This document shows positions 1 through 32,000 of a stretch of 32,000 nt of DNA, piece after piece. The DNA is taken from assembly GCA_004284765.1 (NCBI GenBank), contig NQJD01000002.1, forward strand, positions 90,001-122,000. Reading direction: 5' to 3'. Source of the stretch: Candidatus Electronema aureum. GTDB lineage: Bacteria; Desulfobacterota; Desulfobulbia; Desulfobulbales; Desulfobulbaceae. Under the pieces are notes generated by a model, which ran no database searches, had not been told where the DNA came from, and saw nothing but the letters and a program-made list of their open reading frames with translations. Numbering within the stretch: position 1 is the first letter of the stretch; every line of letters begins with the position of its first letter. Position numbers and translations under genes: made by a program.

Positions 1-443
1 TCATCTTCATGCTCAAGACGCTGCTTCACTTCCTCGGCAAGAAAGTTGACAATTCCAGCAAAATGCCGACGTTTTCCGTAATGCGCTTGCTGCGCCAGGC
101 TTTCCGCCAGCACCTTGAGCACATCGCTGTGCGGATCATCGGCGGAGCTGAAATCAATCAGGTAAAAAACTGCTGATTCTTTCCGGTGTTGTGCAGCCAA
201 GGTCAGCAGGCTGGTTGCAATCATGCCTTTAGCCGCTTCATCGTCTTGCCCGACAATCGCCAGATTGCTGCCGCTTTGCCGCCGGAACTGCGCCACAGTC
301 GCCTCTTTGATGGCAATCGGCTCGCCCAGCCAAGCGGAAAAACGTTTCAGCGGCGCGGTAGTTGGAGGATGCAGCAGGCGCGTTGCCTTCAAAAACAATC
401 TGGCTTTGCGGGAAAGCGAAATTTTGCTGCCGGGCCAGAGCAT
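1..443 (-). CDS. Third (degenerate) FtsK-like P-loop domain of the EssC-like ATPase. It lies in a frame offset by one nt from ORF 238..3006 and runs off the left window edge (partial).
   Basis: Minus-strand translation of 3..443 in the offset frame is stop-free to the edge. It reads ..PLKRFSAWLGEPIAIKEATVAQFRRQSGSNLAIVGQDDEAAKGMIATSLLTLAAQHRKESAVFYLIDFSSADDPHSDVLKVLAESL... This parallels the entry into the canonical domain (IPLGPVGANRVQFLELGKGTSHHALIAGKIGSGKSTLLHVLIVNLALTYSPDEVQFYLIDFKKG), but GQDDEAAKG replaces Walker A. It is absent from the ORF track because it has no stop inside the window. Confidence 0.6.
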   Translation of the reverse strand, partial: MLWPGSKISLSRKARLFLKATRLLHPPTTAPLKRFSAWLGEPIAIKEATVAQFRRQSGSNLAIVGQDDEAAKGMIATSLLTLAAQHRKESAVFYLIDFSSADDPHSDVLKVLAESLAQQAHYGKRRHFAGIVNFLAEEVKQRLEHED

Positions 444-3006
444 TAATCTTGTCCAAATATTGATCCCGCTCCTCATCAGGCAGCCATGCGACTTGAAACG
501 GATTGTTGCCTTCAACCAAGCCGTTTGCCGCATTATAGATCGCCTCGCCGGGCCGGGAAAGCAGCCGCGCAGCCGCGTTGTCATCGCTCAGAATCAGGCG
601 GGAATCCGTTTCGCTGCATTGCAAGGCAATTCTGACCGCCATTTGATCAATGGTGCTGCGAGCTAAGGTGTAGGTTCCGGCCAAAGTCTGCGAACCCAAG
701 ATGATATGAACGCCGAAGGCCCGGCCTTGACGCACCAAGCGGTCTAAAATTTGCGAGACCTTGGCAGCGACCGGATCATCTTCTGTGAAAAATTCCTGAA
801 ATTCATCCACAAGCAGGATGATGCGCGGCATGATCTGGCTGGTTTTCCGGCGGTAATTTTTCAAATCGGCAACTTCCGCCTTGCGGAAGAGGTCGCCGCG
901 CCGCTTCAGCAAGGCATCTAAATCTTGCAGAACGCTCAGGCCAAACTCGCGTTCGCTTTCAATGGCGATTACCCGCGCATGAGGCAGAGCATGTGCGGCA
1001 TAGGTTTTGAACTCCACGCCTTTCTTGAAGTCAATCAGGTAGAACTGCACTTCATCAGGGCTGTAGGTGAGCGCCAAATTGACGATGAGGACATGCAGTA
1101 GCGTTGATTTGCCGGAGCCTATTTTGCCAGCAATCAGCGCGTGATGGGATGTTCCTTTGCCCAGCTCAAGAAATTGCACCCGGTTTGCGCCCACCGGGCC
1201 AAGCGGAATGCGGATTTCCTCGGCAGTGCTGCCGCGCTGCCATGCTTCGGGGCTTAGTCCAGCCTTTTCCAAGATTTTTGCAAAGGGAACTTCCACCCGC
1301 ATTGCTGCCACTGCCGCTTTGCCGACCTGACTGATGATGGTGTTGAAATATTCCTGCGCTGGCGGTTCATCCAGCGAGAGCAGGCATTTAAAGTCACGTG
1401 CCCCCCATATTAGCTGATTTTCATTTTCATACGAATGGAAAACTCTAGTATGTCGTCCAATATTTCTGATATCAAATCTATGCGGCATATTTTTTTCACG
1501 ATCGCAAATAATGATGGTGTAGATGCCGCAGCGCGGACCATTTTGGAGAATGCTGATCAAACGGCGCACTGCATCTTCGCTGAAGTTGGCTGGAAAATCA
1601 TTGATGATCAGGAAACGGTACGGTTCCGTCAGCTCGCCTGCATAGGAGTTGAATTCCTCAATGGTTTTGTAAGTGTTGCGCAAATATTTCTGAATGACAT
1701 TCTCAATATGCTCAGTCAGCTCGCCAAGCCGCTGCTCGATATGTCGCGGCTCTGACCATGCTTTTGTTGTGACCAAAGATTCATCGTAATCCGCCAGATG
1801 CAGAAATGCGGCGGCATTTTGACCAAGACCGACAGGATCAATAAAGGTGAAGCGCAGTTTTCCCGGCGGAATTGATGCGGTCAGGCGCAGCAGGAGGGAT
1901 TGAAGCTGCTTGGCGATGAGGTTTCTTTCCTCTCCGTTTATCGAGAAGAGAATTCCTTGCTCAGAAGGAAAGGGCAGCAGAGCGGGCATGGAAAACTGAC
2001 AGTCTTTGATTCTACTTTTGTCTCCATTCCATCGTCCGGTGGTCAGTTCTCCAATGCGAATCATGTCGGGCAGCTTTGATGCGACATTCCAGCTTTGCCA
2101 AAATTCATCATCCCAGCGTGGAGATGAAGTGTCAACAGCTTGCTTGTATGCTGAAATCCTCCGATGCAGTTCTGCTAATTTTGCCTCAAATTCTTTTTGC
2201 GCAGTTTGCCTGATATTTTCGTAATTATCCTCAATCGTTTGAATCCGCTTCTCGTGTTTCTTCTCATTCTCCGCCATTCTCTCATTATAGAGCCGTTCTT
2301 CGTTTTTAATGAGCTGGTCAGCCTTCTGCACGCATTCGTTGTATATTTCTTTTGCCTCTATCGTTATTTGCAAAATATGAGAGTAGTATTTCTTTGGTTT
2401 CAGATAGAAGGTAAATATATAATTAAACTCAATAGATATTGATACAACAAAGGAGAATATTGCCGCTGATAATATCCATAATGTATCGTCGATTCTGTTT
2501 AAGTAGCAAAAAAATTTAGCTATAGTTCCTGTTATTATCCATAAAAAGAAAAATTCTATAAAAAATAGCGCTAATAGACTTTTGACAGTTTTTTTATCAT
2601 TATTAATACACGAGTTTATTTTTCCAGAAAAATCATCTGCTTGATTAAAATATGATTTAAGCGCATCTATAGCAGCTCTATTTTTCTGTACAAATGATTC
2701 TCCTGACGGATATATATTAAATATATCAAAAATATAAGATATTTTTTCTTTTGACTTGCTGCTGCATATAGATAGGTTGTTCATGTATGAAGATAATTCT
2801 CTATTTTTATTATTTATTGCTTGCGTATCTGAATCAAATTGAGATTTAATTTCTTTAGCCGTGTAATTGTAACTATCAGTTGCCTGCTGTTTTTCTTGGT
2901 TGTATCTCCTTTCAACGTCCAGTTTCACCTGATTGTTATCTTTAATAATTTCACCAAATTGTGTCATCAAAACTGTCTGCATTTCATCAAAATTTATCTC
3001 GCTCAT
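238..3006 (-). CDS. Membrane-anchored multi-domain FtsK/SpoIIIE-family ATPase (EssC/EccC-like, T7SS-type)
   Basis: 922-aa ORF with AGGAGG 6 nt upstream of the ATG at 3006. It has two hydrophobic helices (LALFFIEFFFLWIITGTIAKFF and WILSAAIFSFVVSISIEFNYIFTF) followed by a coiled-coil stretch. Next comes a degenerate FtsK-like domain with no Walker A (ILFSINGEERNLIAKQ) and FLIINDF at the Walker B position. A canonical domain follows, with Walker A GKIGSGKST (1102..1128) and Walker B LLVDEFQ (DE at 802..807). The last ~45 codons (238..~380, Arg/Cys/Gly-rich) look like out-of-frame read-through. Confidence 0.85.
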   Translation of the reverse strand: MSEINFDEMQTVLMTQFGEIIKDNNQVKLDVERRYNQEKQQATDSYNYTAKEIKSQFDSDTQAINNKNRELSSYMNNLSICSSKSKEKISYIFDIFNIYPSGESFVQKNRAAIDALKSYFNQADDFSGKINSCINNDKKTVKSLLALFFIEFFFLWIITGTIAKFFCYLNRIDDTLWILSAAIFSFVVSISIEFNYIFTFYLKPKKYYSHILQITIEAKEIYNECVQKADQLIKNEERLYNERMAENEKKHEKRIQTIEDNYENIRQTAQKEFEAKLAELHRRISAYKQAVDTSSPRWDDEFWQSWNVASKLPDMIRIGELTTGRWNGDKSRIKDCQFSMPALLPFPSEQGILFSINGEERNLIAKQLQSLLLRLTASIPPGKLRFTFIDPVGLGQNAAAFLHLADYDESLVTTKAWSEPRHIEQRLGELTEHIENVIQKYLRNTYKTIEEFNSYAGELTEPYRFLIINDFPANFSEDAVRRLISILQNGPRCGIYTIIICDREKNMPHRFDIRNIGRHTRVFHSYENENQLIWGARDFKCLLSLDEPPAQEYFNTIISQVGKAAVAAMRVEVPFAKILEKAGLSPEAWQRGSTAEEIRIPLGPVGANRVQFLELGKGTSHHALIAGKIGSGKSTLLHVLIVNLALTYSPDEVQFYLIDFKKGVEFKTYAAHALPHARVIAIESEREFGLSVLQDLDALLKRRGDLFRKAEVADLKNYRRKTSQIMPRIILLVDEFQEFFTEDDPVAAKVSQILDRLVRQGRAFGVHIILGSQTLAGTYTLARSTIDQMAVRIALQCSETDSRLILSDDNAAARLLSRPGEAIYNAANGLVEGNNPFQVAWLPDEERDQYLDKINALARQQNFAFPQSQIVFEGNAPAASSNYRAAETFFRLAGRADCHQRGDCGAVPAAKRQQSGDCRARR

Positions 3007-3026
3007 TTTAATCCTCCTGTTGGTAT

Positions 3027-3054
3027 GTAGGGGCGAAAAATTTTTCGCCCCTAC
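3027..3054. repeat. 28-nt perfect palindrome GTAGGGGCGAAAAATTTTTCGCCCCTAC between the 78-aa gene and the ATPase gene
   Basis: Read directly: 14-nt arms with no spacer. On the coding (minus) strand it ends 20 nt before the ATPase ATG and just upstream of its AGGAGG. It is not followed by a U-tract. Confidence 0.9.
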
Positions 3055-3063
3055 CGAGTTTGA

Positions 3064-3300
3064 TTAACGCGCATTCCTTCTTATCTGCTCAAAAACATGC
3101 AGAAGATTATCCATTTCTCTCTGCACCAGTCGCACTTGATCAAATAACGGCATCATCACATTTCCGGCAAACTCCTGGCTCACCGGGTCATCCCATTCTG
3201 TTTTCGCCATCTCCCAGCGATGACGCAGCTTTCCCTGCTCTTCATGAAATTCATCAAGCTGCTGCGAAAGCAAAACTACGCATTGATCAAGACTTTCCAT
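3064..3300 (-). CDS. 78-aa helical-hairpin protein with a central W-x-D turn (WXG100-like partner or immunity protein)
   Basis: Start chosen at MESLDQ (ATG 3298..3300), which overlaps the last 14 nt of the upstream 388-aa gene. The longer M at 3360 would sit deep inside that gene. The sequence is helix-biased with TEWDDPVSQEF near the middle, similar to QTWRDQEHQKF in the 90-aa protein. Confidence 0.55.
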   Translation of the reverse strand: MESLDQCVVLLSQQLDEFHEEQGKLRHRWEMAKTEWDDPVSQEFAGNVMMPLFDQVRLVQREMDNLLHVFEQIRRNAR

Positions 3301-4453
3301 GAAAAATAACACCTTCGTGGTAAAAGATGAAATCCTGCTTCCCCTCTGCCAGCTCTGCATTCGCCCTGCTGATTACTTCCGCAACGTTTCCAGAAAACCT
3401 GCCGTTGCTGACAAAATGGAACTCATGAATTTGACCTGTCCTGATCACATTTTTAATCCCTTCAACCTGCTCCTGAAACTCCTTCAGCCTGCCGCTGTAC
3501 GTCCCATGCAAGGCATGTTTGAAATCAACCCCGATCTCTTGCCCGTCAATCCACTGGCCATTCTCATAAAATCGTCGGCAAATCAGCAAATCAGCTTCGA
3601 CAGACCGCCTTTTTCCCGGCAGCTCTTTTGGGTTGAATTTGATTGAAAAATCAAGCCGGTCTGTCTCCGGTTGAATAAACAGCCGCTGCCCGCCGTTGCC
3701 TGCGTTCGAGCCGGAGCGGATCAGCGCAGCCGTGCCCAGCAGCTCATACAGAAAACCGGCAACCGATTTGTTGCGGTTGGCCAGCCGCGATTTCAGGATA
3801 GTTCCTGCCCGCATATCCCGCTGCGGCGAAAACCGCAGCAAACCCAGCGCGTCCGGCGTGACTGATAAAATCAAAGCAACAGTCTGCGACAGCTGCTGAA
3901 GATAGTCAGGGTAGCAGCTTGCGCTGGTGGGATTTTCAGCGGCAATCTGAAGCAGTAGTTCTTTGATCTCTTCTGCCGAAGACGGCTCCTGCGCAGGAAG
4001 AGCCGCCGCGCCACCGTGTTCCGCAGAAGAAAATCCGGCAAAACCAGCTCCGCTTTGCGCATTGACAGCACGGTACGCCTCAAGCTCCATGAACTTCCGC
4101 GCTAAGAACGACTCGGCCTTGGGAATTTCCTCGTGCAAAAAGTGCTGCAACCGGACGGCTTGTTGATGATACTGAGCGGCAGCCTCCTGCGCCTGCCGCC
4201 GCCAATGCAGAACAGCGTTCAGCTCTTCCTCGGCATGACGCAAGTGCTGCCTGTCATTGCGGGAGTTGTCCTGAGCGCGTTCCAGCTCCCGCCGCCCGTG
4301 CCGCTGCCGTTCATCAAGCCATGCTTCCGCCCGCTTGATTTCCCGGTTCACGCGGTCAAGCGTCTGCTGCGCCTCGCTGCGGAATGCCGCCAAACTGCTT
4401 TGCAGCTCCAGCAAAGCCTGAAACGACCGGACATTGGCCTGATTCGCGTTCAT
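3287..4453 (-). CDS. 388-aa modular protein and candidate secreted effector: an N-terminal WXG100-like helical domain, an Ala/Gly/Ser linker, and a ~210-aa C-terminal globular domain
   Basis: The start ATG overlaps the TAA of the upstream gene (TAATG). The N-terminal ~130 aa is heptad-like and helical, with AEAWLDERQ at residue 45. The linker is NAQSGAGFAGFSSAEHGGAAALPAQEPSSAEE. The C-terminal part carries acidic and basic residues spaced like a PD-(D/E)xK core (GFLYELL .. RLDFSI .. VEADLLI .. GVDFKH). This fold assignment is tentative. Confidence 0.7.
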   Translation of the reverse strand: MNANQANVRSFQALLELQSSLAAFRSEAQQTLDRVNREIKRAEAWLDERQRHGRRELERAQDNSRNDRQHLRHAEEELNAVLHWRRQAQEAAAQYHQQAVRLQHFLHEEIPKAESFLARKFMELEAYRAVNAQSGAGFAGFSSAEHGGAAALPAQEPSSAEEIKELLLQIAAENPTSASCYPDYLQQLSQTVALILSVTPDALGLLRFSPQRDMRAGTILKSRLANRNKSVAGFLYELLGTAALIRSGSNAGNGGQRLFIQPETDRLDFSIKFNPKELPGKRRSVEADLLICRRFYENGQWIDGQEIGVDFKHALHGTYSGRLKEFQEQVEGIKNVIRTGQIHEFHFVSNGRFSGNVAEVISRANAELAEGKQDFIFYHEGVIFHGKS

Positions 4454-4725
4454 TATCGCTGATCGATATAGTCGCGGGCGCGTTGAGCCTTTTTCTGAAG
4501 GAAGGGGATATGCTGCTCAGAAATTTGCAAAAACCGCTCAATTTGTTTGACCGTCTGCTGATATTCCTGCGCAAATTTCTGATGCTCCTGATCACGCCAC
4601 GTCTGGCCCAGCGCATTAAACTGCCCGTTGAGCTGCCCCATGCTCTGCCGGAGCTGCATATTGAACTGCTTCAGGTTATGGGAAAAACGGGCCAGCTCTT
4701 CGGGATCAACAATAGCTTGCGGCAT
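4453..4725 (-). CDS. 90-aa WXG100/ESAT-6-like helical hairpin protein (W-x-D variant)
   Basis: Start moved to MPQAIVDPEEL because AGGAGG lies 7 nt upstream of the ATG at 4723..4725. The product is 90 aa and predicted all-helical, with the Trp turn QTWRD at residues 41-45, the position of W-x-G in WXG100 proteins. It is first in an operon that ends with an FtsK-like ATPase. Confidence 0.65.
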   Translation of the reverse strand: MPQAIVDPEELARFSHNLKQFNMQLRQSMGQLNGQFNALGQTWRDQEHQKFAQEYQQTVKQIERFLQISEQHIPFLQKKAQRARDYIDQR

Positions 4726-4769
4726 GGTGAGACCTCCTGTTGTGGTTGCGGTGCCGGTTGTAATTGCCC

Positions 4770-4799
4770 AGCATAACGCGCTGAGAAGCAAGCTGTCAA
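4770..4799 (-). promoter_or_regulatory. Candidate sigma-70 promoter for the T7SS-like operon
   Basis: On the minus strand: TTGACA (4794..4799), 18 nt spacer, TATGCT (4770..4775). It lies about 45 nt upstream of the 90-aa gene start, between that start and the DUF1015 stop. Confidence 0.4.
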
Positions 4800-4816
4800 C
4801 CGGCGCAGATGGTAGC

Positions 4817-6187
4817 TTACAACAAGCCCACCGCCTCATCTAACTTCCGTATCAGCAGGCCGGTGAGGAGCTTCGGATAGAAGAAGGTGGATTTGTGCGG
4901 CATGATGTTGCCGCTATCCGCGACCTTCAGTACCTGTGCCACCTTGGTTGGGTTAAGCAAGAGGAGCAGCGGGGTGTGGCCGTCCTCCACCACGCTCTGC
5001 TTAACTGCCGCATCCAAAGCCTCGTCCGGGTCACTGAGATAGCTAATCAGCTTGCTCGTGGCGCATTGCTCATGGCTGAGACCAAGGCAATGGCTGATCA
5101 GCACCTCAGAGAGAAGCACCACATCTAAATCACGCAGCACTGCTGGTTTATCAGCCAGCAGCGGCCCAGAGATCAGTGCCGCATCCTGAACAACCAGCAA
5201 GAAGGCGCGGTTTTCCCCAGCATGATACACCCCAAAGGCAGGCAGGCCACTGTCTGCGGCAGCTTCGTCCATTCGGTTGAAGGTCTCTGCGATCAGGCTT
5301 TCCCGGCTGCTGTTGCGCACTTCCTCCACCAGCAGGTGCTGCCGCATTCTGTCGGCAAGCTGGTCTGCACTCATCGCGCCTGGCCAGCGCACAAGGCGGT
5401 GCGTGGGCAGAACAGACAGGCCGGGGTCTTCGCAACCGCAGAGGTACATCATGATGAAGTTGCTCGGATGATCGATAGGCAGAGCAGGGTTCGCAGCTAA
5501 AGCACGGCGGCGATACTCCAAGGCAGTGGTGTAACGGTGATGGCCGTCAGCTATATACACCGGCTTATCCACAAAGAACCGCTGCACCTTAGCAATAGCT
5601 GCTGCATCTGTCACCCGCCAGAGGGTGTGCGTGTTGGCATTACCGTCTGTGACCTGAAGGAAAGCTTTGCTCTCCTGCACCTGCTCTAAGGTGCGGATCA
5701 CCTCTTGCTGCGGGTCAGAGTAGATGGAGAATATCTTGCTGAACTGCGCACTACAGGTCTCCATCAGCTTGAGACGGTCGCCAATGACACCGGCAAAGGT
5801 CTTCTCGTGCGGGCGGACAATGCCCTCGCTGAACTCCGCCAGCCCGACCAGACAGACTATGCCTTTGCGGGTCAGCCGTCTGCCGCCGGGGATAGTGTAG
5901 TCGGTGGCGTACAGGTAGATGGCGGGCTGCGCATCGCGGATCAGCACGGCTTCATCCTGCCAAGTAGCAAAGCGGTCGCGGGCTTGCAGATAGCGGCCAT
6001 CGTCCTCAGTCTCACCCTGCGAGGTGTTGCGCAGGTCAAGGTTGATCATCGAGTAGGGGTTCTTCTGGCGCAGCTTCTCGCCGTCTCTGGCAGAAATGAT
6101 GTCGTAGGGAGGAGTGATCACATCCTCCAGCCGGGCAATTTTCTCTTGGTTGTAGCGTACAGCGCGGAACGGGGCAACAGCAGCCAT
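4817..6187 (-). CDS. DUF1015 family protein
   Basis: The 456-aa N-terminus MAAVAPFRAVRYNQEKIARLEDVITPPYDIIS matches the characteristic DUF1015 opening (PF.A.RY ... PPYDVI). Confidence 0.85.
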   Translation of the reverse strand: MAAVAPFRAVRYNQEKIARLEDVITPPYDIISARDGEKLRQKNPYSMINLDLRNTSQGETEDDGRYLQARDRFATWQDEAVLIRDAQPAIYLYATDYTIPGGRRLTRKGIVCLVGLAEFSEGIVRPHEKTFAGVIGDRLKLMETCSAQFSKIFSIYSDPQQEVIRTLEQVQESKAFLQVTDGNANTHTLWRVTDAAAIAKVQRFFVDKPVYIADGHHRYTTALEYRRRALAANPALPIDHPSNFIMMYLCGCEDPGLSVLPTHRLVRWPGAMSADQLADRMRQHLLVEEVRNSSRESLIAETFNRMDEAAADSGLPAFGVYHAGENRAFLLVVQDAALISGPLLADKPAVLRDLDVVLLSEVLISHCLGLSHEQCATSKLISYLSDPDEALDAAVKQSVVEDGHTPLLLLLNPTKVAQVLKVADSGNIMPHKSTFFYPKLLTGLLIRKLDEAVGLL

Positions 6188-6283
6188 AATATTTCTCCCA
6201 GCGGATAAGGCAAAAGGGTATAACCGGATTTATGTCCGGCACGTTGAGTAGAACTCGATTTCAGGCAGGCCAGCACAATGCGT

Positions 6284-7174
6284 TCATGCGGTGATCTCTG
6301 TGCCGCTGCCTTTGTGGGTGAAGATTTCTAACAGGATGGCGTGTTCCTGCCGTCCGTCGATGATGTGGGCCTTATTCACCCCGCCGTTGATGGCTGAGGC
6401 GCAGCAGCGCAGCTTGGGAATCATGCCGCCCTTGATCACGCTGTCGCTGATGAGCTGCTCGATGGAGGAAACCGCGATGGAGGAAATGAGCTGTCCTTGG
6501 CTGTCCTTCACTCCTTCCACGTCAGTCAGCAAGATCAGCTTGCTTGCCTTCAGCTCGGCAGCGATAGCACCAGCCACCAAATCAGCATTGATATTATACG
6601 CCTGACCGTCCTCACCCACGCCCACAGGCGCGATCACCGGAATGAAGTCCTTTGAGGCGAGAGTGGTAAGGATTTCCGGGTTGATGTGCGTTACTTCACC
6701 CACCCGACCCAAGTCGATCAGCTCTGGCGGTGCATTCTCTGTCTCTGGTTTGCCGAGTATTTTCATCTTCTTCGCTTGGACTAAATCACCGTCCCGCCCT
6801 GATAAACCTACCGCTCTGCCGCCGCAGTGGTTGATCAGGCCAACGATCTCTTTGTTGACCTTGCCCACCAGCACCATCTCGACCACATCCATAGTCGGGC
6901 CGTCTGTGACCCGCATCCCCTGCACATAGCTGGAAGTGATCTGCATCTTCTTCAGGAATTCGTTGATCTGCGGGCCGCCGCCGTGTACCACCACCGGATT
7001 AATCCCGATGTACTTGAGCAGGATGATATCTAAGGCAAAGTTCTTCTTCAACTCCTCATCCACCATCGCGTGGCCACCGTACTTGATCACTACGGTTTTC
7101 CCGTTGAACTCACGAAGATAGGGCAAGGATTCAATCAGTACCTTTGCCTTGGTAATTTCGTTCTGCATGATCAT
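6284..7174 (-). CDS. argB: Acetylglutamate kinase
   Basis: The motifs [22 protein letters not shown] and AYNINAD are typical of the amino-acid kinase family ArgB. The start may be at 7168 (MQNEI). Confidence 0.95.
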
Positions 7175-7353
7175 GCTCTCCTTAGTTAAATAGGGTGCGT
7201 TCTGGCTACCTCATCAGGTAGGCACGTTCGCGTCATCGACAGTTTTTCGTCTGCGAACAGGGAGATAGAAAAACTTTACATTTTCCGGTGAACCCTGTAT
7301 CCTGTACGCTCCTGCGTAGAAGCAGACGTTTGTGCAACACCATCTTATAAAAC

Positions 7354-7914
7354 ATGATTCAGATAGGGGCAACAATGTATTTTTTCCCATTATCCCTTCG
7401 GCAACCGGCAACGGCAGCCTTGTTTAGTCTGCTGATCCTTTTGAACGCCTCTGCCTCCTTTGCCAAGGACGAGGCACCGATCAATATCGAAGCCGACCGC
7501 ATGATTTCCCAAGAGAACAAGAACACGGTCGTTTTCATCGGGAACGTCGAAGCGAGTCAAGGCAAAGTCACCATCCGCGCTGATGAAATGACTGTGCAAT
7601 ACGAGGAAAGTGCATCGAACAAAGGTGGTAAAGCAGCGGACAAACCTGAAAAGGGCAAGTCCAGCAAGGTGAAAAGTCTGATCTGTATCGGCAAAGTGGA
7701 AGTCACTCAAGGAGACTGGCTCGGCACCGGCGAAAAGATGGAGTATGTTGCCGCCGAGCGCAAGGTGGTTCTCAGCGGCAATGCCAAAGCCTTGCAAGAT
7801 AAGAACATGGTTTTCGGCAAAACTATCACCTATTATTTAGACGAAAAACGCTCTGTGGTTGAGAACGGCAGCGGAGAGACAACAGGACGGGTGAAGGCGG
7901 TCATTCAGCAATAG
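7354..7914 (+). CDS. lptA: LPS export periplasmic protein LptA (OstA-like)
   Basis: It has a signal-peptide-like N-terminus (ALFSLLILLNASASFA) and the OstA pattern INIEADRM..FIGNVEASQG..VVLSGNAKALQDKNMVFGKTITYYL. It sits directly upstream of lptB. The start could be the internal M at 7375. Confidence 0.8.
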   Translation: MIQIGATMYFFPLSLRQPATAALFSLLILLNASASFAKDEAPINIEADRMISQENKNTVVFIGNVEASQGKVTIRADEMTVQYEESASNKGGKAADKPEKGKSSKVKSLICIGKVEVTQGDWLGTGEKMEYVAAERKVVLSGNAKALQDKNMVFGKTITYYLDEKRSVVENGSGETTGRVKAVIQQ

Positions 7915-7924
7915 TAGCAGCGGC

Positions 7925-8659
7925 ATGATGATGGAACCCTCAATCTTGGAGACCAGAAATCTGGTGAAGGAATATCGCACCCGGCGGGTGGTTGATCAAG
8001 TCAGCCTTCAGGTGCGAAGCGGCTCCATTGTCGGTCTGCTGGGACCAAACGGAGCAGGTAAGACCACCACCTTTTACTCGATTGTTGGCTTTATTCGGCC
8101 CAGCTCTGGTTCCGTTCTGTTAGACGGTGAGGAAATCGGCGACATGCCCATTCATCAGCGGGCCGCCAAAGGCATCACCTATTTAGCGCAAGAACCGTCG
8201 GTCTTCAAGAAGCTGACCGTGGAGGAGAATGTCCGCATCGTCCTTGAGCCGCTCGGTCTAAGCAGCAACGAAATCCGCCAGCGTATCCGCGAGCTGATGG
8301 CCGAGCTGAAGATCGAACATCTATCCCAGAATAAAGGCCACGCGTTATCTGGCGGCGAACGGCGACGGGTGGAGATCATGCGGGCCTTGGCAGTGCGGCC
8401 TCGCTTCATTCTTCTCGACGAGCCGTTTGCCGGGGTTGATCCGCTCTCTGTGGCGGATTTACAGCAGATCATCCGTGTTCTCAAAGCCAAGGGTCTCGGC
8501 ATTCTTATTTCCGATCACAACGTGCGCGAGACCCTTCAGGTTTGCGACTTTGCGTACATCATGAACGAAGGCCAGATTCTCACCAGCGGCGCAGCGGGCG
8601 ACATCATCCGCAGCGAGCTGGCCAAGAAAATGTACCTCGGCGAAAACTTTACTCTGTAG
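7925..8659 (+). CDS. lptB: LPS export ABC transporter ATP-binding protein LptB
   Basis: Walker A GPNGAGKTT, ABC signature LSGGERRR and Walker B ILLDEP are present. It occupies the conserved position between lptA and rpoN. Confidence 0.9.
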   Translation: MMMEPSILETRNLVKEYRTRRVVDQVSLQVRSGSIVGLLGPNGAGKTTTFYSIVGFIRPSSGSVLLDGEEIGDMPIHQRAAKGITYLAQEPSVFKKLTVEENVRIVLEPLGLSSNEIRQRIRELMAELKIEHLSQNKGHALSGGERRRVEIMRALAVRPRFILLDEPFAGVDPLSVADLQQIIRVLKAKGLGILISDHNVRETLQVCDFAYIMNEGQILTSGAAGDIIRSELAKKMYLGENFTL

Positions 8660-8675
8660 AATCTGGTCGCCACGC

Positions 8676-10115
8676 ATGAGCATTGAACTCCGCCAGCAGA
8701 TGAAGCTGGCCCAGAAGCTGCTCATGACGCAGCAGCTCCGGCAGGCGATCAAGCTGCTCCAGCTCAACCGGCTGGAGTTGGTTGGCGCACTTCAGACTGA
8801 GATGGAGCAAAATCCCGTACTGGAAGAAGCCGTGAGCGAGGATGTGGACACGGACATCTCGCTGATTGAGGAAACAGGTGAAGGCAGCGAAGCTCCGATC
8901 ACAGCGCAAGTGGCCGGTGATAATCCCGTCGCCGTGGCTGAGGTGAATTGGGAAGACTACGCCAATAACTTTGATGCAGATTTTTCCTTTGCTCACGAAA
9001 CTCCTGCCGCTGATGCGCCTTCCCGCCTTGATTTTCTTGCCGCCACACCGGGTCTGCTTGCCTTTCTCGCGTGGCAGCTCACCCATCTGAAGCTGACCGA
9101 GTTAGATTTAGACATTGCTCGCTTTATTCTCGGCAATTTAGACGGCCACGGCTTTTTAGACGCAGACCTTGCTGATATCTGTCAGCACGTTAGCTGCACC
9201 GAAGAAGAGGCCGAGGGAATGCTGCGGTTGGTGCAGAGCCTTGATCCTCCGGGCGTAGCAGCGCGGAGCGTACAAGAATCGCTGCTCCTTCAGTTAGAGC
9301 GGCAAGGTATGGAGGATAAGCTTCCCTATCGCGTTGTCGCTGATTTCTTCACCGAGTTGGAAAGCCACAACTTTGCCGAAATCGCTCGCCGCACCGGTAC
9401 TCCTCTTCGAGAAGTACAAAAAACCGCAGGCATCATCGCTGGGCTGGTGCCTTATCCGGGCAACCAGTACAGCAACGAGCAGATACGACATATCGTGCCA
9501 GATGTGTATGTATTTCAATTTGACGATGAATTCGTGGTGCAGCTGAACAGCGATGAGCTACCACAACTTCAGCTTTCTGCCTCATATCATGATGCAATGA
9601 TTAAGCAGCTGCCCCAAGACTCAAAAGAATATCTCCAAGAAAAAAAGCGCAACGCGCAGATGCTGATCAGTGCCCTTCATTATCGGCAGAACACCATCAG
9701 CAAGGTGATGGAGAGCATCGTCCGTCATCAGCGGGAGTTTTTTGAAAAGGGACCGAGCTTTCTCCGACCATTAGTTCTCAGTGATGTTGCCCAAGATATC
9801 GGTGTGCATGAATCGACGGTCAGCCGGGTAACATCAAACAAATACGTCGAAACCCCGCAGGGCATTTATGAGTTGAAATATTTCTTCTCCACCGCAGCAG
9901 CAGAAGGGGAGAATGGCGATGAATTGACTTCGGTTTCGATCAAGCAGCGCATTGGCCAGCTCGTGCGCCAAGAAAATCCGGCCAAACCTCTCAGTGACAG
10001 CAAATTGACTGAGTTGCTGGAGCAGGAGGGTATCAAACTGGCGAGGCGTACCGTTGCCAAATACCGTGAGCAGATGAAAATTATGCCGGTTCAGCACCGT
10101 CGCAGTAAGGGCTGA
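8676..10115 (+). CDS. rpoN: RNA polymerase sigma-54 factor
   Basis: The N-terminal Gln/Leu-rich region (LRQQMKLAQKLLMTQQLRQAIKLLQL) and the C-terminal RpoN box (ARRTVAKYREQM) are both present. Confidence 0.95.
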   Translation: MSIELRQQMKLAQKLLMTQQLRQAIKLLQLNRLELVGALQTEMEQNPVLEEAVSEDVDTDISLIEETGEGSEAPITAQVAGDNPVAVAEVNWEDYANNFDADFSFAHETPAADAPSRLDFLAATPGLLAFLAWQLTHLKLTELDLDIARFILGNLDGHGFLDADLADICQHVSCTEEEAEGMLRLVQSLDPPGVAARSVQESLLLQLERQGMEDKLPYRVVADFFTELESHNFAEIARRTGTPLREVQKTAGIIAGLVPYPGNQYSNEQIRHIVPDVYVFQFDDEFVVQLNSDELPQLQLSASYHDAMIKQLPQDSKEYLQEKKRNAQMLISALHYRQNTISKVMESIVRHQREFFEKGPSFLRPLVLSDVAQDIGVHESTVSRVTSNKYVETPQGIYELKYFFSTAAAEGENGDELTSVSIKQRIGQLVRQENPAKPLSDSKLTELLEQEGIKLARRTVAKYREQMKIMPVQHRRSKG

Positions 10116-10150
10116 CCGAACGCATTCTTCCAACACAACAAAGAAACTTG

Positions 10151-10591
10151 ATGGCAGAACTGACCGAAGAAAGCATCATTCTTGAACTGAAGGCACGAAG
10201 CAAAGACGAGCTGCTTTATGAGCTGGCAACAGTCGCGCAACGGCAGTGTCCGCACCTACAGACCGAAGCAGTACGCCAAGTATTGTTGGAGCGCGAACAA
10301 ATCGGCTCCACCGGAGTAGGCAATGGAATTGCTATTCCACACGGTAAATTGCCTGATTTGCACAAGCTGCTGCTCTGCTTCGGTAGATCGGTCAGAGGTA
10401 TTCCTTTTGAAGCCAAAGACAGAATGCCAGTGCATCTTTTTGTGATGATTCTTTCGCCAGCAGAGATGGCAGCGGAATATCTTCAGACACTCGGTGGAAT
10501 CAGCAGAGTGCTGAAGGACGAAGGCAACCGAGGCAAGCTGCTTCAGGCGGCGAGCGTAGAAACAGTGCAGCAGCTCTTCGCTATCATTTGA
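10151..10591 (+). CDS. ptsN: PTS IIA-like nitrogen regulatory protein (EIIA-Ntr)
   Basis: It has an EIIA-2 fold pattern with the phospho-His context GIAIPHGK and lies downstream of rpoN. The ATG at 10151 is preferred over the TTG at 10148. Confidence 0.8.
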   Translation: MAELTEESIILELKARSKDELLYELATVAQRQCPHLQTEAVRQVLLEREQIGSTGVGNGIAIPHGKLPDLHKLLLCFGRSVRGIPFEAKDRMPVHLFVMILSPAEMAAEYLQTLGGISRVLKDEGNRGKLLQAASVETVQQLFAII

Positions 10592-10655
10592 CATTTATGT
10601 ACAGCCAGCCGAGCTAAAACCGGCATCATCGTCTGACCTTTTTCCCCGCATTTTC

Positions 10656-11990
10656 TTGAGCAGCACGACCTGTAGAACCGTCGCAGTCGTCACCCTTGGC
10701 TGCAAGGTCAATCAATTTGAGTCAGCAGCCTTTCTGGCTGGGTTTCAAGAGCAAGGCTGCGAAATCGTGCCTGCCTCGGCCCCAACAGATATTTTTGTTA
10801 TCAATACCTGCGCTGTTACTGCCCGCGCCAGCCAAGAATCGCGCCAGCTGATCCGGCGAATTGCGCGAGACAACCCAGAGGCTCGCCTTGTAGTGACAGG
10901 TTGCTATGCCGAAATCGCTGCTGCGGACTTGCAAGACCTCGTTCCAGAACGTCAGCTGATTGTGGTCGGTAATGCAGCCAAGCATTTAGCAATCAGTGCA
11001 GCACTGGGCGAGGAAGAAGACCAGAATCTGCTGCCAGAGATTGGTACAGCACGGGAAATTTGCCTGCTGCCGTTAGTACACCGTTTCAGTGGCAGGACTC
11101 GCGCTTTTCTCCGCATTCAGGACGGTTGCAATAACTTTTGCTCCTACTGCATCGTTCCATACACCAGAGGCCGTAGCCGCAGCCTGCCATTAGCCGACGT
11201 GCTAACGCAGGCTCGTGTCTTTATCGAGGAAGGCTGCCGAGAAATCATCGTTACTGGCATCAATGTGGGGAAATACGGTCTTGATTTGACCGAGGGCAAA
11301 GACATTTATTCTTTGCTCGAAACGCTGTGCCGAGCATTCCCCCGCGTCCGTATTCGCCTGAGTTCAGTGGAGCCAACCGAGGTCAACGCCCGCTTGCTGG
11401 AACTGTTGACCTCGCACTCGAATTTCATGCCTCATCTGCACATCCCCCTGCAAAGCGGCGACAGCGGCATTTTATCGCGAATGAATCGGCACTACACAGC
11501 AGAGACCTTTGCCGCCGCCGTGGAAAAAGTTCATGCAGTCGTACCCAATGCGGCGATTGGCTGCGATATTTTAGCTGGCTTCCCCGGAGAAGACGATCAG
11601 GCCGCTGATAACGGCTATCGACTGCTCGCTGATCTGCCAGTGACGTATCTGCACGTCTTTCCCTACTCAATTCGACCGGGTACGGCAGCAGCGAAGTTTC
11701 CTGACCACGTGCCTGCGGCGGTCAAAGAGGAGCGGGTGGCTCGGCTGCGCAATCTTGATCAAGCAAAACGGACAGCCTTTTCTCAGCGGTACCTTGGTAC
11801 AGAGCAGCAGGTTTTAGTCGAGCGAAAAGGCCCGAAAGCCAAATTGCTCAAAGGTTTCACAGAAAACTACATCTCGGTACACTTCAGAGGGACAGCCAAT
11901 CGTGCAGGAATAGTCGTGCCTGTCCGGTTAAGCGAAATCAGGGATGGCGTGGTGTTAGGTGAATTGATCGAAAAGGAGGAGGAGGCATGA
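10656..11990 (+). CDS. mtaB: Radical-SAM methylthiotransferase of the MiaB/MtaB family (MtaB-like)
   Basis: It has an N-terminal UPF0004 Cys pattern (TLGCKVNQFES..INTCAVT), a radical-SAM CNNFCSYCIVP motif and a C-terminal TRAM-like segment. The start codon (TTG at 10656) is uncertain. Confidence 0.8.
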   Translation: MSSTTCRTVAVVTLGCKVNQFESAAFLAGFQEQGCEIVPASAPTDIFVINTCAVTARASQESRQLIRRIARDNPEARLVVTGCYAEIAAADLQDLVPERQLIVVGNAAKHLAISAALGEEEDQNLLPEIGTAREICLLPLVHRFSGRTRAFLRIQDGCNNFCSYCIVPYTRGRSRSLPLADVLTQARVFIEEGCREIIVTGINVGKYGLDLTEGKDIYSLLETLCRAFPRVRIRLSSVEPTEVNARLLELLTSHSNFMPHLHIPLQSGDSGILSRMNRHYTAETFAAAVEKVHAVVPNAAIGCDILAGFPGEDDQAADNGYRLLADLPVTYLHVFPYSIRPGTAAAKFPDHVPAAVKEERVARLRNLDQAKRTAFSQRYLGTEQQVLVERKGPKAKLLKGFTENYISVHFRGTANRAGIVVPVRLSEIRDGVVLGELIEKEEEA

Positions 11991-13228
11991 TTGGAGAAAT
12001 CATTGCTGTGGGCGACGAATTGACCACGGGCCGGATCATCAACACCACCAGTGCGTTTGCGGCCCGACAGCTTTTTCTCGCGGGGCATACGGTGGCTGCT
12101 ATGCACACCATCGGTGATACGCCCAAGCTGATTGGTGAGGTTCTGAAACGAGCGGTTGGACGAGCGGACTTTGTTCTTGTCACTGGTGGGTTAGGAGCGA
12201 CCACAGATGACCTAACGAATGAAGCAACTGCCGAGGCTCTGGAACGTCCTGCTACCTTGCACCCAGAAATTTTGGAGAAAATTCACGCTCGACCTTGGGG
12301 AGATGTCCGTGCGTTGGAAAAATTGGCGTGGCTGCCTCAAGGAGCTGAAGTGCTGAACGCAGAAGCGCGCATGGCTGGACATTTGCTGGTGCATGAGACT
12401 GTGCCGGTCTTTTTTCTGCCTGGTGTTCCGATGCAGGCGGAAAAATTGCTGACAGAGATTGTTCTACCGAGGCTGAATGATTGGTGCGGCGGCAGCCATA
12501 GCGCGGTGCGGACGCGGCTGTATAGGACTATTGGCTTGTCCGAATGCGAGATCAATCAGTGGCTGCTGACCTTAGAGCAGGAAGCGCAGATAACTATAGG
12601 TTATTATCCAGTCGGTGGCGAGGTACAGGTCAGCTTGACGGTGGCGGCGAGCAGCGAGGCAGCAGCGGACAACCTGTTCAACGCTGCTGATCAACGCATT
12701 CGGCTCATATTAGGAGAGTATCTCTATGGTACTGATCAAGAAACGCTGGCGCAAATCGTTGGCCAGTTGCTGTGGGAGAACAAGCTCCTGCTTGCCACAG
12801 CAGAATCCTGCACTGGCGGGCTGATCGGTGCAAAAATCACAGCAGTGCCGGGCAGTTTAGCTTGGTTTGCGGGTGGAGTGGTGGCTTATTCTAATCAGCT
12901 CAAAGAAAAGCTGCTCAATGTGGATGCTGAATTGCTCCGCAAACACGGCGCGGTGAGCGAGCCGGTGGCTGAGGCGATGGCTACAGGGTTAGCTGCCCGC
13001 ACTGGCGCGGAGATTGCCGTTTCTGTGACCGGCATTGCCGGCCCGGATGGTGGTACAGTGGACAAACCGGTCGGCACGGTCTATATCGGCGTGTTTTACC
13101 AAGGCGCGGCACGAGCGAAGTTGCATCATTTCTGCGGTAGCCGGAATGAGATTCAAGAGATGACGGCCATGATGGCCTTGGATACGGTGCGGCGGGTGGT
13201 TCTCAAAACGTCGAAAGAGAGAGAATAA
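11987..13228 (+). CDS. cinA: CinA family protein (MoCF-type N-terminal domain plus nicotinamide-nucleotide amidase PncC-like C-terminal domain)
   Basis: The opening MIGEIIAVGDELTTGRIINT is typical of CinA, and the C-terminal region contains ESCTGGL..VTGIAGP. There is an ATGA start/stop overlap with mtaB. Confidence 0.85.
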   Translation: MIGEIIAVGDELTTGRIINTTSAFAARQLFLAGHTVAAMHTIGDTPKLIGEVLKRAVGRADFVLVTGGLGATTDDLTNEATAEALERPATLHPEILEKIHARPWGDVRALEKLAWLPQGAEVLNAEARMAGHLLVHETVPVFFLPGVPMQAEKLLTEIVLPRLNDWCGGSHSAVRTRLYRTIGLSECEINQWLLTLEQEAQITIGYYPVGGEVQVSLTVAASSEAAADNLFNAADQRIRLILGEYLYGTDQETLAQIVGQLLWENKLLLATAESCTGGLIGAKITAVPGSLAWFAGGVVAYSNQLKEKLLNVDAELLRKHGAVSEPVAEAMATGLAARTGAEIAVSVTGIAGPDGGTVDKPVGTVYIGVFYQGAARAKLHHFCGSRNEIQEMTAMMALDTVRRVVLKTSKERE

Positions 13229-13292
13229 AACTTCTACGCAACTCGTTCGCCGTGGCCTTACGTTTACATTGCCTCAATGCACACTTACTGTA

Positions 13293-14201
13293 ATGGATGA
13301 TTCAAAAAAGTCTCTCTTATTTCACGCCCCAGCAAAAATCAATCTTTACCTCAAGATCATCGGCAGGAGACCTGATGGCTACCATGAGATAGAAACGCTC
13401 ATGCAGAAGGTCGCGCTGTATGATGAGGTGGAGCTGTCTTTTACTGATGAGCGTGGTATTCATCTTTGCTGTCAACATGCTGACTTGCCAGAGGATGAAC
13501 GGAATATCGCTTTTCGGGCTGCCCAGCTTTTCTTAACCCACACCGGCAGTAAAGAACAGGGCATACGGATTATCTTGCGTAAGCATATTCCGATGGCAGC
13601 TGGTCTCGGTGGCGGGTCCAGCGATGCGGCAGCAGTGCTGAAAGGGCTGAATCAGCTTTTGGCGGCAGGTTGTTCCACTCAGGAGTTAGCCGAAATGGGT
13701 CTGAAACTCGGCGCAGATGTACCCTTTTTTGTCCATGATGTGCCTGCGGCATGGGCAAGTGGCATCGGCGAACGGTTGGTACCAGCGGAACCCTTGCGTG
13801 GCTTCAACGTGCTGCTGGTCAATCCAGGTATCGCGGTCTCCACCAAATGGGCGTATGAAACTTTTTCACAGGCCGCCGGGCGAATTGCATTGACATCAGC
13901 GAGGGAAAAGTTTAACATATTTAATTTTCCCGACGAATCAGGCATCCCTGTACGCCAAGGTTTTTTTCGGCCAAAGGACATGCTCAATGACCTTGAAGCC
14001 GTCACCGCAGCGCAGCACAGGGTAATCGGCAAGCTGAAGCAGCGGTTGCTACGTGCAGGTGCTGCTGGAGTCATGATGTCTGGTTCAGGTTCAACAGTGT
14101 TCGGCCTCTTTGCAGCCGGAACGGAAGCGCAAGCTGAGTCCTGTTTGCGTGAATTACAAAAAGAATACGAACAGACGTATCTGGTCGAGCCTTTGACCTG
14201 A
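13293..14201 (+). CDS. ispE: 4-diphosphocytidyl-2-C-methyl-D-erythritol kinase
   Basis: APAKINLYLKIIGRRPDGYHEIETL and the GHMP kinase motif MAAGLGGGSSDAA are present. The start is set at the ATG (MDDSKK) rather than the upstream TTG at 13269. Confidence 0.9.
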   Translation: MDDSKKSLLFHAPAKINLYLKIIGRRPDGYHEIETLMQKVALYDEVELSFTDERGIHLCCQHADLPEDERNIAFRAAQLFLTHTGSKEQGIRIILRKHIPMAAGLGGGSSDAAAVLKGLNQLLAAGCSTQELAEMGLKLGADVPFFVHDVPAAWASGIGERLVPAEPLRGFNVLLVNPGIAVSTKWAYETFSQAAGRIALTSAREKFNIFNFPDESGIPVRQGFFRPKDMLNDLEAVTAAQHRVIGKLKQRLLRAGAAGVMMSGSGSTVFGLFAAGTEAQAESCLRELQKEYEQTYLVEPLT

Positions 14202-14248
14202 GAGTCTGTTGTCTGAAGTAATTTTGATCTACTACGGAACAAAAGGAT

Positions 14249-14323
14249 TGGGGTGTCGTCAAGCGGTAAGACACAAGGTTTTGATCCTTGCATTCGGGGG
14301 TTCGAATCCTCCCGCCCCAGCCA
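14249..14323 (+). tRNA. tRNA-Gln (anticodon UUG), CCA encoded
   Basis: Manual cloverleaf: acceptor TGGGGTG/CGCCCCA, anticodon stem CAAGG/CCTTG with loop TTTTGAT (anticodon TTG), T-arm GGGGGTTCGAATCCTCC and terminal CCA. Confidence 0.95.
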
Positions 14324-14355
14324 TTTTCTGTTCTGAAAATATATGAGACGCTGAA

Positions 14356-15294
14356 ATGCCCAACATAATGAAGGTGTTCACCGGCAACGCCAATCCAGAG
14401 CTTGCGCGGGAAATCTGCAACTATCTTGACATGCCGCTCTCAAGCGCGGAAGTGAAGAAGTTCAGTGACGGCGAGATTTCAGTTGAGATCGGTGAAAATG
14501 TACGGGGCACGGATGTTTTTGTCATTCAACCGACGTGTACTCCGGTCAATGATCACTTGATGGAGTTAGTGATCATGGTCGATGCGCTGCGGCGGGCCTC
14601 AGCACGGCGAATTACTGCCGTCCTGCCTTATTACGGTTATGCCCGGCAAGATCGCAAAATTCGACCTCGCGTACCTATCACTGCTAAGGCAGTAGCTGAG
14701 ATGTTGATGGCCGTAGGTACTCGTCGGGCCTTGTGCATGGACCTTCATGCTGGCCAAATTCAAGGTTTCTTCAATATTCCGGTTGATCATTTGTATTCTT
14801 CGCCGATCATGCTGGAACACATCAGGAAGAATTTTGAAGATGTAGTCATGGTCTCGCCAGATGCAGGCGGGGTCGAGCGCACTCGTGCCTTTGCCAAGCG
14901 ATTGAACGCTGATTTAGCCATCATCGACAAGCGAAGAGAGCGGGCCAATGAATGCGAAGCGATGAACGTCATCGGCAACGTAAGCGGCAAAACTGCGATT
15001 TTACTTGATGACATGGTCGATACCGCAGGCACTCTGTGCGGTGCAGCGGCCAAGCTGATGGAAAATGGGGCCAAAGAAGTTCATGCCTGCTGTTCTCATG
15101 CTGTCCTTTCTGGTCCAGCCATTGAGCGACTCAACAACTCGGCAATTCAGTCGTTGGTAGTGACCAACTCCATTCCTCTTGGCGACAAAGGCGAACGCTG
15201 CGGCAAAATTAAAGTGCTGTCAGTGGGCGAGCTACTCGGCGAGGCGATCAGCCGCATCCATTCGGAAGACTCGGTCAGCTATCTCTTTGTCTGA
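14356..15294 (+). CDS. prs: Ribose-phosphate pyrophosphokinase
   Basis: The opening is [13 protein letters not shown], with [10 protein letters not shown] and the PRPP-binding loop [12 protein letters not shown]. Confidence 0.95.
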
Positions 15295-15378
15295 GCTGTC
15301 CTGAATAACTGCTGAGAAGTGCCGATAGCTGTTTATGTCGGCCTCTTCTTGATATATTTTGATGAAAGGGAGAATATT

Positions 15379-15927
15379 ATGCTTCAGGTGAACATGTCGG
15401 CCGTCAAGCGGACGGCTCTTGGAAAAGGTGAATGTCGGCGGATGCGCATGGCCAAGAAAACTCCGGCAGTGGTATATGGTAAGGGTGATGTAGCAGTACC
15501 CCTTCAGTTCGATGAGGCGGTGCTGTATAAAGACCTGCTCTTCATTCACCGCCGTAATGCCGTCGTTACGCTGGATATTGAAGGGGACAAGCGTCATGCT
15601 GTAGTGCAAGAAATTCAAAAGTCACCGACTGTTGAGCAGGTGCTACATGTTGATTTCTTGGAGATTGAGTTAGACAAACCAGTGGCTCTGCATGTGCCCC
15701 TGCGTTTGACCGGCGTGGCCAAGGGCGTGGAATTCGGCGGTGAGCTGACAGTGGCCAAGGAATCAGTGATATTGCGCGGTTGCCCGTTAGATATTCCCGA
15801 TGAGATCGTCGCTGACATAACCGAATTAGATAAGGGCGGCGTGGGTCTTGCGTGTGCTGATCTTGTTCTCCCTGCGAAGGTGGAGTTGCTTGATGATCCG
15901 GCTCAGGTTTGTGTATCCGTGATCTAA
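15379..15927 (+). CDS. rplY: 50S ribosomal protein L25 / general stress protein Ctc
   Basis: GKGECRRMRMAKKTPAVVYGKG matches the L25/Ctc N-terminus. GGGAG lies upstream of the ATG at 15379. It occupies the conserved prs-rplY-pth position. Confidence 0.85.
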   Translation: MLQVNMSAVKRTALGKGECRRMRMAKKTPAVVYGKGDVAVPLQFDEAVLYKDLLFIHRRNAVVTLDIEGDKRHAVVQEIQKSPTVEQVLHVDFLEIELDKPVALHVPLRLTGVAKGVEFGGELTVAKESVILRGCPLDIPDEIVADITELDKGGVGLACADLVLPAKVELLDDPAQVCVSVI

Positions 15928-15981
15928 GTAGCTGTCGATGTGCCGCCCGCGCTGTTCAAGCGCAGGCTTTACGTGCTATTT

Positions 15982-16018
15982 AACCGAAAGAAGGCTTTGC
16001 TTTCTTTCGGTTTTTTTA
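15982..16018 (+). terminator. Rho-independent terminator after rplY
   Basis: An 11-bp perfect stem AACCGAAAGAA/TTCTTTCGGTT with a 9-nt loop, followed by TTTTT. Confidence 0.8.
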
Positions 16019-16036
16019 TGCAAAAAGGTGTGAGCT

Positions 16037-16639
16037 ATGAGCAACAGCGGACATCTGATCATCGGACTGGGCAATCCCGGGCCGCAGTACGAACTGACCC
16101 GGCACAACGCCGGTTTTCTTGCTGTGGATTACGTTGCCGCTCAACGCGGCTGGTCACTGAACGCAGAGAAATGGCAGGGTATCTACGGTAGCGGACGGCT
16201 AGGAGCGGACCGCGTCTTCTTAGTTAAACCGCAGACCTTTATGAACCTTTCCGGTGAATGCGTGGCTCGCTTTGTTGATTTTCATCGCATCGGGATAGAG
16301 CAGATATTGGTGTTACACGACGATCTTGATTTGCCGATGGGGCGGATCAAAGTAGCGGCCAAGGGCGGGGCTGGGGGGCACAACGGTATTCGTTCGCTGA
16401 TTCAGCATCTCGGTGGTTCTGATTTCACCCGGCTCAAGATCGGCATAGGTCGTCCACCGCGCAACGAGCAGGGAATGCCGGTTGATCGTTATGTGCTGTC
16501 GGCCTTCAGCGAGGAAGAATTAGCCGGATTCAACAGCCGCCTGCCGCTTATTCAGGAAGCGGTCGAGCTGTTTATTGAACAAGGCGCAGGCCATTGCATG
16601 AATAGAATCAACGGCCTCGTTGCTGAAAAGAAGCTGTAG
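16037..16639 (+). CDS. pth: Peptidyl-tRNA hydrolase
   Basis: LIIGLGNPGPQYELTRHNAGF and GHNGIRS are canonical Pth motifs. Confidence 0.95.
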   Translation: MSNSGHLIIGLGNPGPQYELTRHNAGFLAVDYVAAQRGWSLNAEKWQGIYGSGRLGADRVFLVKPQTFMNLSGECVARFVDFHRIGIEQILVLHDDLDLPMGRIKVAAKGGAGGHNGIRSLIQHLGGSDFTRLKIGIGRPPRNEQGMPVDRYVLSAFSEEELAGFNSRLPLIQEAVELFIEQGAGHCMNRINGLVAEKKL

Positions 16640-16756
16640 AAATAATGATCTGTATCTTCAATTTCCTTGATTTGCCACAATTGAAAAAATATGCTATCCT
16701 GTTCAGCCGTAGCTGTTTTCCAATTTGTCTGCAAATTGTGGTCAGCCGGGGTTATC

Positions 16757-17260
16757 ATGAGCGAAGTCAAGGAAAGAATCAAGTTTGTAACAGGTGATAT
16801 GGCCGTTTATCCCTCTCATGGGGTCGGTCAGATTGAAAATATCAAGGTGCAGACAGTGGGCGGGATCGATCAGACTTTTTATGTGTTGAAGATTCTCGAC
16901 AACGATATGACTATTATGATCCCCACCGCCACCAGCGAAAATGTTGGTCTCCGCCCGATTATTTCCAAAGAGGAAGTCAAGAAAGTGGTAGAAATCCTCA
17001 AGAATAGGGACAGCAAACTCAATTCCCAGACGTGGAATCGACGCTACCGTGACTACATGGACAAGATTAAGACTGGTTCCGTGTTTGAGGTGGCTGCGGT
17101 GCTGCGGGATTTATTGCTGCTCCAAAGCGACAAGGAACTGTCCTACGGCGAGCGCAAGATGATGGACACCGCCAAAGGACTCCTGATTCGCGAGCTGTCC
17201 TTGGCCCGCAAGGTGGACGAGGACAAGGTTGAGCAGCAGATTGAAAAGCTGTTTGCCTGA
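16757..17260 (+). CDS. CarD/CdnL family transcriptional regulator
   Basis: FVTGDMAVYPSHGVGQIENI...FYVLKI matches the CarD_CdnL_TRCF N-terminal domain. The start is set at MSEVKE (ATG 16757). Confidence 0.85.
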   Translation: MSEVKERIKFVTGDMAVYPSHGVGQIENIKVQTVGGIDQTFYVLKILDNDMTIMIPTATSENVGLRPIISKEEVKKVVEILKNRDSKLNSQTWNRRYRDYMDKIKTGSVFEVAAVLRDLLLLQSDKELSYGERKMMDTAKGLLIRELSLARKVDEDKVEQQIEKLFA

Positions 17261-17267
17261 AACCTGC

Positions 17268-18215
17268 ATGGTTCCTGCCGCTTCTGCACAAAGTTTCCAC
17301 GTGCAGCCCCAAGAAGCGGGGATGCGGCTCGATCATTATTTGGTGCGCTGCCTGCCGGAGCAGAGCCGTTCCAGTCTTGATCGACAGATTCGCTCTGGCG
17401 CAGTGCTGGTAAACGGCGGGGCGGTCAAGCCCGGTTGTAAGCTGCGGGCGAGCGATAGCATTGCCGTCACGCTGTCGGACGCGCCTGCCGCTGCCGAGGG
17501 CAGGATCGAGCCGCAGCAGGTTGATTTTCACATCATTCATGAGGACGAGCATCTGGCGGTGATCAGCAAGCCGCCGGGCTTGGTTGTTCATCCCGCAGCC
17601 GGTCATGCTGACGGCACCTTGGTCAACGGCCTGCTCCACCGCTACAGCGAGCTGGACCTGCTCGACGGCGAGCGGCCCGGTCTTGTCCACCGTCTTGACA
17701 AAGACACCTCCGGCATCATGCTCGCCGCCCGCACCGAGGCCATGCACCGGCTGCTCTCCGCTGCCTTCAAGGAGCGGCAGATCCGCAAAACCTACCACGC
17801 CCTGCTTTTACGCAGCCCGGCTGCGGACACAGGCCGGATTGACGCGCCCATCGGCAGGCATCCGGTCAACCGACAGAAAATGGCGGTGCGCCAGCGCGAT
17901 GGCCGTCATGCGGTGACGCACTGGCGGATACTGGAACGCTTCCGCAACGGCTGCTGCTTTGCCGAAATCGCCATTGAAACCGGGCGCACGCATCAGATCC
18001 GGGTGCATCTCTCGTCCATCGGTGCGCCGGTGCTGGGCGATGCGCTCTACGGCGGCAAAAGCCAGACCGTGCAGGCTGACCGTCAGCTTCTCCACGCTTC
18101 TCAGCTCCGTTTTGTCCATCCGGCAACTGGTCAGGCTTGCCATTTCACCGCCCCGCTCTGGCCGGACATGGCCGCCTTGCTGGCGCAGCTGCGGGAGCAG
18201 TTCCGCCTTGCCTGA
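17268..18215 (+). CDS. rluD: RluA-family 23S rRNA pseudouridine synthase (RluD-like, with S4 domain)
   Basis: It has an S4-like N-terminus (RLDHYLV...SRSSLDRQIRSGAVLVNG), the catalytic motif HRLDKDTSGIM and a TGRTHQIRVH motif. The start at 17268 avoids overlap with carD. Confidence 0.85.
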   Translation: MVPAASAQSFHVQPQEAGMRLDHYLVRCLPEQSRSSLDRQIRSGAVLVNGGAVKPGCKLRASDSIAVTLSDAPAAAEGRIEPQQVDFHIIHEDEHLAVISKPPGLVVHPAAGHADGTLVNGLLHRYSELDLLDGERPGLVHRLDKDTSGIMLAARTEAMHRLLSAAFKERQIRKTYHALLLRSPAADTGRIDAPIGRHPVNRQKMAVRQRDGRHAVTHWRILERFRNGCCFAEIAIETGRTHQIRVHLSSIGAPVLGDALYGGKSQTVQADRQLLHASQLRFVHPATGQACHFTAPLWPDMAALLAQLREQFRLA

Positions 18216-18810
18216 GCTGATCGGCATCACCGGCGGCATTGGTTCCGGCAAGAGCCGCGCCTGCCGTTTTCTCGCTGACTTAGGCGGCTGGCCGCTGCTC
18301 GATCTCGATCAAATCTGCCGTGCGCTGCTCCTGCCGCAGGCGCAGGGCTGGCTGGCCTTGAAAAAGCTGCTGCCCGCAGATTTCTTCACCGCCAATGGCG
18401 AGCTGAACCGTTCTAAACTGCGCGAGGCCATCTTTGCTGATGCTGGCCTGCGGCGGCAGATTGACAGCCTGCTGCATCCGCTGGCCAAGCAGGAAATGAC
18501 GGCGCAGGCCGCCCGGCTGAATGCGCCGCTGGTGCTGGCGGAAATCCCTTTGCTCTTTGAGGCGGGCTGGCAGGACAGCGTCAGCCAGATCGTGGTTGTT
18601 TATGCTGACGAGGCCGTGCGTCTGCGGCGGATTATGGAGCGCGATCAGGTCAGCGAAGAGCAGGCCCGGCGGGCCATTGCCGCGCAGATGCCGCTGGAGG
18701 ACAAAGCCCGGCTGGCTGATCATCTCATTGACAATTCAGCGGCTTGGGAGAGCACATGCGGTCAGTTGCGGCATGTGGCAAAGAAGATTTACATCACCAC
18801 CCGCAGCTAA
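18208..18810 (+). CDS. coaE: Dephospho-CoA kinase
   Basis: IGITGGIGSGKS is the P-loop typical of the CoaE N-terminus. A ~200-aa product results if the TTG at 18208 is the start. The long upstream part of ORF 17959..18810 overlaps rluD out of frame and is rejected. Confidence 0.85.
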   Translation: MPELIGITGGIGSGKSRACRFLADLGGWPLLDLDQICRALLLPQAQGWLALKKLLPADFFTANGELNRSKLREAIFADAGLRRQIDSLLHPLAKQEMTAQAARLNAPLVLAEIPLLFEAGWQDSVSQIVVVYADEAVRLRRIMERDQVSEEQARRAIAAQMPLEDKARLADHLIDNSAAWESTCGQLRHVAKKIYITTRS

Positions 18811-19160
18811 GTTGGTGGGCAAGCAAAAAGACACTTGCCCATCCTACGGTGTTGGTCAGACCCGCTGCCACAGGGTTGTATCAGGAATTAACTGATATTG
18901 GAGCCATCTGGAATTGCGTCGATAACTATTTGTGGCAGTACATCAACCCACCCCTTTGCAAAGTACTTATTTTTCGCTTCCATACTAGGGCCTGTTAACA
19001 CTACTTGCTTAATTAATAAACTTAAGAGTTACGCAGTTGAAATGAGAAGTTCAACCATTACAGCAAGTTGTCTTTTTGTTGTATAAATCTCCAGTTGAAT
19101 AAAATCAACGAGTTGGCAATCGAACTGCGTAACTCCTAAAACTTTTGTTATTGTTACCCT

Positions 19161-19496
19161 ATGGAAATAACACAGGAGCAATACGAGAAGATAGCCGACA
19201 GCTTGCCTCGTCAGAGAGGCAATATCACAATTGACAACCTCACGATGCTGAACGCCATGCTGCATGTCCTTGAACTTGGATACAAATGGCGTGAGATTCC
19301 AAGCATTTTTGGCAATTGGCATAGCATCTACACCCGTATGAGCAGATGGAGCAAAAACAGTGTGCTTGACCGGATTTTCGCACGATTGCAGCATGAGCAG
19401 ATACTGCATGTCAACACGGCGGCTTTTTCACTCGACAGCACGGTCATCAAAGTTCATCCTGACGGAACTGGGGCATTAGACCTCTTGCATAAGTAA
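19161..19496 (+). pseudogene. IS5-family (IS427/IS1031-like, DUF4096-type) transposase N-terminal fragment
   Basis: LTMLNAMLHVLELGYKWREIPSIFGNWHSIYTRMSRWSKNSVLDRIF...DSTVIKVH matches the conserved N-terminal region of this transposase group. The ORF stops just where the DDE domain should begin. Confidence 0.75.
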
Positions 19497-19519
19497 AATC
19501 TATATGCTAACGATGGTGA

Positions 19520-19975
19520 ATGAAATACGAAACAGTGCATAGCCTCAGCGAGGAAGATTTTAAACGATCAACAGGAGTTCAGCGTTCGACCTTCGCCAAG
19601 ATGCTTGAGGTTGTCGAGCAAGGGCTGCGCAATTTTGGCAGACCGCCAAAATTGGGCCGGGCCGATCAGCTCCTGCTGACCTTGATGTATTGGCTCGAAT
19701 ATCGGACTGAATTTCACATTGGCCTTGCCTATGGCATCAGCGAGTCGGCGGTGTGCCGGACGATTAAAAAGATTGAAAACGCGCTCATTAAGTCGGAGCA
19801 ATTTCACCTACCCAATAAAAAAGCACTTCAGTCCGACAGCATAAAATTTGAAATTACCCTCGTTGATGCCACAGAACAGCCGATTGAACGCCCAAAAAAA
19901 AACAGCGGCAGCATTACAGCGGCAAAAAAAAGTGCCATACTCAGAAAGCGCAGATAATTTCAATGGGTAAACCCC
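19520..19975 (+). pseudogene. IS5/Harbinger-like (HTH_Tnp_4 plus DDE_Tnp_4) transposase fragment, frameshifted and 3'-truncated
   Basis: The HTH region is LLLTLMYWLEYRTEFHIGLAYGISESAVCRTIKKI, followed by the first catalytic segment LVDATEQPIERPKK. After the A9 run (19894..19902) the expected continuation QRQHYSGKKKCHTQKAQII appears only in another frame. The remainder of the DDE domain is absent. Confidence 0.7.
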
Positions 19976-20033
19976 CGGCTTTGCCGGTGGATACTTACTC
20001 AAAAGTAGGTAGCAACTTGGGTTATAATACAAG

Positions 20034-20054
20034 GAAAAATTTTTCGCCCCTACC
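20034..20054 (+). repeat. Half-copy (21 nt exact) of the 3027..3054 palindrome in the leader of the 158-aa membrane protein gene
   Basis: GAAAAATTTTTCGCCCCTACC is identical at 3035..3055 and 20034..20054. In gene-sense orientation the CCCCTAC end lies exactly 20 nt upstream of the start codon at both loci. Confidence 0.9.
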
Positions 20055-20073
20055 TGCCAAAGAGGACAACCCA

Positions 20074-20550
20074 ATGAATATTGACATGCTGGTAAAACAT
20101 CTTCAGAACCCCTTTGCCTTGGCCGGAATCGCCTTCCTGCTTGCGGCGGCGTTCTGGTTTTTTCTGAGCAAAGGACGGAAAAGCAACAAGGCTGCATCAG
20201 GGCGGCTGGACGCAACGCAGGTGATTTATCTTCTCAGCCTGCTGGCTATGCTTGTCCTTGCCGTGCTGATGTGGAACGACCGTGCCATTTCCATGACGCT
20301 GCTCGGCAGTCTGCTGGGCAGCGTCGTCAGCGGCCTGCCGCTTTTGAAGCCTGCGAAGGAAGACAAGTCTGTTCTCAGCACGGTTGGCGAGCAAAGCCCC
20401 TCAGTCCGCAGCGGCGGCAAGGTGACAATCAGCTACGGCGGCGCGGTGTCCGGCGGGAAAAAGGCAGGTGCTGGGCAGGCAGTCACGCAGGGCGGACAAA
20501 GCCCGGCGGTCGAGGCGAAGAAAGATGTGGAAATCAAGTATGAGAAATAA
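20074..20550 (+). CDS. 158-aa predicted membrane protein with a C-terminal tail carrying two QSP..V.I.Y motifs
   Basis: The start is set at MNIDML (ATG 20074) because the upstream 37 codons run into the IS remnant. There are three hydrophobic helices (FALAGIAFLLAAAFWFFL, VIYLLSLLAMLVLAVLMW, ISMTLLGSLLGSVVSGLPLL). The tail contains EQSPSVRSGGKVTISYGG and GGQSPAVEAKKDVEIKYEK. Confidence 0.6.
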   Translation: MNIDMLVKHLQNPFALAGIAFLLAAAFWFFLSKGRKSNKAASGRLDATQVIYLLSLLAMLVLAVLMWNDRAISMTLLGSLLGSVVSGLPLLKPAKEDKSVLSTVGEQSPSVRSGGKVTISYGGAVSGGKKAGAGQAVTQGGQSPAVEAKKDVEIKYEK

Positions 20551-20636
20551 GGCGGCTGGCGTGACGAGGCAGTCGCCGTCTATGAGAAGGTATATTTTTT
20601 CTATTTCCTCATAGGCCGCGCCTGTCTTTTAATAGG

Positions 20637-20684
20637 AAAAATAGATGAGGAAATAGACGCGGCCTATCTGCTCATCTATTTTTT
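20637..20684. terminator. Candidate bidirectional Rho-independent terminator
   Basis: A 13-bp perfect stem AAAAATAGATGAG (20637..20649) / CTCATCTATTTTT (20671..20683) with a 21-nt partly self-paired loop. An A-run lies on one side and a T-run on the other. Confidence 0.55.
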
Positions 20685-20730
20685 GGATTAAAAGGTATAA
20701 AAAATATACTTTCCGGCAGGAGGGGGCGAT

Positions 20731-22408
20731 ATGCAGATGACAACGGGCAATCAGTCGCCGGTGATTGAGGCGGGCGGCAATGTCACGGTCAATTACGGCC
20801 TCGACGAGGAGCGCGTCAAAGCCATGCTGGAGCGGCAGCAGGAGGAGCTGTTCAGGAAGCTGCGCGAGTCCGGCTTTGCGGCGGATGACGGCGAACGCCG
20901 CCTGCTGGAGCAGCAGTTGCAGGCGGTCTCGGCGAAACTGGCCGACATCGAGCGGAGCTACGAGGAGGAGCTGGCGCGGCCAACTTCCCGAAGCCCAGAT
21001 TGAGAACGCGCAAGCCAATTTGCGGCAGGGCGACAAGGACGCGGCCAAATCAGTCTTTCACGGGGTGCTTGACAAGGAAGGCGCGTCAGTCGCGCTGGCC
21101 GCGTATCAGCTTGGGCAGATGGCGGAGGGCGATTTGAATTACGCCGAGGCCATGCGCATGTACAAAAAGGCGGTTGTGCTGGAGGAGGACAAGCCGGAGT
21201 ATCTGCTTGCCGCTGGGAAAATGGCCCGCAAACTTGCGGAGTTCAAGCAGGCGCAGGAATGGCTGGAGCATCTGCGGGAGATCAGGGAGGCGGAGGGAGA
21301 TGGTGCTAACCTCGGCAACGTTCTTAACGAGTTAGCTTTAGTTTATAAAGATCAATTTCAGTTGGCAAAGGCAGATTTTCTGCATCGACGTGCTCTTGAT
21401 GTCAGAGAAAAGATATTTGGCGAAGAACATCAGGATACAGCAGAGAGTTTAAACGATCTTGCCTTTTTATGTAGAGAGCAGTGCAGATATGAGGAGGCTG
21501 AGTCGTTATTTAAACGTGCCGTTGATACCAGAGAGAAAATATTTGGTAAAGATCACCCTGATGTAGCAGAGAGCTTGAATAATCTGGCTGGACTGTATCG
21601 AACGCAGGCGCGTTACACGGAAGCAGAGTTGCTGTATCAACGTTCTTTGGAAATTAAAGAGAAAACGTTAGTACCTCATCATCCTTCCATAGCGACAAGT
21701 TTGAACAATATAGCTATGTTCTATAAAAACAAAGGAAAATATTTTGATGCAGAATTACTCTACCAGCGTGCTCTTTCCATAAAAGAAAAATCAATAGGTG
21801 AAGCCCATCCCTCTTTCGCGATCACATTAAATAATCTTGTAAATCTTTATAGAGATCAGGGTAGATATATCGAAGCTGAACCGTTATATTATCGTGCTCT
21901 TAACGTTAGAGAGAAAATATTTGGAAGAGACCATCAGCATATAGCTGGCAGCTACGAGGGCATCGCCACATTATACAAAAATCAAGGAAAGTGCGCTGAA
22001 GCAGAACATCTTTACCAGAAAGCCATTGATATAAAAGAAAGACTTCTTGGCAAAGATCATCTTTCTCTTGCTGTAACAATATGCAACCTTGCTGATCTTT
22101 ATCAAAATCAAGAAATGTATCAAGAGGCTGAAAAGTTAAATAGCCGTGCTCTTTATATTCGAGAAGAAATCCTTGGAAAGGAGCATCCCTCTGTGGCAAA
22201 CAGTCTAAACAATTTCGCTAATCTCTATAGATTACAAAAAAGATACGCGGAAGCAGAACCACTGTATCAACGTGCCCTATCCATTATGAGGGAAAAATTT
22301 CCCGGCGGCCATCCAAAGGTTGATCGCTATCAGAAAGACTACGACGAGCTGAAACAGAAGATGGCGGAGCAGCAAGCCGCCGCCACTCAAGAGAAAAATC
22401 ATGTTTAA
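20731..22408 (+). CDS. TPR protein with eight kinesin-light-chain-type 42-aa repeats and a ~85-aa N-terminal domain. The reading frame is interrupted near 20970..20985.
   Basis: GGAGGGGG lies upstream of the ATG at 20731. The N-terminal frame (MQMTTGNQSPVIEAGGNVTVNYGLDEERVKAML...YEEELAR) stops at 21003. The TPR frame (..QLPEAQIENAQANLRQGDKDAAKSVF..) is the +1 frame and is open to 22408. The repeats follow the pattern AESLNNLAGLYRTQARYTEAELLYQRSLEIKEKTLVPHHPSI, eight times. Confidence 0.7.
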
Positions 22409-22649
22409 TCTGCAATTGCATGTCCGCCCGCAAACTGAGCAGCGGCTGCGGGCAATCTTGGCCCGTGCGCAGGATAACGCAATGTGCAAGAAAATAAAAA
22501 AGAGAACAATATCAATATTCCCTAGTCGGTGCTGAAGTCGGAGCAGTAGAGGAACGGGTGGCAGATATTTGATGACCTGCCATGCTTTATAACTGTTTTC
22601 CCTCAAAATGCTATTCATCCTAAGGAGCTAAAAATTGTTTGCGGCTACC

Positions 22650-23450
22650 TTATGCAAGTGGGTCAGTTAGCTTATCCGTAAGGGCAGAAATCTCCCGATC
22701 TATGTTCTTTATATCCGCTACTATCGGTTTTGCTGTTTCGGGAGATTTTTCGAGAGCCAGCCTTAATATACTCATCCAATTAAGGTTGTTTCTTGCTCTT
22801 GCCGCTTCGATTTGATCAATAGGATGCGGATATTCTTTCTCATTATCTTGCGGCCATTGAATGAATACAGAGAATTTTTCAAAAACTTTATCATATTTTT
22901 TTTGAATTTCTTTGTAACCAGCAAGCCAATCCTCTTTCGTTAAACCGAGGAGGTGAACACCTATGCGCGCGCCATTTTTAAAAATATTTGAACGTAGGAA
23001 TCCCTCCTCCTGAAACAAAAATTTTTTATGCAATTTTACAACTGCATCGTTTCCTTCGATTACTTCGCAATTTAATTTTTCTACCCCTAATGAGTTAAAA
23101 ATAAAATTAATCAACGAATACTCAAGAGCTGACCCAAGCCCTCCCCATACGTTTTCCGTTACATAATACCCCCAATCCGCTTTTTTATGAAGGCGATCAA
23201 TTGCATTGACACTTATAACGCCTAATGGCTTATGTACTTCGTCTAAAACAGCAAAAACAATTTTTCTGTCGTCTTGCTTGAGTCGGTTTATCCAACCTAA
23301 ATGTTCATTTGCTTCGATAATGTGGTCTGTGTACATCCATTTTCGTACATTTTCCTCGTTTCTAATTTCTCTGACCTTCATCTGTGATTCTGTATCGAGA
23401 AAGGTCAAGAGAACAAGATTGATTACCTTTGGATTTACTGAATTCATCAT
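22650..23450 (-). CDS. GNAT-family N-acetyltransferase (PseH-like N-terminal domain) with a ~85-aa C-terminal extension
   Basis: AAGGAGA lies upstream of ATGATG at 23450. The layout LLTFLDTESQMKVREIRNEENVRKWMYT..EHLGWINRL..VFAVL..LGVISVNAID....ADWGYYV..LGVEKLNCEVIEGNDAVVKLHKKFLFQEEG resembles PseH-type GNATs. The gene is about 35% GC, clearly below the surrounding sequence. Confidence 0.7.
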   Translation of the reverse strand: MMNSVNPKVINLVLLTFLDTESQMKVREIRNEENVRKWMYTDHIIEANEHLGWINRLKQDDRKIVFAVLDEVHKPLGVISVNAIDRLHKKADWGYYVTENVWGGLGSALEYSLINFIFNSLGVEKLNCEVIEGNDAVVKLHKKFLFQEEGFLRSNIFKNGARIGVHLLGLTKEDWLAGYKEIQKKYDKVFEKFSVFIQWPQDNEKEYPHPIDQIEAARARNNLNWMSILRLALEKSPETAKPIVADIKNIDREISALTDKLTDPLA

Positions 23451-23564
23451 AAGTCTCCTTTCTGTACTCATTTTGTAAAATTTAAATGCGTAATTTCTAG
23501 CCTAAGATGCATTGACATTGATACAACAATTCCCCGCTTTATGGTAATAGCTACCCATGAGTGA

Positions 23565-23924
23565 TCAATGAAACAAAATACAATCGTTGTAGTGATTAAT
23601 AAATCTCCAAACATATGCAGTTAAATTTTCAATGCTTCTCGAAAACGACAATGTCTTCCTGATTAATACCGACACTCTTTGCCTGAATGTTAAATTAATC
23701 CTTTCGATATGACTTTTTTTTCCGCTTCCTTTACTGACAACGCTGTGTCTTTCTGCAGGAAATACTTTTCCGTAAGAGGTCAAGCCGTCTGTGAAAAATA
23801 TTCCGTTCTTTTTGCAGTCTTCAGAAAGTGACTTCCACAGGGCAGCAGCTTCGGTATCGTCTCTTTTTCCGACAAAAGTCCACATCTCGTCGGCTTCTAT
23901 AAAAATTTTTCCATCTTTAGACAT
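23565..23924 (-). pseudogene. IS1-family transposase (InsB-like) C-terminal fragment
   Basis: ADEMWTFVGK, FFTDGLTSYGKVFPAERH and IERINLTFRQRVSVLIRKTLSFSRSIENL match the conserved IS1 InsB C-terminal half. The N-terminal half and InsA are missing, and an internal segment after VGK appears to be deleted. Confidence 0.75.
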
Positions 23925-23969
23925 GCAGAAAGCCTGTCTTCTGGCTTCATCCCGTTTTTTTTAATAGGT

Positions 23970-25021
23970 GAATTCAACTTGTAAGTGCAACTTTTGTCTG
24001 GTTGTAAAAAAAGTGAGTTGTGGTAGTATGATGGCTCATTTCTTACCGCCAAGCAAGAGGAGCACGGATGAAAAACTACACACAAGTCACCGAAGCAGAA
24101 CGTAATCAAATTTACGCGTTAAAGCAAGCAGGGCATCAGAAATCAGCGATAGCCTTGCAGCTTGGCCGACACAGATCAACTATCGGTCGAGAATTGCAGC
24201 GTAATTGCGGTGAACGCGGCTGGCCCAAGCAGGCACAACAACTGTCTATTCAACGCCGCCAAGAAAAGGCAGAGCGGAGAATTTCTGAAGAAATATGGCC
24301 TATTGTCAATGATCTTCTCCGCGAAGATTGGAGTCCTGAACAAATCAGCGGCTGGCTATCCGCAACCAAAAATCTTCAGGTCAGTCATGAACGAATCTAT
24401 CAACATGTTGCCCATGACAAGCAGCACGGAGGAACGTTACATCTCCATCTACGAAAGAAGAAAACGTTATGGCAGCACTGACCGCCGGGGCAAGATTAAA
24501 AACCGGGTCTCGATAGATCATCGCCCCAGCATCGTTGAAGAACGTTCTCGGATTGGTGATTGGGAGGTGGATACGGTGATCGGTCGTCGGGGAGGAGCTG
24601 TTCTTGTCACCTTGGCAGAACGGAAGACGCGAGTTATCGCTCTTGCCCCGAATAAACGGGCAGATAGCGTCAATCAGGCACTTGTCCAAGCCCTTCTTCC
24701 CTGCCAAGACCAAGTTCATACCCTAACCTGCGACAACGGCAAGGAATTTGCCTTGCATCAGGAGTTCGCAAGCACTCTTCAGGCAGACTGCTTCTTCGCG
24801 CATCCGTATCAGGCTTGGCAACGCGCGGCTCAACGAAAATACGAACGGACTTATACGGCAATACCTCCCAAAAGGAGCGAGCTTTGACACGCTGGACACG
24901 CAGGATGTCAAAGCTATTATGGAAAAGCTCAACAACAGGCCTCGAAAATCTCTTGGATTTAAAACACCAAAAGAGCTATTTTTGGGAGACTACTTAACGG
25001 TTGCACTTGGAACTTGAATTC
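23970..25021 (+). mobile_element. IS30-family insertion sequence (about 1.05 kb) with recognisable terminal inverted repeats and an inactivated transposase
   Basis: IRL is GAATTCAACTTGTAAGTGCAAC (23970..23991). The reverse complement of IRR (25000..25021) is GAATTCAAGTTCCAAGTGCAAC, giving 19/22 identity. No clear target-site duplication was seen. Confidence 0.85.
24068..25017 (+). pseudogene. IS30-family transposase with at least two frameshifts
   Basis: Three consecutive frames together give a full IS30 transposase. The first frame holds the HTH region (ERNQIYALKQAGHQKSAIALQLGRHRSTIGRELQRN). The second holds IGDWEVDTVIG and TCDNGKEF. The third holds NENTNGLIRQYLPKG..MEKLNNRPRKSLGFKTP. The breaks are near 24455..24480 and 24820..24840. 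Confidence 0.85.
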
Positions 25022-25057
25022 TCACCCCTCATCCTTGCTGCCGAAAGAAAAAATACC

Positions 25058-25768
25058 ATGAAAATCCTCATGATTGACGACGACCGGAAGCTCTGCCGCT
25101 TGGTGGCAGACTATCTGGAACCGATGGGCTACGACGTGGAGGCTGCGCACAGCGGCCCGGACGGACTGCGGGTGTTCCGCGCAGGCGAGTATCACGCGGT
25201 GATTCTCGATGTGATGCTACCGCAGATGGACGGTTTTGCAGTGCTGAAGGAGCTGCGCCGCGAGTCGGATATCCCGGTGTTGATGCTCACCGCGCGGGGC
25301 GAGGAAACCGACCGCATCGTCGGTTTAGAAATGGGCGCAGATGATTATCTGCCGAAAACTTTTTCCTCCCGTGAGCTGCTGGCTCGTCTCCGAGCTGTCA
25401 CCCGCCGTTGTCAGCTCACCGAAACCCGAAGCAGCTCTGAAGCAGCGGAGCAAACGCTGCGTTTCGCCGAGTTGCATATCGAGCAGAGTTCGCGCACCGT
25501 TCGCCTGCATGAAGAAACTCTCAGCCTCACCCCGGTGGAATACGACCTGCTGGCAACCTTAGCCCTATCCGCCGGACGAGTGCTGACGCGAGATCATTTG
25601 CTGGAAGCAGTTTCTGGGCGTAATTACGATGTCTTTGATCGATCTATTGATGTGCATATTTCCTCGCTGCGGCGCAAGCTGGGCGAAAACCCGCGCCAAC
25701 CGCGCTATATCCAGACCGTGCGCACCGCAGGTTACATGTTTATCGCCCCGCCAGAGACGCAGCCGTGA
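25058..25768 (+). CDS. OmpR/PhoB-family response regulator (CpxR-like)
   Basis: The receiver domain is MKILMIDDD..AVILDVMLPQMDG..LMLTARG..GLEMGADDYLPKTF and the winged-helix output is TPVEYDLL..VRTAGYMF. The start is set at the ATG at 25058. Confidence 0.9.
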   Translation: MKILMIDDDRKLCRLVADYLEPMGYDVEAAHSGPDGLRVFRAGEYHAVILDVMLPQMDGFAVLKELRRESDIPVLMLTARGEETDRIVGLEMGADDYLPKTFSSRELLARLRAVTRRCQLTETRSSSEAAEQTLRFAELHIEQSSRTVRLHEETLSLTPVEYDLLATLALSAGRVLTRDHLLEAVSGRNYDVFDRSIDVHISSLRRKLGENPRQPRYIQTVRTAGYMFIAPPETQP

Positions 25769-27195
25769 AAATCGCCTCCTCCCTGTTCGCCAAAATTCTG
25801 GCGTGGTTCTTCCTCAATTTGCTCCTGCTGACCGCTGTGCTGGTGGTCTTTTTTGCTGTGCAGCTCCAGATGAATCTGCATGAGTTCTTCGGCCATCAAG
25901 GGGCTAACCGCCTACGCAGTGCCGGAATGCTCATTACCCACGATCTGGAGCAAGCCCCGCCGGACGAATGGCCAGATATTCTCGCTCGCCATGCACAAAT
26001 TCACGGGGTAGATTTTCTGCTCGTCCTGCAAGAGGGTATCGTTTTTTCGCCGAACAAAGAAAAAGTCCCGGAAACGGTGTTGGTGAAGGCCAAAGAAATA
26101 CTACAACGACACGGGCCACAGGAAGGGCCAGAAGACTGCGCAGGCAAGCCACCTGAACTGCGGGGAAAAAGACCGCATTTGATCATACACAGCACTGACC
26201 CGTCTCGCTGGTGGTTTGGTATCCGAGTACCGATTTTTCTTGAAGCCTCAGAGCGGCATTTGCCCGCGATGCTGCTCGTTTCGTCCGCTTCCATCACCGG
26301 CAACGGCTTCTTTTTTGACCCGCTGCCGTGGATGGTGGTTGCTGCTGCCGTAATCGTGATCTCCGTACTGTTTTGGCTGCCGATGATTCGCAGTATTACC
26401 AATCCCTTGGTACGCATGACTCGCGCTGCCGAAGAAATCGCCAAAGGCAACTTTGCAGTTTCTATCCATGAACCAAGGGCGGACGAGATTGGGCGACTTG
26501 CCAGCACCATCAACCACATGACCGCCCGGCTTGCCGCCTTTGTCCAAGGCCAGAAACGCTTTCTTGGCGATGTCTCGCATGAATTGGGTTCGCCGGTGGC
26601 AAGGATTCAGTTTGGCCTCGGCATTCTGGAGCAGCGGTTAGAGAGCGCAAATCGCGAGCGAGTGCGGGACGTGATGGAGGATGTGGATCACATGGCAGCC
26701 TTGATCGGCGAGCTGCTGGCCTTCTCACGAGCGGAGATGAAATCTCAAGCAGTGAAGCTGGAGCGGATTGCTCTGCTACCGTTAGTGCAGACCGCTGTGC
26801 GGCGGGAAGCTGACGATGCAAAAATTCAGGTACACGTCGTGCCAGATCTGCATGTCACCGCCTCAGCTGAACTGCTGACTCGGGCTATTGCCAATCTCCT
26901 TAGAAATGCGGTCAAATACGCGGGTACTTCTGGCTCGATCACTGTTACCGCCCAGGAGCAGAGCGGGCAAGTTGAGATCACAGTTGCCGACTGCGGCCCC
27001 GGAGTAGCGGAGGAGCATCTTGATCGTCTCTTTGAACCCTTCTTTCGGCCAGAACCTTCCCGCGACCGCGACTCCGGTGGTGTGGGCTTGGGATTGGCTA
27101 TCGTCAAAACCTGTGTGGAAAGCTGCGGCGGCACGGTCGCGGCTCACAACCTTCAGCCACAAGGCTTTATGGTGACGGTGAAGTTGAAAGGCTGA
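25765..27195 (+). CDS. Sensor histidine kinase (two TM segments, periplasmic domain, HAMP, HisKA, HATPase_c)
   Basis: There is a GTGA overlap with the regulator gene. The H-box is FLGDVSHELGSPVA, the N-box is LLRNAVKY, and the G-boxes are DCGPGV and GGVGLGLAIV. Confidence 0.9.
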   Translation: MKIASSLFAKILAWFFLNLLLLTAVLVVFFAVQLQMNLHEFFGHQGANRLRSAGMLITHDLEQAPPDEWPDILARHAQIHGVDFLLVLQEGIVFSPNKEKVPETVLVKAKEILQRHGPQEGPEDCAGKPPELRGKRPHLIIHSTDPSRWWFGIRVPIFLEASERHLPAMLLVSSASITGNGFFFDPLPWMVVAAAVIVISVLFWLPMIRSITNPLVRMTRAAEEIAKGNFAVSIHEPRADEIGRLASTINHMTARLAAFVQGQKRFLGDVSHELGSPVARIQFGLGILEQRLESANRERVRDVMEDVDHMAALIGELLAFSRAEMKSQAVKLERIALLPLVQTAVRREADDAKIQVHVVPDLHVTASAELLTRAIANLLRNAVKYAGTSGSITVTAQEQSGQVEITVADCGPGVAEEHLDRLFEPFFRPEPSRDRDSGGVGLGLAIVKTCVESCGGTVAAHNLQPQGFMVTVKLKG

Positions 27196-27515
27196 TTGTG
27201 TATCTCTCCTGATTTATTTCTGTATAACAAGACACTGGATATCTTTTATGTGAAAAGGGGAAGGGATGCCGCCAATGCCTACTAACCTTTTCTTCTTGAT
27301 GAACGTTATGATTTTTTTTGATGAGCAGCCAAAGTAGATCACGGTGCGTTTTTGGACGATTTTTCTTGACAATAGACGGACAAACAATTAATAAGTGATT
27401 CACTTGTAGTCAAAAAGGTCAGACTGTTTTACAGACAGTGCTCGATTTGTAAAAGGATAGTTAAATCGGACAGTTGTTATTTAACCTGTCGTTATTTCAT
27501 AGAAATAGCAAGATG

Positions 27516-27544
27516 TTGTACGATTTTGCGGTCAATCTTATAAT
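27516..27544 (+). promoter_or_regulatory. Candidate sigma-70 promoter for aprBA
   Basis: TTGTAC (27516..27521), 17 nt spacer, perfect TATAAT (27539..27544), about 50 nt upstream of the aprB ATG. The AGGAGG RBS is at 27583..27588. Confidence 0.4.
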
Positions 27545-27594
27545 GTGGCGGCGTTCCTCGCTGTCATCAGGAAAATCCAATAGGAGGTAGTTAA

Positions 27595-28026
27595 ATGCCA
27601 AGTTTCGTCAATCCGGAAAAATGTGATGGTTGCAAGGGCGGCGATAAAACCGCCTGCATGTACATCTGCCCCAACGACCTGATGGTACTCAACGTTGAGG
27701 CGATGAAGGCCTACAATCAGGAGCCGGATGCATGCTGGGAGTGCTACTCCTGCGTCAAGATTTGCCCGCAGGGTGCAATCGCAGTTCGCGGCTATGATGA
27801 CTTCGTACCTATGGGCGGCCAAGTTCATCCGATGCGTTCTTCTGATTCCATCATGTGGACGATCAAATTCCGTAACGGCAACATCAAACGCTTCAAGTTT
27901 CCGATTCGCACCACCGCTGAAGGTTCTGCCAATGCCTACGCTGAAGCAAAAGGTACCAACCTTGATGACGAATGCCTGACGCTTGAGACTGCGCTGAAGG
28001 CTCCGACTATGCTCGCGAAGAAATAA
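27595..28026 (+). CDS. aprB: Adenylylsulfate (APS) reductase beta subunit
   Basis: MPSFVNPEKCDGCKG..CMYICPNDLM..CWECYSCVKICPQGAI contains the two ferredoxin-type clusters and the typical AprB opening. It lies directly upstream of aprA. Confidence 0.95.
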   Translation: MPSFVNPEKCDGCKGGDKTACMYICPNDLMVLNVEAMKAYNQEPDACWECYSCVKICPQGAIAVRGYDDFVPMGGQVHPMRSSDSIMWTIKFRNGNIKRFKFPIRTTAEGSANAYAEAKGTNLDDECLTLETALKAPTMLAKK

Positions 28027-28069
28027 ACAACTTTTAACTGAATCTGAACAGATAAAGGAGATATTGAAC

Positions 28070-30088
28070 ATGGCTTTACCTAACAAGCCGAAAGGCGAGC
28101 TGACTGCCATTGCCAATCCGGCAATTGTTGAACATAGCTGTGATGTGCTGATCGTCGGCGGCGGTATGTCCGCTTGCGGTGCAGCATTCGAGATCAAAAA
28201 GTGGGCACCTGCCGACATGAAGATCATCTTGGTTGATAAAGCCGCGATGATGCGTTCTGGCGCAGTTGCTCAGGGTCTGTCCGCTATCAACACCTACATC
28301 GGCGACAACGCGATTGAGAACTACGTCAAGATGGTTCGTAACGACCTGATGGGCGTTGTTCGTGAAGACCTGATCTACGATCTGGGCCGTCACGTGGATG
28401 AGTCTGTCAAGCTGTTTGAGGAGTGGGGTCTGCCGATTTGGAAGAAGGCTGAAGACGGCTCCAACTTAGATGGTGCCAAGCCTGCTAAGAGCCTGCGCGA
28501 TGGCGGTGTGCCAGTGCGTACTGGCAAATGGCAGATCATGATCAACGGTGAGTCCTACAAGTGCATCGTTGCTGAGGCTGCTAAGAAGGCGCTGGGCGAA
28601 GAAAACATCATGGAGCGCGTTTTCATCGTCAAGATGCTGTTGGACAAGAATCAGCCGAACACCATCGCTGGTGCAGTTGGTTTCTCCACTCGTGAGAACA
28701 AAGTTCACGTTTTCACCTGCAAGACCGCTATGGTTGCTTGCGGCGGCGCGGTTAACATCTTCCGTCCGCGTTCCACTGGCGAGGGCAAAGGCCGCGCATG
28801 GTATCCGGTATGGAACGCAGGTTCCACCTACACCATGTGCGCTCAGGTTGGCGCGACCTTAACCATGATGGAGAACCGCTTCACCCCGGCTCGTTTCAAA
28901 GACGGTTACGGTCCGGTTGGTGCATGGTTCCTCCTGTTCAAGGCTAAAGTATCCAACGGCAACGGCGAGTTCTATGCCATGGGCGATGCAGCCAAAGAAG
29001 AGCTGAAGAAGTTCATGCCCTACGGTGCTTCTGCGGTTACTCCGACCTGTCTGCGTAACCACCTGATGGTGAACGAGTTCAAAGCAGGCCGTGGCCCGGT
29101 GTACATGGCTACCGACGTAGCTCTGAACTCTTTCTTGGACGAGCTGCGCGCTCAGGGCAAGAACGAGAAGGATGTTGCCAAGTTCTGGAAGCATTTGGAG
29201 TCTGAGGCTTGGGAAGATTTCTTGGATATGTCCATCGGCCAAGCAGGTCTCTGGGCCGGTATGAACATCGAGCCGGAGAAAGTTGGTTCCGAGATCATGC
29301 CTACCGAACCCTACATGCTGGGTTCTCATTCCGGTTGCTGTGGTATCTGGACATCTGGCCCGAACGAGTCTTGGGTACCGGACGTTCAGGGCAAGCCGCG
29401 TTCGCATCAGTACAAGTGGGGCTACAACCGTATGACCACCGTCAACGGTATGTTCACTGCCGGTGACGGCGTGGGTGCTTCTGGTCATAAGTTCTCTTCC
29501 GGTTCCCATGCTGAAGGCCGCATCGTTGGCAAGCAGATGGTGAAGTACTGCCGTGACAACGCCAGCTTCAAGCCGGAGTTAGCACAGACTGCTGCTGAGT
29601 TGGCAGCGGAGATTTACGCTCCTGTAACTCGCTACCTGCAATATGTTGGTGCTTCCACTCATCAGGATGTCAACCCCAACTACTGCAAGCCGCAGGGCAT
29701 CATGATGCGCCTGATGAAGGCCACTGACGAGTACGGCGGCGGCGTTGCCACCTACTACATGACCTCTGGCAAGATGCTGAACATCTGCCTCGACCTTCTG
29801 CGGATGCTGCGCGAAGATGCTGAGAAGATGGCTGCCGGCGACCTGCATGAGCTGATGCGCGCTTGGGAGAACTATCACCGCATTTGGTGTGTAGAGACCC
29901 ACATTCGTCACATTGAGTTCCGCACTGAATCTCGTTACCCCGGATTCTACTATCGCTCCGACTACCCGACCGTTGATGATGCCAACTGGAAGGCATTCGT
30001 TAACTCTACCTTCAATCCTGCAACAAAGGAATGGAAGTGCGAGAAGGTCGAGTGCATCAACATTGTTGAGACCGAGCCTTGGATTTAA
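28070..30088 (+). CDS. aprA: Adenylylsulfate (APS) reductase alpha subunit
   Basis: The FAD-binding motif DVLIVGGGMSACGAA is present, and the length (~672 aa) and sequence are typical of AprA (e.g. WQIMINGESYK, LGSHSGCCGIW). The ATG at 28070, with AAGGAG upstream, is preferred over the TTG at 28064. Confidence 0.95.
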   Translation: MALPNKPKGELTAIANPAIVEHSCDVLIVGGGMSACGAAFEIKKWAPADMKIILVDKAAMMRSGAVAQGLSAINTYIGDNAIENYVKMVRNDLMGVVREDLIYDLGRHVDESVKLFEEWGLPIWKKAEDGSNLDGAKPAKSLRDGGVPVRTGKWQIMINGESYKCIVAEAAKKALGEENIMERVFIVKMLLDKNQPNTIAGAVGFSTRENKVHVFTCKTAMVACGGAVNIFRPRSTGEGKGRAWYPVWNAGSTYTMCAQVGATLTMMENRFTPARFKDGYGPVGAWFLLFKAKVSNGNGEFYAMGDAAKEELKKFMPYGASAVTPTCLRNHLMVNEFKAGRGPVYMATDVALNSFLDELRAQGKNEKDVAKFWKHLESEAWEDFLDMSIGQAGLWAGMNIEPEKVGSEIMPTEPYMLGSHSGCCGIWTSGPNESWVPDVQGKPRSHQYKWGYNRMTTVNGMFTAGDGVGASGHKFSSGSHAEGRIVGKQMVKYCRDNASFKPELAQTAAELAAEIYAPVTRYLQYVGASTHQDVNPNYCKPQGIMMRLMKATDEYGGGVATYYMTSGKMLNICLDLLRMLREDAEKMAAGDLHELMRAWENYHRIWCVETHIRHIEFRTESRYPGFYYRSDYPTVDDANWKAFVNSTFNPATKEWKCEKVECINIVETEPWI

Positions 30089-30178
30089 TCAAGGACTAAT
30101 GGCAGATTATGCAGCGGGTAAGAACTCACAGCTTTGTCAGTTCCTGTCCTGCGGCTGATTTGCCGTAAGGTGTCGTTG

Positions 30179-30225
30179 AATCTCCAAGTTCCTTCTGTTT
30201 GTGGGGGCTTGGAGATTTTTCTGTT
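30179..30225 (+). terminator. Hairpin plus U-tract between aprA and qmoA (possible partial terminator or attenuator)
   Basis: A 10-bp stem AATCTCCAAG (30179..30188) / CTTGGAGATT (30208..30217) with a 19-nt loop, followed by TTTCTGTT. Confidence 0.4.
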
Positions 30226-30344
30226 GTAAGCTGGAAAAATTCTGTTTGACTTGAGCTGCATATTTTTCTGTGATGCAATTCATGCACCTCAAGTGAACCA
30301 GAAATACCATTTTATCAATACCAGCAGTTTTATGGAGGTTTGGC

Positions 30345-31598
30345 ATGAGCAATGCTGCGAAAACTGGTGCAGTGCTGGTTGTAGGCGGCGGCATCAGCGG
30401 ATTAACCGCTGCGCTGGAAGCTGCGGAAGTAGGCAATGATGTGTTTCTTATTGACCGAAATCCGTACTTTGGTGGCCGCGTGGCCCAGCTTAATCAGTAC
30501 TTTCCAAAACTTTGTCCCCCGTCTTGCGGTTTGGAAATCAACTTCAAGCGCGTTAAGAACAATCGCAAAATTCGTACTTATACTTTAACTACGGTTAAGT
30601 CGGTCACAGGGGGGCCGGGCAATTACGAAGTGACGTTGGAAACCGCGCCGCGTTATGTCAACTCTAACTGCACGGCTTGCGGCGACTGCGCTCAAGTTTG
30701 CACCGACGAGATTGACAATGCCTTTAACTTTGGCATGAACAAAACCAAGGCGATTTATCTGCCGCACGAGATGGCCTTCCCGCGCCGTTATGTGTTGGCG
30801 AAAAATGCCTGTTCATCGCAATGTTTAGAAACGATCAAGGCAGCCTGTAAGTACAACGCCATTGACACCGAGATGCAGACGGAGACCTTTACGCTTCAGG
30901 TCGGTTCCATTGTCTGGGCCACTGGCTGGAATCCTTATGATGCCAGCAAGCTGACTAATCTCAAGCCGAATTCTTCCTCTGCGATCATCACCAACATGAT
31001 GATGGAGCGAATGGCAGCGGACAACGGACCTACCGGCGGCAAAATCGTCCGCCCGGGCGACAACAAGGAAATTGAGTCCATCGCCTTTGTCCAGTGTGCA
31101 GGTTCTCGCGACGAAAATCATCTGGAATACTGCTCCTACATCTGCTGCATGGCTACTTTCAAGCAGATGACCTATGTCCGCGAGCGGTATCCGAACGCCA
31201 AGATTTATGTCTTCTACATTGATCTGCGCACGCCGGGCAAGTACGAGCATTTCCGCGAGAAGCTGCGCACCGATGCCAACGCCCAGTTTATCAAAGGCAA
31301 AGTGGCAGACATCGTTGCTGAAAGTGACGGCGGCGTAACCGTGGTGGCTGAAAACGCCGTTACTGGTGCAAAAATTCGGCAGAAAGTTGATATGTGCGTC
31401 TTGGCAACTGGAATGCAGCCCGCGTTGGGCGAGCAGGGCAAGGCACTCGGCCTGAAAATGGACGGCAATGGTTTTGTGGTTTCCGAGCCTGAGAAAGGCA
31501 TGATCGCCGCAGGTTGCGCTAAATCAGCCGCCGATGTCTATACCTGTACCCAGTCTGCGACTGCCGCAGCCCTGAAAGCCATCCAGACCGCACAGTAG
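30345..31598 (+). CDS. qmoA: Quinone-interacting membrane-bound oxidoreductase subunit A (HdrA-like flavoprotein)
   Basis: The FAD motif VLVVGGGISGLTAALEAAE and an HdrA-like Cys pattern are present. It occupies the conserved position after aprBA and before qmoB. Confidence 0.9.
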   Translation: MSNAAKTGAVLVVGGGISGLTAALEAAEVGNDVFLIDRNPYFGGRVAQLNQYFPKLCPPSCGLEINFKRVKNNRKIRTYTLTTVKSVTGGPGNYEVTLETAPRYVNSNCTACGDCAQVCTDEIDNAFNFGMNKTKAIYLPHEMAFPRRYVLAKNACSSQCLETIKAACKYNAIDTEMQTETFTLQVGSIVWATGWNPYDASKLTNLKPNSSSAIITNMMMERMAADNGPTGGKIVRPGDNKEIESIAFVQCAGSRDENHLEYCSYICCMATFKQMTYVRERYPNAKIYVFYIDLRTPGKYEHFREKLRTDANAQFIKGKVADIVAESDGGVTVVAENAVTGAKIRQKVDMCVLATGMQPALGEQGKALGLKMDGNGFVVSEPEKGMIAAGCAKSAADVYTCTQSATAAALKAIQTAQ

Positions 31599-31612
31599 GA
31601 GGAAAAAAATCA

Positions 31613-32000
31613 ATGAATAAAGTATATGGTGCGTATCTCTGCACAGGCTGCGGCATTGGCAATATTCTTGATGCCGAGGGGCTGAAAACCGCCGCTTCCG
31701 AAACCGGCATTGAGATGCAGGAGCATGACTGCCTTTGCGGCGCTGAAGGACTGGCTCTGATCAACAAGGACATTGCTGATCAGGGCGTAAATACAATAGT
31801 GGTTTGTGCTTGCTCGCCACGTGTAATGCAGGACGTGTTCAGCTTCGGCAAGAACACCATCACCATCCGGGGCAACCTGCGCGAGCAGGTTGCTTGGGTT
31901 GCCGGTGATGCTGAGAAGGGCGACGAGTTCATTCAGGAGCTGGGCGAGGACTATGTCCGCATGGCCGTCACCCGCGCTCAGAAGAGCGAGCTGCCCAAGC
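31613..32000 (+). CDS. qmoB: Qmo subunit B (HdrA-like), N-terminal part; runs off the right edge
   Basis: GGAGG lies upstream of the ATG at 31613. The frame MNKVYGAYLCTGCGIGNILDAEGL...VVCACSPRV... is open to the window end. Its position follows qmoA. Confidence 0.85.
   Translation, partial: MNKVYGAYLCTGCGIGNILDAEGLKTAASETGIEMQEHDCLCGAEGLALINKDIADQGVNTIVVCACSPRVMQDVFSFGKNTITIRGNLREQVAWVAGDAEKGDEFIQELGEDYVRMAVTRAQKSELPK

Follow-up and report, generated by a model that had tools for sequence, protein, structure and literature searches.

Four co-oriented genes at the left end of the window (the whole 32,000-nt stretch of contig NQJD01000002.1 analysed here, from Candidatus Electronema aureum, a cable bacterium of the Desulfobulbaceae) encode a WXG100 protein, a helical-hairpin carrier with a predicted nuclease-like domain, a second small protein and an EccC/EssC-like ATPase, and in this copy the ATPase gene is interrupted by a deletion. 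The first-pass annotation had recognised a WXG100 protein together with an EccC/EssC-like multi-domain ATPase in a host that makes LPS, and this is supported by Pfam, family-profile and Foldseek matches and by lptA and lptB, which pass the NCBIfam cut-offs (98.2 versus 71.7 bits and 350.7 versus 240 bits). However, the suggestion that the system is undescribed is not supported. Genome comparisons had already revealed the module type, a putative secretion system, under the names mobile T7SS and minimal T7SS (Zhang et al. 2012, PMC3482391, Table 1 note 6; Uchiyama 2016; Bell et al. 2024, PMC11090510, which places relatives in a TerY-P/CoCoNuT context), and H. pylori HP0062/HP0066 has been termed a minimal T7SS (PMC3397514, PMC4978471).

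The cassette and its products

The features, in window coordinates, are:

4821..4957, (-), right copy of a 137-nt direct repeat, at the DUF1015 3' end (repeat search on the second assembly, L002)
4770..4799, (-), candidate sigma-70-like promoter, TTGACA-18-TATGCT, located after the DUF1015 stop and ahead of WXG-A
4453..4725, (-), WXG-A, HP0062-type WXG100 protein, 90 aa (Pfam PF06013 and family profile)
3287..4453, (-), carrier/effector protein 'effN', 388 aa (AF2 model and Foldseek)
4055-4447, (-), carrier N-terminal long helical hairpin, aa 3-133 (AF2 model)
3290-3976, (-), carrier C-terminal PD-(D/E)xK nuclease-like domain, aa 160-388 (AF2 and Foldseek)
3743-3745, 3590-3592, 3524-3526 and 3518-3520, (-), carrier nuclease motif residues E237, D288, D310 and K312, respectively
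3064..3300, (-), WXG-B, small protein of 78 aa, central motif W-x-D-x5-F (homolog survey)
3027-3054, (-), perfect palindrome GTAGGGGCGAAAAA/TTTTTCGCCCCTAC with 14-bp arms (RNA hairpin), in the gap separating the WXG-B and ATPase genes
238..3006, (-), EccC/EssC-like ATPase as now read, 922 aa (Pfam, NCBIfam, PDB and Foldseek)
2767-2991, (-), ATPase N-terminal helix
2521-2577 and 2425-2481, (-), ATPase TM1 and TM2 (hydropathy)
2122-2397, (-), ATPase stalk helix
1303-2061, (-), ATPase degenerate domain a
514-1215, (-), ATPase active domain b, with Walker A at 1102-1128 and Walker B at 790-816
371..372, (-), junction of a 41-nt (38+3) deletion (DNA alignment to ortholog L001)
~372 to the stop at 238, (-), out-of-frame tail of the ATPase
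3..359, (-), ATPase domain c in another reading frame, with a degenerate P-loop (IVGQDDEAAKG) and weak EssC/EccCb matches

All four genes lie on the minus strand, as noted earlier, in the order WXG-A, carrier, WXG-B, ATPase, and are translationally coupled. The junctions were re-checked and are present as first described, namely a 1-nt TAATG stop/start overlap at 4451-4455, a 14-nt overlap at 3287-3300 and, at 3007-3063, a 57-nt gap with a palindrome. An AGGAGG ribosome-binding site precedes both the WXG-A start (4725) and the ATPase start (3006). The candidate promoter matches at 10 of 12 positions and is the sole match within 2900-5000; it is in the right position, though it is weak evidence because shuffled sequence also yields about one match. 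The palindrome, found once in the window, has a folding energy of -23.8 kcal/mol (z = -5.3; 0 of 200 shuffles equally stable), and its stem is kept in the ortholog L001, where the one change is in the loop. No T-run follows the hairpin, which may act as an attenuator or as a stabiliser setting the stoichiometry of small protein to ATPase.

WXG-A scores 34.1 bits with the Pfam WXG100 model (PF06013; gathering score 27.3) and its best family-profile match is H. pylori HP0062 (3FX7/2GTS; E 1e-11), followed by EsxB and EsxA, confirming the earlier WXG100-type assignment. HP0062 is also the closest solved relative, and the W-R-D turn, part of the motif T-W-R-D-Q-E-H-x-K-F in WXG-A, is common to both. 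Homologs were found in 65 of the 87 sources searched (86 related loci and the window itself), and dN/dS relative to the ortholog is 0.05. WXG-B has homologs in 67 of the same 87 sources, nearly always directly upstream of the ATPase gene, and its W34 and D36 are invariant. When aligned with WXG100 using hhalign, the turn motifs coincide (probability 14 %, E 0.002); the match to EsxA has an E-value of 0.64, and a cross-match to a true WXG100 protein was found at E 8.5e-5. From these profile comparisons, WXG-B is a probable second WXG100-like hairpin partner, with a weak link to WXG100.

The N-terminus of the 388-aa carrier had been considered similar to the small protein. It is indeed a helical hairpin in the AF2 model (helices 3-63 and 68-133), but it is twice the WXG100 length and the Pfam WXG100 profile does not match the carrier. 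A disordered linker joins it to the C-terminal domain (mean pLDDT of the model 71; C-terminal core 77-92). The top Foldseek matches are PD-(D/E)xK nucleases (Can2, BstEII, AF1548, Card1, Mus81 and EcoO109I; AF1548 with probability 1.0 and rmsd 3.0 Å), and 12 homologs show no variation at the motif residues. As modelled, the domain is nuclease-like, with a fold match that is marginal in E-value (1.5e-3 to 0.15). The hairpin family comprises 465 cluster representatives, with the hairpin N-terminal in every case.

The ATPase combines a hairpin of two TM helices, predicted from hydropathy, with a long helical stalk and three FtsK-like alpha/beta domains; the three domains are seen in an AF2 model of the intact ortholog and by Foldseek. 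The description of a triple P-loop ATPase holds for the three domains but not for the Walker A motif (GKIGSGKST), which, like Walker B, is confined to the middle domain; 118 of 120 ATPase homologs have one canonical Walker A each. The best partial NCBIfam matches are EccCa, EssC and EccCb (1e-33 to 1e-28, versus 4e-10 for FtsK), the PDB sequence search returned EccC 4NH0 (E 7e-39), and the Foldseek matches of the ortholog model are EccC (1e-24 over ~915 columns), EssC (1e-16) and FtsK (4e-9). On the model, the ATPase is structurally nearest to EccC/EssC, not FtsK. It is very improbable that the ATPase instead translocates DNA, as an FtsK/TraB-type or conjugative coupling protein to which the small helical proteins would be accessory. 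The Pfam family is FtsK_SpoIIIE (E 4.6e-31), FtsK and the coupling protein TcpA match over one domain, and the active domain shares the RecA-like FtsK motor fold. However, FtsK/SpoIIIE/TraB and TcpA are single motor domains, their matches fall short of the EccC match by ~15 orders of magnitude and cover one domain each, only the FtsK motor region aligns, with no gamma domain detected, and three domains in tandem, two of them with degenerate sites, are the typical architecture of EccC/EssC. Nor is there a conjugation or segregation context: relaxase, T4SS and replication genes are absent from the window and its flanks, including leftward, and none recurs in the 86 related loci.

The interrupted ATPase gene

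The ATPase had been read as a single intact gene. Relative to a 90 % identical ortholog (L001), 41 nt are missing from the linker between domains b and c, and domain c is a separate reading frame because this deletion frameshifts the gene. Domain c runs past the left window edge, with ~107 codons more to its stop in L002, another assembly from this organism, and the intact ortholog is longer by ~160 codons in total. The identical break is present in the second assembly, as a 922-aa and 226-aa split. As the break at ~371/372 is no homopolymer slip, a sequencing error or a programmed frameshift is unlikely. However, both assemblies may come from one enrichment culture, which makes them less than fully independent.

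EccC of ESX-1 is naturally split (EccCa1/EccCb1), and the split genes are functional. This copy may either encode a similar two-piece ATPase or be newly inactivated. In the latter case the cassette in this genome would be a recent remnant in which the substrate-recognising third domain is lost from the ATPase, and therefore nothing would be exported or activated. We consider this possible but somewhat doubtful, and it is compatible with either functional reading of the family discussed below. The deletion itself, its recurrence in the second assembly and the location in an inserted, repeat-bracketed island, presumably losable by the host, all argue for it. Against it, every other ORF is intact, domain c is still open with possible starts, split genes work in ESX-1, and dN/dS of domain c relative to the ortholog is 0.18, no higher than the rest; all of the cassette genes are under purifying selection (0.05-0.18).

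The repeats bracketing the island are at 1925-2061 and 7305-7441 in L002 (spacing 5380 nt; the right copy is listed above in window coordinates); the second copy, 86 % identical, lies ~420-560 nt past the left window edge. The locus was expected to continue beyond this edge, which is correct for the rest of the ATPase but not for any far extension, as toxin-antitoxin-like genes then follow.

Relationship to known systems

The published Gram-negative mobile or minimal T7SS pairs a solo WXG protein with a YueA/EssC-like ATPase in which the middle of three FtsK/HerA domains is the sole active one (Zhang et al. 2012; PMC11090510). The cassette agrees with it in the WXG100 protein with a W-R-D turn and HP0062 as nearest relative, the ATPase of three domains of which the middle one alone is active, a long N-terminal coiled coil, the second WXG-like small protein, the fusion of a coiled-coil/hairpin protein with a restriction-endonuclease-like domain of the D-ExK type, and the stand-alone, island-like location. 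It differs in the hairpin of two TM helices on its ATPase, the CoCoNuT-linked and plasmid copies being soluble, in lacking flanking VWA/TerY-P genes and a DMP12-like DNA-mimic gene after the nuclease, and in being frameshifted. Desulfobulbaceae are not in the 2012 list.

With T7SSa/ESX, the cassette shares two TM helices, a WXG100 partner and a split ATPase recalling EccCa1/EccCb1, and T. curvata EccC, the best structural match of the ATPase, aligns in tandem over the three domains (the correspondence being either DUF-D1-D2 or D1-D2-D3). However, the NCBIfam EccC score is 116 bits (equivalog cut-off 509), there is one active site only, the host has an LPS outer membrane, and EccB, EccD, EccE, MycP and EspG are all absent. 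Similarity to T7SSb of Bacillota lies in a helical N-terminal carrier with variable C-terminal toxin domains and two flanking genes for small helical partners, the same logic as LXG toxins with two Lap partner proteins (PMC10801868, PMC9600955), and in the match of EssC D2-D3 structures to the ATPase (E 1e-16). In contrast to T7SSb, the ATPase lacks FHA domains, the carrier has no Pfam LXG match, many carriers lack a toxin domain, most loci have no immunity gene, and EssA, EssB, EsaA and EsaB are missing. The earlier observation that the locus has no EssA/EssB/EsaA or EccB/D/E/MycP-like gene extends to the whole window and to the flanks of orthologous loci.

Related loci and possible function

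The comparison set comprised 86 related loci, mostly from Planctomycetota and Chloroflexota. The order WXG-A, hairpin carrier, WXG-B, ATPase is kept in ~65 of them, spanning Planctomycetota, Chloroflexota, Poribacteria, Cytophagia and KSB3. No further gene family, including any outer-membrane or membrane component, is common to more than 7 of the 86, in agreement with the earlier idea of a minimal module. Of 79 assessable loci, 69 have the TM hairpin fused to the ATPase and 4 have it in a neighbouring gene, such that 92 % keep it. Carrier C-termini are polymorphic, with 97 regions falling into 35 unrelated clusters. A C-terminal domain is missing altogether from ~1/3 of the carriers sampled from a protein library and from the majority of carriers at the 86 genome loci.

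We lean slightly towards the cassette being a self-contained inner-membrane exporter of an effector-carrying helical-bundle complex, i.e. a mobile/minimal T7SS copy with putative export. WXG-A, the carrier and WXG-B would assemble in the cytoplasm as a helical bundle resembling EsxA/EsxB, the complexes of LXG with Lap proteins, or a toxin held by a pair of WXG100 proteins; tripartite toxin-partner precedents exist (PMC10801868, 10.64898/2026.08.24.746431). The degenerate C-terminal ATPase domain would recognise this bundle, and ATP turnover in the middle domain would drive it, with the C-terminal effector, across the inner membrane. As the ATPase is proposed to hexamerise, twelve TM helices would form the sole channel. 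The TM helices of EccC line the ESX-5 pore in published structures. Points counted for this reading are the WXG100 membership, EccC/EssC as nearest by sequence and fold, the single Walker A family-wide, the TM hairpin, conserved order, polymorphic carrier C-termini, purifying selection and a like reading in the literature. In the literature searched, no demonstration of export by such a module was found.

A module for defence or abortive infection inside the cell, in which the membrane-tethered ATPase senses or remodels a target upon invasion (e.g. phage or plasmid entry) and then frees or activates a hairpin-tethered nuclease within the producing cell, is unlikely, though several contexts point to it. 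Some relatives have soluble ATPases inside TerY-P/CoCoNuT defence loci (PMC11090510), and one on a Caballeronia plasmid lies between VWA genes, adjoining CARF, PP2C and Ser/Thr kinase genes. Stand-alone homologs of the carrier nuclease domain adjoin large DEAD/Helicase_C proteins, toxin-antitoxin-type genes lie on the left flank of the cassette, Imm33-like domains are fused to some carriers, and no immunity gene adjoins the nuclease-type carrier here or in two related cassettes (L001 and L087). According to PADLOC, the defence proteins SspH and mad8 contain an ATPase domain of this type (E 2e-30 and 2e-23), but these matches are limited to the shared P-loop domain. Also against defence are the nearness of the ATPase to protein-translocating EccC/EssC, the WXG100 partner, a hallmark of T7SS export, and retention of the TM hairpin. 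Some carriers bear classical interbacterial toxin domains (Tox-GHH, Endonuclea_NS_2 and SsdA_C deaminase) and others a VanY domain, which acts on peptidoglycan and therefore implies an extracytoplasmic target.

In a Helicobacter plasmid copy, a carrier-HNH protein is followed by an SMI1/KNR4 (SUKH) immunity-type gene, which we counted for export. Counted on the other side were the lack of a conserved outer-membrane or membrane partner, the nuclease-type carrier without adjacent immunity gene, the soluble ATPases in TerY-P/CoCoNuT loci, the many carriers without a C-terminal domain, the frameshifted ATPase, the marginal nuclease fold E-value and the weak link of WXG-B to WXG100.

A T7SS-related module, kin of the Gram-positive systems, thus sits in a Gram-negative cable bacterium, and the motor gene of this copy is broken.

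Layout of the cassette and interruption of the ATPase gene

The host, Candidatus Electronema aureum, is a cable bacterium of the Desulfobulbaceae. Four co-oriented genes lie on the minus strand at 1-4839 of the window, downstream of a gene for a DUF1015 protein, and encode in order WXG-A (90 aa), a hairpin carrier (388 aa), WXG-B (78 aa) and an ATPase with three domains, here called a, b and c. The first-pass annotation had described this set as a T7SS-like operon in a bacterium with an LPS outer membrane. The junctions it gave are exact, namely TAATG at 4451-4455, a 14-nt overlap at 3287-3300, where the carrier stop overlaps the WXG-B start, and a 57-nt gap at 3007-3063. As lptA, lptB, rpoN and argB, which adjoin the cassette region, all score above curated cut-offs, the premise of an LPS host also holds. 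The sequence features of the cassette and its borders are listed below, where L002 is a second assembly of the same organism that extends to the left of the window.

Sequence features of the cassette and its borders
Window 4821-4957 and L002 7305-7441: 137-nt direct repeat, copies 86% identical, DUF1015 3' end; brackets the 5.4-kb cassette
4799-4770, minus strand: tentative sigma-70-like site (weak evidence)
Upstream of the 90-aa (WXG-A) start at 4725 and of the ATPase start at 3006: AGGAGG
3027-3054, in the 57-nt gap (3007-3063): perfect palindrome, folding energy -23.8 kcal/mol, z = -5.3; single occurrence in the window

A search of Rfam with the hairpin at 3027-3054 returned no match. An upstream start for WXG-A, which would give a protein of 128 aa, was rejected, as the ribosome-binding site and the lengths of orthologs both speak for the 90-aa start.

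The ATPase gene is interrupted, which the first-pass annotation had missed. The reading frame stops at 238 after an out-of-frame tail, and domain c goes on in another frame. When the window was aligned with L001, a 90%-identical ortholog locus that encodes an intact ATPase of 1151 aa, 38+3 nt were found to be missing, at about 371/372, from the linker that leads into domain c. The same split is seen in L002. A programmed frameshift and a homopolymer error were both rejected as explanations, as 41 nt are deleted relative to the ortholog. Because dN/dS between the two orthologs is 0.05-0.18 for all of the cassette genes, domain c included, either the deletion is recent or the two pieces of the ATPase still cooperate. 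The frameshift makes the window copy a poor starting point for experiments; the ortholog is intact.

The four encoded proteins

The ATPase starts with an N-terminal helix and continues with two hydrophobic helices (residues 144-162 and 176-194), a helical stretch ~90 residues long and the three alpha/beta domains. Of these, the middle one alone carries Walker A and B motifs, and a single canonical Walker A is present in 118 of 120 homologs. NCBIfam, a search of PDB sequences and fold comparison all identify EccC and EssC as the closest relatives and, as in ATPases of the EccC/EssC type, two transmembrane (TM) helices precede tandem FtsK-like domains. In the fold search, Thermomonospora curvata EccC (4NH0) was matched at E 1e-24 over ~915 columns, versus about 5e-9 for FtsK (4e-9) and TcpA. 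However, scores fall below the equivalog cut-offs (TIGR03924, 116.5 vs 509 bits; TIGR03925, 97.7 vs 347 bits; TIGR03928, 107 vs 778 bits) and the alignment to these models covers one domain only. There is no match to the N-terminal FHA domains found in the EssC/YukB type, the N-terminus of this ATPase being a long helix. For the correspondence with the domains of EccC, sequence favours b as D1, whereas a-b-c fall on D1-D2-D3 when full-length folds are aligned, and there are matches to DUF-domain structures as well. PADLOC matches to SspH and mad8 were not taken as system membership, as they are limited to the P-loop domain, and those to ZorA (E 0.005-0.6), which fall in the coiled-coil region, were discounted as compositional. 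Phage records yielded only single-domain FtsK-like proteins, save for one unannotated metagenomic contig.

WXG-A, which has the length of ~100 aa expected for the group, belongs to the WXG100 superfamily (PF06013, 34.1 bits; gathering cut-off 27.3), but lies below the cut-off of the NCBIfam subfamily model TIGR03930 (28.0; cut-off 44.85). The turn of its hairpin is W-R-D rather than W-x-G, with W43 and D45 invariant in the WXG-A family. As the same variant is seen in the solved structure of the WXG100-like protein HP0062 of Helicobacter pylori (PMC3397514), this is a known subfamily variant, and HP0062 was also the best match of the WXG-A family profile (E 1e-11), followed by EsxB and EsxA. 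WXG-B belongs to a conserved family whose central motif is W-x-D-x5-F, and has no Pfam match. Its relation to WXG100, as judged from profile comparisons, is only suggestive: hhalign gave a weak match with the turn motifs aligned (probability 14%, E 0.002), the match to EsxA was also weak (E 0.64), and a cross-match to a true WXG100 was found at 8.5e-5. When the WXG-B and carrier-hairpin profiles were searched against PDB sequences, only coiled-coil noise was recovered.

In the structure model of the carrier, a long two-helix hairpin (residues 3-63 and 68-133) is followed by a disordered linker and an alpha/beta domain. PD-(D/E)xK nucleases ranked first in the fold search, at marginal E-values, and E237, D288 and D310-x-K312 are invariant among homologs. 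For the hairpin domain, 465 cluster representatives were found, in all of which it lies at the N-terminus. Among the best 150 of these, 35 are approximately hairpin-sized (230 aa or shorter) and 103 are of 260 aa or longer; the short forms are the majority in the genome loci, unlike in this sample of protein representatives. The C-terminal regions of the long carriers fall into 35 unrelated clusters, which include DUF6782 metallopeptidases, ParB-like, Endonuclea_NS_2, Tox-GHH and SsdA-type deaminase (SsdA_C) domains, as well as GNAT, VanY and Imm33-like domains. Like LXG polymorphic toxins, the carriers combine a conserved helical domain at the N-terminus with toxin domains at the C-terminus that can be exchanged. 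However, no Pfam LXG domain was found in the carrier or in the relatives examined, and no cognate immunity gene lies directly downstream of the carrier in the window, in L001 or in the related locus L087. Immunity candidates are present in some relatives, namely an SMI1/KNR4 gene on a Helicobacter plasmid and a 186-aa gene in L004.

In several loci from Phycisphaerae and relatives (L047, L034, L056, L016 and L040), the C-terminus of the carrier is an Imm33-like domain, with the fold of an immunity protein and not of a toxin, and these planctomycete loci do not fit a simple picture of toxin delivery. A locus from Anaerolineae (L008, 1830-4165) includes two tandem carriers, with metallopeptidase-like and DUF2380 C-termini, which resemble a duplicated effector unit. 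A clear WXG-B gene follows the second, and an overlapping 128-aa ORF between the two also matches the WXG-B profile. Stand-alone homologs of the nuclease-like domain, with a different N-terminus, were found in L089 and L090 beside uncharacterised proteins of 347-926 aa and DEAD/Helicase_C proteins of at least 1336 aa. These may represent a separate defence-type system that uses the same nuclease family.

Distribution, mobility and neighbourhood

More than 1600 relatives of the ATPase were found in the protein collection, and one scan recovered it in at least 477 species genomes, with Planctomycetota and Chloroflexota in the lead. The gene order of the cassette (WXG-A, hairpin protein, WXG-B, ATPase) is repeated across 86 related loci wherever there is sufficient upstream sequence, and any further gene family is limited to at most 7 of the 86. 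Of the 79 loci that could be assessed, 69 encode an ATPase with a fused TM hairpin, and 4 more have the hairpin in a separate adjacent gene. Two plasmid-borne copies stand out. On the Helicobacter plasmid, a carrier with an HNH domain is followed by the SMI1/KNR4 immunity-type gene, and the ATPase has a single weak hydrophobic segment. The copy on the Caballeronia plasmid lies between VWA genes and adjoins CARF, PP2C and kinase genes, and its ATPase has no predicted TM helix. On a contig that is probably from Chloroflexota (L006, 11241-18550), the cassette has its membrane module as a separate gene, and about 5 kb away is a second, more canonical T7SS-like set consisting of WXG100, YukD, an EspG-like protein and a 1356-aa multi-domain FtsK ATPase.

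The bracketing 137-nt repeat, whose second copy is about 420-560 nt left of the window edge, looks like an insertion scar. No integrase was identified at the cassette. In L001 the second copy is missing, and another gene lies downstream. In the comparison of window 3064-6187 with L001, dS is 0.19-0.35 for the cassette and 0.84 for the adjacent chromosomal DUF1015 gene, which fits with related lineages having exchanged the cassette recently. The repeat, the low dS of the cassette, flanks that vary across loci and the plasmid-borne relatives are all features of a mobile module.

The ATPase gene is itself a mosaic. In codons 1-205 (window 2392-3006), GC3 is 0.24-0.28 compared with 0.5-0.7 in the rest of the gene and in the neighbouring genes. 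The ortholog has the same pattern, and dS between the two is 0.06 over these codons versus 0.35 downstream. The low GC3 together with the low dS suggests that the N-terminal coiled-coil/TM module was recently swapped in from a low-GC donor. A search of a large protein collection with the AT-rich N-terminal 305 residues returned nothing, and local BLAST found only ~20%-identical N-terminal modules, which do not name a donor lineage.

Directly beyond the ATPase, L002 7272-10100 includes toxin-antitoxin-type genes (a faint FitA-like RHH match, a PIN domain and pEK499_p136) and a second direct repeat of 76 nt (8609-8684 and 9422-9497), and looks like a patch of accessory genes. A second foreign-looking patch is found at 19520-24887 of the window, with a GC content of 0.37-0.46 against about 0.55 around it. 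It includes transposase fragments (HTH_Tnp_4, 19520-19957; a weak rve match, 24162-24887), a 547-aa TPR protein (20765-22408) and a GNAT acetyltransferase (22650-23471).

Relation to described modules and a possible export function

What the first-pass annotation observed is real once corrected, and it was sound in recognizing T7SS-like homology, as WXG-A is above the PF06013 cut-off and the ATPase is nearest to EccC/EssC. However, this is not an undescribed system, as had been proposed. Zhang et al. (2012) found such modules in several Gram-negative phyla and named them mobile versions of T7SS (PMC3482391). HP0062 was reported to resemble ESAT-6, to have a WRD turn and to neighbour an FtsK/SpoIIIE gene (PMC3397514), and HP0062/HP0066 have been named a minimal T7SS (PMC4978471). 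Beside CoCoNuT systems, Bell et al. (2024) reported an EssC homolog with only D2 active and an N-terminal coiled coil, two WXG100 proteins, a fusion of a coiled coil with a D-ExK nuclease and a DNA-mimic gene, the ATPases in that set being without TM helices (PMC11090510). Recent reviews still treat type VII secretion as a property of Actinomycetota and Bacillota.

Using the definition of the mobile or minimal module in PMC3482391 and PMC11090510, the cassette has a solo WXG gene beside an ATPase with three FtsK/HerA domains, of which the middle one is active, and the carrier, as modelled, appears to be the expected fusion of a coiled-coil protein with a D-ExK restriction-endonuclease-like domain. 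In the CoCoNuT-linked form, a DMP12-like DNA-mimic gene follows the nuclease and VWA/TerY-P genes flank the set, whereas here the nuclease is followed by WXG-B, not by a DMP12-like gene, and the window lacks VWA, PP2C and kinase genes. The cassette is therefore the stand-alone form of this module. It also differs from T7SSa (ESX) and T7SSb (Ess/Yuk), as EccB/D/E/MycP and EsaA/EssA/EssB/EsaB were not found in the window or in the ortholog flanks. No experimental test of any Gram-negative member was found in the literature searched. The cassette is of a kind known from computation, in a host lineage that is new for it and with the ATPase broken.

Beyond the observed homologies, architecture and conserved linkage, we infer export as the most likely mechanism. 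In the manner of WXG100 dimers and toxin-partner complexes, the three helical proteins would assemble into a bundle, and a degenerate ATPase domain would receive it. A hexamer of the ATPase, anchored by twelve TM helices, would then drive the bundle, together with its effector, through the inner membrane by means of the one active site. The main rival to export is an intracellular role in defence, to which the TerY-P/CoCoNuT associations, the missing immunity gene at the window cassette and the helicase-linked homologs of the nuclease domain all point. However, the affinity of the ATPase to EccC, a membrane hairpin that is near-universal in the clade and effectors of kinds that work beyond the cytoplasm or in other bacteria speak against this role. 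It is possible, though we consider it rather unlikely, that the membrane-anchored clade, to which the window copy belongs, is a self-sufficient protein exporter of diderm LPS bacteria, in which one EccC-like polypeptide is motor, substrate receptor and channel and moves a three-protein helical bundle with interchangeable effectors into the periplasm. In cable bacteria, the periplasm is shared along the filament.

To the published descriptions, this analysis adds that most members of this clade have kept the membrane hairpin and that the middle gene encodes a carrier with a polymorphic effector repertoire. A four-gene relative of T7SS is widespread in Gram-negative phyla, with the 477 or more species genomes of the single scan as a minimum. 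If the exporter reading is true, Gram-negative bacteria would have here a distinct pathway of secretion that had not been validated before. If the proteins are exported, it would be the simplest known machine of the T7SS type, and a tractable model in which to study channel formation by an EccC-like hexamer and the recognition of helical-bundle substrates.

Follow-up and report, generated by a model that had tools for sequence, protein, structure and literature searches.

The 28-nt palindrome described here is, with a probability of roughly 90%, a widespread double-foot REP, the cognate element of a subclass 2.4 TnpA-REP/RAYT, and its two occurrences in the window (the whole 32,000-nt stretch of DNA that was analyzed) are related by family and not by shared regulation. 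The DNA is that of Candidatus Electronema aureum, a cable bacterium of fresh water whose chromosome measures 2.94 Mb. The main value of the result is a correction. An earlier note on this DNA had offered three roles for the repeat. The proposal of a REP-like element used as an insertion or recombination target proved essentially right, as the palindrome is a catalogued double-foot REP and its truncated copy lies at a synteny breakpoint beside IS remnants. In contrast, a shared operator or RNA element that would link the T7SS-like operon (locus 1) with the membrane/TPR gene pair (locus 2) did not hold up: the same 28-mer stands beside unrelated genes in many phyla, and the copy at locus 2 is one-armed and unfolded. 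The repeat is thus not a regulatory link between the T7SS-like operon and the membrane/TPR genes. The features of the two loci are listed below by window position.

238..3006, minus strand: FtsK/SpoIIIE (EssC-like) ATPase gene, 922 aa, identified by Pfam scan, downstream of the REP
3007..3026, minus strand: leader of the ATPase gene, 20 nt long; its Shine-Dalgarno sequence (AGGAGG, 3018-3013) is unpaired when the hairpin forms
3027..3054, no strand assigned: intact double-foot REP, each strand carrying a GTAG foot, with 12 bp in the stem and AATT as the loop, listed in Quentin et al. 2018, Table S1
3064..3300, minus strand: 78-aa gene of the T7SS-like cluster, from the gene call in an independent assembly (L124) mapped to the window and from the ORF list
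19161..19957, plus strand: two IS-family transposase remnants (DUF4096 and HTH_Tnp_4 fragments), identified by domain scan, upstream of the truncated REP
20034..20054, plus strand: truncated REP, with the right arm and loop retained and the first 8 nt (GTAGGGGC) swapped for unrelated sequence
20074..20550, plus strand: 158-aa membrane-protein gene, with homology to relatives from 20099 onward only

At locus 1, positions 3027-3054 read GTAGGGGCGAAAAATTTTTCGCCCCTAC, which is a perfect palindrome of 28 nt as the earlier note had stated, and the right arm, GAAAAATTTTTCGCCCCTACC, has an exact second occurrence at 20034-20054, upstream of the 158-aa gene. When the window was searched with up to three mismatches, only these two sites were found, while 100 dinucleotide-preserving shuffles gave 0 matches. 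A third, weak candidate at 22629-22649 (76% identical) was rejected as chance-level when its sequence was read. Base counts confirmed that CCCCTAC ends 20 nt before the ATG at both loci (3026-3007, followed by a minus-strand ATG, at locus 1; 20054-20073, with the ATG at 20074, at locus 2). The likeness claimed for the two leaders shrank on inspection to 5 of 7 equal bases beside the repeat and 9 of 20 in total, and the coding sequences past the ATG are unrelated; loci 1 and 2 have no meaningful likeness past the repeat itself. When folded as RNA, the locus 1 palindrome forms a hairpin with a 12-bp stem and a 4-nt loop (-20.4 kcal/mol, z = -6.9) and leaves AGGAGG at 3018-3013 unpaired, whereas the half-copy at locus 2 forms no stable stem-loop (-4.4 kcal/mol, z = +1.1). 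A scan of the whole window against Rfam at gathering thresholds called only a tRNA at 14249-14320, and neither repeat locus matched.

The identity of the palindrome is given by a published catalogue. In their classification of TnpA-Y1 proteins, Quentin, Siguier, Chandler and Fichant (2018, BMC Genomics 19:475) described the "double foot" REPs of subclass 2.4, which carry a 5' GT[AG]G and a 3' C[TC]AC, and Table S1 of that work contains GTAGGGGCGAAAAATTTTTCGCCCCTAC itself, with 12-nt stems, an AATT loop, an MFE of -20.40 and double foot = T, for the protein BAM00060.1 of a subclass 2.4 REPtron. The locus 1 element has GTAG...CTAC at 3027-3054 and a stable stem-loop with an MFE equal to the Table S1 value, so that the 28-nt sequence, the feet, the stem, the loop and the MFE are all identical to the BAM00060.1 entry. 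REP insertions within tnpA-REP, located between HuH and Y and with the frame kept, are unique to subclass 2.4 (Quentin et al. 2018), and Y1 genes bearing an in-frame REP between HuH and Y were reproduced here. The occurrence of this REP family with a subclass 2.4 tnpA-REP gene, in-gene copies included, was seen in other genomes and in Table S1. These results show that the window sequence is identical to a catalogued double-foot REP and that this REP is associated with subclass 2.4 Y1 transposase genes. The window differs from the catalogued cases in that its copies are orphans (no transposase gene in the window), one of them truncated, and in its host, a cable bacterium that is apparently outside the 2018 survey. 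In the full-text literature, neither the DNA string nor the peptide GAKNFSPL gave a match, and the only match was in the supplementary Table S1. Since both the kind of element and its exact sequence were already published, the window adds a new host and no new principle.

GTAG-tagged REPs are found downstream of ORFs, sometimes within genes, and are RAYT-associated (Di Nocera et al. 2013, BMC Genomics 14:522). The present element shares with them and with the REP/BIME of Escherichia coli the GTAG foot beside a G+C-rich stem-loop, the extragenic placement just downstream of ORFs and the occasional in-frame intragenic copy. In classical GTAG REPs, however, the tetranucleotide is unpaired and found at one end only, and the elements are largely species-specific, whereas in the present element each strand of a perfect palindrome carries the foot, and the sequence is letter-identical across phyla. 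The Pseudomonas REPIN/RAYT system (Bertels and Rainey 2011; Bertels, Gallie and Rainey 2017) is similar in that short palindromic non-autonomous elements are tied to a single-copy domesticated Y1 transposase. Yet REPINs are inverted REP pairs with a spacer that are inherited vertically within a lineage, while the element studied here is a single compact palindrome with a patchy cross-phylum distribution. Quentin et al. (2018) suggested that a compact single palindrome could come from a central deletion in a dimer.

The breadth of this distribution became clear when the 20-mer shared by the two loci was scanned against species-representative genomes. At least 117 stretches of unrelated genomes matched, from a dozen or more phyla, and the flanks were always unrelated. 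Among the matches listed, the hosts were cyanobacteria, Desulfobacterota, Bacteroidota, Chlorobi, Chloroflexota and Pseudomonadota (beta- and gammaproteobacteria), together with Omnitrophota, Latescibacterota, Aminicenantes, Spirochaetales, Planctomycetia and Synergistaceae, and included the isolates Thiothrix fructosivorans, Fluviicola chungangensis, Desulfosarcina variabilis, Geomonas paludis and Actinobacillus porcinus. Among the same listed matches, the 28-mer was perfect at 50 sites, while at 83 sites one arm was exact and its partner mostly near-perfect, and the sequence common to all 133 sites was only about 28 nt long, with unrelated flanks. Other 28-nt palindromes were present at the same loci, with the GTAG...CTAC frame kept and the interior different, and variants of the present family were often altered in both arms at once (GTAGGTGCG...CGCACCTAC and GTAGGGGTG...CACCCCTAC), showing that the palindrome is maintained through paired changes. 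Several genomes among the matches listed had 2-6 loci (six in Spirulina DLM2.Bin59 and four each in several others), and contigs often ended at the repeat, as is expected of a dispersed repeat. For comparison, about 42 kb of E. aureum DNA contains one full copy and one half copy, and no orthologs of the window loci were found among the 117 pattern-matched loci listed. As a separate observation, in a Capnocytophaga MAG (L094 2597-2915) the REP and degenerate versions of it form a tandem, BIME-like array at a spacing of about 125-167 nt, with a conserved CTGAAATCGCATT linker.

We examined the placement of the palindrome relative to genes at the 107 sites with sufficient flank, with random positions in the same loci as the control. 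Of open frames with 100 or more codons, 69 ended no more than 30 nt from the palindrome, as opposed to 10.0 +/- 1.8 at random, and 55 of the 107 sites were inside an open frame of at least 150 codons, compared with 94.6 of 107 at random. The copies thus tend to lie near stops and outside long open frames. The locus 1 copy, which begins 9 nt past the stop of the 78-aa gene in the mRNA sense, is therefore in a typical REP position. Distances to downstream start codons, on the other hand, were flat over 0-100 nt at 130 sites with no peak at 20 nt, and the spacing at the orthologous site of a relative (L127) is 24 nt. The identical spacing, to which the earlier note had attached meaning, is best read as a coincidence.

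These data also bear on the idea that the repeat is an operator shared by the two loci, where a dimeric transcription factor would bind and place the T7SS-like operon and the membrane/TPR pair under common control. Such an operator is favored by the perfect palindrome, by its location ahead of start codons and by a 20-nt spacing that is the same at both loci. However, locus 2 retains one arm only, locus 1 is intra-operonic, no promoter-like site was called at either locus, the identical 28-mer lies beside unrelated genes in a dozen or more phyla, and the orthologous L127 site has an altered loop base in addition to its different spacing. With a half-site at locus 2 and no promoter calls, the window does not contain an intact palindrome in a promoter region at both sites, and we regard a shared operator as extremely unlikely.

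To find recurrent neighbors of the repeat, ORFs within 2.5 kb of the sites were clustered. The most recurrent family, present at 14 of the 117 loci listed, was a RAYT-like Y1/HUH transposase of about 180-220 aa with an N-terminal RRSIRLxGYDY, the HUH motif MPNHIHG and a WQRNYWEHIIR...YIxxNP segment. In most of the 14 loci the palindrome is inside the transposase gene, where it is translated in frame as VGAKNFSPL (or, in another reading frame, as RGEKFFAPT) and is positioned between the HUH motif and the catalytic Tyr/C-terminal segment; extra copies just outside the gene were found in L065, L081 and L117. The family scored around the threshold against Pfam Y1_Tnp, and its matches to NCBIfam REP_Tyr_transpos (E = 1e-15 to 1e-17) were nevertheless below the curated cutoff. 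The only solved relative of the family is E. coli TnpA-REP (4ER8). In a phmmer alignment to 4ER8, the HUH motif and residues W94, Q95, E100, H101, R104 and Y115 were conserved; the cognate proteins outside the window thus have the HUH motif, the catalytic Tyr (Y115) and the GTAG-recognition residues (W94, Q95, E100, H101 and R104) that the E. coli protein has.

A database search placed at least 7982 clusters in the RAYT-like family. VGAKNFSPL or its tandem fragments were found in the linker, of up to 96 residues, in nearly all of the best 120 of these clusters, a ranking biased towards the peptide because the query contained it. Three proteins (P0027, P0030 and P0106) have linkers of up to 96 residues with tandem half-palindrome peptides, (VGAKNV)n or (VGAKH)n, which suggests repeated slippage or re-insertion of REP fragments in the gene. 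When the whole window was searched by tblastn for a Y1 transposase, no RAYT gene was found and only the 9-aa palindrome peptide matched, and no E. aureum proteins were among the best 120 matches of two RAYT family searches.

Relatives of E. aureum among the cable bacteria do have the transposase. Intact RAYT genes are represented by proteins of Electronema sp. and Electrothrix, and Candidatus Electronema halotolerans has a RAYT pseudogene with an internal palindrome copy (L095 7248-7760). The E. halotolerans gene has a WQGNY substitution as well as an in-frame TAA; in at least one cable bacterium, the cognate transposase is decaying. Copies of the palindrome are also present in Electronema sp. 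TJ and JC, and a variant is present in L121. A palindrome of a different family (GTAGGGACAATTCATGAATTGTCCCTAC) lies after the E. halotolerans pseudogene at L095 7776-7803, and a second, unrelated 28-nt double-foot palindrome, GTAGGTTCACGGCATGCCGTGAACCTAC, is found beside a PIN-domain gene at L124 9377-9404, a site that is about 2.5 kb past the window start in E. aureum.

On the model of E. coli TnpA-REP, we propose that the transposase would bind, cut and rejoin the single-stranded hairpin with its GTAG foot, and that the cutting and rejoining would scatter copies into short intergenic spacers, mostly right after stop codons. The element would travel with its transposase gene, which bears the palindrome in frame, and this joint travel would explain the letter-perfect identity across phyla. 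That cross-phylum conservation, combined with residence of the repeat within its own transposase gene, is striking. One could go further and regard the in-frame copy inside the transposase gene as the master template of the REP family, a step that we consider unlikely to be correct. The hairpin would then be part of the ORF, and the element and the enzyme would be inseparable by recombination and transferred together, which would explain why one 28-mer is letter-perfect in a dozen or more phyla while classical REPs are species-specific. In a weaker variant of the same idea, the E. aureum copy may have been co-opted within the T7SS-like cluster to serve as an RNA hairpin inside the operon. Under the preferred reading, that of a dispersed double-foot REP, locus 1 is an intact copy inherited with the accessory T7SS-like cluster, and locus 2 is a dead right-arm remnant left by a rearrangement beside IS debris. 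The annotation should accordingly give a REP at 3027 and a REP remnant at 20034, and in genomes of cable bacteria the repeat is of use for flagging DNA that is accessory or rearranged.

The palindrome of locus 1 lies between the stop of the small gene (3064-3066) and the ATG of the ATPase gene (3006-3004), both on the minus strand. The longest ORF of the small gene has 98 aa, and 78 aa is its length in the gene call of the independent assembly L124. Upstream of the palindrome, also on the minus strand, are a DUF1015 gene, a WXG100 gene, a 388-aa gene and the 78-aa gene; given this set and the FtsK/SpoIIIE ATPase downstream, we call the cluster T7SS-like. In a tblastn comparison the ATPase gene, on the minus strand at window 238-3006 and 1-377, is split by a frameshift near 334-377 (922 + 226 aa, compared with an ortholog of 1151 aa that is 90% identical). 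As the same frameshift recurs in the independent E. aureum assembly L124, the gene may be a pseudogene.

Comparison with relatives points to inheritance of the repeat with the cluster. L118 and L119 are 93% identical in nucleotides over argB-DUF1015, yet they are without the entire T7SS-like cluster, and the homology to them stops at a synteny break at window position 4826. L127, which has the cluster and an ATPase that is 90% identical, keeps the REP at the equivalent site as GTAGGGGCGAAAGATTTTTCGCCCCTAC; the only base change within the 28-mer is in the loop, and the REP-to-ATG spacing is 24 nt owing to a 4-nt insertion. A homolog at 68% identity has no REP upstream. From these comparisons, the locus 1 copy was inherited with the accessory gene cluster, with a 20-nt spacing that is not conserved.

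A by-product at locus 1 would be a hairpin of -20 kcal/mol in the operon mRNA, which, judging from E. coli REP biology, may shield the message upstream of it or reduce read-through to the ATPase gene. The stronger proposal is that the hairpin is under selection in the T7SS-like operon as an mRNA stabilizer, an attenuator or a translational coupler, the REP having been exapted for differential expression of the small proteins and the ATPase. This is a tentative possibility, on the doubtful side. Consistent with it are the strong fold (-20.4 kcal/mol), the location 9 nt after the stop of the 78-aa gene, the retention of the same site in L127 with a change within the 28-mer in the loop only, and the fact that REPs are known as stabilizers of upstream mRNA. 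Retention across so short a divergence, however, requires no selection, and the repeat is absent from the homolog at 68% identity. Fine-tuning of the operon is also doubtful because the downstream ATPase gene is frameshifted in E. aureum, and such a role cannot extend to locus 2, where there is no fold. Finally, a reading as an intrinsic (Rho-independent) terminator was rejected: the tails, ATACCAAC and CGAGTTTG, are without a U-tract, and no terminator-like site was called at 2800-3400. No promoter-like site was called in a scan at the locus 1 repeat.

Three other features of the locus 1 region were observed. The 5' third of the ATPase gene (window 2001-3000) is unusually A+T-rich, with a GC of 0.335 compared with about 0.5-0.58 around it, and encodes a low-complexity N-terminal region rich in Asn, Lys and Ile. 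L118 and L119 have a BNR-like gene and a SAM synthetase in place of the T7SS-like cluster (window 1-4825), which comprises the WXG100, 388-aa, 78-aa and FtsK/SpoIIIE genes. Past the window start, L124 has toxin-antitoxin-like genes (FitA-like RHH and PIN) after the T7SS-like cluster.

At locus 2, the truncated copy is at a rearranged junction. Relatives have the membrane-protein gene behind a biotin carboxylase gene, across a 57-nt spacer that contains no REP, and their protein starts with MNLH (L121 1818-1821) as opposed to MNIDMLVKHLQ in the window (20074-20098). Homology to relatives does not set in until 20099, inside the gene, which puts the first 8 codons and the ATG, together with the leader and the half-REP, on the rearranged side of the breakpoint. 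Judged from these alignments, the start of the membrane-protein gene was replaced by the rearrangement that brought in the half-REP. The arrangement agrees with REPs as rearrangement sites or as bystanders. The earlier note had placed the copy directly at the junction with the IS remnant; the IS-related ORF in fact ends at 19957, and 76 nt of unassigned sequence precede the half-copy. No promoter or terminator was called in a scan at the locus 2 repeat.

The neighborhood of IS remnants and the synteny breakpoint raise the alternative that the repeat is the end of a MITE or IS, or an IS target-site footprint, so that the two loci would be two insertions of one larger mobile element with a terminal repeat including GAAAAATTTTTCGCCCCTAC. 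Against this, beyond 28 nt nothing is common to loci 1 and 2 or to the 117 foreign loci listed, there are no direct target duplications, and 76 nt separate the end of the IS ORF from the half-copy. When 18801-20074 was compared by BLAST with all fetched loci, no IS terminus could be defined, and the left half of the REP was not found on the far side of the IS remnants in the same search. The repeat therefore shows no conserved sequence beyond itself, no paired inverted ends and no target-site duplication, and this alternative is very unlikely. The half-copy is better accounted for as a remnant of a dispersed double-foot REP.

Several minor observations concern the surroundings of locus 2. Directly after the coaE stop, the minus strand at 18813-18850 has an imperfect hairpin with a GTAG foot (GTAGGATGGGCAAG...CTTGCCCACCAAC), which lies at the opposite edge of the IS-remnant region and may be a REP of another type. 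The segment at 19013-19109, about 97 nt long, has internal inverted repeats (GAGTTACGCAGTT / AACTGCGTAACTC) and recurs with 80% identity at L125 3641-3736, about 18 kb away in the E. aureum genome; it has the appearance of a small MITE-like repeat. Between the membrane-protein and TPR genes, at 20626-20694, is an imperfect inverted repeat with 31-nt arms that are 84% complementary and a 7-nt spacer, which is conserved in L121 and L123. The TPR gene (20765-22408) contains internal repeats with a period of 252 nt, and its longest ORF has 547 aa compared with 331 aa in a relative, a difference in length that suggests repeat expansion.

Follow-up and report, generated by a model that had tools for sequence, protein, structure and literature searches.

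A probable polymorphic effector with a predicted Mrr-like nuclease payload in a minimal WXG100/FtsK-ATPase operon of Candidatus Electronema aureum

T7SS export and polymorphic toxins are usually viewed as a Gram-positive and mycobacterial feature. The WXG/LXG polymorphic toxins of T7SS include the nuclease EsaD of S. aureus, TelA-C of S. intermedius and the LXG toxins of B. subtilis (PMC3482391; PMC10801868). In these proteins an N-terminal helical trafficking domain is joined by a low-complexity linker to a variable toxin-type C-terminal domain, nuclease payloads are common, and small helical partners and an EssC/YueA-like ATPase are encoded alongside. The REase-fold domains Tox-REase-1 to -10, several of which are linked to T7SS (WXG/LXG), likewise serve as C-terminal payloads and carry E, D, ExK signatures (Zhang et al., 2012; PMC3482391). 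The same paper describes 'mobile versions of T7SS' (Table 1, footnote 6), in which solo WXG genes accompany a YueA-like ATPase with three HerA/FtsK domains, the middle one active. That footnote, which speaks of 'solo WXG' without toxins, is the only note on WXG/FtsK pairs in diderms that we found (PMC3482391). Here we compare with these systems an operon from Candidatus Electronema aureum (Desulfobulbaceae), a diderm deltaproteobacterium; its host sets it apart from the WXG/LXG toxins and belongs to a lineage absent from the listing of Zhang et al. (2012; PMC3482391).

The window analysed is a stretch of 32,000 nucleotides from contig NQJD01000002.1 and contains a four-gene operon on the minus strand, which encodes, in order, a WXG100 protein, a 388-aa effector-like protein, a 78-aa W-x-D-P-V protein (hereafter SMALL) and a membrane FtsK/EssC-like ATPase. 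The effector-like ORF (3287..4453, minus strand) had been proposed in an initial annotation made from the sequence, and it is real, as indicated by alignment, an AlphaFold2 (AF2) model and its overlaps with both neighbours: its start codon shares bases with the stop codon of the WXG100 gene (ATAATG), and at its 3' end 14 nt are shared with the start of the 78-aa gene. The WXG100-family gene (4453..4725, minus strand) encodes 90 residues with W-R-D at residue 43 and matches Pfam WXG100 above the cut-off (E=3.4e-8) as well as NCBIfam WXG100_ESAT6 (E=1.8e-6); translation likely starts at 4725, with an ATG preceded by an AGGAGG site. The sigma-70-like promoter candidate upstream of it (TTGACA-18-TATGCT, 4770..4799, minus strand, 10 of 12 matches) is suggestive only, with one site found against 1.0 expected by chance. 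A perfect 12-bp stem-loop between the SMALL and ATPase genes (3027..3054, minus strand; -26.6 kcal/mol, z=-4.7) is not followed by a U-tract and may act in attenuation or mRNA stability. The effector matched no Pfam, NCBIfam or PADLOC family, PADLOC likewise returned nothing for the WXG100 protein or SMALL, and neither the whole protein nor the family profile retrieved a meaningful match from the PDB in sequence and profile searches.

The same gene order recurs in three more loci that carry the REase-type payload (L005, L001 and L058). Relative to its 91%-identical ortholog in L005 the effector has a dN/dS of 0.16, and values across all four operon genes range from 0.05 to 0.18; by this comparison purifying selection acts on the effector, WXG100 and SMALL genes, whose ORFs are unbroken. 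The flanking genes of the window (DUF1015, argB-like, lptA/B, rpoN) are housekeeping genes. Because dS is lower in the operon than in its flank, the operon may be mobile, and this, together with a patchy phyletic spread that includes diderms, resembles the 'mobile T7SS'; a tblastn search against plasmids found no match.

The last gene encodes an FtsK/SpoIIIE (EssC/YueA-like) ATPase of 922 residues (238..3006, minus strand), identical to an annotated Ca. Electronema aureum protein. The N-terminal part of the ORF is a coiled coil; besides this it has two hydrophobic segments, one degenerate domain and one active domain, whose canonical Walker A reads GKIGSGKS in the window and GKTGSGKS in the ortholog from L005. 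It matches Pfam FtsK_SpoIIIE (E=4.6e-31), and among NCBIfam models it scores 1.5e-33 with EccCa and 5.9e-31 with EssC versus 3.6e-10 with FtsK. Comparison with L005 locates an out-of-frame continuation, a third and degenerate FtsK-like domain, at 1..372 (minus strand): a net 41-nt deletion at about 358-372 shifts the frame before this domain, and the gene then runs off the window start. An intact ortholog has 1151 residues and a single G-x4-GK[ST] at residue 626; towards the C-terminus it contains a region with a degenerate P-loop that shows homology to the active domain (E=1e-7), and the resemblance of its N-terminal region to that domain is weak (E=0.07). One Walker A in the middle domain, flanked by two degenerate ATPase domains and linked to WXG100, is the arrangement of the 'mobile T7SS'. 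Unlike the ATPases of WXG/LXG T7SS, the window protein has a coiled coil rather than FHA domains at its N-terminus and only one active domain. Other T7SS core genes (EssA/B, EsaA, EccB/D/E, MycP) were not found in the neighbourhoods of the window, L001, L005, L016, L018 and L019, a further difference from WXG/LXG systems, nor does an outer-membrane component lie near the operon of this diderm host. The flanks of the latter five loci hold unrelated genes.

In the full-length AF2 model of the effector (mean pLDDT 82.5), helices 2-62 and 68-133 form a hairpin, which bears out the helical nature first assigned to residues 1-130. The W-L-D at residue 45, by contrast with the earlier proposal that it forms a turn, lies within helix 1 (pLDDT 91); the chain turns at residues 63-67 instead. 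W45-L-D was also rejected as a WXG turn by a profile-profile alignment, in which the W of the WXG100 partner falls about 8 residues past W45, at H-G of the effector; by model and alignment alike, the hairpin turn itself has no W/L-x-G motif. The hairpin module (residues 1-133; 4055..4453, minus strand), hereafter the N-module, is found with other C-termini. It aligns with the operon's WXG100 family over its full length by hhalign (P=1.3e-3), HMM cross-hits have E-values from 7e-5 to 9e-4, and the N-domain profile finds a faint EsxB match in the PDB (E=0.17); neither Pfam WXG100 nor Pfam LXG is matched. A WXG100-like N-module, as initially suggested, fits the helical hairpin, the WXG100/EssC-like operon and the range of C-termini described below, whereas the profile evidence is marginal, and we regard the module as a putative WXG100-superfamily-like trafficking or docking domain. 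It is followed by an Ala/Gly/Ser/Pro-rich flexible linker of about 26 residues (134-159; 3977..4054, minus strand), close to the originally estimated 131-165, which lacks secondary structure in the model (pLDDT <50 over 135-153); in L054 and L055 the corresponding stretch is likewise a Gly-rich linker.

A word-index search with the N-domain alone recovered nothing and missed even the 91% L005 ortholog; the N-domain family was gathered via ATPase homologues and a pattern scan of metagenomes. In the loci fetched, the N-module is joined to at least six unrelated C-termini and also occurs in payload-less forms. Those identified include a DUF6782 metallopeptidase (HExxH) and a DnaJ-type zinc finger; others are TM-containing or hydrophobic and Gly/Ala-rich. 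The commonest alternative, of about 230 aa ('GFDRVF...LIVLESKV') and a suspected further REase, gave no match to the REase family by hhalign with payload sequences that are too alike (Neff 1.2). Swappable C-termini on a constant N-module are, as far as sequence can tell, the architecture of a polymorphic effector, though some forms, those with the zinc finger or with no payload, do not look toxin-like. In each of the 38 metagenome loci whose sequence extends upstream, a WXG100 gene directly precedes the gene with the N-module, SMALL and ATPase genes follow the latter across the metagenome loci with enough sequence, and the association of the N-module effector with an EssC/EccC-type ATPase and WXG100 extends from the window to L005, L001, L058 and the metagenome loci. 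By gene order, linkage of the N-module to WXG100, SMALL and the ATPase is strict. To the 'mobile T7SS' this system adds a second, hairpin-tagged protein that bears the effector and, as a third, the small WXG-like protein.

SMALL (3064..3300, minus strand) was initially proposed to be the immunity protein of the effector. This role was rejected: orthologs are kept in loci of every payload type, and because the protein is conserved whatever the payload, it is better regarded as a system component. Its invariant residues are W29, E30, W36-x-D38-P39-V40 and F44. By hhalign it is related to WXG100 (P=5.8e-4), with its W-x-D aligned to W-R-D, and its profile finds nothing in the PDB; SMALL may be a WXG100-like helical partner, weakly related to WXG100. 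No immunity candidate common to the four REase loci (window, L005, L001 and L058) was found. The lack of an immunity gene after a nuclease is unlike classical polymorphic toxins, and it distinguishes the locus both from the WXG/LXG toxins and from the Tox-REase families, which have immunity families (Imm49, Imm52, Imm54 and others). The T7SS polymorphic-toxin architecture proposed at the outset is therefore retained in part: N-module, linker, nuclease fold and interchangeable C-termini are present, and the immunity gene is not.

The C-terminal module (residues 160-388; 3290..3976, minus strand) corresponds to the globular domain originally drawn at about 170-388. Modelled alone it reaches a pLDDT of 88.6 and a pTM of 0.88, and it consists of a helical subdomain (160-225) and a PD-(D/E)xK, Mrr-like core (231-379). 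The order of elements in the core (alpha 231-246, beta 265-273, beta 285-297, beta 300-312, alpha 323-338, beta 344-349) gives the alpha-beta-beta-beta-alpha-beta topology of this fold. Conservation in the family peaks at the four motifs singled out from the sequence: E237 in GFLYELL, D265 in RLDFSI, E286 and D288 in VEADLLI, and D310 and K312 in GVDFKH do not vary among 12 sequences and reach at least 90% conservation across 108 relatives. The initial annotation had noted the absence of a canonical E-x-K; D310-F-K312 is a regular (D/E)xK motif, 22 residues past D288. With E237 as the helix-1 acid, D288 in strand 2 and D310-F-K312 in strand 3, the sequence carries the catalytic signature of the fold (span 3518..3745, minus strand; codons E237 3743-3745, D288 3590-3592, D310 3524-3526, K312 3518-3520).

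Foldseek, which had been suggested as a check, matched the predicted domain to BstEII, AF1548, BamHI, Can2, Card1, the Rpb5 N-domain and phage restriction endonucleases. AF1548 (PDB 1y88) is among the top structural matches (prob 1.0, rmsd 3.5 A over 117 columns), and a phage 'Restriction endonuclease' was matched at E=8.5e-4, Foldseek E-values being only about 1e-3. Pfam Mrr_cat (PF04471) is matched by 9 of the 108 relatives (best 1.7e-6) and not by the window protein at E<=1. The domain shares with Mrr_cat and AF1548 the core topology and the E...D...(D/E)xK residues; unlike them it adds the helical subdomain and conserved R293, H313, H346 and N350, and unlike Mrr it has no N-terminal winged-helix DNA-binding domain. 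Sequence comparison places it as a divergent sister family of Mrr_cat rather than a member. As a C-terminal REase-fold payload it also resembles Tox-REase-1 to -10; Pfam Tox-REase models are matched neither by the window protein nor by its relatives, and its signature (E, D, ExD, DxKH, HF.N) differs from theirs. Conservation, the Mrr_cat matches of relatives and the structural matches together make the predicted restriction-endonuclease fold, initially rated a weak call, well supported. By inference, the payload most likely acts as a metal-dependent DNase.

Relatives of this domain mostly occur elsewhere. The initial annotation had taken homologues found consistently outside WXG/FtsK contexts, with a housekeeping role, as counting against its hypothesis. 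This applies in part: about 195 of the 199 relatives do lie outside such contexts, but the housekeeping role did not hold up. Most are the first of four genes in a patchily distributed cassette with a 1600-aa helicase, which is defence-like in build, not housekeeping, and which PADLOC did not match.

Taken together, we consider that the protein is probably a polymorphic effector of a minimal T7SS-like WXG100/FtsK-ATPase system with an Mrr-like nuclease payload. The 133-residue N-terminal hairpin would serve as the constant docking module and, by analogy with Esx heterodimers and T7SSb LXG-Lap complexes, would bundle with the translationally coupled WXG100 protein, SMALL or both. The bundle would be presented to a membrane-anchored three-domain ATPase with a Walker A in the middle domain only, with the flexible linker tethering a nuclease whose predicted centre (E237/D288/D310-x-K312) is intact. 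Complex formation, ATPase-driven export and use as an antibacterial toxin are thus proposed roles. The nuclease payload was probably recruited by recombination from the helicase-cassette family. In view of the missing cognate immunity gene, it is probably harmless to its producer, being either inactive until released or activated, or limited to foreign or modified DNA like Mrr-type enzymes.

We judge it unlikely that the operon instead serves conflict or defence inside the cell. In such a system the FtsK-like motor at the membrane would engage invading DNA, WXG-like hairpins would be the adaptors through which interchangeable effectors dock on it, and the nuclease would cut foreign DNA inside the producer. 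This reading would account for the missing immunity gene and for a diderm host without a nearby outer-membrane component, and it agrees with the helicase cassette that holds nearly all relatives of the nuclease domain. The ATPase points the same way in two respects: its domain resembles PADLOC SspH and mad8, and its homologues have variable N-termini (WD40, kinase, STAND-like), as is often so in conflict-system NTPases. However, the ATPase fits EccC/EssC (1e-33, 6e-31) far better than FtsK (4e-10), a WXG100 partner is a hallmark of T7SS substrates, the HExxH metallopeptidase and the hydrophobic Gly/Ala-rich payload suit exported toxins better, and the failure of PADLOC to recognise the effector, WXG100 or SMALL also speaks against defence. 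Still less probable is a non-catalytic REase-fold module for DNA binding or protein interaction, with the protein not a nuclease. Two relatives match NA-iREase1, an 'inactive REase' family, and in several the REase-like domain, which could then be accessory, is followed by a further, bona fide nuclease domain (Endonuclea_NS_2); loss of activity would again explain why an immunity gene is absent. Inactive REase domains normally lose their catalytic residues, whereas the four predicted here are retained across 108 diverse relatives and are intact in the window, and the C-domain itself has a dN/dS of 0.16.

The frameshift before the last ATPase domain may have crippled this genome's copy of the system. 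That the operon is a decaying remnant, with the ATPase inactivated by the 41-nt deletion and the effector functionless, is possible though doubtful. The public annotation also stops the ATPase at 922 aa, but the deletion might stem from misassembly, or the third domain might be expressed on its own, and the purifying selection on the three other intact genes argues against decay. Such a remnant would in any case concern this copy only and is silent on what the system is.

The preferred reading, a polymorphic effector of a minimal T7SS-like system, extends the 2012 description in that minimal WXG/FtsK systems carry a dedicated effector family with swappable payloads on an N-module unrecognised by Pfam and NCBIfam. 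We put forward, tentatively, that a horizontally mobile, stripped-down T7SS-like module with interchangeable payloads and no cognate immunity genes exists in diderms including cable bacteria, and would represent either an undescribed export route of Gram-negative-type cells or a set of FtsK-docked adaptors in intracellular defence. The system is tractable by experiment: it has four genes, its candidate substrate is clear and its predicted catalytic residues can be mutated. The locus also connects two kinds of conflict system via a common nuclease module. It poses the further question of how a cell with no immunity gene tolerates such a payload. Ca. Electronema aureum, in which the system is present though possibly damaged, is multicellular and filamentous, and kin discrimination or defence would be biologically interesting in such an organism.

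The effector gene (388 codons, minus strand, 4453..3287) lies in a compact operon in the order 90-aa gene, effector, 78-aa gene (3064..3300), 58-nt spacer, and a 922-codon FtsK/SpoIIIE ORF (238..3006). The effector ATG overlaps the stop of the upstream gene (ATAATG), and the last 14 nt of the effector gene overlap the start of the 78-aa gene. The 90-aa protein is a genuine member of the WXG100 family (Pfam E = 3.4e-8, exceeding the cut-off). A perfect 12-bp GC-rich stem-loop on the minus strand between the 78-aa and ATPase genes (3027-3054; -26.6 kcal/mol, z = -4.7), which is not followed by a U-tract, may set the ratio of the small proteins to the ATPase. The operon is flanked by housekeeping genes (DUF1015, acetylglutamate-kinase-like, lptA/B-like, rpoN). 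Elsewhere in the window, and unrelated to the operon, a low-GC stretch (0.37-0.46; 19500-24900) contains a 547-aa repeat-rich protein, a 273-aa ORF, and ORFs that by eye resemble transposase fragments at 19520-19957 and 24068-24887, the latter apparently frameshifted.

The effector was modeled with AlphaFold2 from an alignment of 108 relatives (mean pLDDT 82.5). Helices 2-62 and 68-133 form a hairpin, residues 134-159 are unstructured (pLDDT <50 at 135-153), and the C-terminal module (residues 160-388) is folded, reaching pLDDT 88.6 and pTM 0.88 when modeled alone. The model matches the helical module, linker, and folded domain predicted by the initial annotation; the W-L-D turn placed at residue 45, however, is not a turn, as W45 sits midway along helix 1 (pLDDT 91) and the chain reverses at 63-67.

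The ATPase has 1187 homologues at E<=1e-20, mostly in Chloroflexi but also in Poribacteria and Ca. Vecturithrix. Near these homologues are a WXG100 gene and then a protein that aligns to the window effector over its first ∼135-170 residues and ends differently, in a DUF6782 HExxH metallopeptidase (E = 2.3e-8) or a DnaJ-type zinc finger. Four N-module sequences share 25 invariant columns, including V8, S10, A13, L14, F24, E27, Q29, L46, E48, R49, A74, E75, E77, L78, and Y127. A metagenome scan that used this N-module alignment yielded 38 loci. The WXG100 gene is directly upstream in every one that has upstream sequence; a gene for a 66-83-aa relative of the 78-aa protein (the SMALL family) is next in most, followed by the ATPase where the contig reaches. 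At least six unrelated classes follow the N-module, together with payload-less forms of 115-210 aa. These data establish modularity and linkage, and we conclude that the N-module is the constant part, presumably a docking domain, to which interchangeable payloads are joined, a polymorphic-effector architecture. Profile-profile comparisons of the operon WXG100 family with the N-module (P = 1.3e-3, full length) and with SMALL (P = 5.8e-4, around the W-x-D motif), in agreement with HMM cross-hits at E-values from 7e-5 to 9e-4, make WXG100 kinship of both plausible but weak.

Long-form N-modules (L016:2743-3759, L019:9829-10641, and P0090) carry a ∼36-residue insertion with two conserved cysteines at the hairpin tip, which is missing from the window protein and from the 41%-identical locus L001. 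The commonest alternative payload (∼230 aa; L026-L042, e.g., L028:3715-4905) is nearly identical in sequence among loci. Its opening hydrophobic segment, FATAVGLAALGVGLTAAAIA, is rich in Gly and Ala and resembles glycine-zipper membrane toxins of T7SSb; 'GFDRVF...LIVLESKV' follows and looks like D...ExK.

The initial annotation implicitly treated the 78-aa gene as a candidate immunity gene. This role is ruled out: the protein is a SMALL member (invariant W29, E30, W36, D38, P39, V40, and F44), and SMALL is found beside every payload class. The WXG100, effector, SMALL, ATPase order recurs in L005 (the 91%-identical ortholog locus), L001, and L058, and these nuclease-carrying loci have no additional gene in common. 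L001 has three unrelated small genes inserted between SMALL and the ATPase (9383-10324), encoding proteins of 79 aa, 144 aa (aspartyl-protease-like), and 82 aa (HicB-like). In the metallopeptidase loci, by contrast, effector and SMALL are separated by an extra gene. The one in L016 (3787-4347) lies 3' of the DUF6782-metallopeptidase effector; its 186-aa product is PsbP-like (Pfam E = 1e-3) and may serve either as an adaptor or in immunity. PsbP/MOG1-like proteins have been described as toxin adaptors adjoining T6SS toxins (Zhang et al. 2012, PMC3482391).

Relatives of the C-terminal domain numbered 11 by word-index search and 199 by profile search of 1.84 billion representatives. Across 108 aligned members G204, E237, L258, D265, G270, E286, D288, D310, K312, and F347 are near-invariant, falling exactly in the four motifs that had looked conserved in the single sequence. 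The modeled elements, alpha(231-246), beta(265-273), beta(285-297), beta(300-312), alpha(323-338), and beta(344-349), follow the order of a restriction-endonuclease core. The first helix carries E237; the second strand has D288 at its start, and the third bears D310-F-K312. These residues constitute a regular E...D...(D/E)xK centre; the earlier remark that the canonical motif was missing is therefore wrong. Foldseek matched the model to BstEII, AF1548 (prob 1.0), BamHI, Can2, Card1, PaqCI, Mus81, and the restriction-endonuclease-like N-domain of Rpb5 in the PDB, and the top matches among viral models were annotated 'Restriction endonuclease' and 'Mrr domain'; E-values were modest (∼1e-3), yet the match lists were uniform. 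Pfam matched Mrr_cat in 9 of the 108 relatives, NA-iREase1 in two, and pPIWI_RE_REase in one, and the window protein itself had no match in Pfam, NCBIfam, PADLOC, or PDB sequences. Core topology, conserved residues, and structural matches together bear out the PD-(D/E)xK fold that the initial annotation had rated weakly, and establish both fold and catalytic residues. In some relatives (P0123, P0136, P0142, P0143, and P0149) an Endonuclea_NS_2 (non-specific endonuclease) domain follows C-terminally; these are either double nucleases or proteins in which the restriction-endonuclease-like domain is an accessory module.

The hairpin module is present in only 4 of ∼156 family representatives (the window protein, P0001, P0002, and P0090). 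At all seven genome loci recovered (L009-L015; Acidobacteria, Holophagales, several Alphaproteobacteria) and at L003, the nuclease domain is the first gene of a conserved four-gene cassette (e.g., L013:7518-15870), the position that most relatives of the domain occupy, encoding, in order, proteins of ∼370 aa (restriction-endonuclease-like), ∼490 aa, ∼335 aa, and ∼1600 aa, the last combining DEAD/Helicase_C with a KH domain. A variant, L004, encodes 291-aa, 926-aa, and 1336-aa (Helicase_C) proteins, the single 926-aa gene replacing the two middle genes. PADLOC gave no match for the cassette and Pfam none for the two middle proteins; it may be an undescribed defence-type system. The initial annotation held that homologues consistently outside WXG/FtsK contexts, in a housekeeping role, would speak against an effector. 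Most are indeed outside, but their setting is patchy and defence-like, not housekeeping.

The ATPase ORF matches EccCa (1.5e-33) and EssC (5.9e-31) far better than FtsK (3.6e-10). Its product is identical to an annotated protein of Candidatus Electronema aureum, which places the window in a cable bacterium. The N-terminus of the intact L005 ortholog (1151 aa) is a coiled coil; the ortholog also has two hydrophobic segments and a single canonical Walker A, GKTGSGKS, at residue 626. Its C-terminal domain is homologous to the active domain (E = 1e-7) but has a degenerate P-loop, and its N-terminal domain is weakly similar to the active one (E = 0.07). Relative to L005, the window carries a net 41-nt deletion at ∼358-372 (minus strand; gene part 1-372) that causes a frameshift immediately ahead of the third, degenerate domain. 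Either the gene has truly been pseudogenised or split, or the deletion is an assembly error; the public annotation likewise ends at 922 aa. The 5' third of the gene, encoding the coiled coil and hydrophobic segments, is AT-rich (GC 0.335 over 2001-3000), and the low-GC segment (2001-3006) contrasts with surrounding values of 0.50-0.58. Homologues elsewhere have N-termini of quite other kinds (WD40, kinase, zinc ribbon). Together these observations suggest that the ATPase N-terminal module is itself swapped through recombination.

Comparison with L005 established selection on all four genes, with dN/dS of 0.05 for WXG100, 0.16 for the effector (N-module 0.18, C-module 0.16), 0.10 for SMALL, and 0.18 for the ATPase. 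The flanking DUF1015 gene has a far higher dS (0.84) than the four operon genes (0.19-0.36; 238-6187 compared), which suggests that the two lineages exchanged the operon after their split.

Polymorphic T7SS toxins with nuclease payloads are already well known. The literature searched contained no description of the N-module family, of an operon with three WXG-like proteins and a one-active-domain ATPase, of an N-module operon in a deltaproteobacterial cable bacterium, or of an Mrr-like payload that lacks an immunity gene and also occurs in a helicase cassette.

Three facts weaken the secreted-toxin step: the missing immunity gene, a diderm host in which no outer-membrane component lies near the operon, and the helicase cassette as the usual setting of the nuclease domain. 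All three favor the main rival, an intracellular defence system whose WXG-like hairpins would dock effectors onto an FtsK-type motor, which we nevertheless consider unlikely. Still less probable is an inactive module with a restriction-endonuclease fold, because the catalytic residues are conserved. The ATPase frameshift lends the idea of a damaged window copy somewhat more credence than either, though it stays doubtful, and it is compatible with the other readings. On balance, the protein is rather likely to act as a polymorphic effector in a minimal system of T7SS-like type. Its hairpin would pair with WXG100 and/or SMALL, the ATPase would recognise and presumably export the complex, and the payload would be a tethered Mrr-like nuclease, putatively active and used as a toxin.

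What the first reader, a model, noticed from the sequence alone, without database searches (positions are those of the whole stretch)
20074..22408. Adjacent membrane protein and KLC-type TPR protein share a short QSP-x-[VI]-x-[AS]-GG-x-VT-[IV]-x-YG motif
The motif occurs twice in the cytoplasmic or extracytoplasmic tail of the 158-aa membrane protein: EQSPSVRSGGKVTISYGG at 20386..20439 and GGQSPAVEAKKDVEIKYEK at about 20491..20541. It occurs once at the extreme N-terminus of the TPR protein: GNQSPVIEAGGNVTVNYG at 20746..20799. At the DNA level the copies differ at most synonymous positions, so the similarity is maintained at the protein level and is not a recent duplication. Inference: the strand-like motifs could mediate association between the two proteins or co-assembly. 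Kinesin-light-chain-type TPR arrays are frequent sensor or scaffold modules of bacterial conflict and signalling systems, but no NTPase or effector domain is present here.
Basis: partly seen in the sequence, partly recalled or inferred. Interest (0 to 1): 0.65.

Follow-up and report, generated by a model that had tools for sequence, protein, structure and literature searches.

The report
Membrane anchor and TPR partner pair
A small membrane protein and the neighbouring TPR scaffold protein share a short hairpin-like motif that marks a conserved, undescribed two-gene module found in cable bacteria and other bacteria, although in this genome a 38-base deletion has broken the TPR gene.

Summary
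The three motif copies are real and conserved. They are the only matches in 64,000 six-frame residues of the window.

A 38-nt deletion between GCGCGGC microhomologies puts the motif-bearing 90-aa N-terminal ORF out of frame with the TPR array. Orthologues are intact.

The pair belongs to an undescribed two-gene module, with no Pfam, NCBIfam or PADLOC model. Its parts are:
- **Anchor:** a ~150-180-aa membrane protein with an N-terminal WIEHLxHPLVLxGF box, 2-3 hydrophobic segments, and a tail with usually two T-x-G-x-QSP...V-x-I-x-Y motifs.
- **Partner:** a protein built as QSP motif, long helices, then a KLC-type TPR array.

A partner lay immediately downstream in all 17 loci with readable downstream DNA, often overlapping by 4-11 nt. 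In an eighteenth locus three partners lie next to the anchor on the other strand. Single-chain fusions exist.

In 7 loci, anchors with three hydrophobic segments pair with partners lacking a signal peptide. In 12 loci, 2-TM or 1-TM anchors pair with partners carrying a signal peptide or lipobox. The tail and the partner's N-terminus are therefore predicted to lie on the same side of the membrane.

Best reading: a two-part membrane-tethered TPR scaffold coupled through the hairpins, in the manner of EAD adaptors. The interaction is untested and the biological role is unknown.

The parts
20074..20550 (+). Gene for the 158-aa membrane anchor protein, intact. Start ATG preceded by AGAGGA.
   Evidence: ORF and translation. 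39 homologues at 59-100% identity, named sources all Ca. Electronema. Wider family found by an HMM search of 1.84 billion representatives. No Pfam, NCBIfam or PADLOC family.
20113..20169 (+). Hydrophobic segment 1 (residues 14-32, FALAGIAFLLAAAFWFFLS), predicted TM1.
   Evidence: Kyte-Doolittle 19-residue mean of 2.23. AF2 helix 13-36.
20215..20271 (+). Hydrophobic segment 2 (residues 48-66), predicted TM2. The preceding loop SKGRKSNKAASGRLDATQ has 5 K+R and is predicted to be cytoplasmic.
   Evidence: Kyte-Doolittle mean 2.36. Loop charges. AF2 helix 47-66.
20287..20343 (+). Hydrophobic segment 3 (residues 72-90, ISMTLLGSLLGSVVSGLPL). Weaker. It is present only in the cable-bacterial type of anchor and is predicted to be TM3, which would put the tail in the cytoplasm.
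   Evidence: Kyte-Doolittle mean 1.63. AF2 helix 70-91. Its presence covaries with absence of a signal peptide on the partner.
20380..20439 (+). QSP motif copy 1 of the anchor tail (TVGEQSPSVRSGGKVTISYG).
   Evidence: Nearly invariant in 31 homologues. AF2 strands 111-113 and 117-121, i.e. a hairpin, at pLDDT about 50.
20485..20544 (+). QSP motif copy 2 of the anchor tail (TQGGQSPAVEAKKDVEIKYE).
   Evidence: AF2 strands 146-148 and 152-156.
20560..20735 (+). Structured intergenic element just upstream of the TPR gene, with nested inverted repeats. The base of the fold includes the GGAGGGGG ribosome-binding site and the ATG.
   Evidence: Inverted repeats. RNA fold -63.4 kcal/mol, z = -5.06. Conserved in the window, L001, L002, L003 and L011, absent in L004. 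No Rfam family.
20731..21003 (+). 5' fragment of the TPR partner gene: a 90-aa ORF (QSP motif plus start of the long helices) ending at a premature TGA caused by the frameshift.
   Evidence: Homologues read through as ...SYEEELARRKAADAALAQLRGQLPEAQIE....
20740..20799 (+). QSP motif copy 3 (TTGNQSPVIEAGGNVTVNYG), the N-terminus of the ancestral TPR partner.
   Evidence: Conserved in orthologues P0059-P0069. In the AF2 model of intact orthologue P0061 residues 1-24 have pLDDT below 50.
20974..20980 (+). Junction of a 38-nt deletion, within the GCGCGGC microhomology, that frameshifts the TPR gene.
   Evidence: DNA alignment with L001, L003 and L004.
20975..22408 (+). Remainder of the TPR partner gene in the next reading frame: helical linker plus KLC-type TPR array, open to the stop at 22406..22408.
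   Evidence: Pfam TPR_12 300 bits, TPR_10 298 bits, TPR_NPHP3 261 bits. The model of intact orthologue P0061 has pLDDT 89 and is all-alpha. Foldseek matches KLC1/2 and APPBP2.

Best explanation
The two genes are the halves of a conserved, so far undescribed two-gene module that builds a membrane-tethered TPR scaffold.
- Gene 1 encodes a small polytopic anchor. It has an N-terminal WIEHLxHPLVLxGF-type box, hydrophobic helices, and a flexible tail with two ~20-residue QSP beta-hairpin motifs.
- Gene 2 encodes a protein with one QSP hairpin, then long helices (probable coiled coil), then a kinesin-light-chain-type TPR array that would bind other proteins or peptides.

Inferred mechanism: the hairpins have one hydrophobic face (V/I-x-A and V-x-I-x-Y). 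Those of the anchor tail and of the partner's N-terminus pack together by beta-sheet co-assembly and so attach the TPR platform to the membrane. This would work like a homotypic coupling adaptor.

In most lineages the assembly is predicted to be periplasmic: a 2-TM anchor with the tail outside, and a partner with a signal peptide or lipobox. In cable bacteria a third hydrophobic helix in the anchor and loss of the signal peptide from the partner would place both on the cytoplasmic side.

In this window the module is crippled. A 38-nt slippage deletion has frameshifted the partner gene, while the anchor gene is intact.

Shown: the motif and its conservation, the deletion, gene adjacency, the fusions, and the covariation of architectures. 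Inferred: topology, hairpin-hairpin binding, and the scaffold role.
For: - Motif reality and conservation.
- Deletion.
- Adjacency in Electronema: L001, L003 and L004 have an intact pair, L002 has the anchor plus a remnant of the partner, and L005 is cut by the contig end.
- Adjacency in distant relatives: L007, L008, L010, L011, L013-L021 all have a QSP-helix-TPR gene directly downstream, overlapping by 4-11 nt or within a few nt in the loci measured. All the partners scanned are TPR proteins.
- Fusions in one chain: P0202 and P0191 (TM module, QSP motif(s), coiled coil, TPR), P0136, and P0086 from the same genome as the window.
- Covariation: 7 loci with a 3-segment anchor have a partner without a signal peptide. 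12 loci with a 2-TM or 1-TM anchor have a partner with a signal peptide or lipobox. There are no exceptions. The positive-inside pattern of loop charges supports N-out, loop 1-in.
- L013: 136 nt are 95% identical between the anchor 3' end and the partner 5' end, so the motif cassette is exchangeable.
- AF2: the tail motifs are predicted as hairpins. The partner's N-terminal motif is free in the monomer and is followed by a 44-residue helix and a confident TPR solenoid.
- The same logic (copies in adjacent gene products, direct fusions elsewhere, close relationship of adjacent copies) was used to propose homotypic coupling for EADs (PMC7159879, read).
Against: - No interaction test or complex prediction could be run.
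- The AF2 model of the anchor has low confidence (mean pLDDT 54, motifs about 46-54).
- Topology rests on hydropathy, loop charges and signal peptides judged by eye. No dedicated predictor was available. Segment 3 is only weakly hydrophobic (1.54-2.09).
- The 3-segment anchors all come from cable-bacterial or closely related sequences, so the covariation may reflect a single evolutionary event.
- Across lineages partner motifs resemble each other (STGDQSPVI) more than they resemble the adjacent anchor motifs (QSPA[VI]). The copies are therefore old paralogues rather than generally homogenised.
- Two of five Electronema genomes (this window and L002) have lost the partner but keep the anchor, so the anchor may have a role of its own.
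- Some fused paralogues lack the motif altogether (P0086).
Confidence: 0.55

Rival explanations
1. The motif is shared only because of common descent, through duplication or gene conversion across the gene junction or fission of a fused ancestor. Its job is not mutual binding. Instead each copy contacts the same third target, such as the membrane surface or an envelope component, so both proteins are brought to the same place independently.
For: - The motif is always membrane-proximal: right after the last TM helix, right after a signal peptide or lipobox, or at the extreme N-terminus.
- L013 shows that sequence does move between the two genes.
- Fused forms exist.
- Anchor-type and partner-type motifs each have their own conserved flavour.
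Against: - A third target would have to exist on both faces of the membrane to serve the periplasmic and the cytoplasmic versions.
- Strict adjacency and overlapping genes point to stoichiometric co-production of two subunits.
- The anchor carries two copies and the partner one in most lineages, a fixed arrangement that suits a joint fold.
Confidence: 0.18
2. The motif is a short linear ligand for the concave groove of the KLC-type TPR array. The two tail copies recruit TPR proteins, and the partner's own N-terminal copy is an autoinhibitory pseudo-ligand.
For: - The TPR array is 40-44% identical to KLC1/2 TPR domains. The closest solved structures are TPR domains crystallised with bound peptides or degrons (KLC1/2, APPBP2).
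- The motif regions are flexible in both models.
Against: - AF2 does not dock residues 1-24 on the TPR array of the intact orthologue (pLDDT below 50, no contacts implied).
- The motif has the alternating pattern of an amphipathic hairpin rather than an acidic or aromatic linear motif.
- Partner proteins with very different TPR arrays keep the same motif: a 297-aa protein with two TPR_12 units (L008), a PDZ-containing 918-aa protein (L016), and a TPR_19-type protein (L007).
Confidence: 0.1
3. The pair is a conflict (defence or abortive-infection) module. The TPR protein senses an invader and the small membrane protein is the effector that damages the membrane. The shared motif plays the adaptor role that EADs play in NTPase-centred systems.
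For: - In Electronema the pair sits at a different place in each genome. In the window it lies among IS fragments, and in L001 it lies next to a PIN-like and antitoxin-like pair judged by eye.
- One anchor relative carries an N-terminal EAD11 domain (PF19964, E = 4e-17) and lies beside three KLC-type TPR genes.
- A distant relative of the TM module is fused to a NACHT NTPase (41 bits against a cut-off of 26.7).
- KLC-type TPR arrays are common in such systems (one search lists many NB-ARC, CHAT and TIR fusions).
Against: - No PADLOC system model matches. The only hit is a generic TPR model.
- There is no NTPase, nuclease, protease or other effector domain in any of the 19 loci.
- In most lineages the TPR protein is predicted to be exported, which is unusual for an intracellular invader sensor.
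- Outside Electronema, neighbouring genes are ordinary housekeeping genes.
- The NACHT link rests on 30% identity over mostly hydrophobic residues.
Confidence: 0.15
4. The similarity is a chance match of low-complexity G/S/K-rich sequence.
For: The motif is short, and the tail is rich in G, S and K.
Against: - BLASTP E = 9e-7 and 7e-4.
- 3 hits within 420 nt, against 0 elsewhere in the window and 0 in 86,092 residues of other TPR proteins.
- Q, P, V and Y are invariant across 27 motif variants.
- The motif recurs in both gene products in distant lineages.
Confidence: 0.01

Closest known systems
Effector-associated domains (EADs) of NTPase-centred conflict systems (Kaur, Burroughs, Iyer, Aravind 2020, eLife; PMC7159879)
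   Same: The architectural logic is the same. A small non-enzymatic element sits at the terminus of a repeat-containing core protein and again in the product of the adjacent gene. The two partners are directly fused in other genomes, and in at least one locus (L013) the adjacent copies are nearly identical. That pattern led to the proposal of homotypic coupling.
   Different: - The QSP element is a ~20-residue predicted beta-hairpin, not a folded alpha or alpha+beta domain.
- No EAD Pfam model matches the window proteins.
- There is no NTPase core and no enzymatic effector.
- In most lineages the element is predicted to be extracytoplasmic.
- In one relative (P0194) the QSP tail coexists with a true EAD11, so the two are distinct.
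Kinesin light chain (KLC1/KLC2)
   Same: An N-terminal coiled coil is followed by a TPR_12-type array. The TPR array of the intact orthologue is 40-44% identical to KLC TPR domains, with Foldseek E of 1e-11 to 1e-10. The TPR array probably binds short peptides.
   Different: This protein is bacterial. It has an N-terminal hairpin motif and a dedicated membrane anchor partner. It has about 9-10 TPR pairs instead of 6. No motor partner is present. It is a homologue at the repeat level only.
CpoB/YbgF of the Tol-Pal system
   Same: The layout signal peptide, coiled coil, TPR domain acting at the inner-membrane/periplasm interface resembles the exported partner proteins (L008, L015 and others).
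   Different: The tol_pal_ybgF model scores only 20.4 bits against a cut-off of 90.1. The TPR type differs, there is no Tol-Pal gene context, and CpoB has no QSP motif or dedicated anchor.
FxSxx-COOH system TPR proteins and NPHP3-type TPR arrays
   Same: These are the best NCBIfam and Pfam whole-array matches: NF040586 at 146.9 bits and PF24885 at 260.6 bits.
   Different: NF040586 is below its 300-bit cut-off and matches only the repeats. The window has no NB-ARC domain and no FxSxx-COOH context.
Bacterial NLR-like (NACHT) proteins with N-terminal transmembrane effector modules
   Same: A distant relative of the anchor's 2-TM module (YL-x-HP-[LM]-VL-x-GF) sits at the N-terminus of a NACHT protein in L024.
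   Different: The similarity is weak (30% over 88 mostly hydrophobic residues). L024 has no QSP motif, and the window has no NTPase.

Membership tests
KLC-type TPR array (Pfam TPR_12 / TPR_10 / TPR_NPHP3) | Repeated 42-residue TPR_12/TPR_10 units scoring above the Pfam gathering thresholds | tested here: met
   TPR_12 300.3 bits (cut-off 30.1), TPR_10 298 bits (27.5), TPR_NPHP3 260.6 bits (100), for window 20984-22405.
KLC-type TPR array (Pfam TPR_12 / TPR_10 / TPR_NPHP3) | All-alpha superhelical fold similar to solved KLC TPR domains | tested here: met
   The AF2 model of intact orthologue P0061 has pLDDT 89.1. Foldseek matches KLC1/2 TPR at 36-44% identity, E of 1e-11 to 1e-10.
KLC-type TPR array (Pfam TPR_12 / TPR_10 / TPR_NPHP3) | Intact open reading frame in this window | tested here: not met
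   A 38-nt deletion splits the gene into a 90-aa ORF and an out-of-frame TPR ORF.
Effector-associated domains (EAD1-EAD11 and others) | Sequence match to an EAD family model | tested here: not met
   No EAD hit for the window proteins in Pfam. EAD11 is found only in the distant relative P0194, as a separate domain.
Effector-associated domains (EAD1-EAD11 and others) | Same small element at the terminus of a core protein and in the adjacent gene product, with direct fusions elsewhere | tested here: met
   Adjacent copies in 19 loci. Fusions P0202, P0191, P0136. Near-identical adjacent copies in L013.
Effector-associated domains (EAD1-EAD11 and others) | Association with an NTPase-centred core (vWA-MoxR, STAND, GTPase) and an enzymatic or other effector | tested here: not met
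   No such domain in the window pair or in the partner genes of the related loci. The only exception is a distant NACHT fusion in L024.
Known anti-phage defence systems (PADLOC-DB 2.0) | Match of the component proteins to system-specific models | tested here: not met
   The anchor and the N-terminal ORF have no hit. The TPR part matches only the generic model PDLC01169 'TPR'.
FxSxx-COOH system TPR protein (NF040586) | Score above the curated cut-off of 300 bits | tested here: not met
   146.9 bits.
CpoB/YbgF (TIGR02795) | Score above the curated cut-off of 90.1 bits | tested here: not met
   20.4 bits.
Proposed new module: WIEHL-box anchor with QSP tail, plus QSP-helix-TPR partner | Anchor with a conserved N-terminal box, 2-3 hydrophobic helices and a tail with QSP motifs | tested here: met
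   Window protein. Alignments A1 and A6. The N-terminal box is degenerate in the window (LVKHLQNPFALAGI).
Proposed new module: WIEHL-box anchor with QSP tail, plus QSP-helix-TPR partner | Adjacent downstream gene for a protein built as QSP motif, long helices, TPR array | tested here: met
   Present in the window as a frameshifted gene. Present in every related locus with readable downstream DNA.
Proposed new module: WIEHL-box anchor with QSP tail, plus QSP-helix-TPR partner | Physical association of the two proteins through the motifs | not testable with these tools
   Only single-chain structure prediction was available, and there is no experimental data.

The most novel reading that the evidence does not exclude
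The QSP hairpins are pieces of a split beta-structure, two from the anchor and one or more from each partner chain, that forms only when the two proteins meet. The whole module was moved as a unit from the periplasmic to the cytoplasmic face of the membrane in cable bacteria. This happened through two matching changes: gain of a third transmembrane helix in the anchor and loss of the signal peptide from the TPR partner. Such a coordinated compartment switch of a two-protein assembly would be direct evolutionary evidence that the hairpins must meet.
Probability: 0.35. Interest if true: 0.7.

Novelty: new variant of a known kind. Interest (0 to 1): 0.55.

Why it matters
If the reading is right, the shared motif defines an uncharacterised protein-coupling element and a conserved two-gene module. 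The module is a membrane anchor plus a TPR platform, and it has no entry in Pfam, NCBIfam or PADLOC. It occurs in cable bacteria, where the family is expanded into many fused paralogues, in a Gammaproteobacteria MAG, and in many unassigned metagenome contigs.

It would extend the 'same small element in adjacent gene products' principle, known from EADs of conflict systems, to a ~20-residue hairpin that appears to work on either side of the membrane. The apparent matched switch of anchor topology and partner export signal gives a clear, testable prediction.

For annotating this genome, the practical result is that the TPR gene is a pseudogene and the 547-aa ORF at 20765..22408 is not a real protein.

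Tried and rejected
- **Motif-only database search.** The domain contexts of single motif copies could therefore not be surveyed. The whole-anchor profile was used instead.
- **Large repeat proteins in that profile search.** P0183, P0185, P0188, P0197, P0201 and P0210 had up to 15 matched stretches. They look like HYR/Ig-like T/V-rich repeat proteins (judged by eye, not scanned) and lack the QSP pattern, so I rejected them as spurious.
- **Locus searches with broad anchor alignments.** A four-sequence alignment worked.
- **AF2 of the anchor.** Confidence was low (pLDDT 54), so only secondary structure was used and no fold search was run on it.
- **Cis-docking of the N-terminal motif on the TPR array.** Not supported: pLDDT is below 50 for residues 1-24.
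- **Family searches.** Pfam, NCBIfam and PADLOC gave nothing specific for the anchor or for the motif-bearing ORF. The weak Flg_hook, DUF5134, SetB and DrmD hits are far below their cut-offs.
- **Rfam.** No family matched the structured intergenic element.
- **Literature.** A search for cable bacteria plus tetratricopeptide found only TPR genes in pilA clusters of Ca. Electrothrix (PMC10580974). I could not tell whether these are the same genes.
- **Complex prediction.** Not possible with the single-chain tool, and chimeric inputs are not accepted.
Full report
**1. What is in the window**

The region contains a 158-aa ORF at 20074..20550 (+). Downstream there are two overlapping-frame ORFs: 20731..21003 (90 aa) and 20765..22408 (547 aa).

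The 158-aa protein has:
- three hydrophobic segments, at residues 14-32, 48-66 and 72-90, with Kyte-Doolittle means of 2.23, 2.36 and 1.63;
- a G/S/K-rich tail with two copies of T-x-G-x-QSP-x-[VI]-x(5)-V-x-I-x-Y, at 20380..20439 and 20485..20544.

The third copy (20740..20799) starts four residues into the 90-aa ORF.

The similarity is well beyond chance.
- BLASTP aligns the third copy to tail copies 1 and 2 with E = 9e-7 and 7e-4.
- A pattern for the motif occurs three times in the 64,000 six-frame residues of the window, all within this stretch. It occurs 0 times in 86,092 residues of 108 other KLC-type TPR proteins.
- The copies are about 52% identical in DNA. Only about half of the residues shared between a tail copy and the TPR-side copy use the same codon, so in this genome they are old.

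**2. The TPR gene is broken here**

The motif-bearing ORF stops at 21001..21003, and the TPR array is in the next frame. Homologues read ...SYEEELARRKAADAALAQLRGQLPEAQIE... without interruption.

DNA alignment with three orthologous loci shows a 38-nt deletion in the window between two GCGCGGC repeats, with the junction at 20974..20980. This looks like a slippage deletion, not a homopolymer error. Downstream of it the TPR frame is still open, so the event is probably recent.

The surroundings are full of decayed mobile elements:
- IS5-type fragments at 19161..19957;
- an IS1 fragment at 23565..23924;
- a frameshifted IS30-like gene at 24068..24887.

**3. Organism and close relatives**

- The named homologues of the anchor are from Candidatus Electronema, the freshwater cable bacteria. 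The window's own protein sits on a 2.94-Mb contig.
- In 31 homologues both tail motifs are nearly invariant.
- In the species-representative genomes the anchor gene occurs once per genome, in five genomes.
- An intact partner gene follows in L001, L003 and L004. L004 is Ca. Electronema halotolerans, where the partner P0059 has 530 aa. L002 keeps only an N-terminal remnant with the motif. L005 ends at the contig edge.
- The pair lies at a different chromosomal place in each genome, and in Electronema the two genes are 180-900 nt apart.
- Partner orthologues all begin M-x-x-[ST]-[TRW]-G-[DN]-QSPVI-x-A-x-G-[ND]-V-[ST]-V-x-YG.

**4. The module is much wider than cable bacteria**

A profile of the anchor searched against 1.84 billion representative proteins returned 36 hits.

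About two dozen of them are small membrane proteins of roughly 80-180 aa, built as:
- a conserved N-terminal box W-I-E-H-L-x-H-P-L-V-L-x-G-F;
- two hydrophobic helices separated by a K/R-rich loop;
- a tail that, in the full-length members, carries two copies of T-x-G-x-QSP-A-[IV]-x-S-G-x-D-V-x-I-x-Y-G.

The large proteins in that hit list are T/V-rich repeat proteins that look HYR/Ig-like. They lack the motif and were set aside.

None of these proteins matches a Pfam, NCBIfam or PADLOC family.

I fetched the DNA around 10 of them and 8 more loci from metagenomes.
- Wherever downstream sequence exists (L007, L008, L010, L011, L013-L021), the next gene overlaps the anchor gene by 4-11 nt or follows within a few nt in the loci measured.
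- That gene encodes [signal peptide or nothing], a QSP motif, long helices, then TPR repeats.
- Pfam confirms TPR arrays in all the partners scanned. One partner also has a PDZ domain.
- L008 comes from a Gammaproteobacteria MAG.
- P0204 from Rhodopila carries a full QSP motif and further QSP-like copies in front of TPR and SH3b-like regions.

**5. Fusions**

Several proteins combine both halves in one chain.
- P0202 and P0191 have the WIxxLQHPLVL box, three hydrophobic helices, QSP motif(s), coiled coil and TPR.
- P0136 has three helices, hairpin-like repeats, coiled coil and TPR. Cable bacteria also hold a large set of 580-690-aa paralogues with three helices, coiled coil and TPR but no motif. 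One of these, P0086, is from the same genome as the window.

Such Rosetta-stone fusions are standard evidence that the separate proteins work together.

**6. Same-side rule**

The anchors fall into two types (alignment A6).
- **Two-helix anchors.** They have an acidic N-tail, a K/R-rich loop 1 and a neutral or acidic region after helix 2. By the positive-inside rule this gives N-out, C-out, with the tail in the periplasm. All 11 of them (L007, L008, L010, L013, L015-L021) pair with a partner that starts with a classical signal peptide or a lipobox. Examples are MRIKRFTLLLFSIVSTTPVVA/ETT...FSFPAIA/ETH and LLSAC.
- **The EAD11 anchor P0194.** Its order is EAD11 domain, one TM helix, then two QSP motifs, so the tail is also outside. 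It lies beside three KLC-type TPR genes whose products all have signal peptides and QSP-like motifs.
- **Three-segment anchors.** These are the window, L001-L004, L011/L012 and L014. They have a short loop 2 and K-rich sequence after segment 3, which predicts the tail inside. All 7 pair with a partner that has no signal peptide and no room for one: in the window an in-frame stop lies 30 nt upstream of the ATG.

That is 19 loci without an exception. The caveats are:
- signal peptides were judged by eye;
- segment 3 is weakly hydrophobic;
- the three-segment forms are all cable-bacterial or close to them, so this may be one evolutionary event.

It is nevertheless what one expects if the tail and the partner's N-terminus must meet.

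**7. Structure**

- **Anchor.** AF2 with alignment A1 gives low confidence (pLDDT 54). It predicts three helices and, for each motif, a strand-turn-strand hairpin at residues 111-113/117-121 and 146-148/152-156.
- **Intact partner.** AF2 of orthologue P0061 is confident (pLDDT 89.1, pTM 0.78). It shows helix 26-46, a 44-residue helix 53-96, then a continuous TPR solenoid. Residues 1-24, the motif, are unstructured with pLDDT below 50.
- The motif is therefore not predicted to fold back on its own TPR array. This fits a segment that folds on binding something else.
- Foldseek places the array next to KLC1/KLC2 (36-44% identity) and APPBP2. Many of those entries are complexes with bound peptides or degrons.

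**8. Exchange between the two genes**

In L013 a 136-nt stretch is 95% identical between the anchor gene (5308..5443) and the partner gene (5628..5763). It covers the linker and second motif of the anchor and the N-terminal region of the partner. The cassette is thus interchangeable.

In general, however, partner motifs share features with each other across lineages (STGDQSP-V-I), and anchor motifs do likewise (QSP-A-[VI]). The two kinds are old paralogues rather than continually homogenised copies.

**9. How it most likely works**

- **Shown:** a conserved, usually translationally coupled gene pair; a shared, strongly conserved motif next to the membrane-anchoring element in both products; natural fusions; covariation of anchor type and export signal.
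- **Inferred:** the amphipathic hairpins of the tail (two) and of the partner (one per chain, with the long helix probably making dimers or trimers) assemble into a common beta-structure. This ties the TPR platform to the membrane. The TPR array then binds a still unknown client.

This is the logic by which EADs were proposed to be homotypic coupling adaptors (PMC7159879). However, the element is not an EAD by sequence, size or context.

The biological role is open.
- Hints towards a conflict system: one EAD11-fused anchor, a distant NACHT fusion of the TM module in L024, and the island-like, mobile-element-rich settings in Electronema.
- Against a conflict system: no PADLOC system match, no enzymatic effector in any locus, and predicted export of the TPR protein in most lineages.

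In this window the partner is a pseudogene, and L002 has lost it too, while the anchor is intact in both. The anchor may therefore have a function of its own, or it may serve the fused paralogues.

**10. Verdict**

- The interpretation (association through the motif) is supported by comparative evidence but unproven.
- Nothing in the family libraries I searched, and neither of my two literature searches, describes the anchor family, the motif or the module.
- I rate it a new variant of a known kind (adaptor-coupled two-protein assemblies, membrane-tethered TPR scaffolds), of moderate interest. The apparent matched switch of membrane side is the most intriguing point.

Noticed in passing
window 20560..20735: The spacer between the two genes is a highly structured element with nested inverted repeats. 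The RNA fold is -63.4 kcal/mol, z = -5.06, and it pairs the ribosome-binding site and ATG of the TPR gene. It is conserved at high identity in the window, L001, L002, L003 and the more distant L011, and absent in Ca. Electronema halotolerans (L004). No Rfam family matches. It could be a translational control element or a small mobile repeat.
   Followed up: partly
window 19161..19957, 23565..23924, 24068..24887: The pair is embedded in mobile-element debris: two IS5-type fragments (DUF4096, HTH_Tnp_4), an IS1 transposase fragment on the minus strand, and an IS30-like gene split into two frames (HTH_38 and rve).
   Followed up: partly
window 22650..23471 (-): A 273-aa GNAT acetyltransferase passes the NCBIfam PseH model for pseudaminic acid biosynthesis N-acetyltransferase (137 bits, cut-off 93). 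It lies in a low-GC stretch (0.37-0.42) directly after the TPR gene.
   Followed up: partly
L013 5308..5443 and 5628..5763: A 136-nt stretch is 95% identical between the 3' part of the anchor gene and the 5' part of the partner gene. This indicates a recent duplication or gene conversion of the linker-plus-motif cassette.
   Followed up: yes
L006 8001..8744 (P0194) and 2031..7792 (-): An anchor relative has the order EAD11 domain, one TM helix, two QSP motifs. It lies next to three KLC-type TPR genes. Each of their products has a signal peptide, two QSP-like motifs separated by a helical region, and then coiled coil and TPR_12 repeats.
   Followed up: partly
L024 610..2082: A distant relative of the anchor's 2-TM module (YL-x-HP-[LM]-VL-x-GF) occurs twice in tandem ORFs. 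In the second it is fused to a NACHT NTPase domain (41 bits, cut-off 26.7).
   Followed up: partly
proteins P0073, P0080-P0096: Cable bacteria hold many fused paralogues (three helices, coiled coil, TPR). Several gene calls extend upstream into a shared translated sequence (…LLHVEKLLRKKR…RRDIFFAVPPRLENN…). This suggests another conserved DNA element in front of these genes.
   Followed up: no
L001 4454..5165 and 6786..7467; L003 4454..4804: In two Electronema genomes small ORFs are inserted between the anchor and partner genes. In L001 an antitoxin-like ORF plus a PIN-like ORF (judged by eye) follow the partner. There the island seems to lie between what look like two carboxylase subunit genes.
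   Followed up: no
window 2001..3000: This stretch has markedly low GC (0.335, against about 0.50-0.58 for its neighbours). I did not examine it.
   Followed up: no
L018 666..1562: The partner gene of this metagenome locus is also split into two frames after about 100 codons. This is a second case of a disrupted partner next to an intact anchor, though it may be a sequencing error.
   Followed up: no
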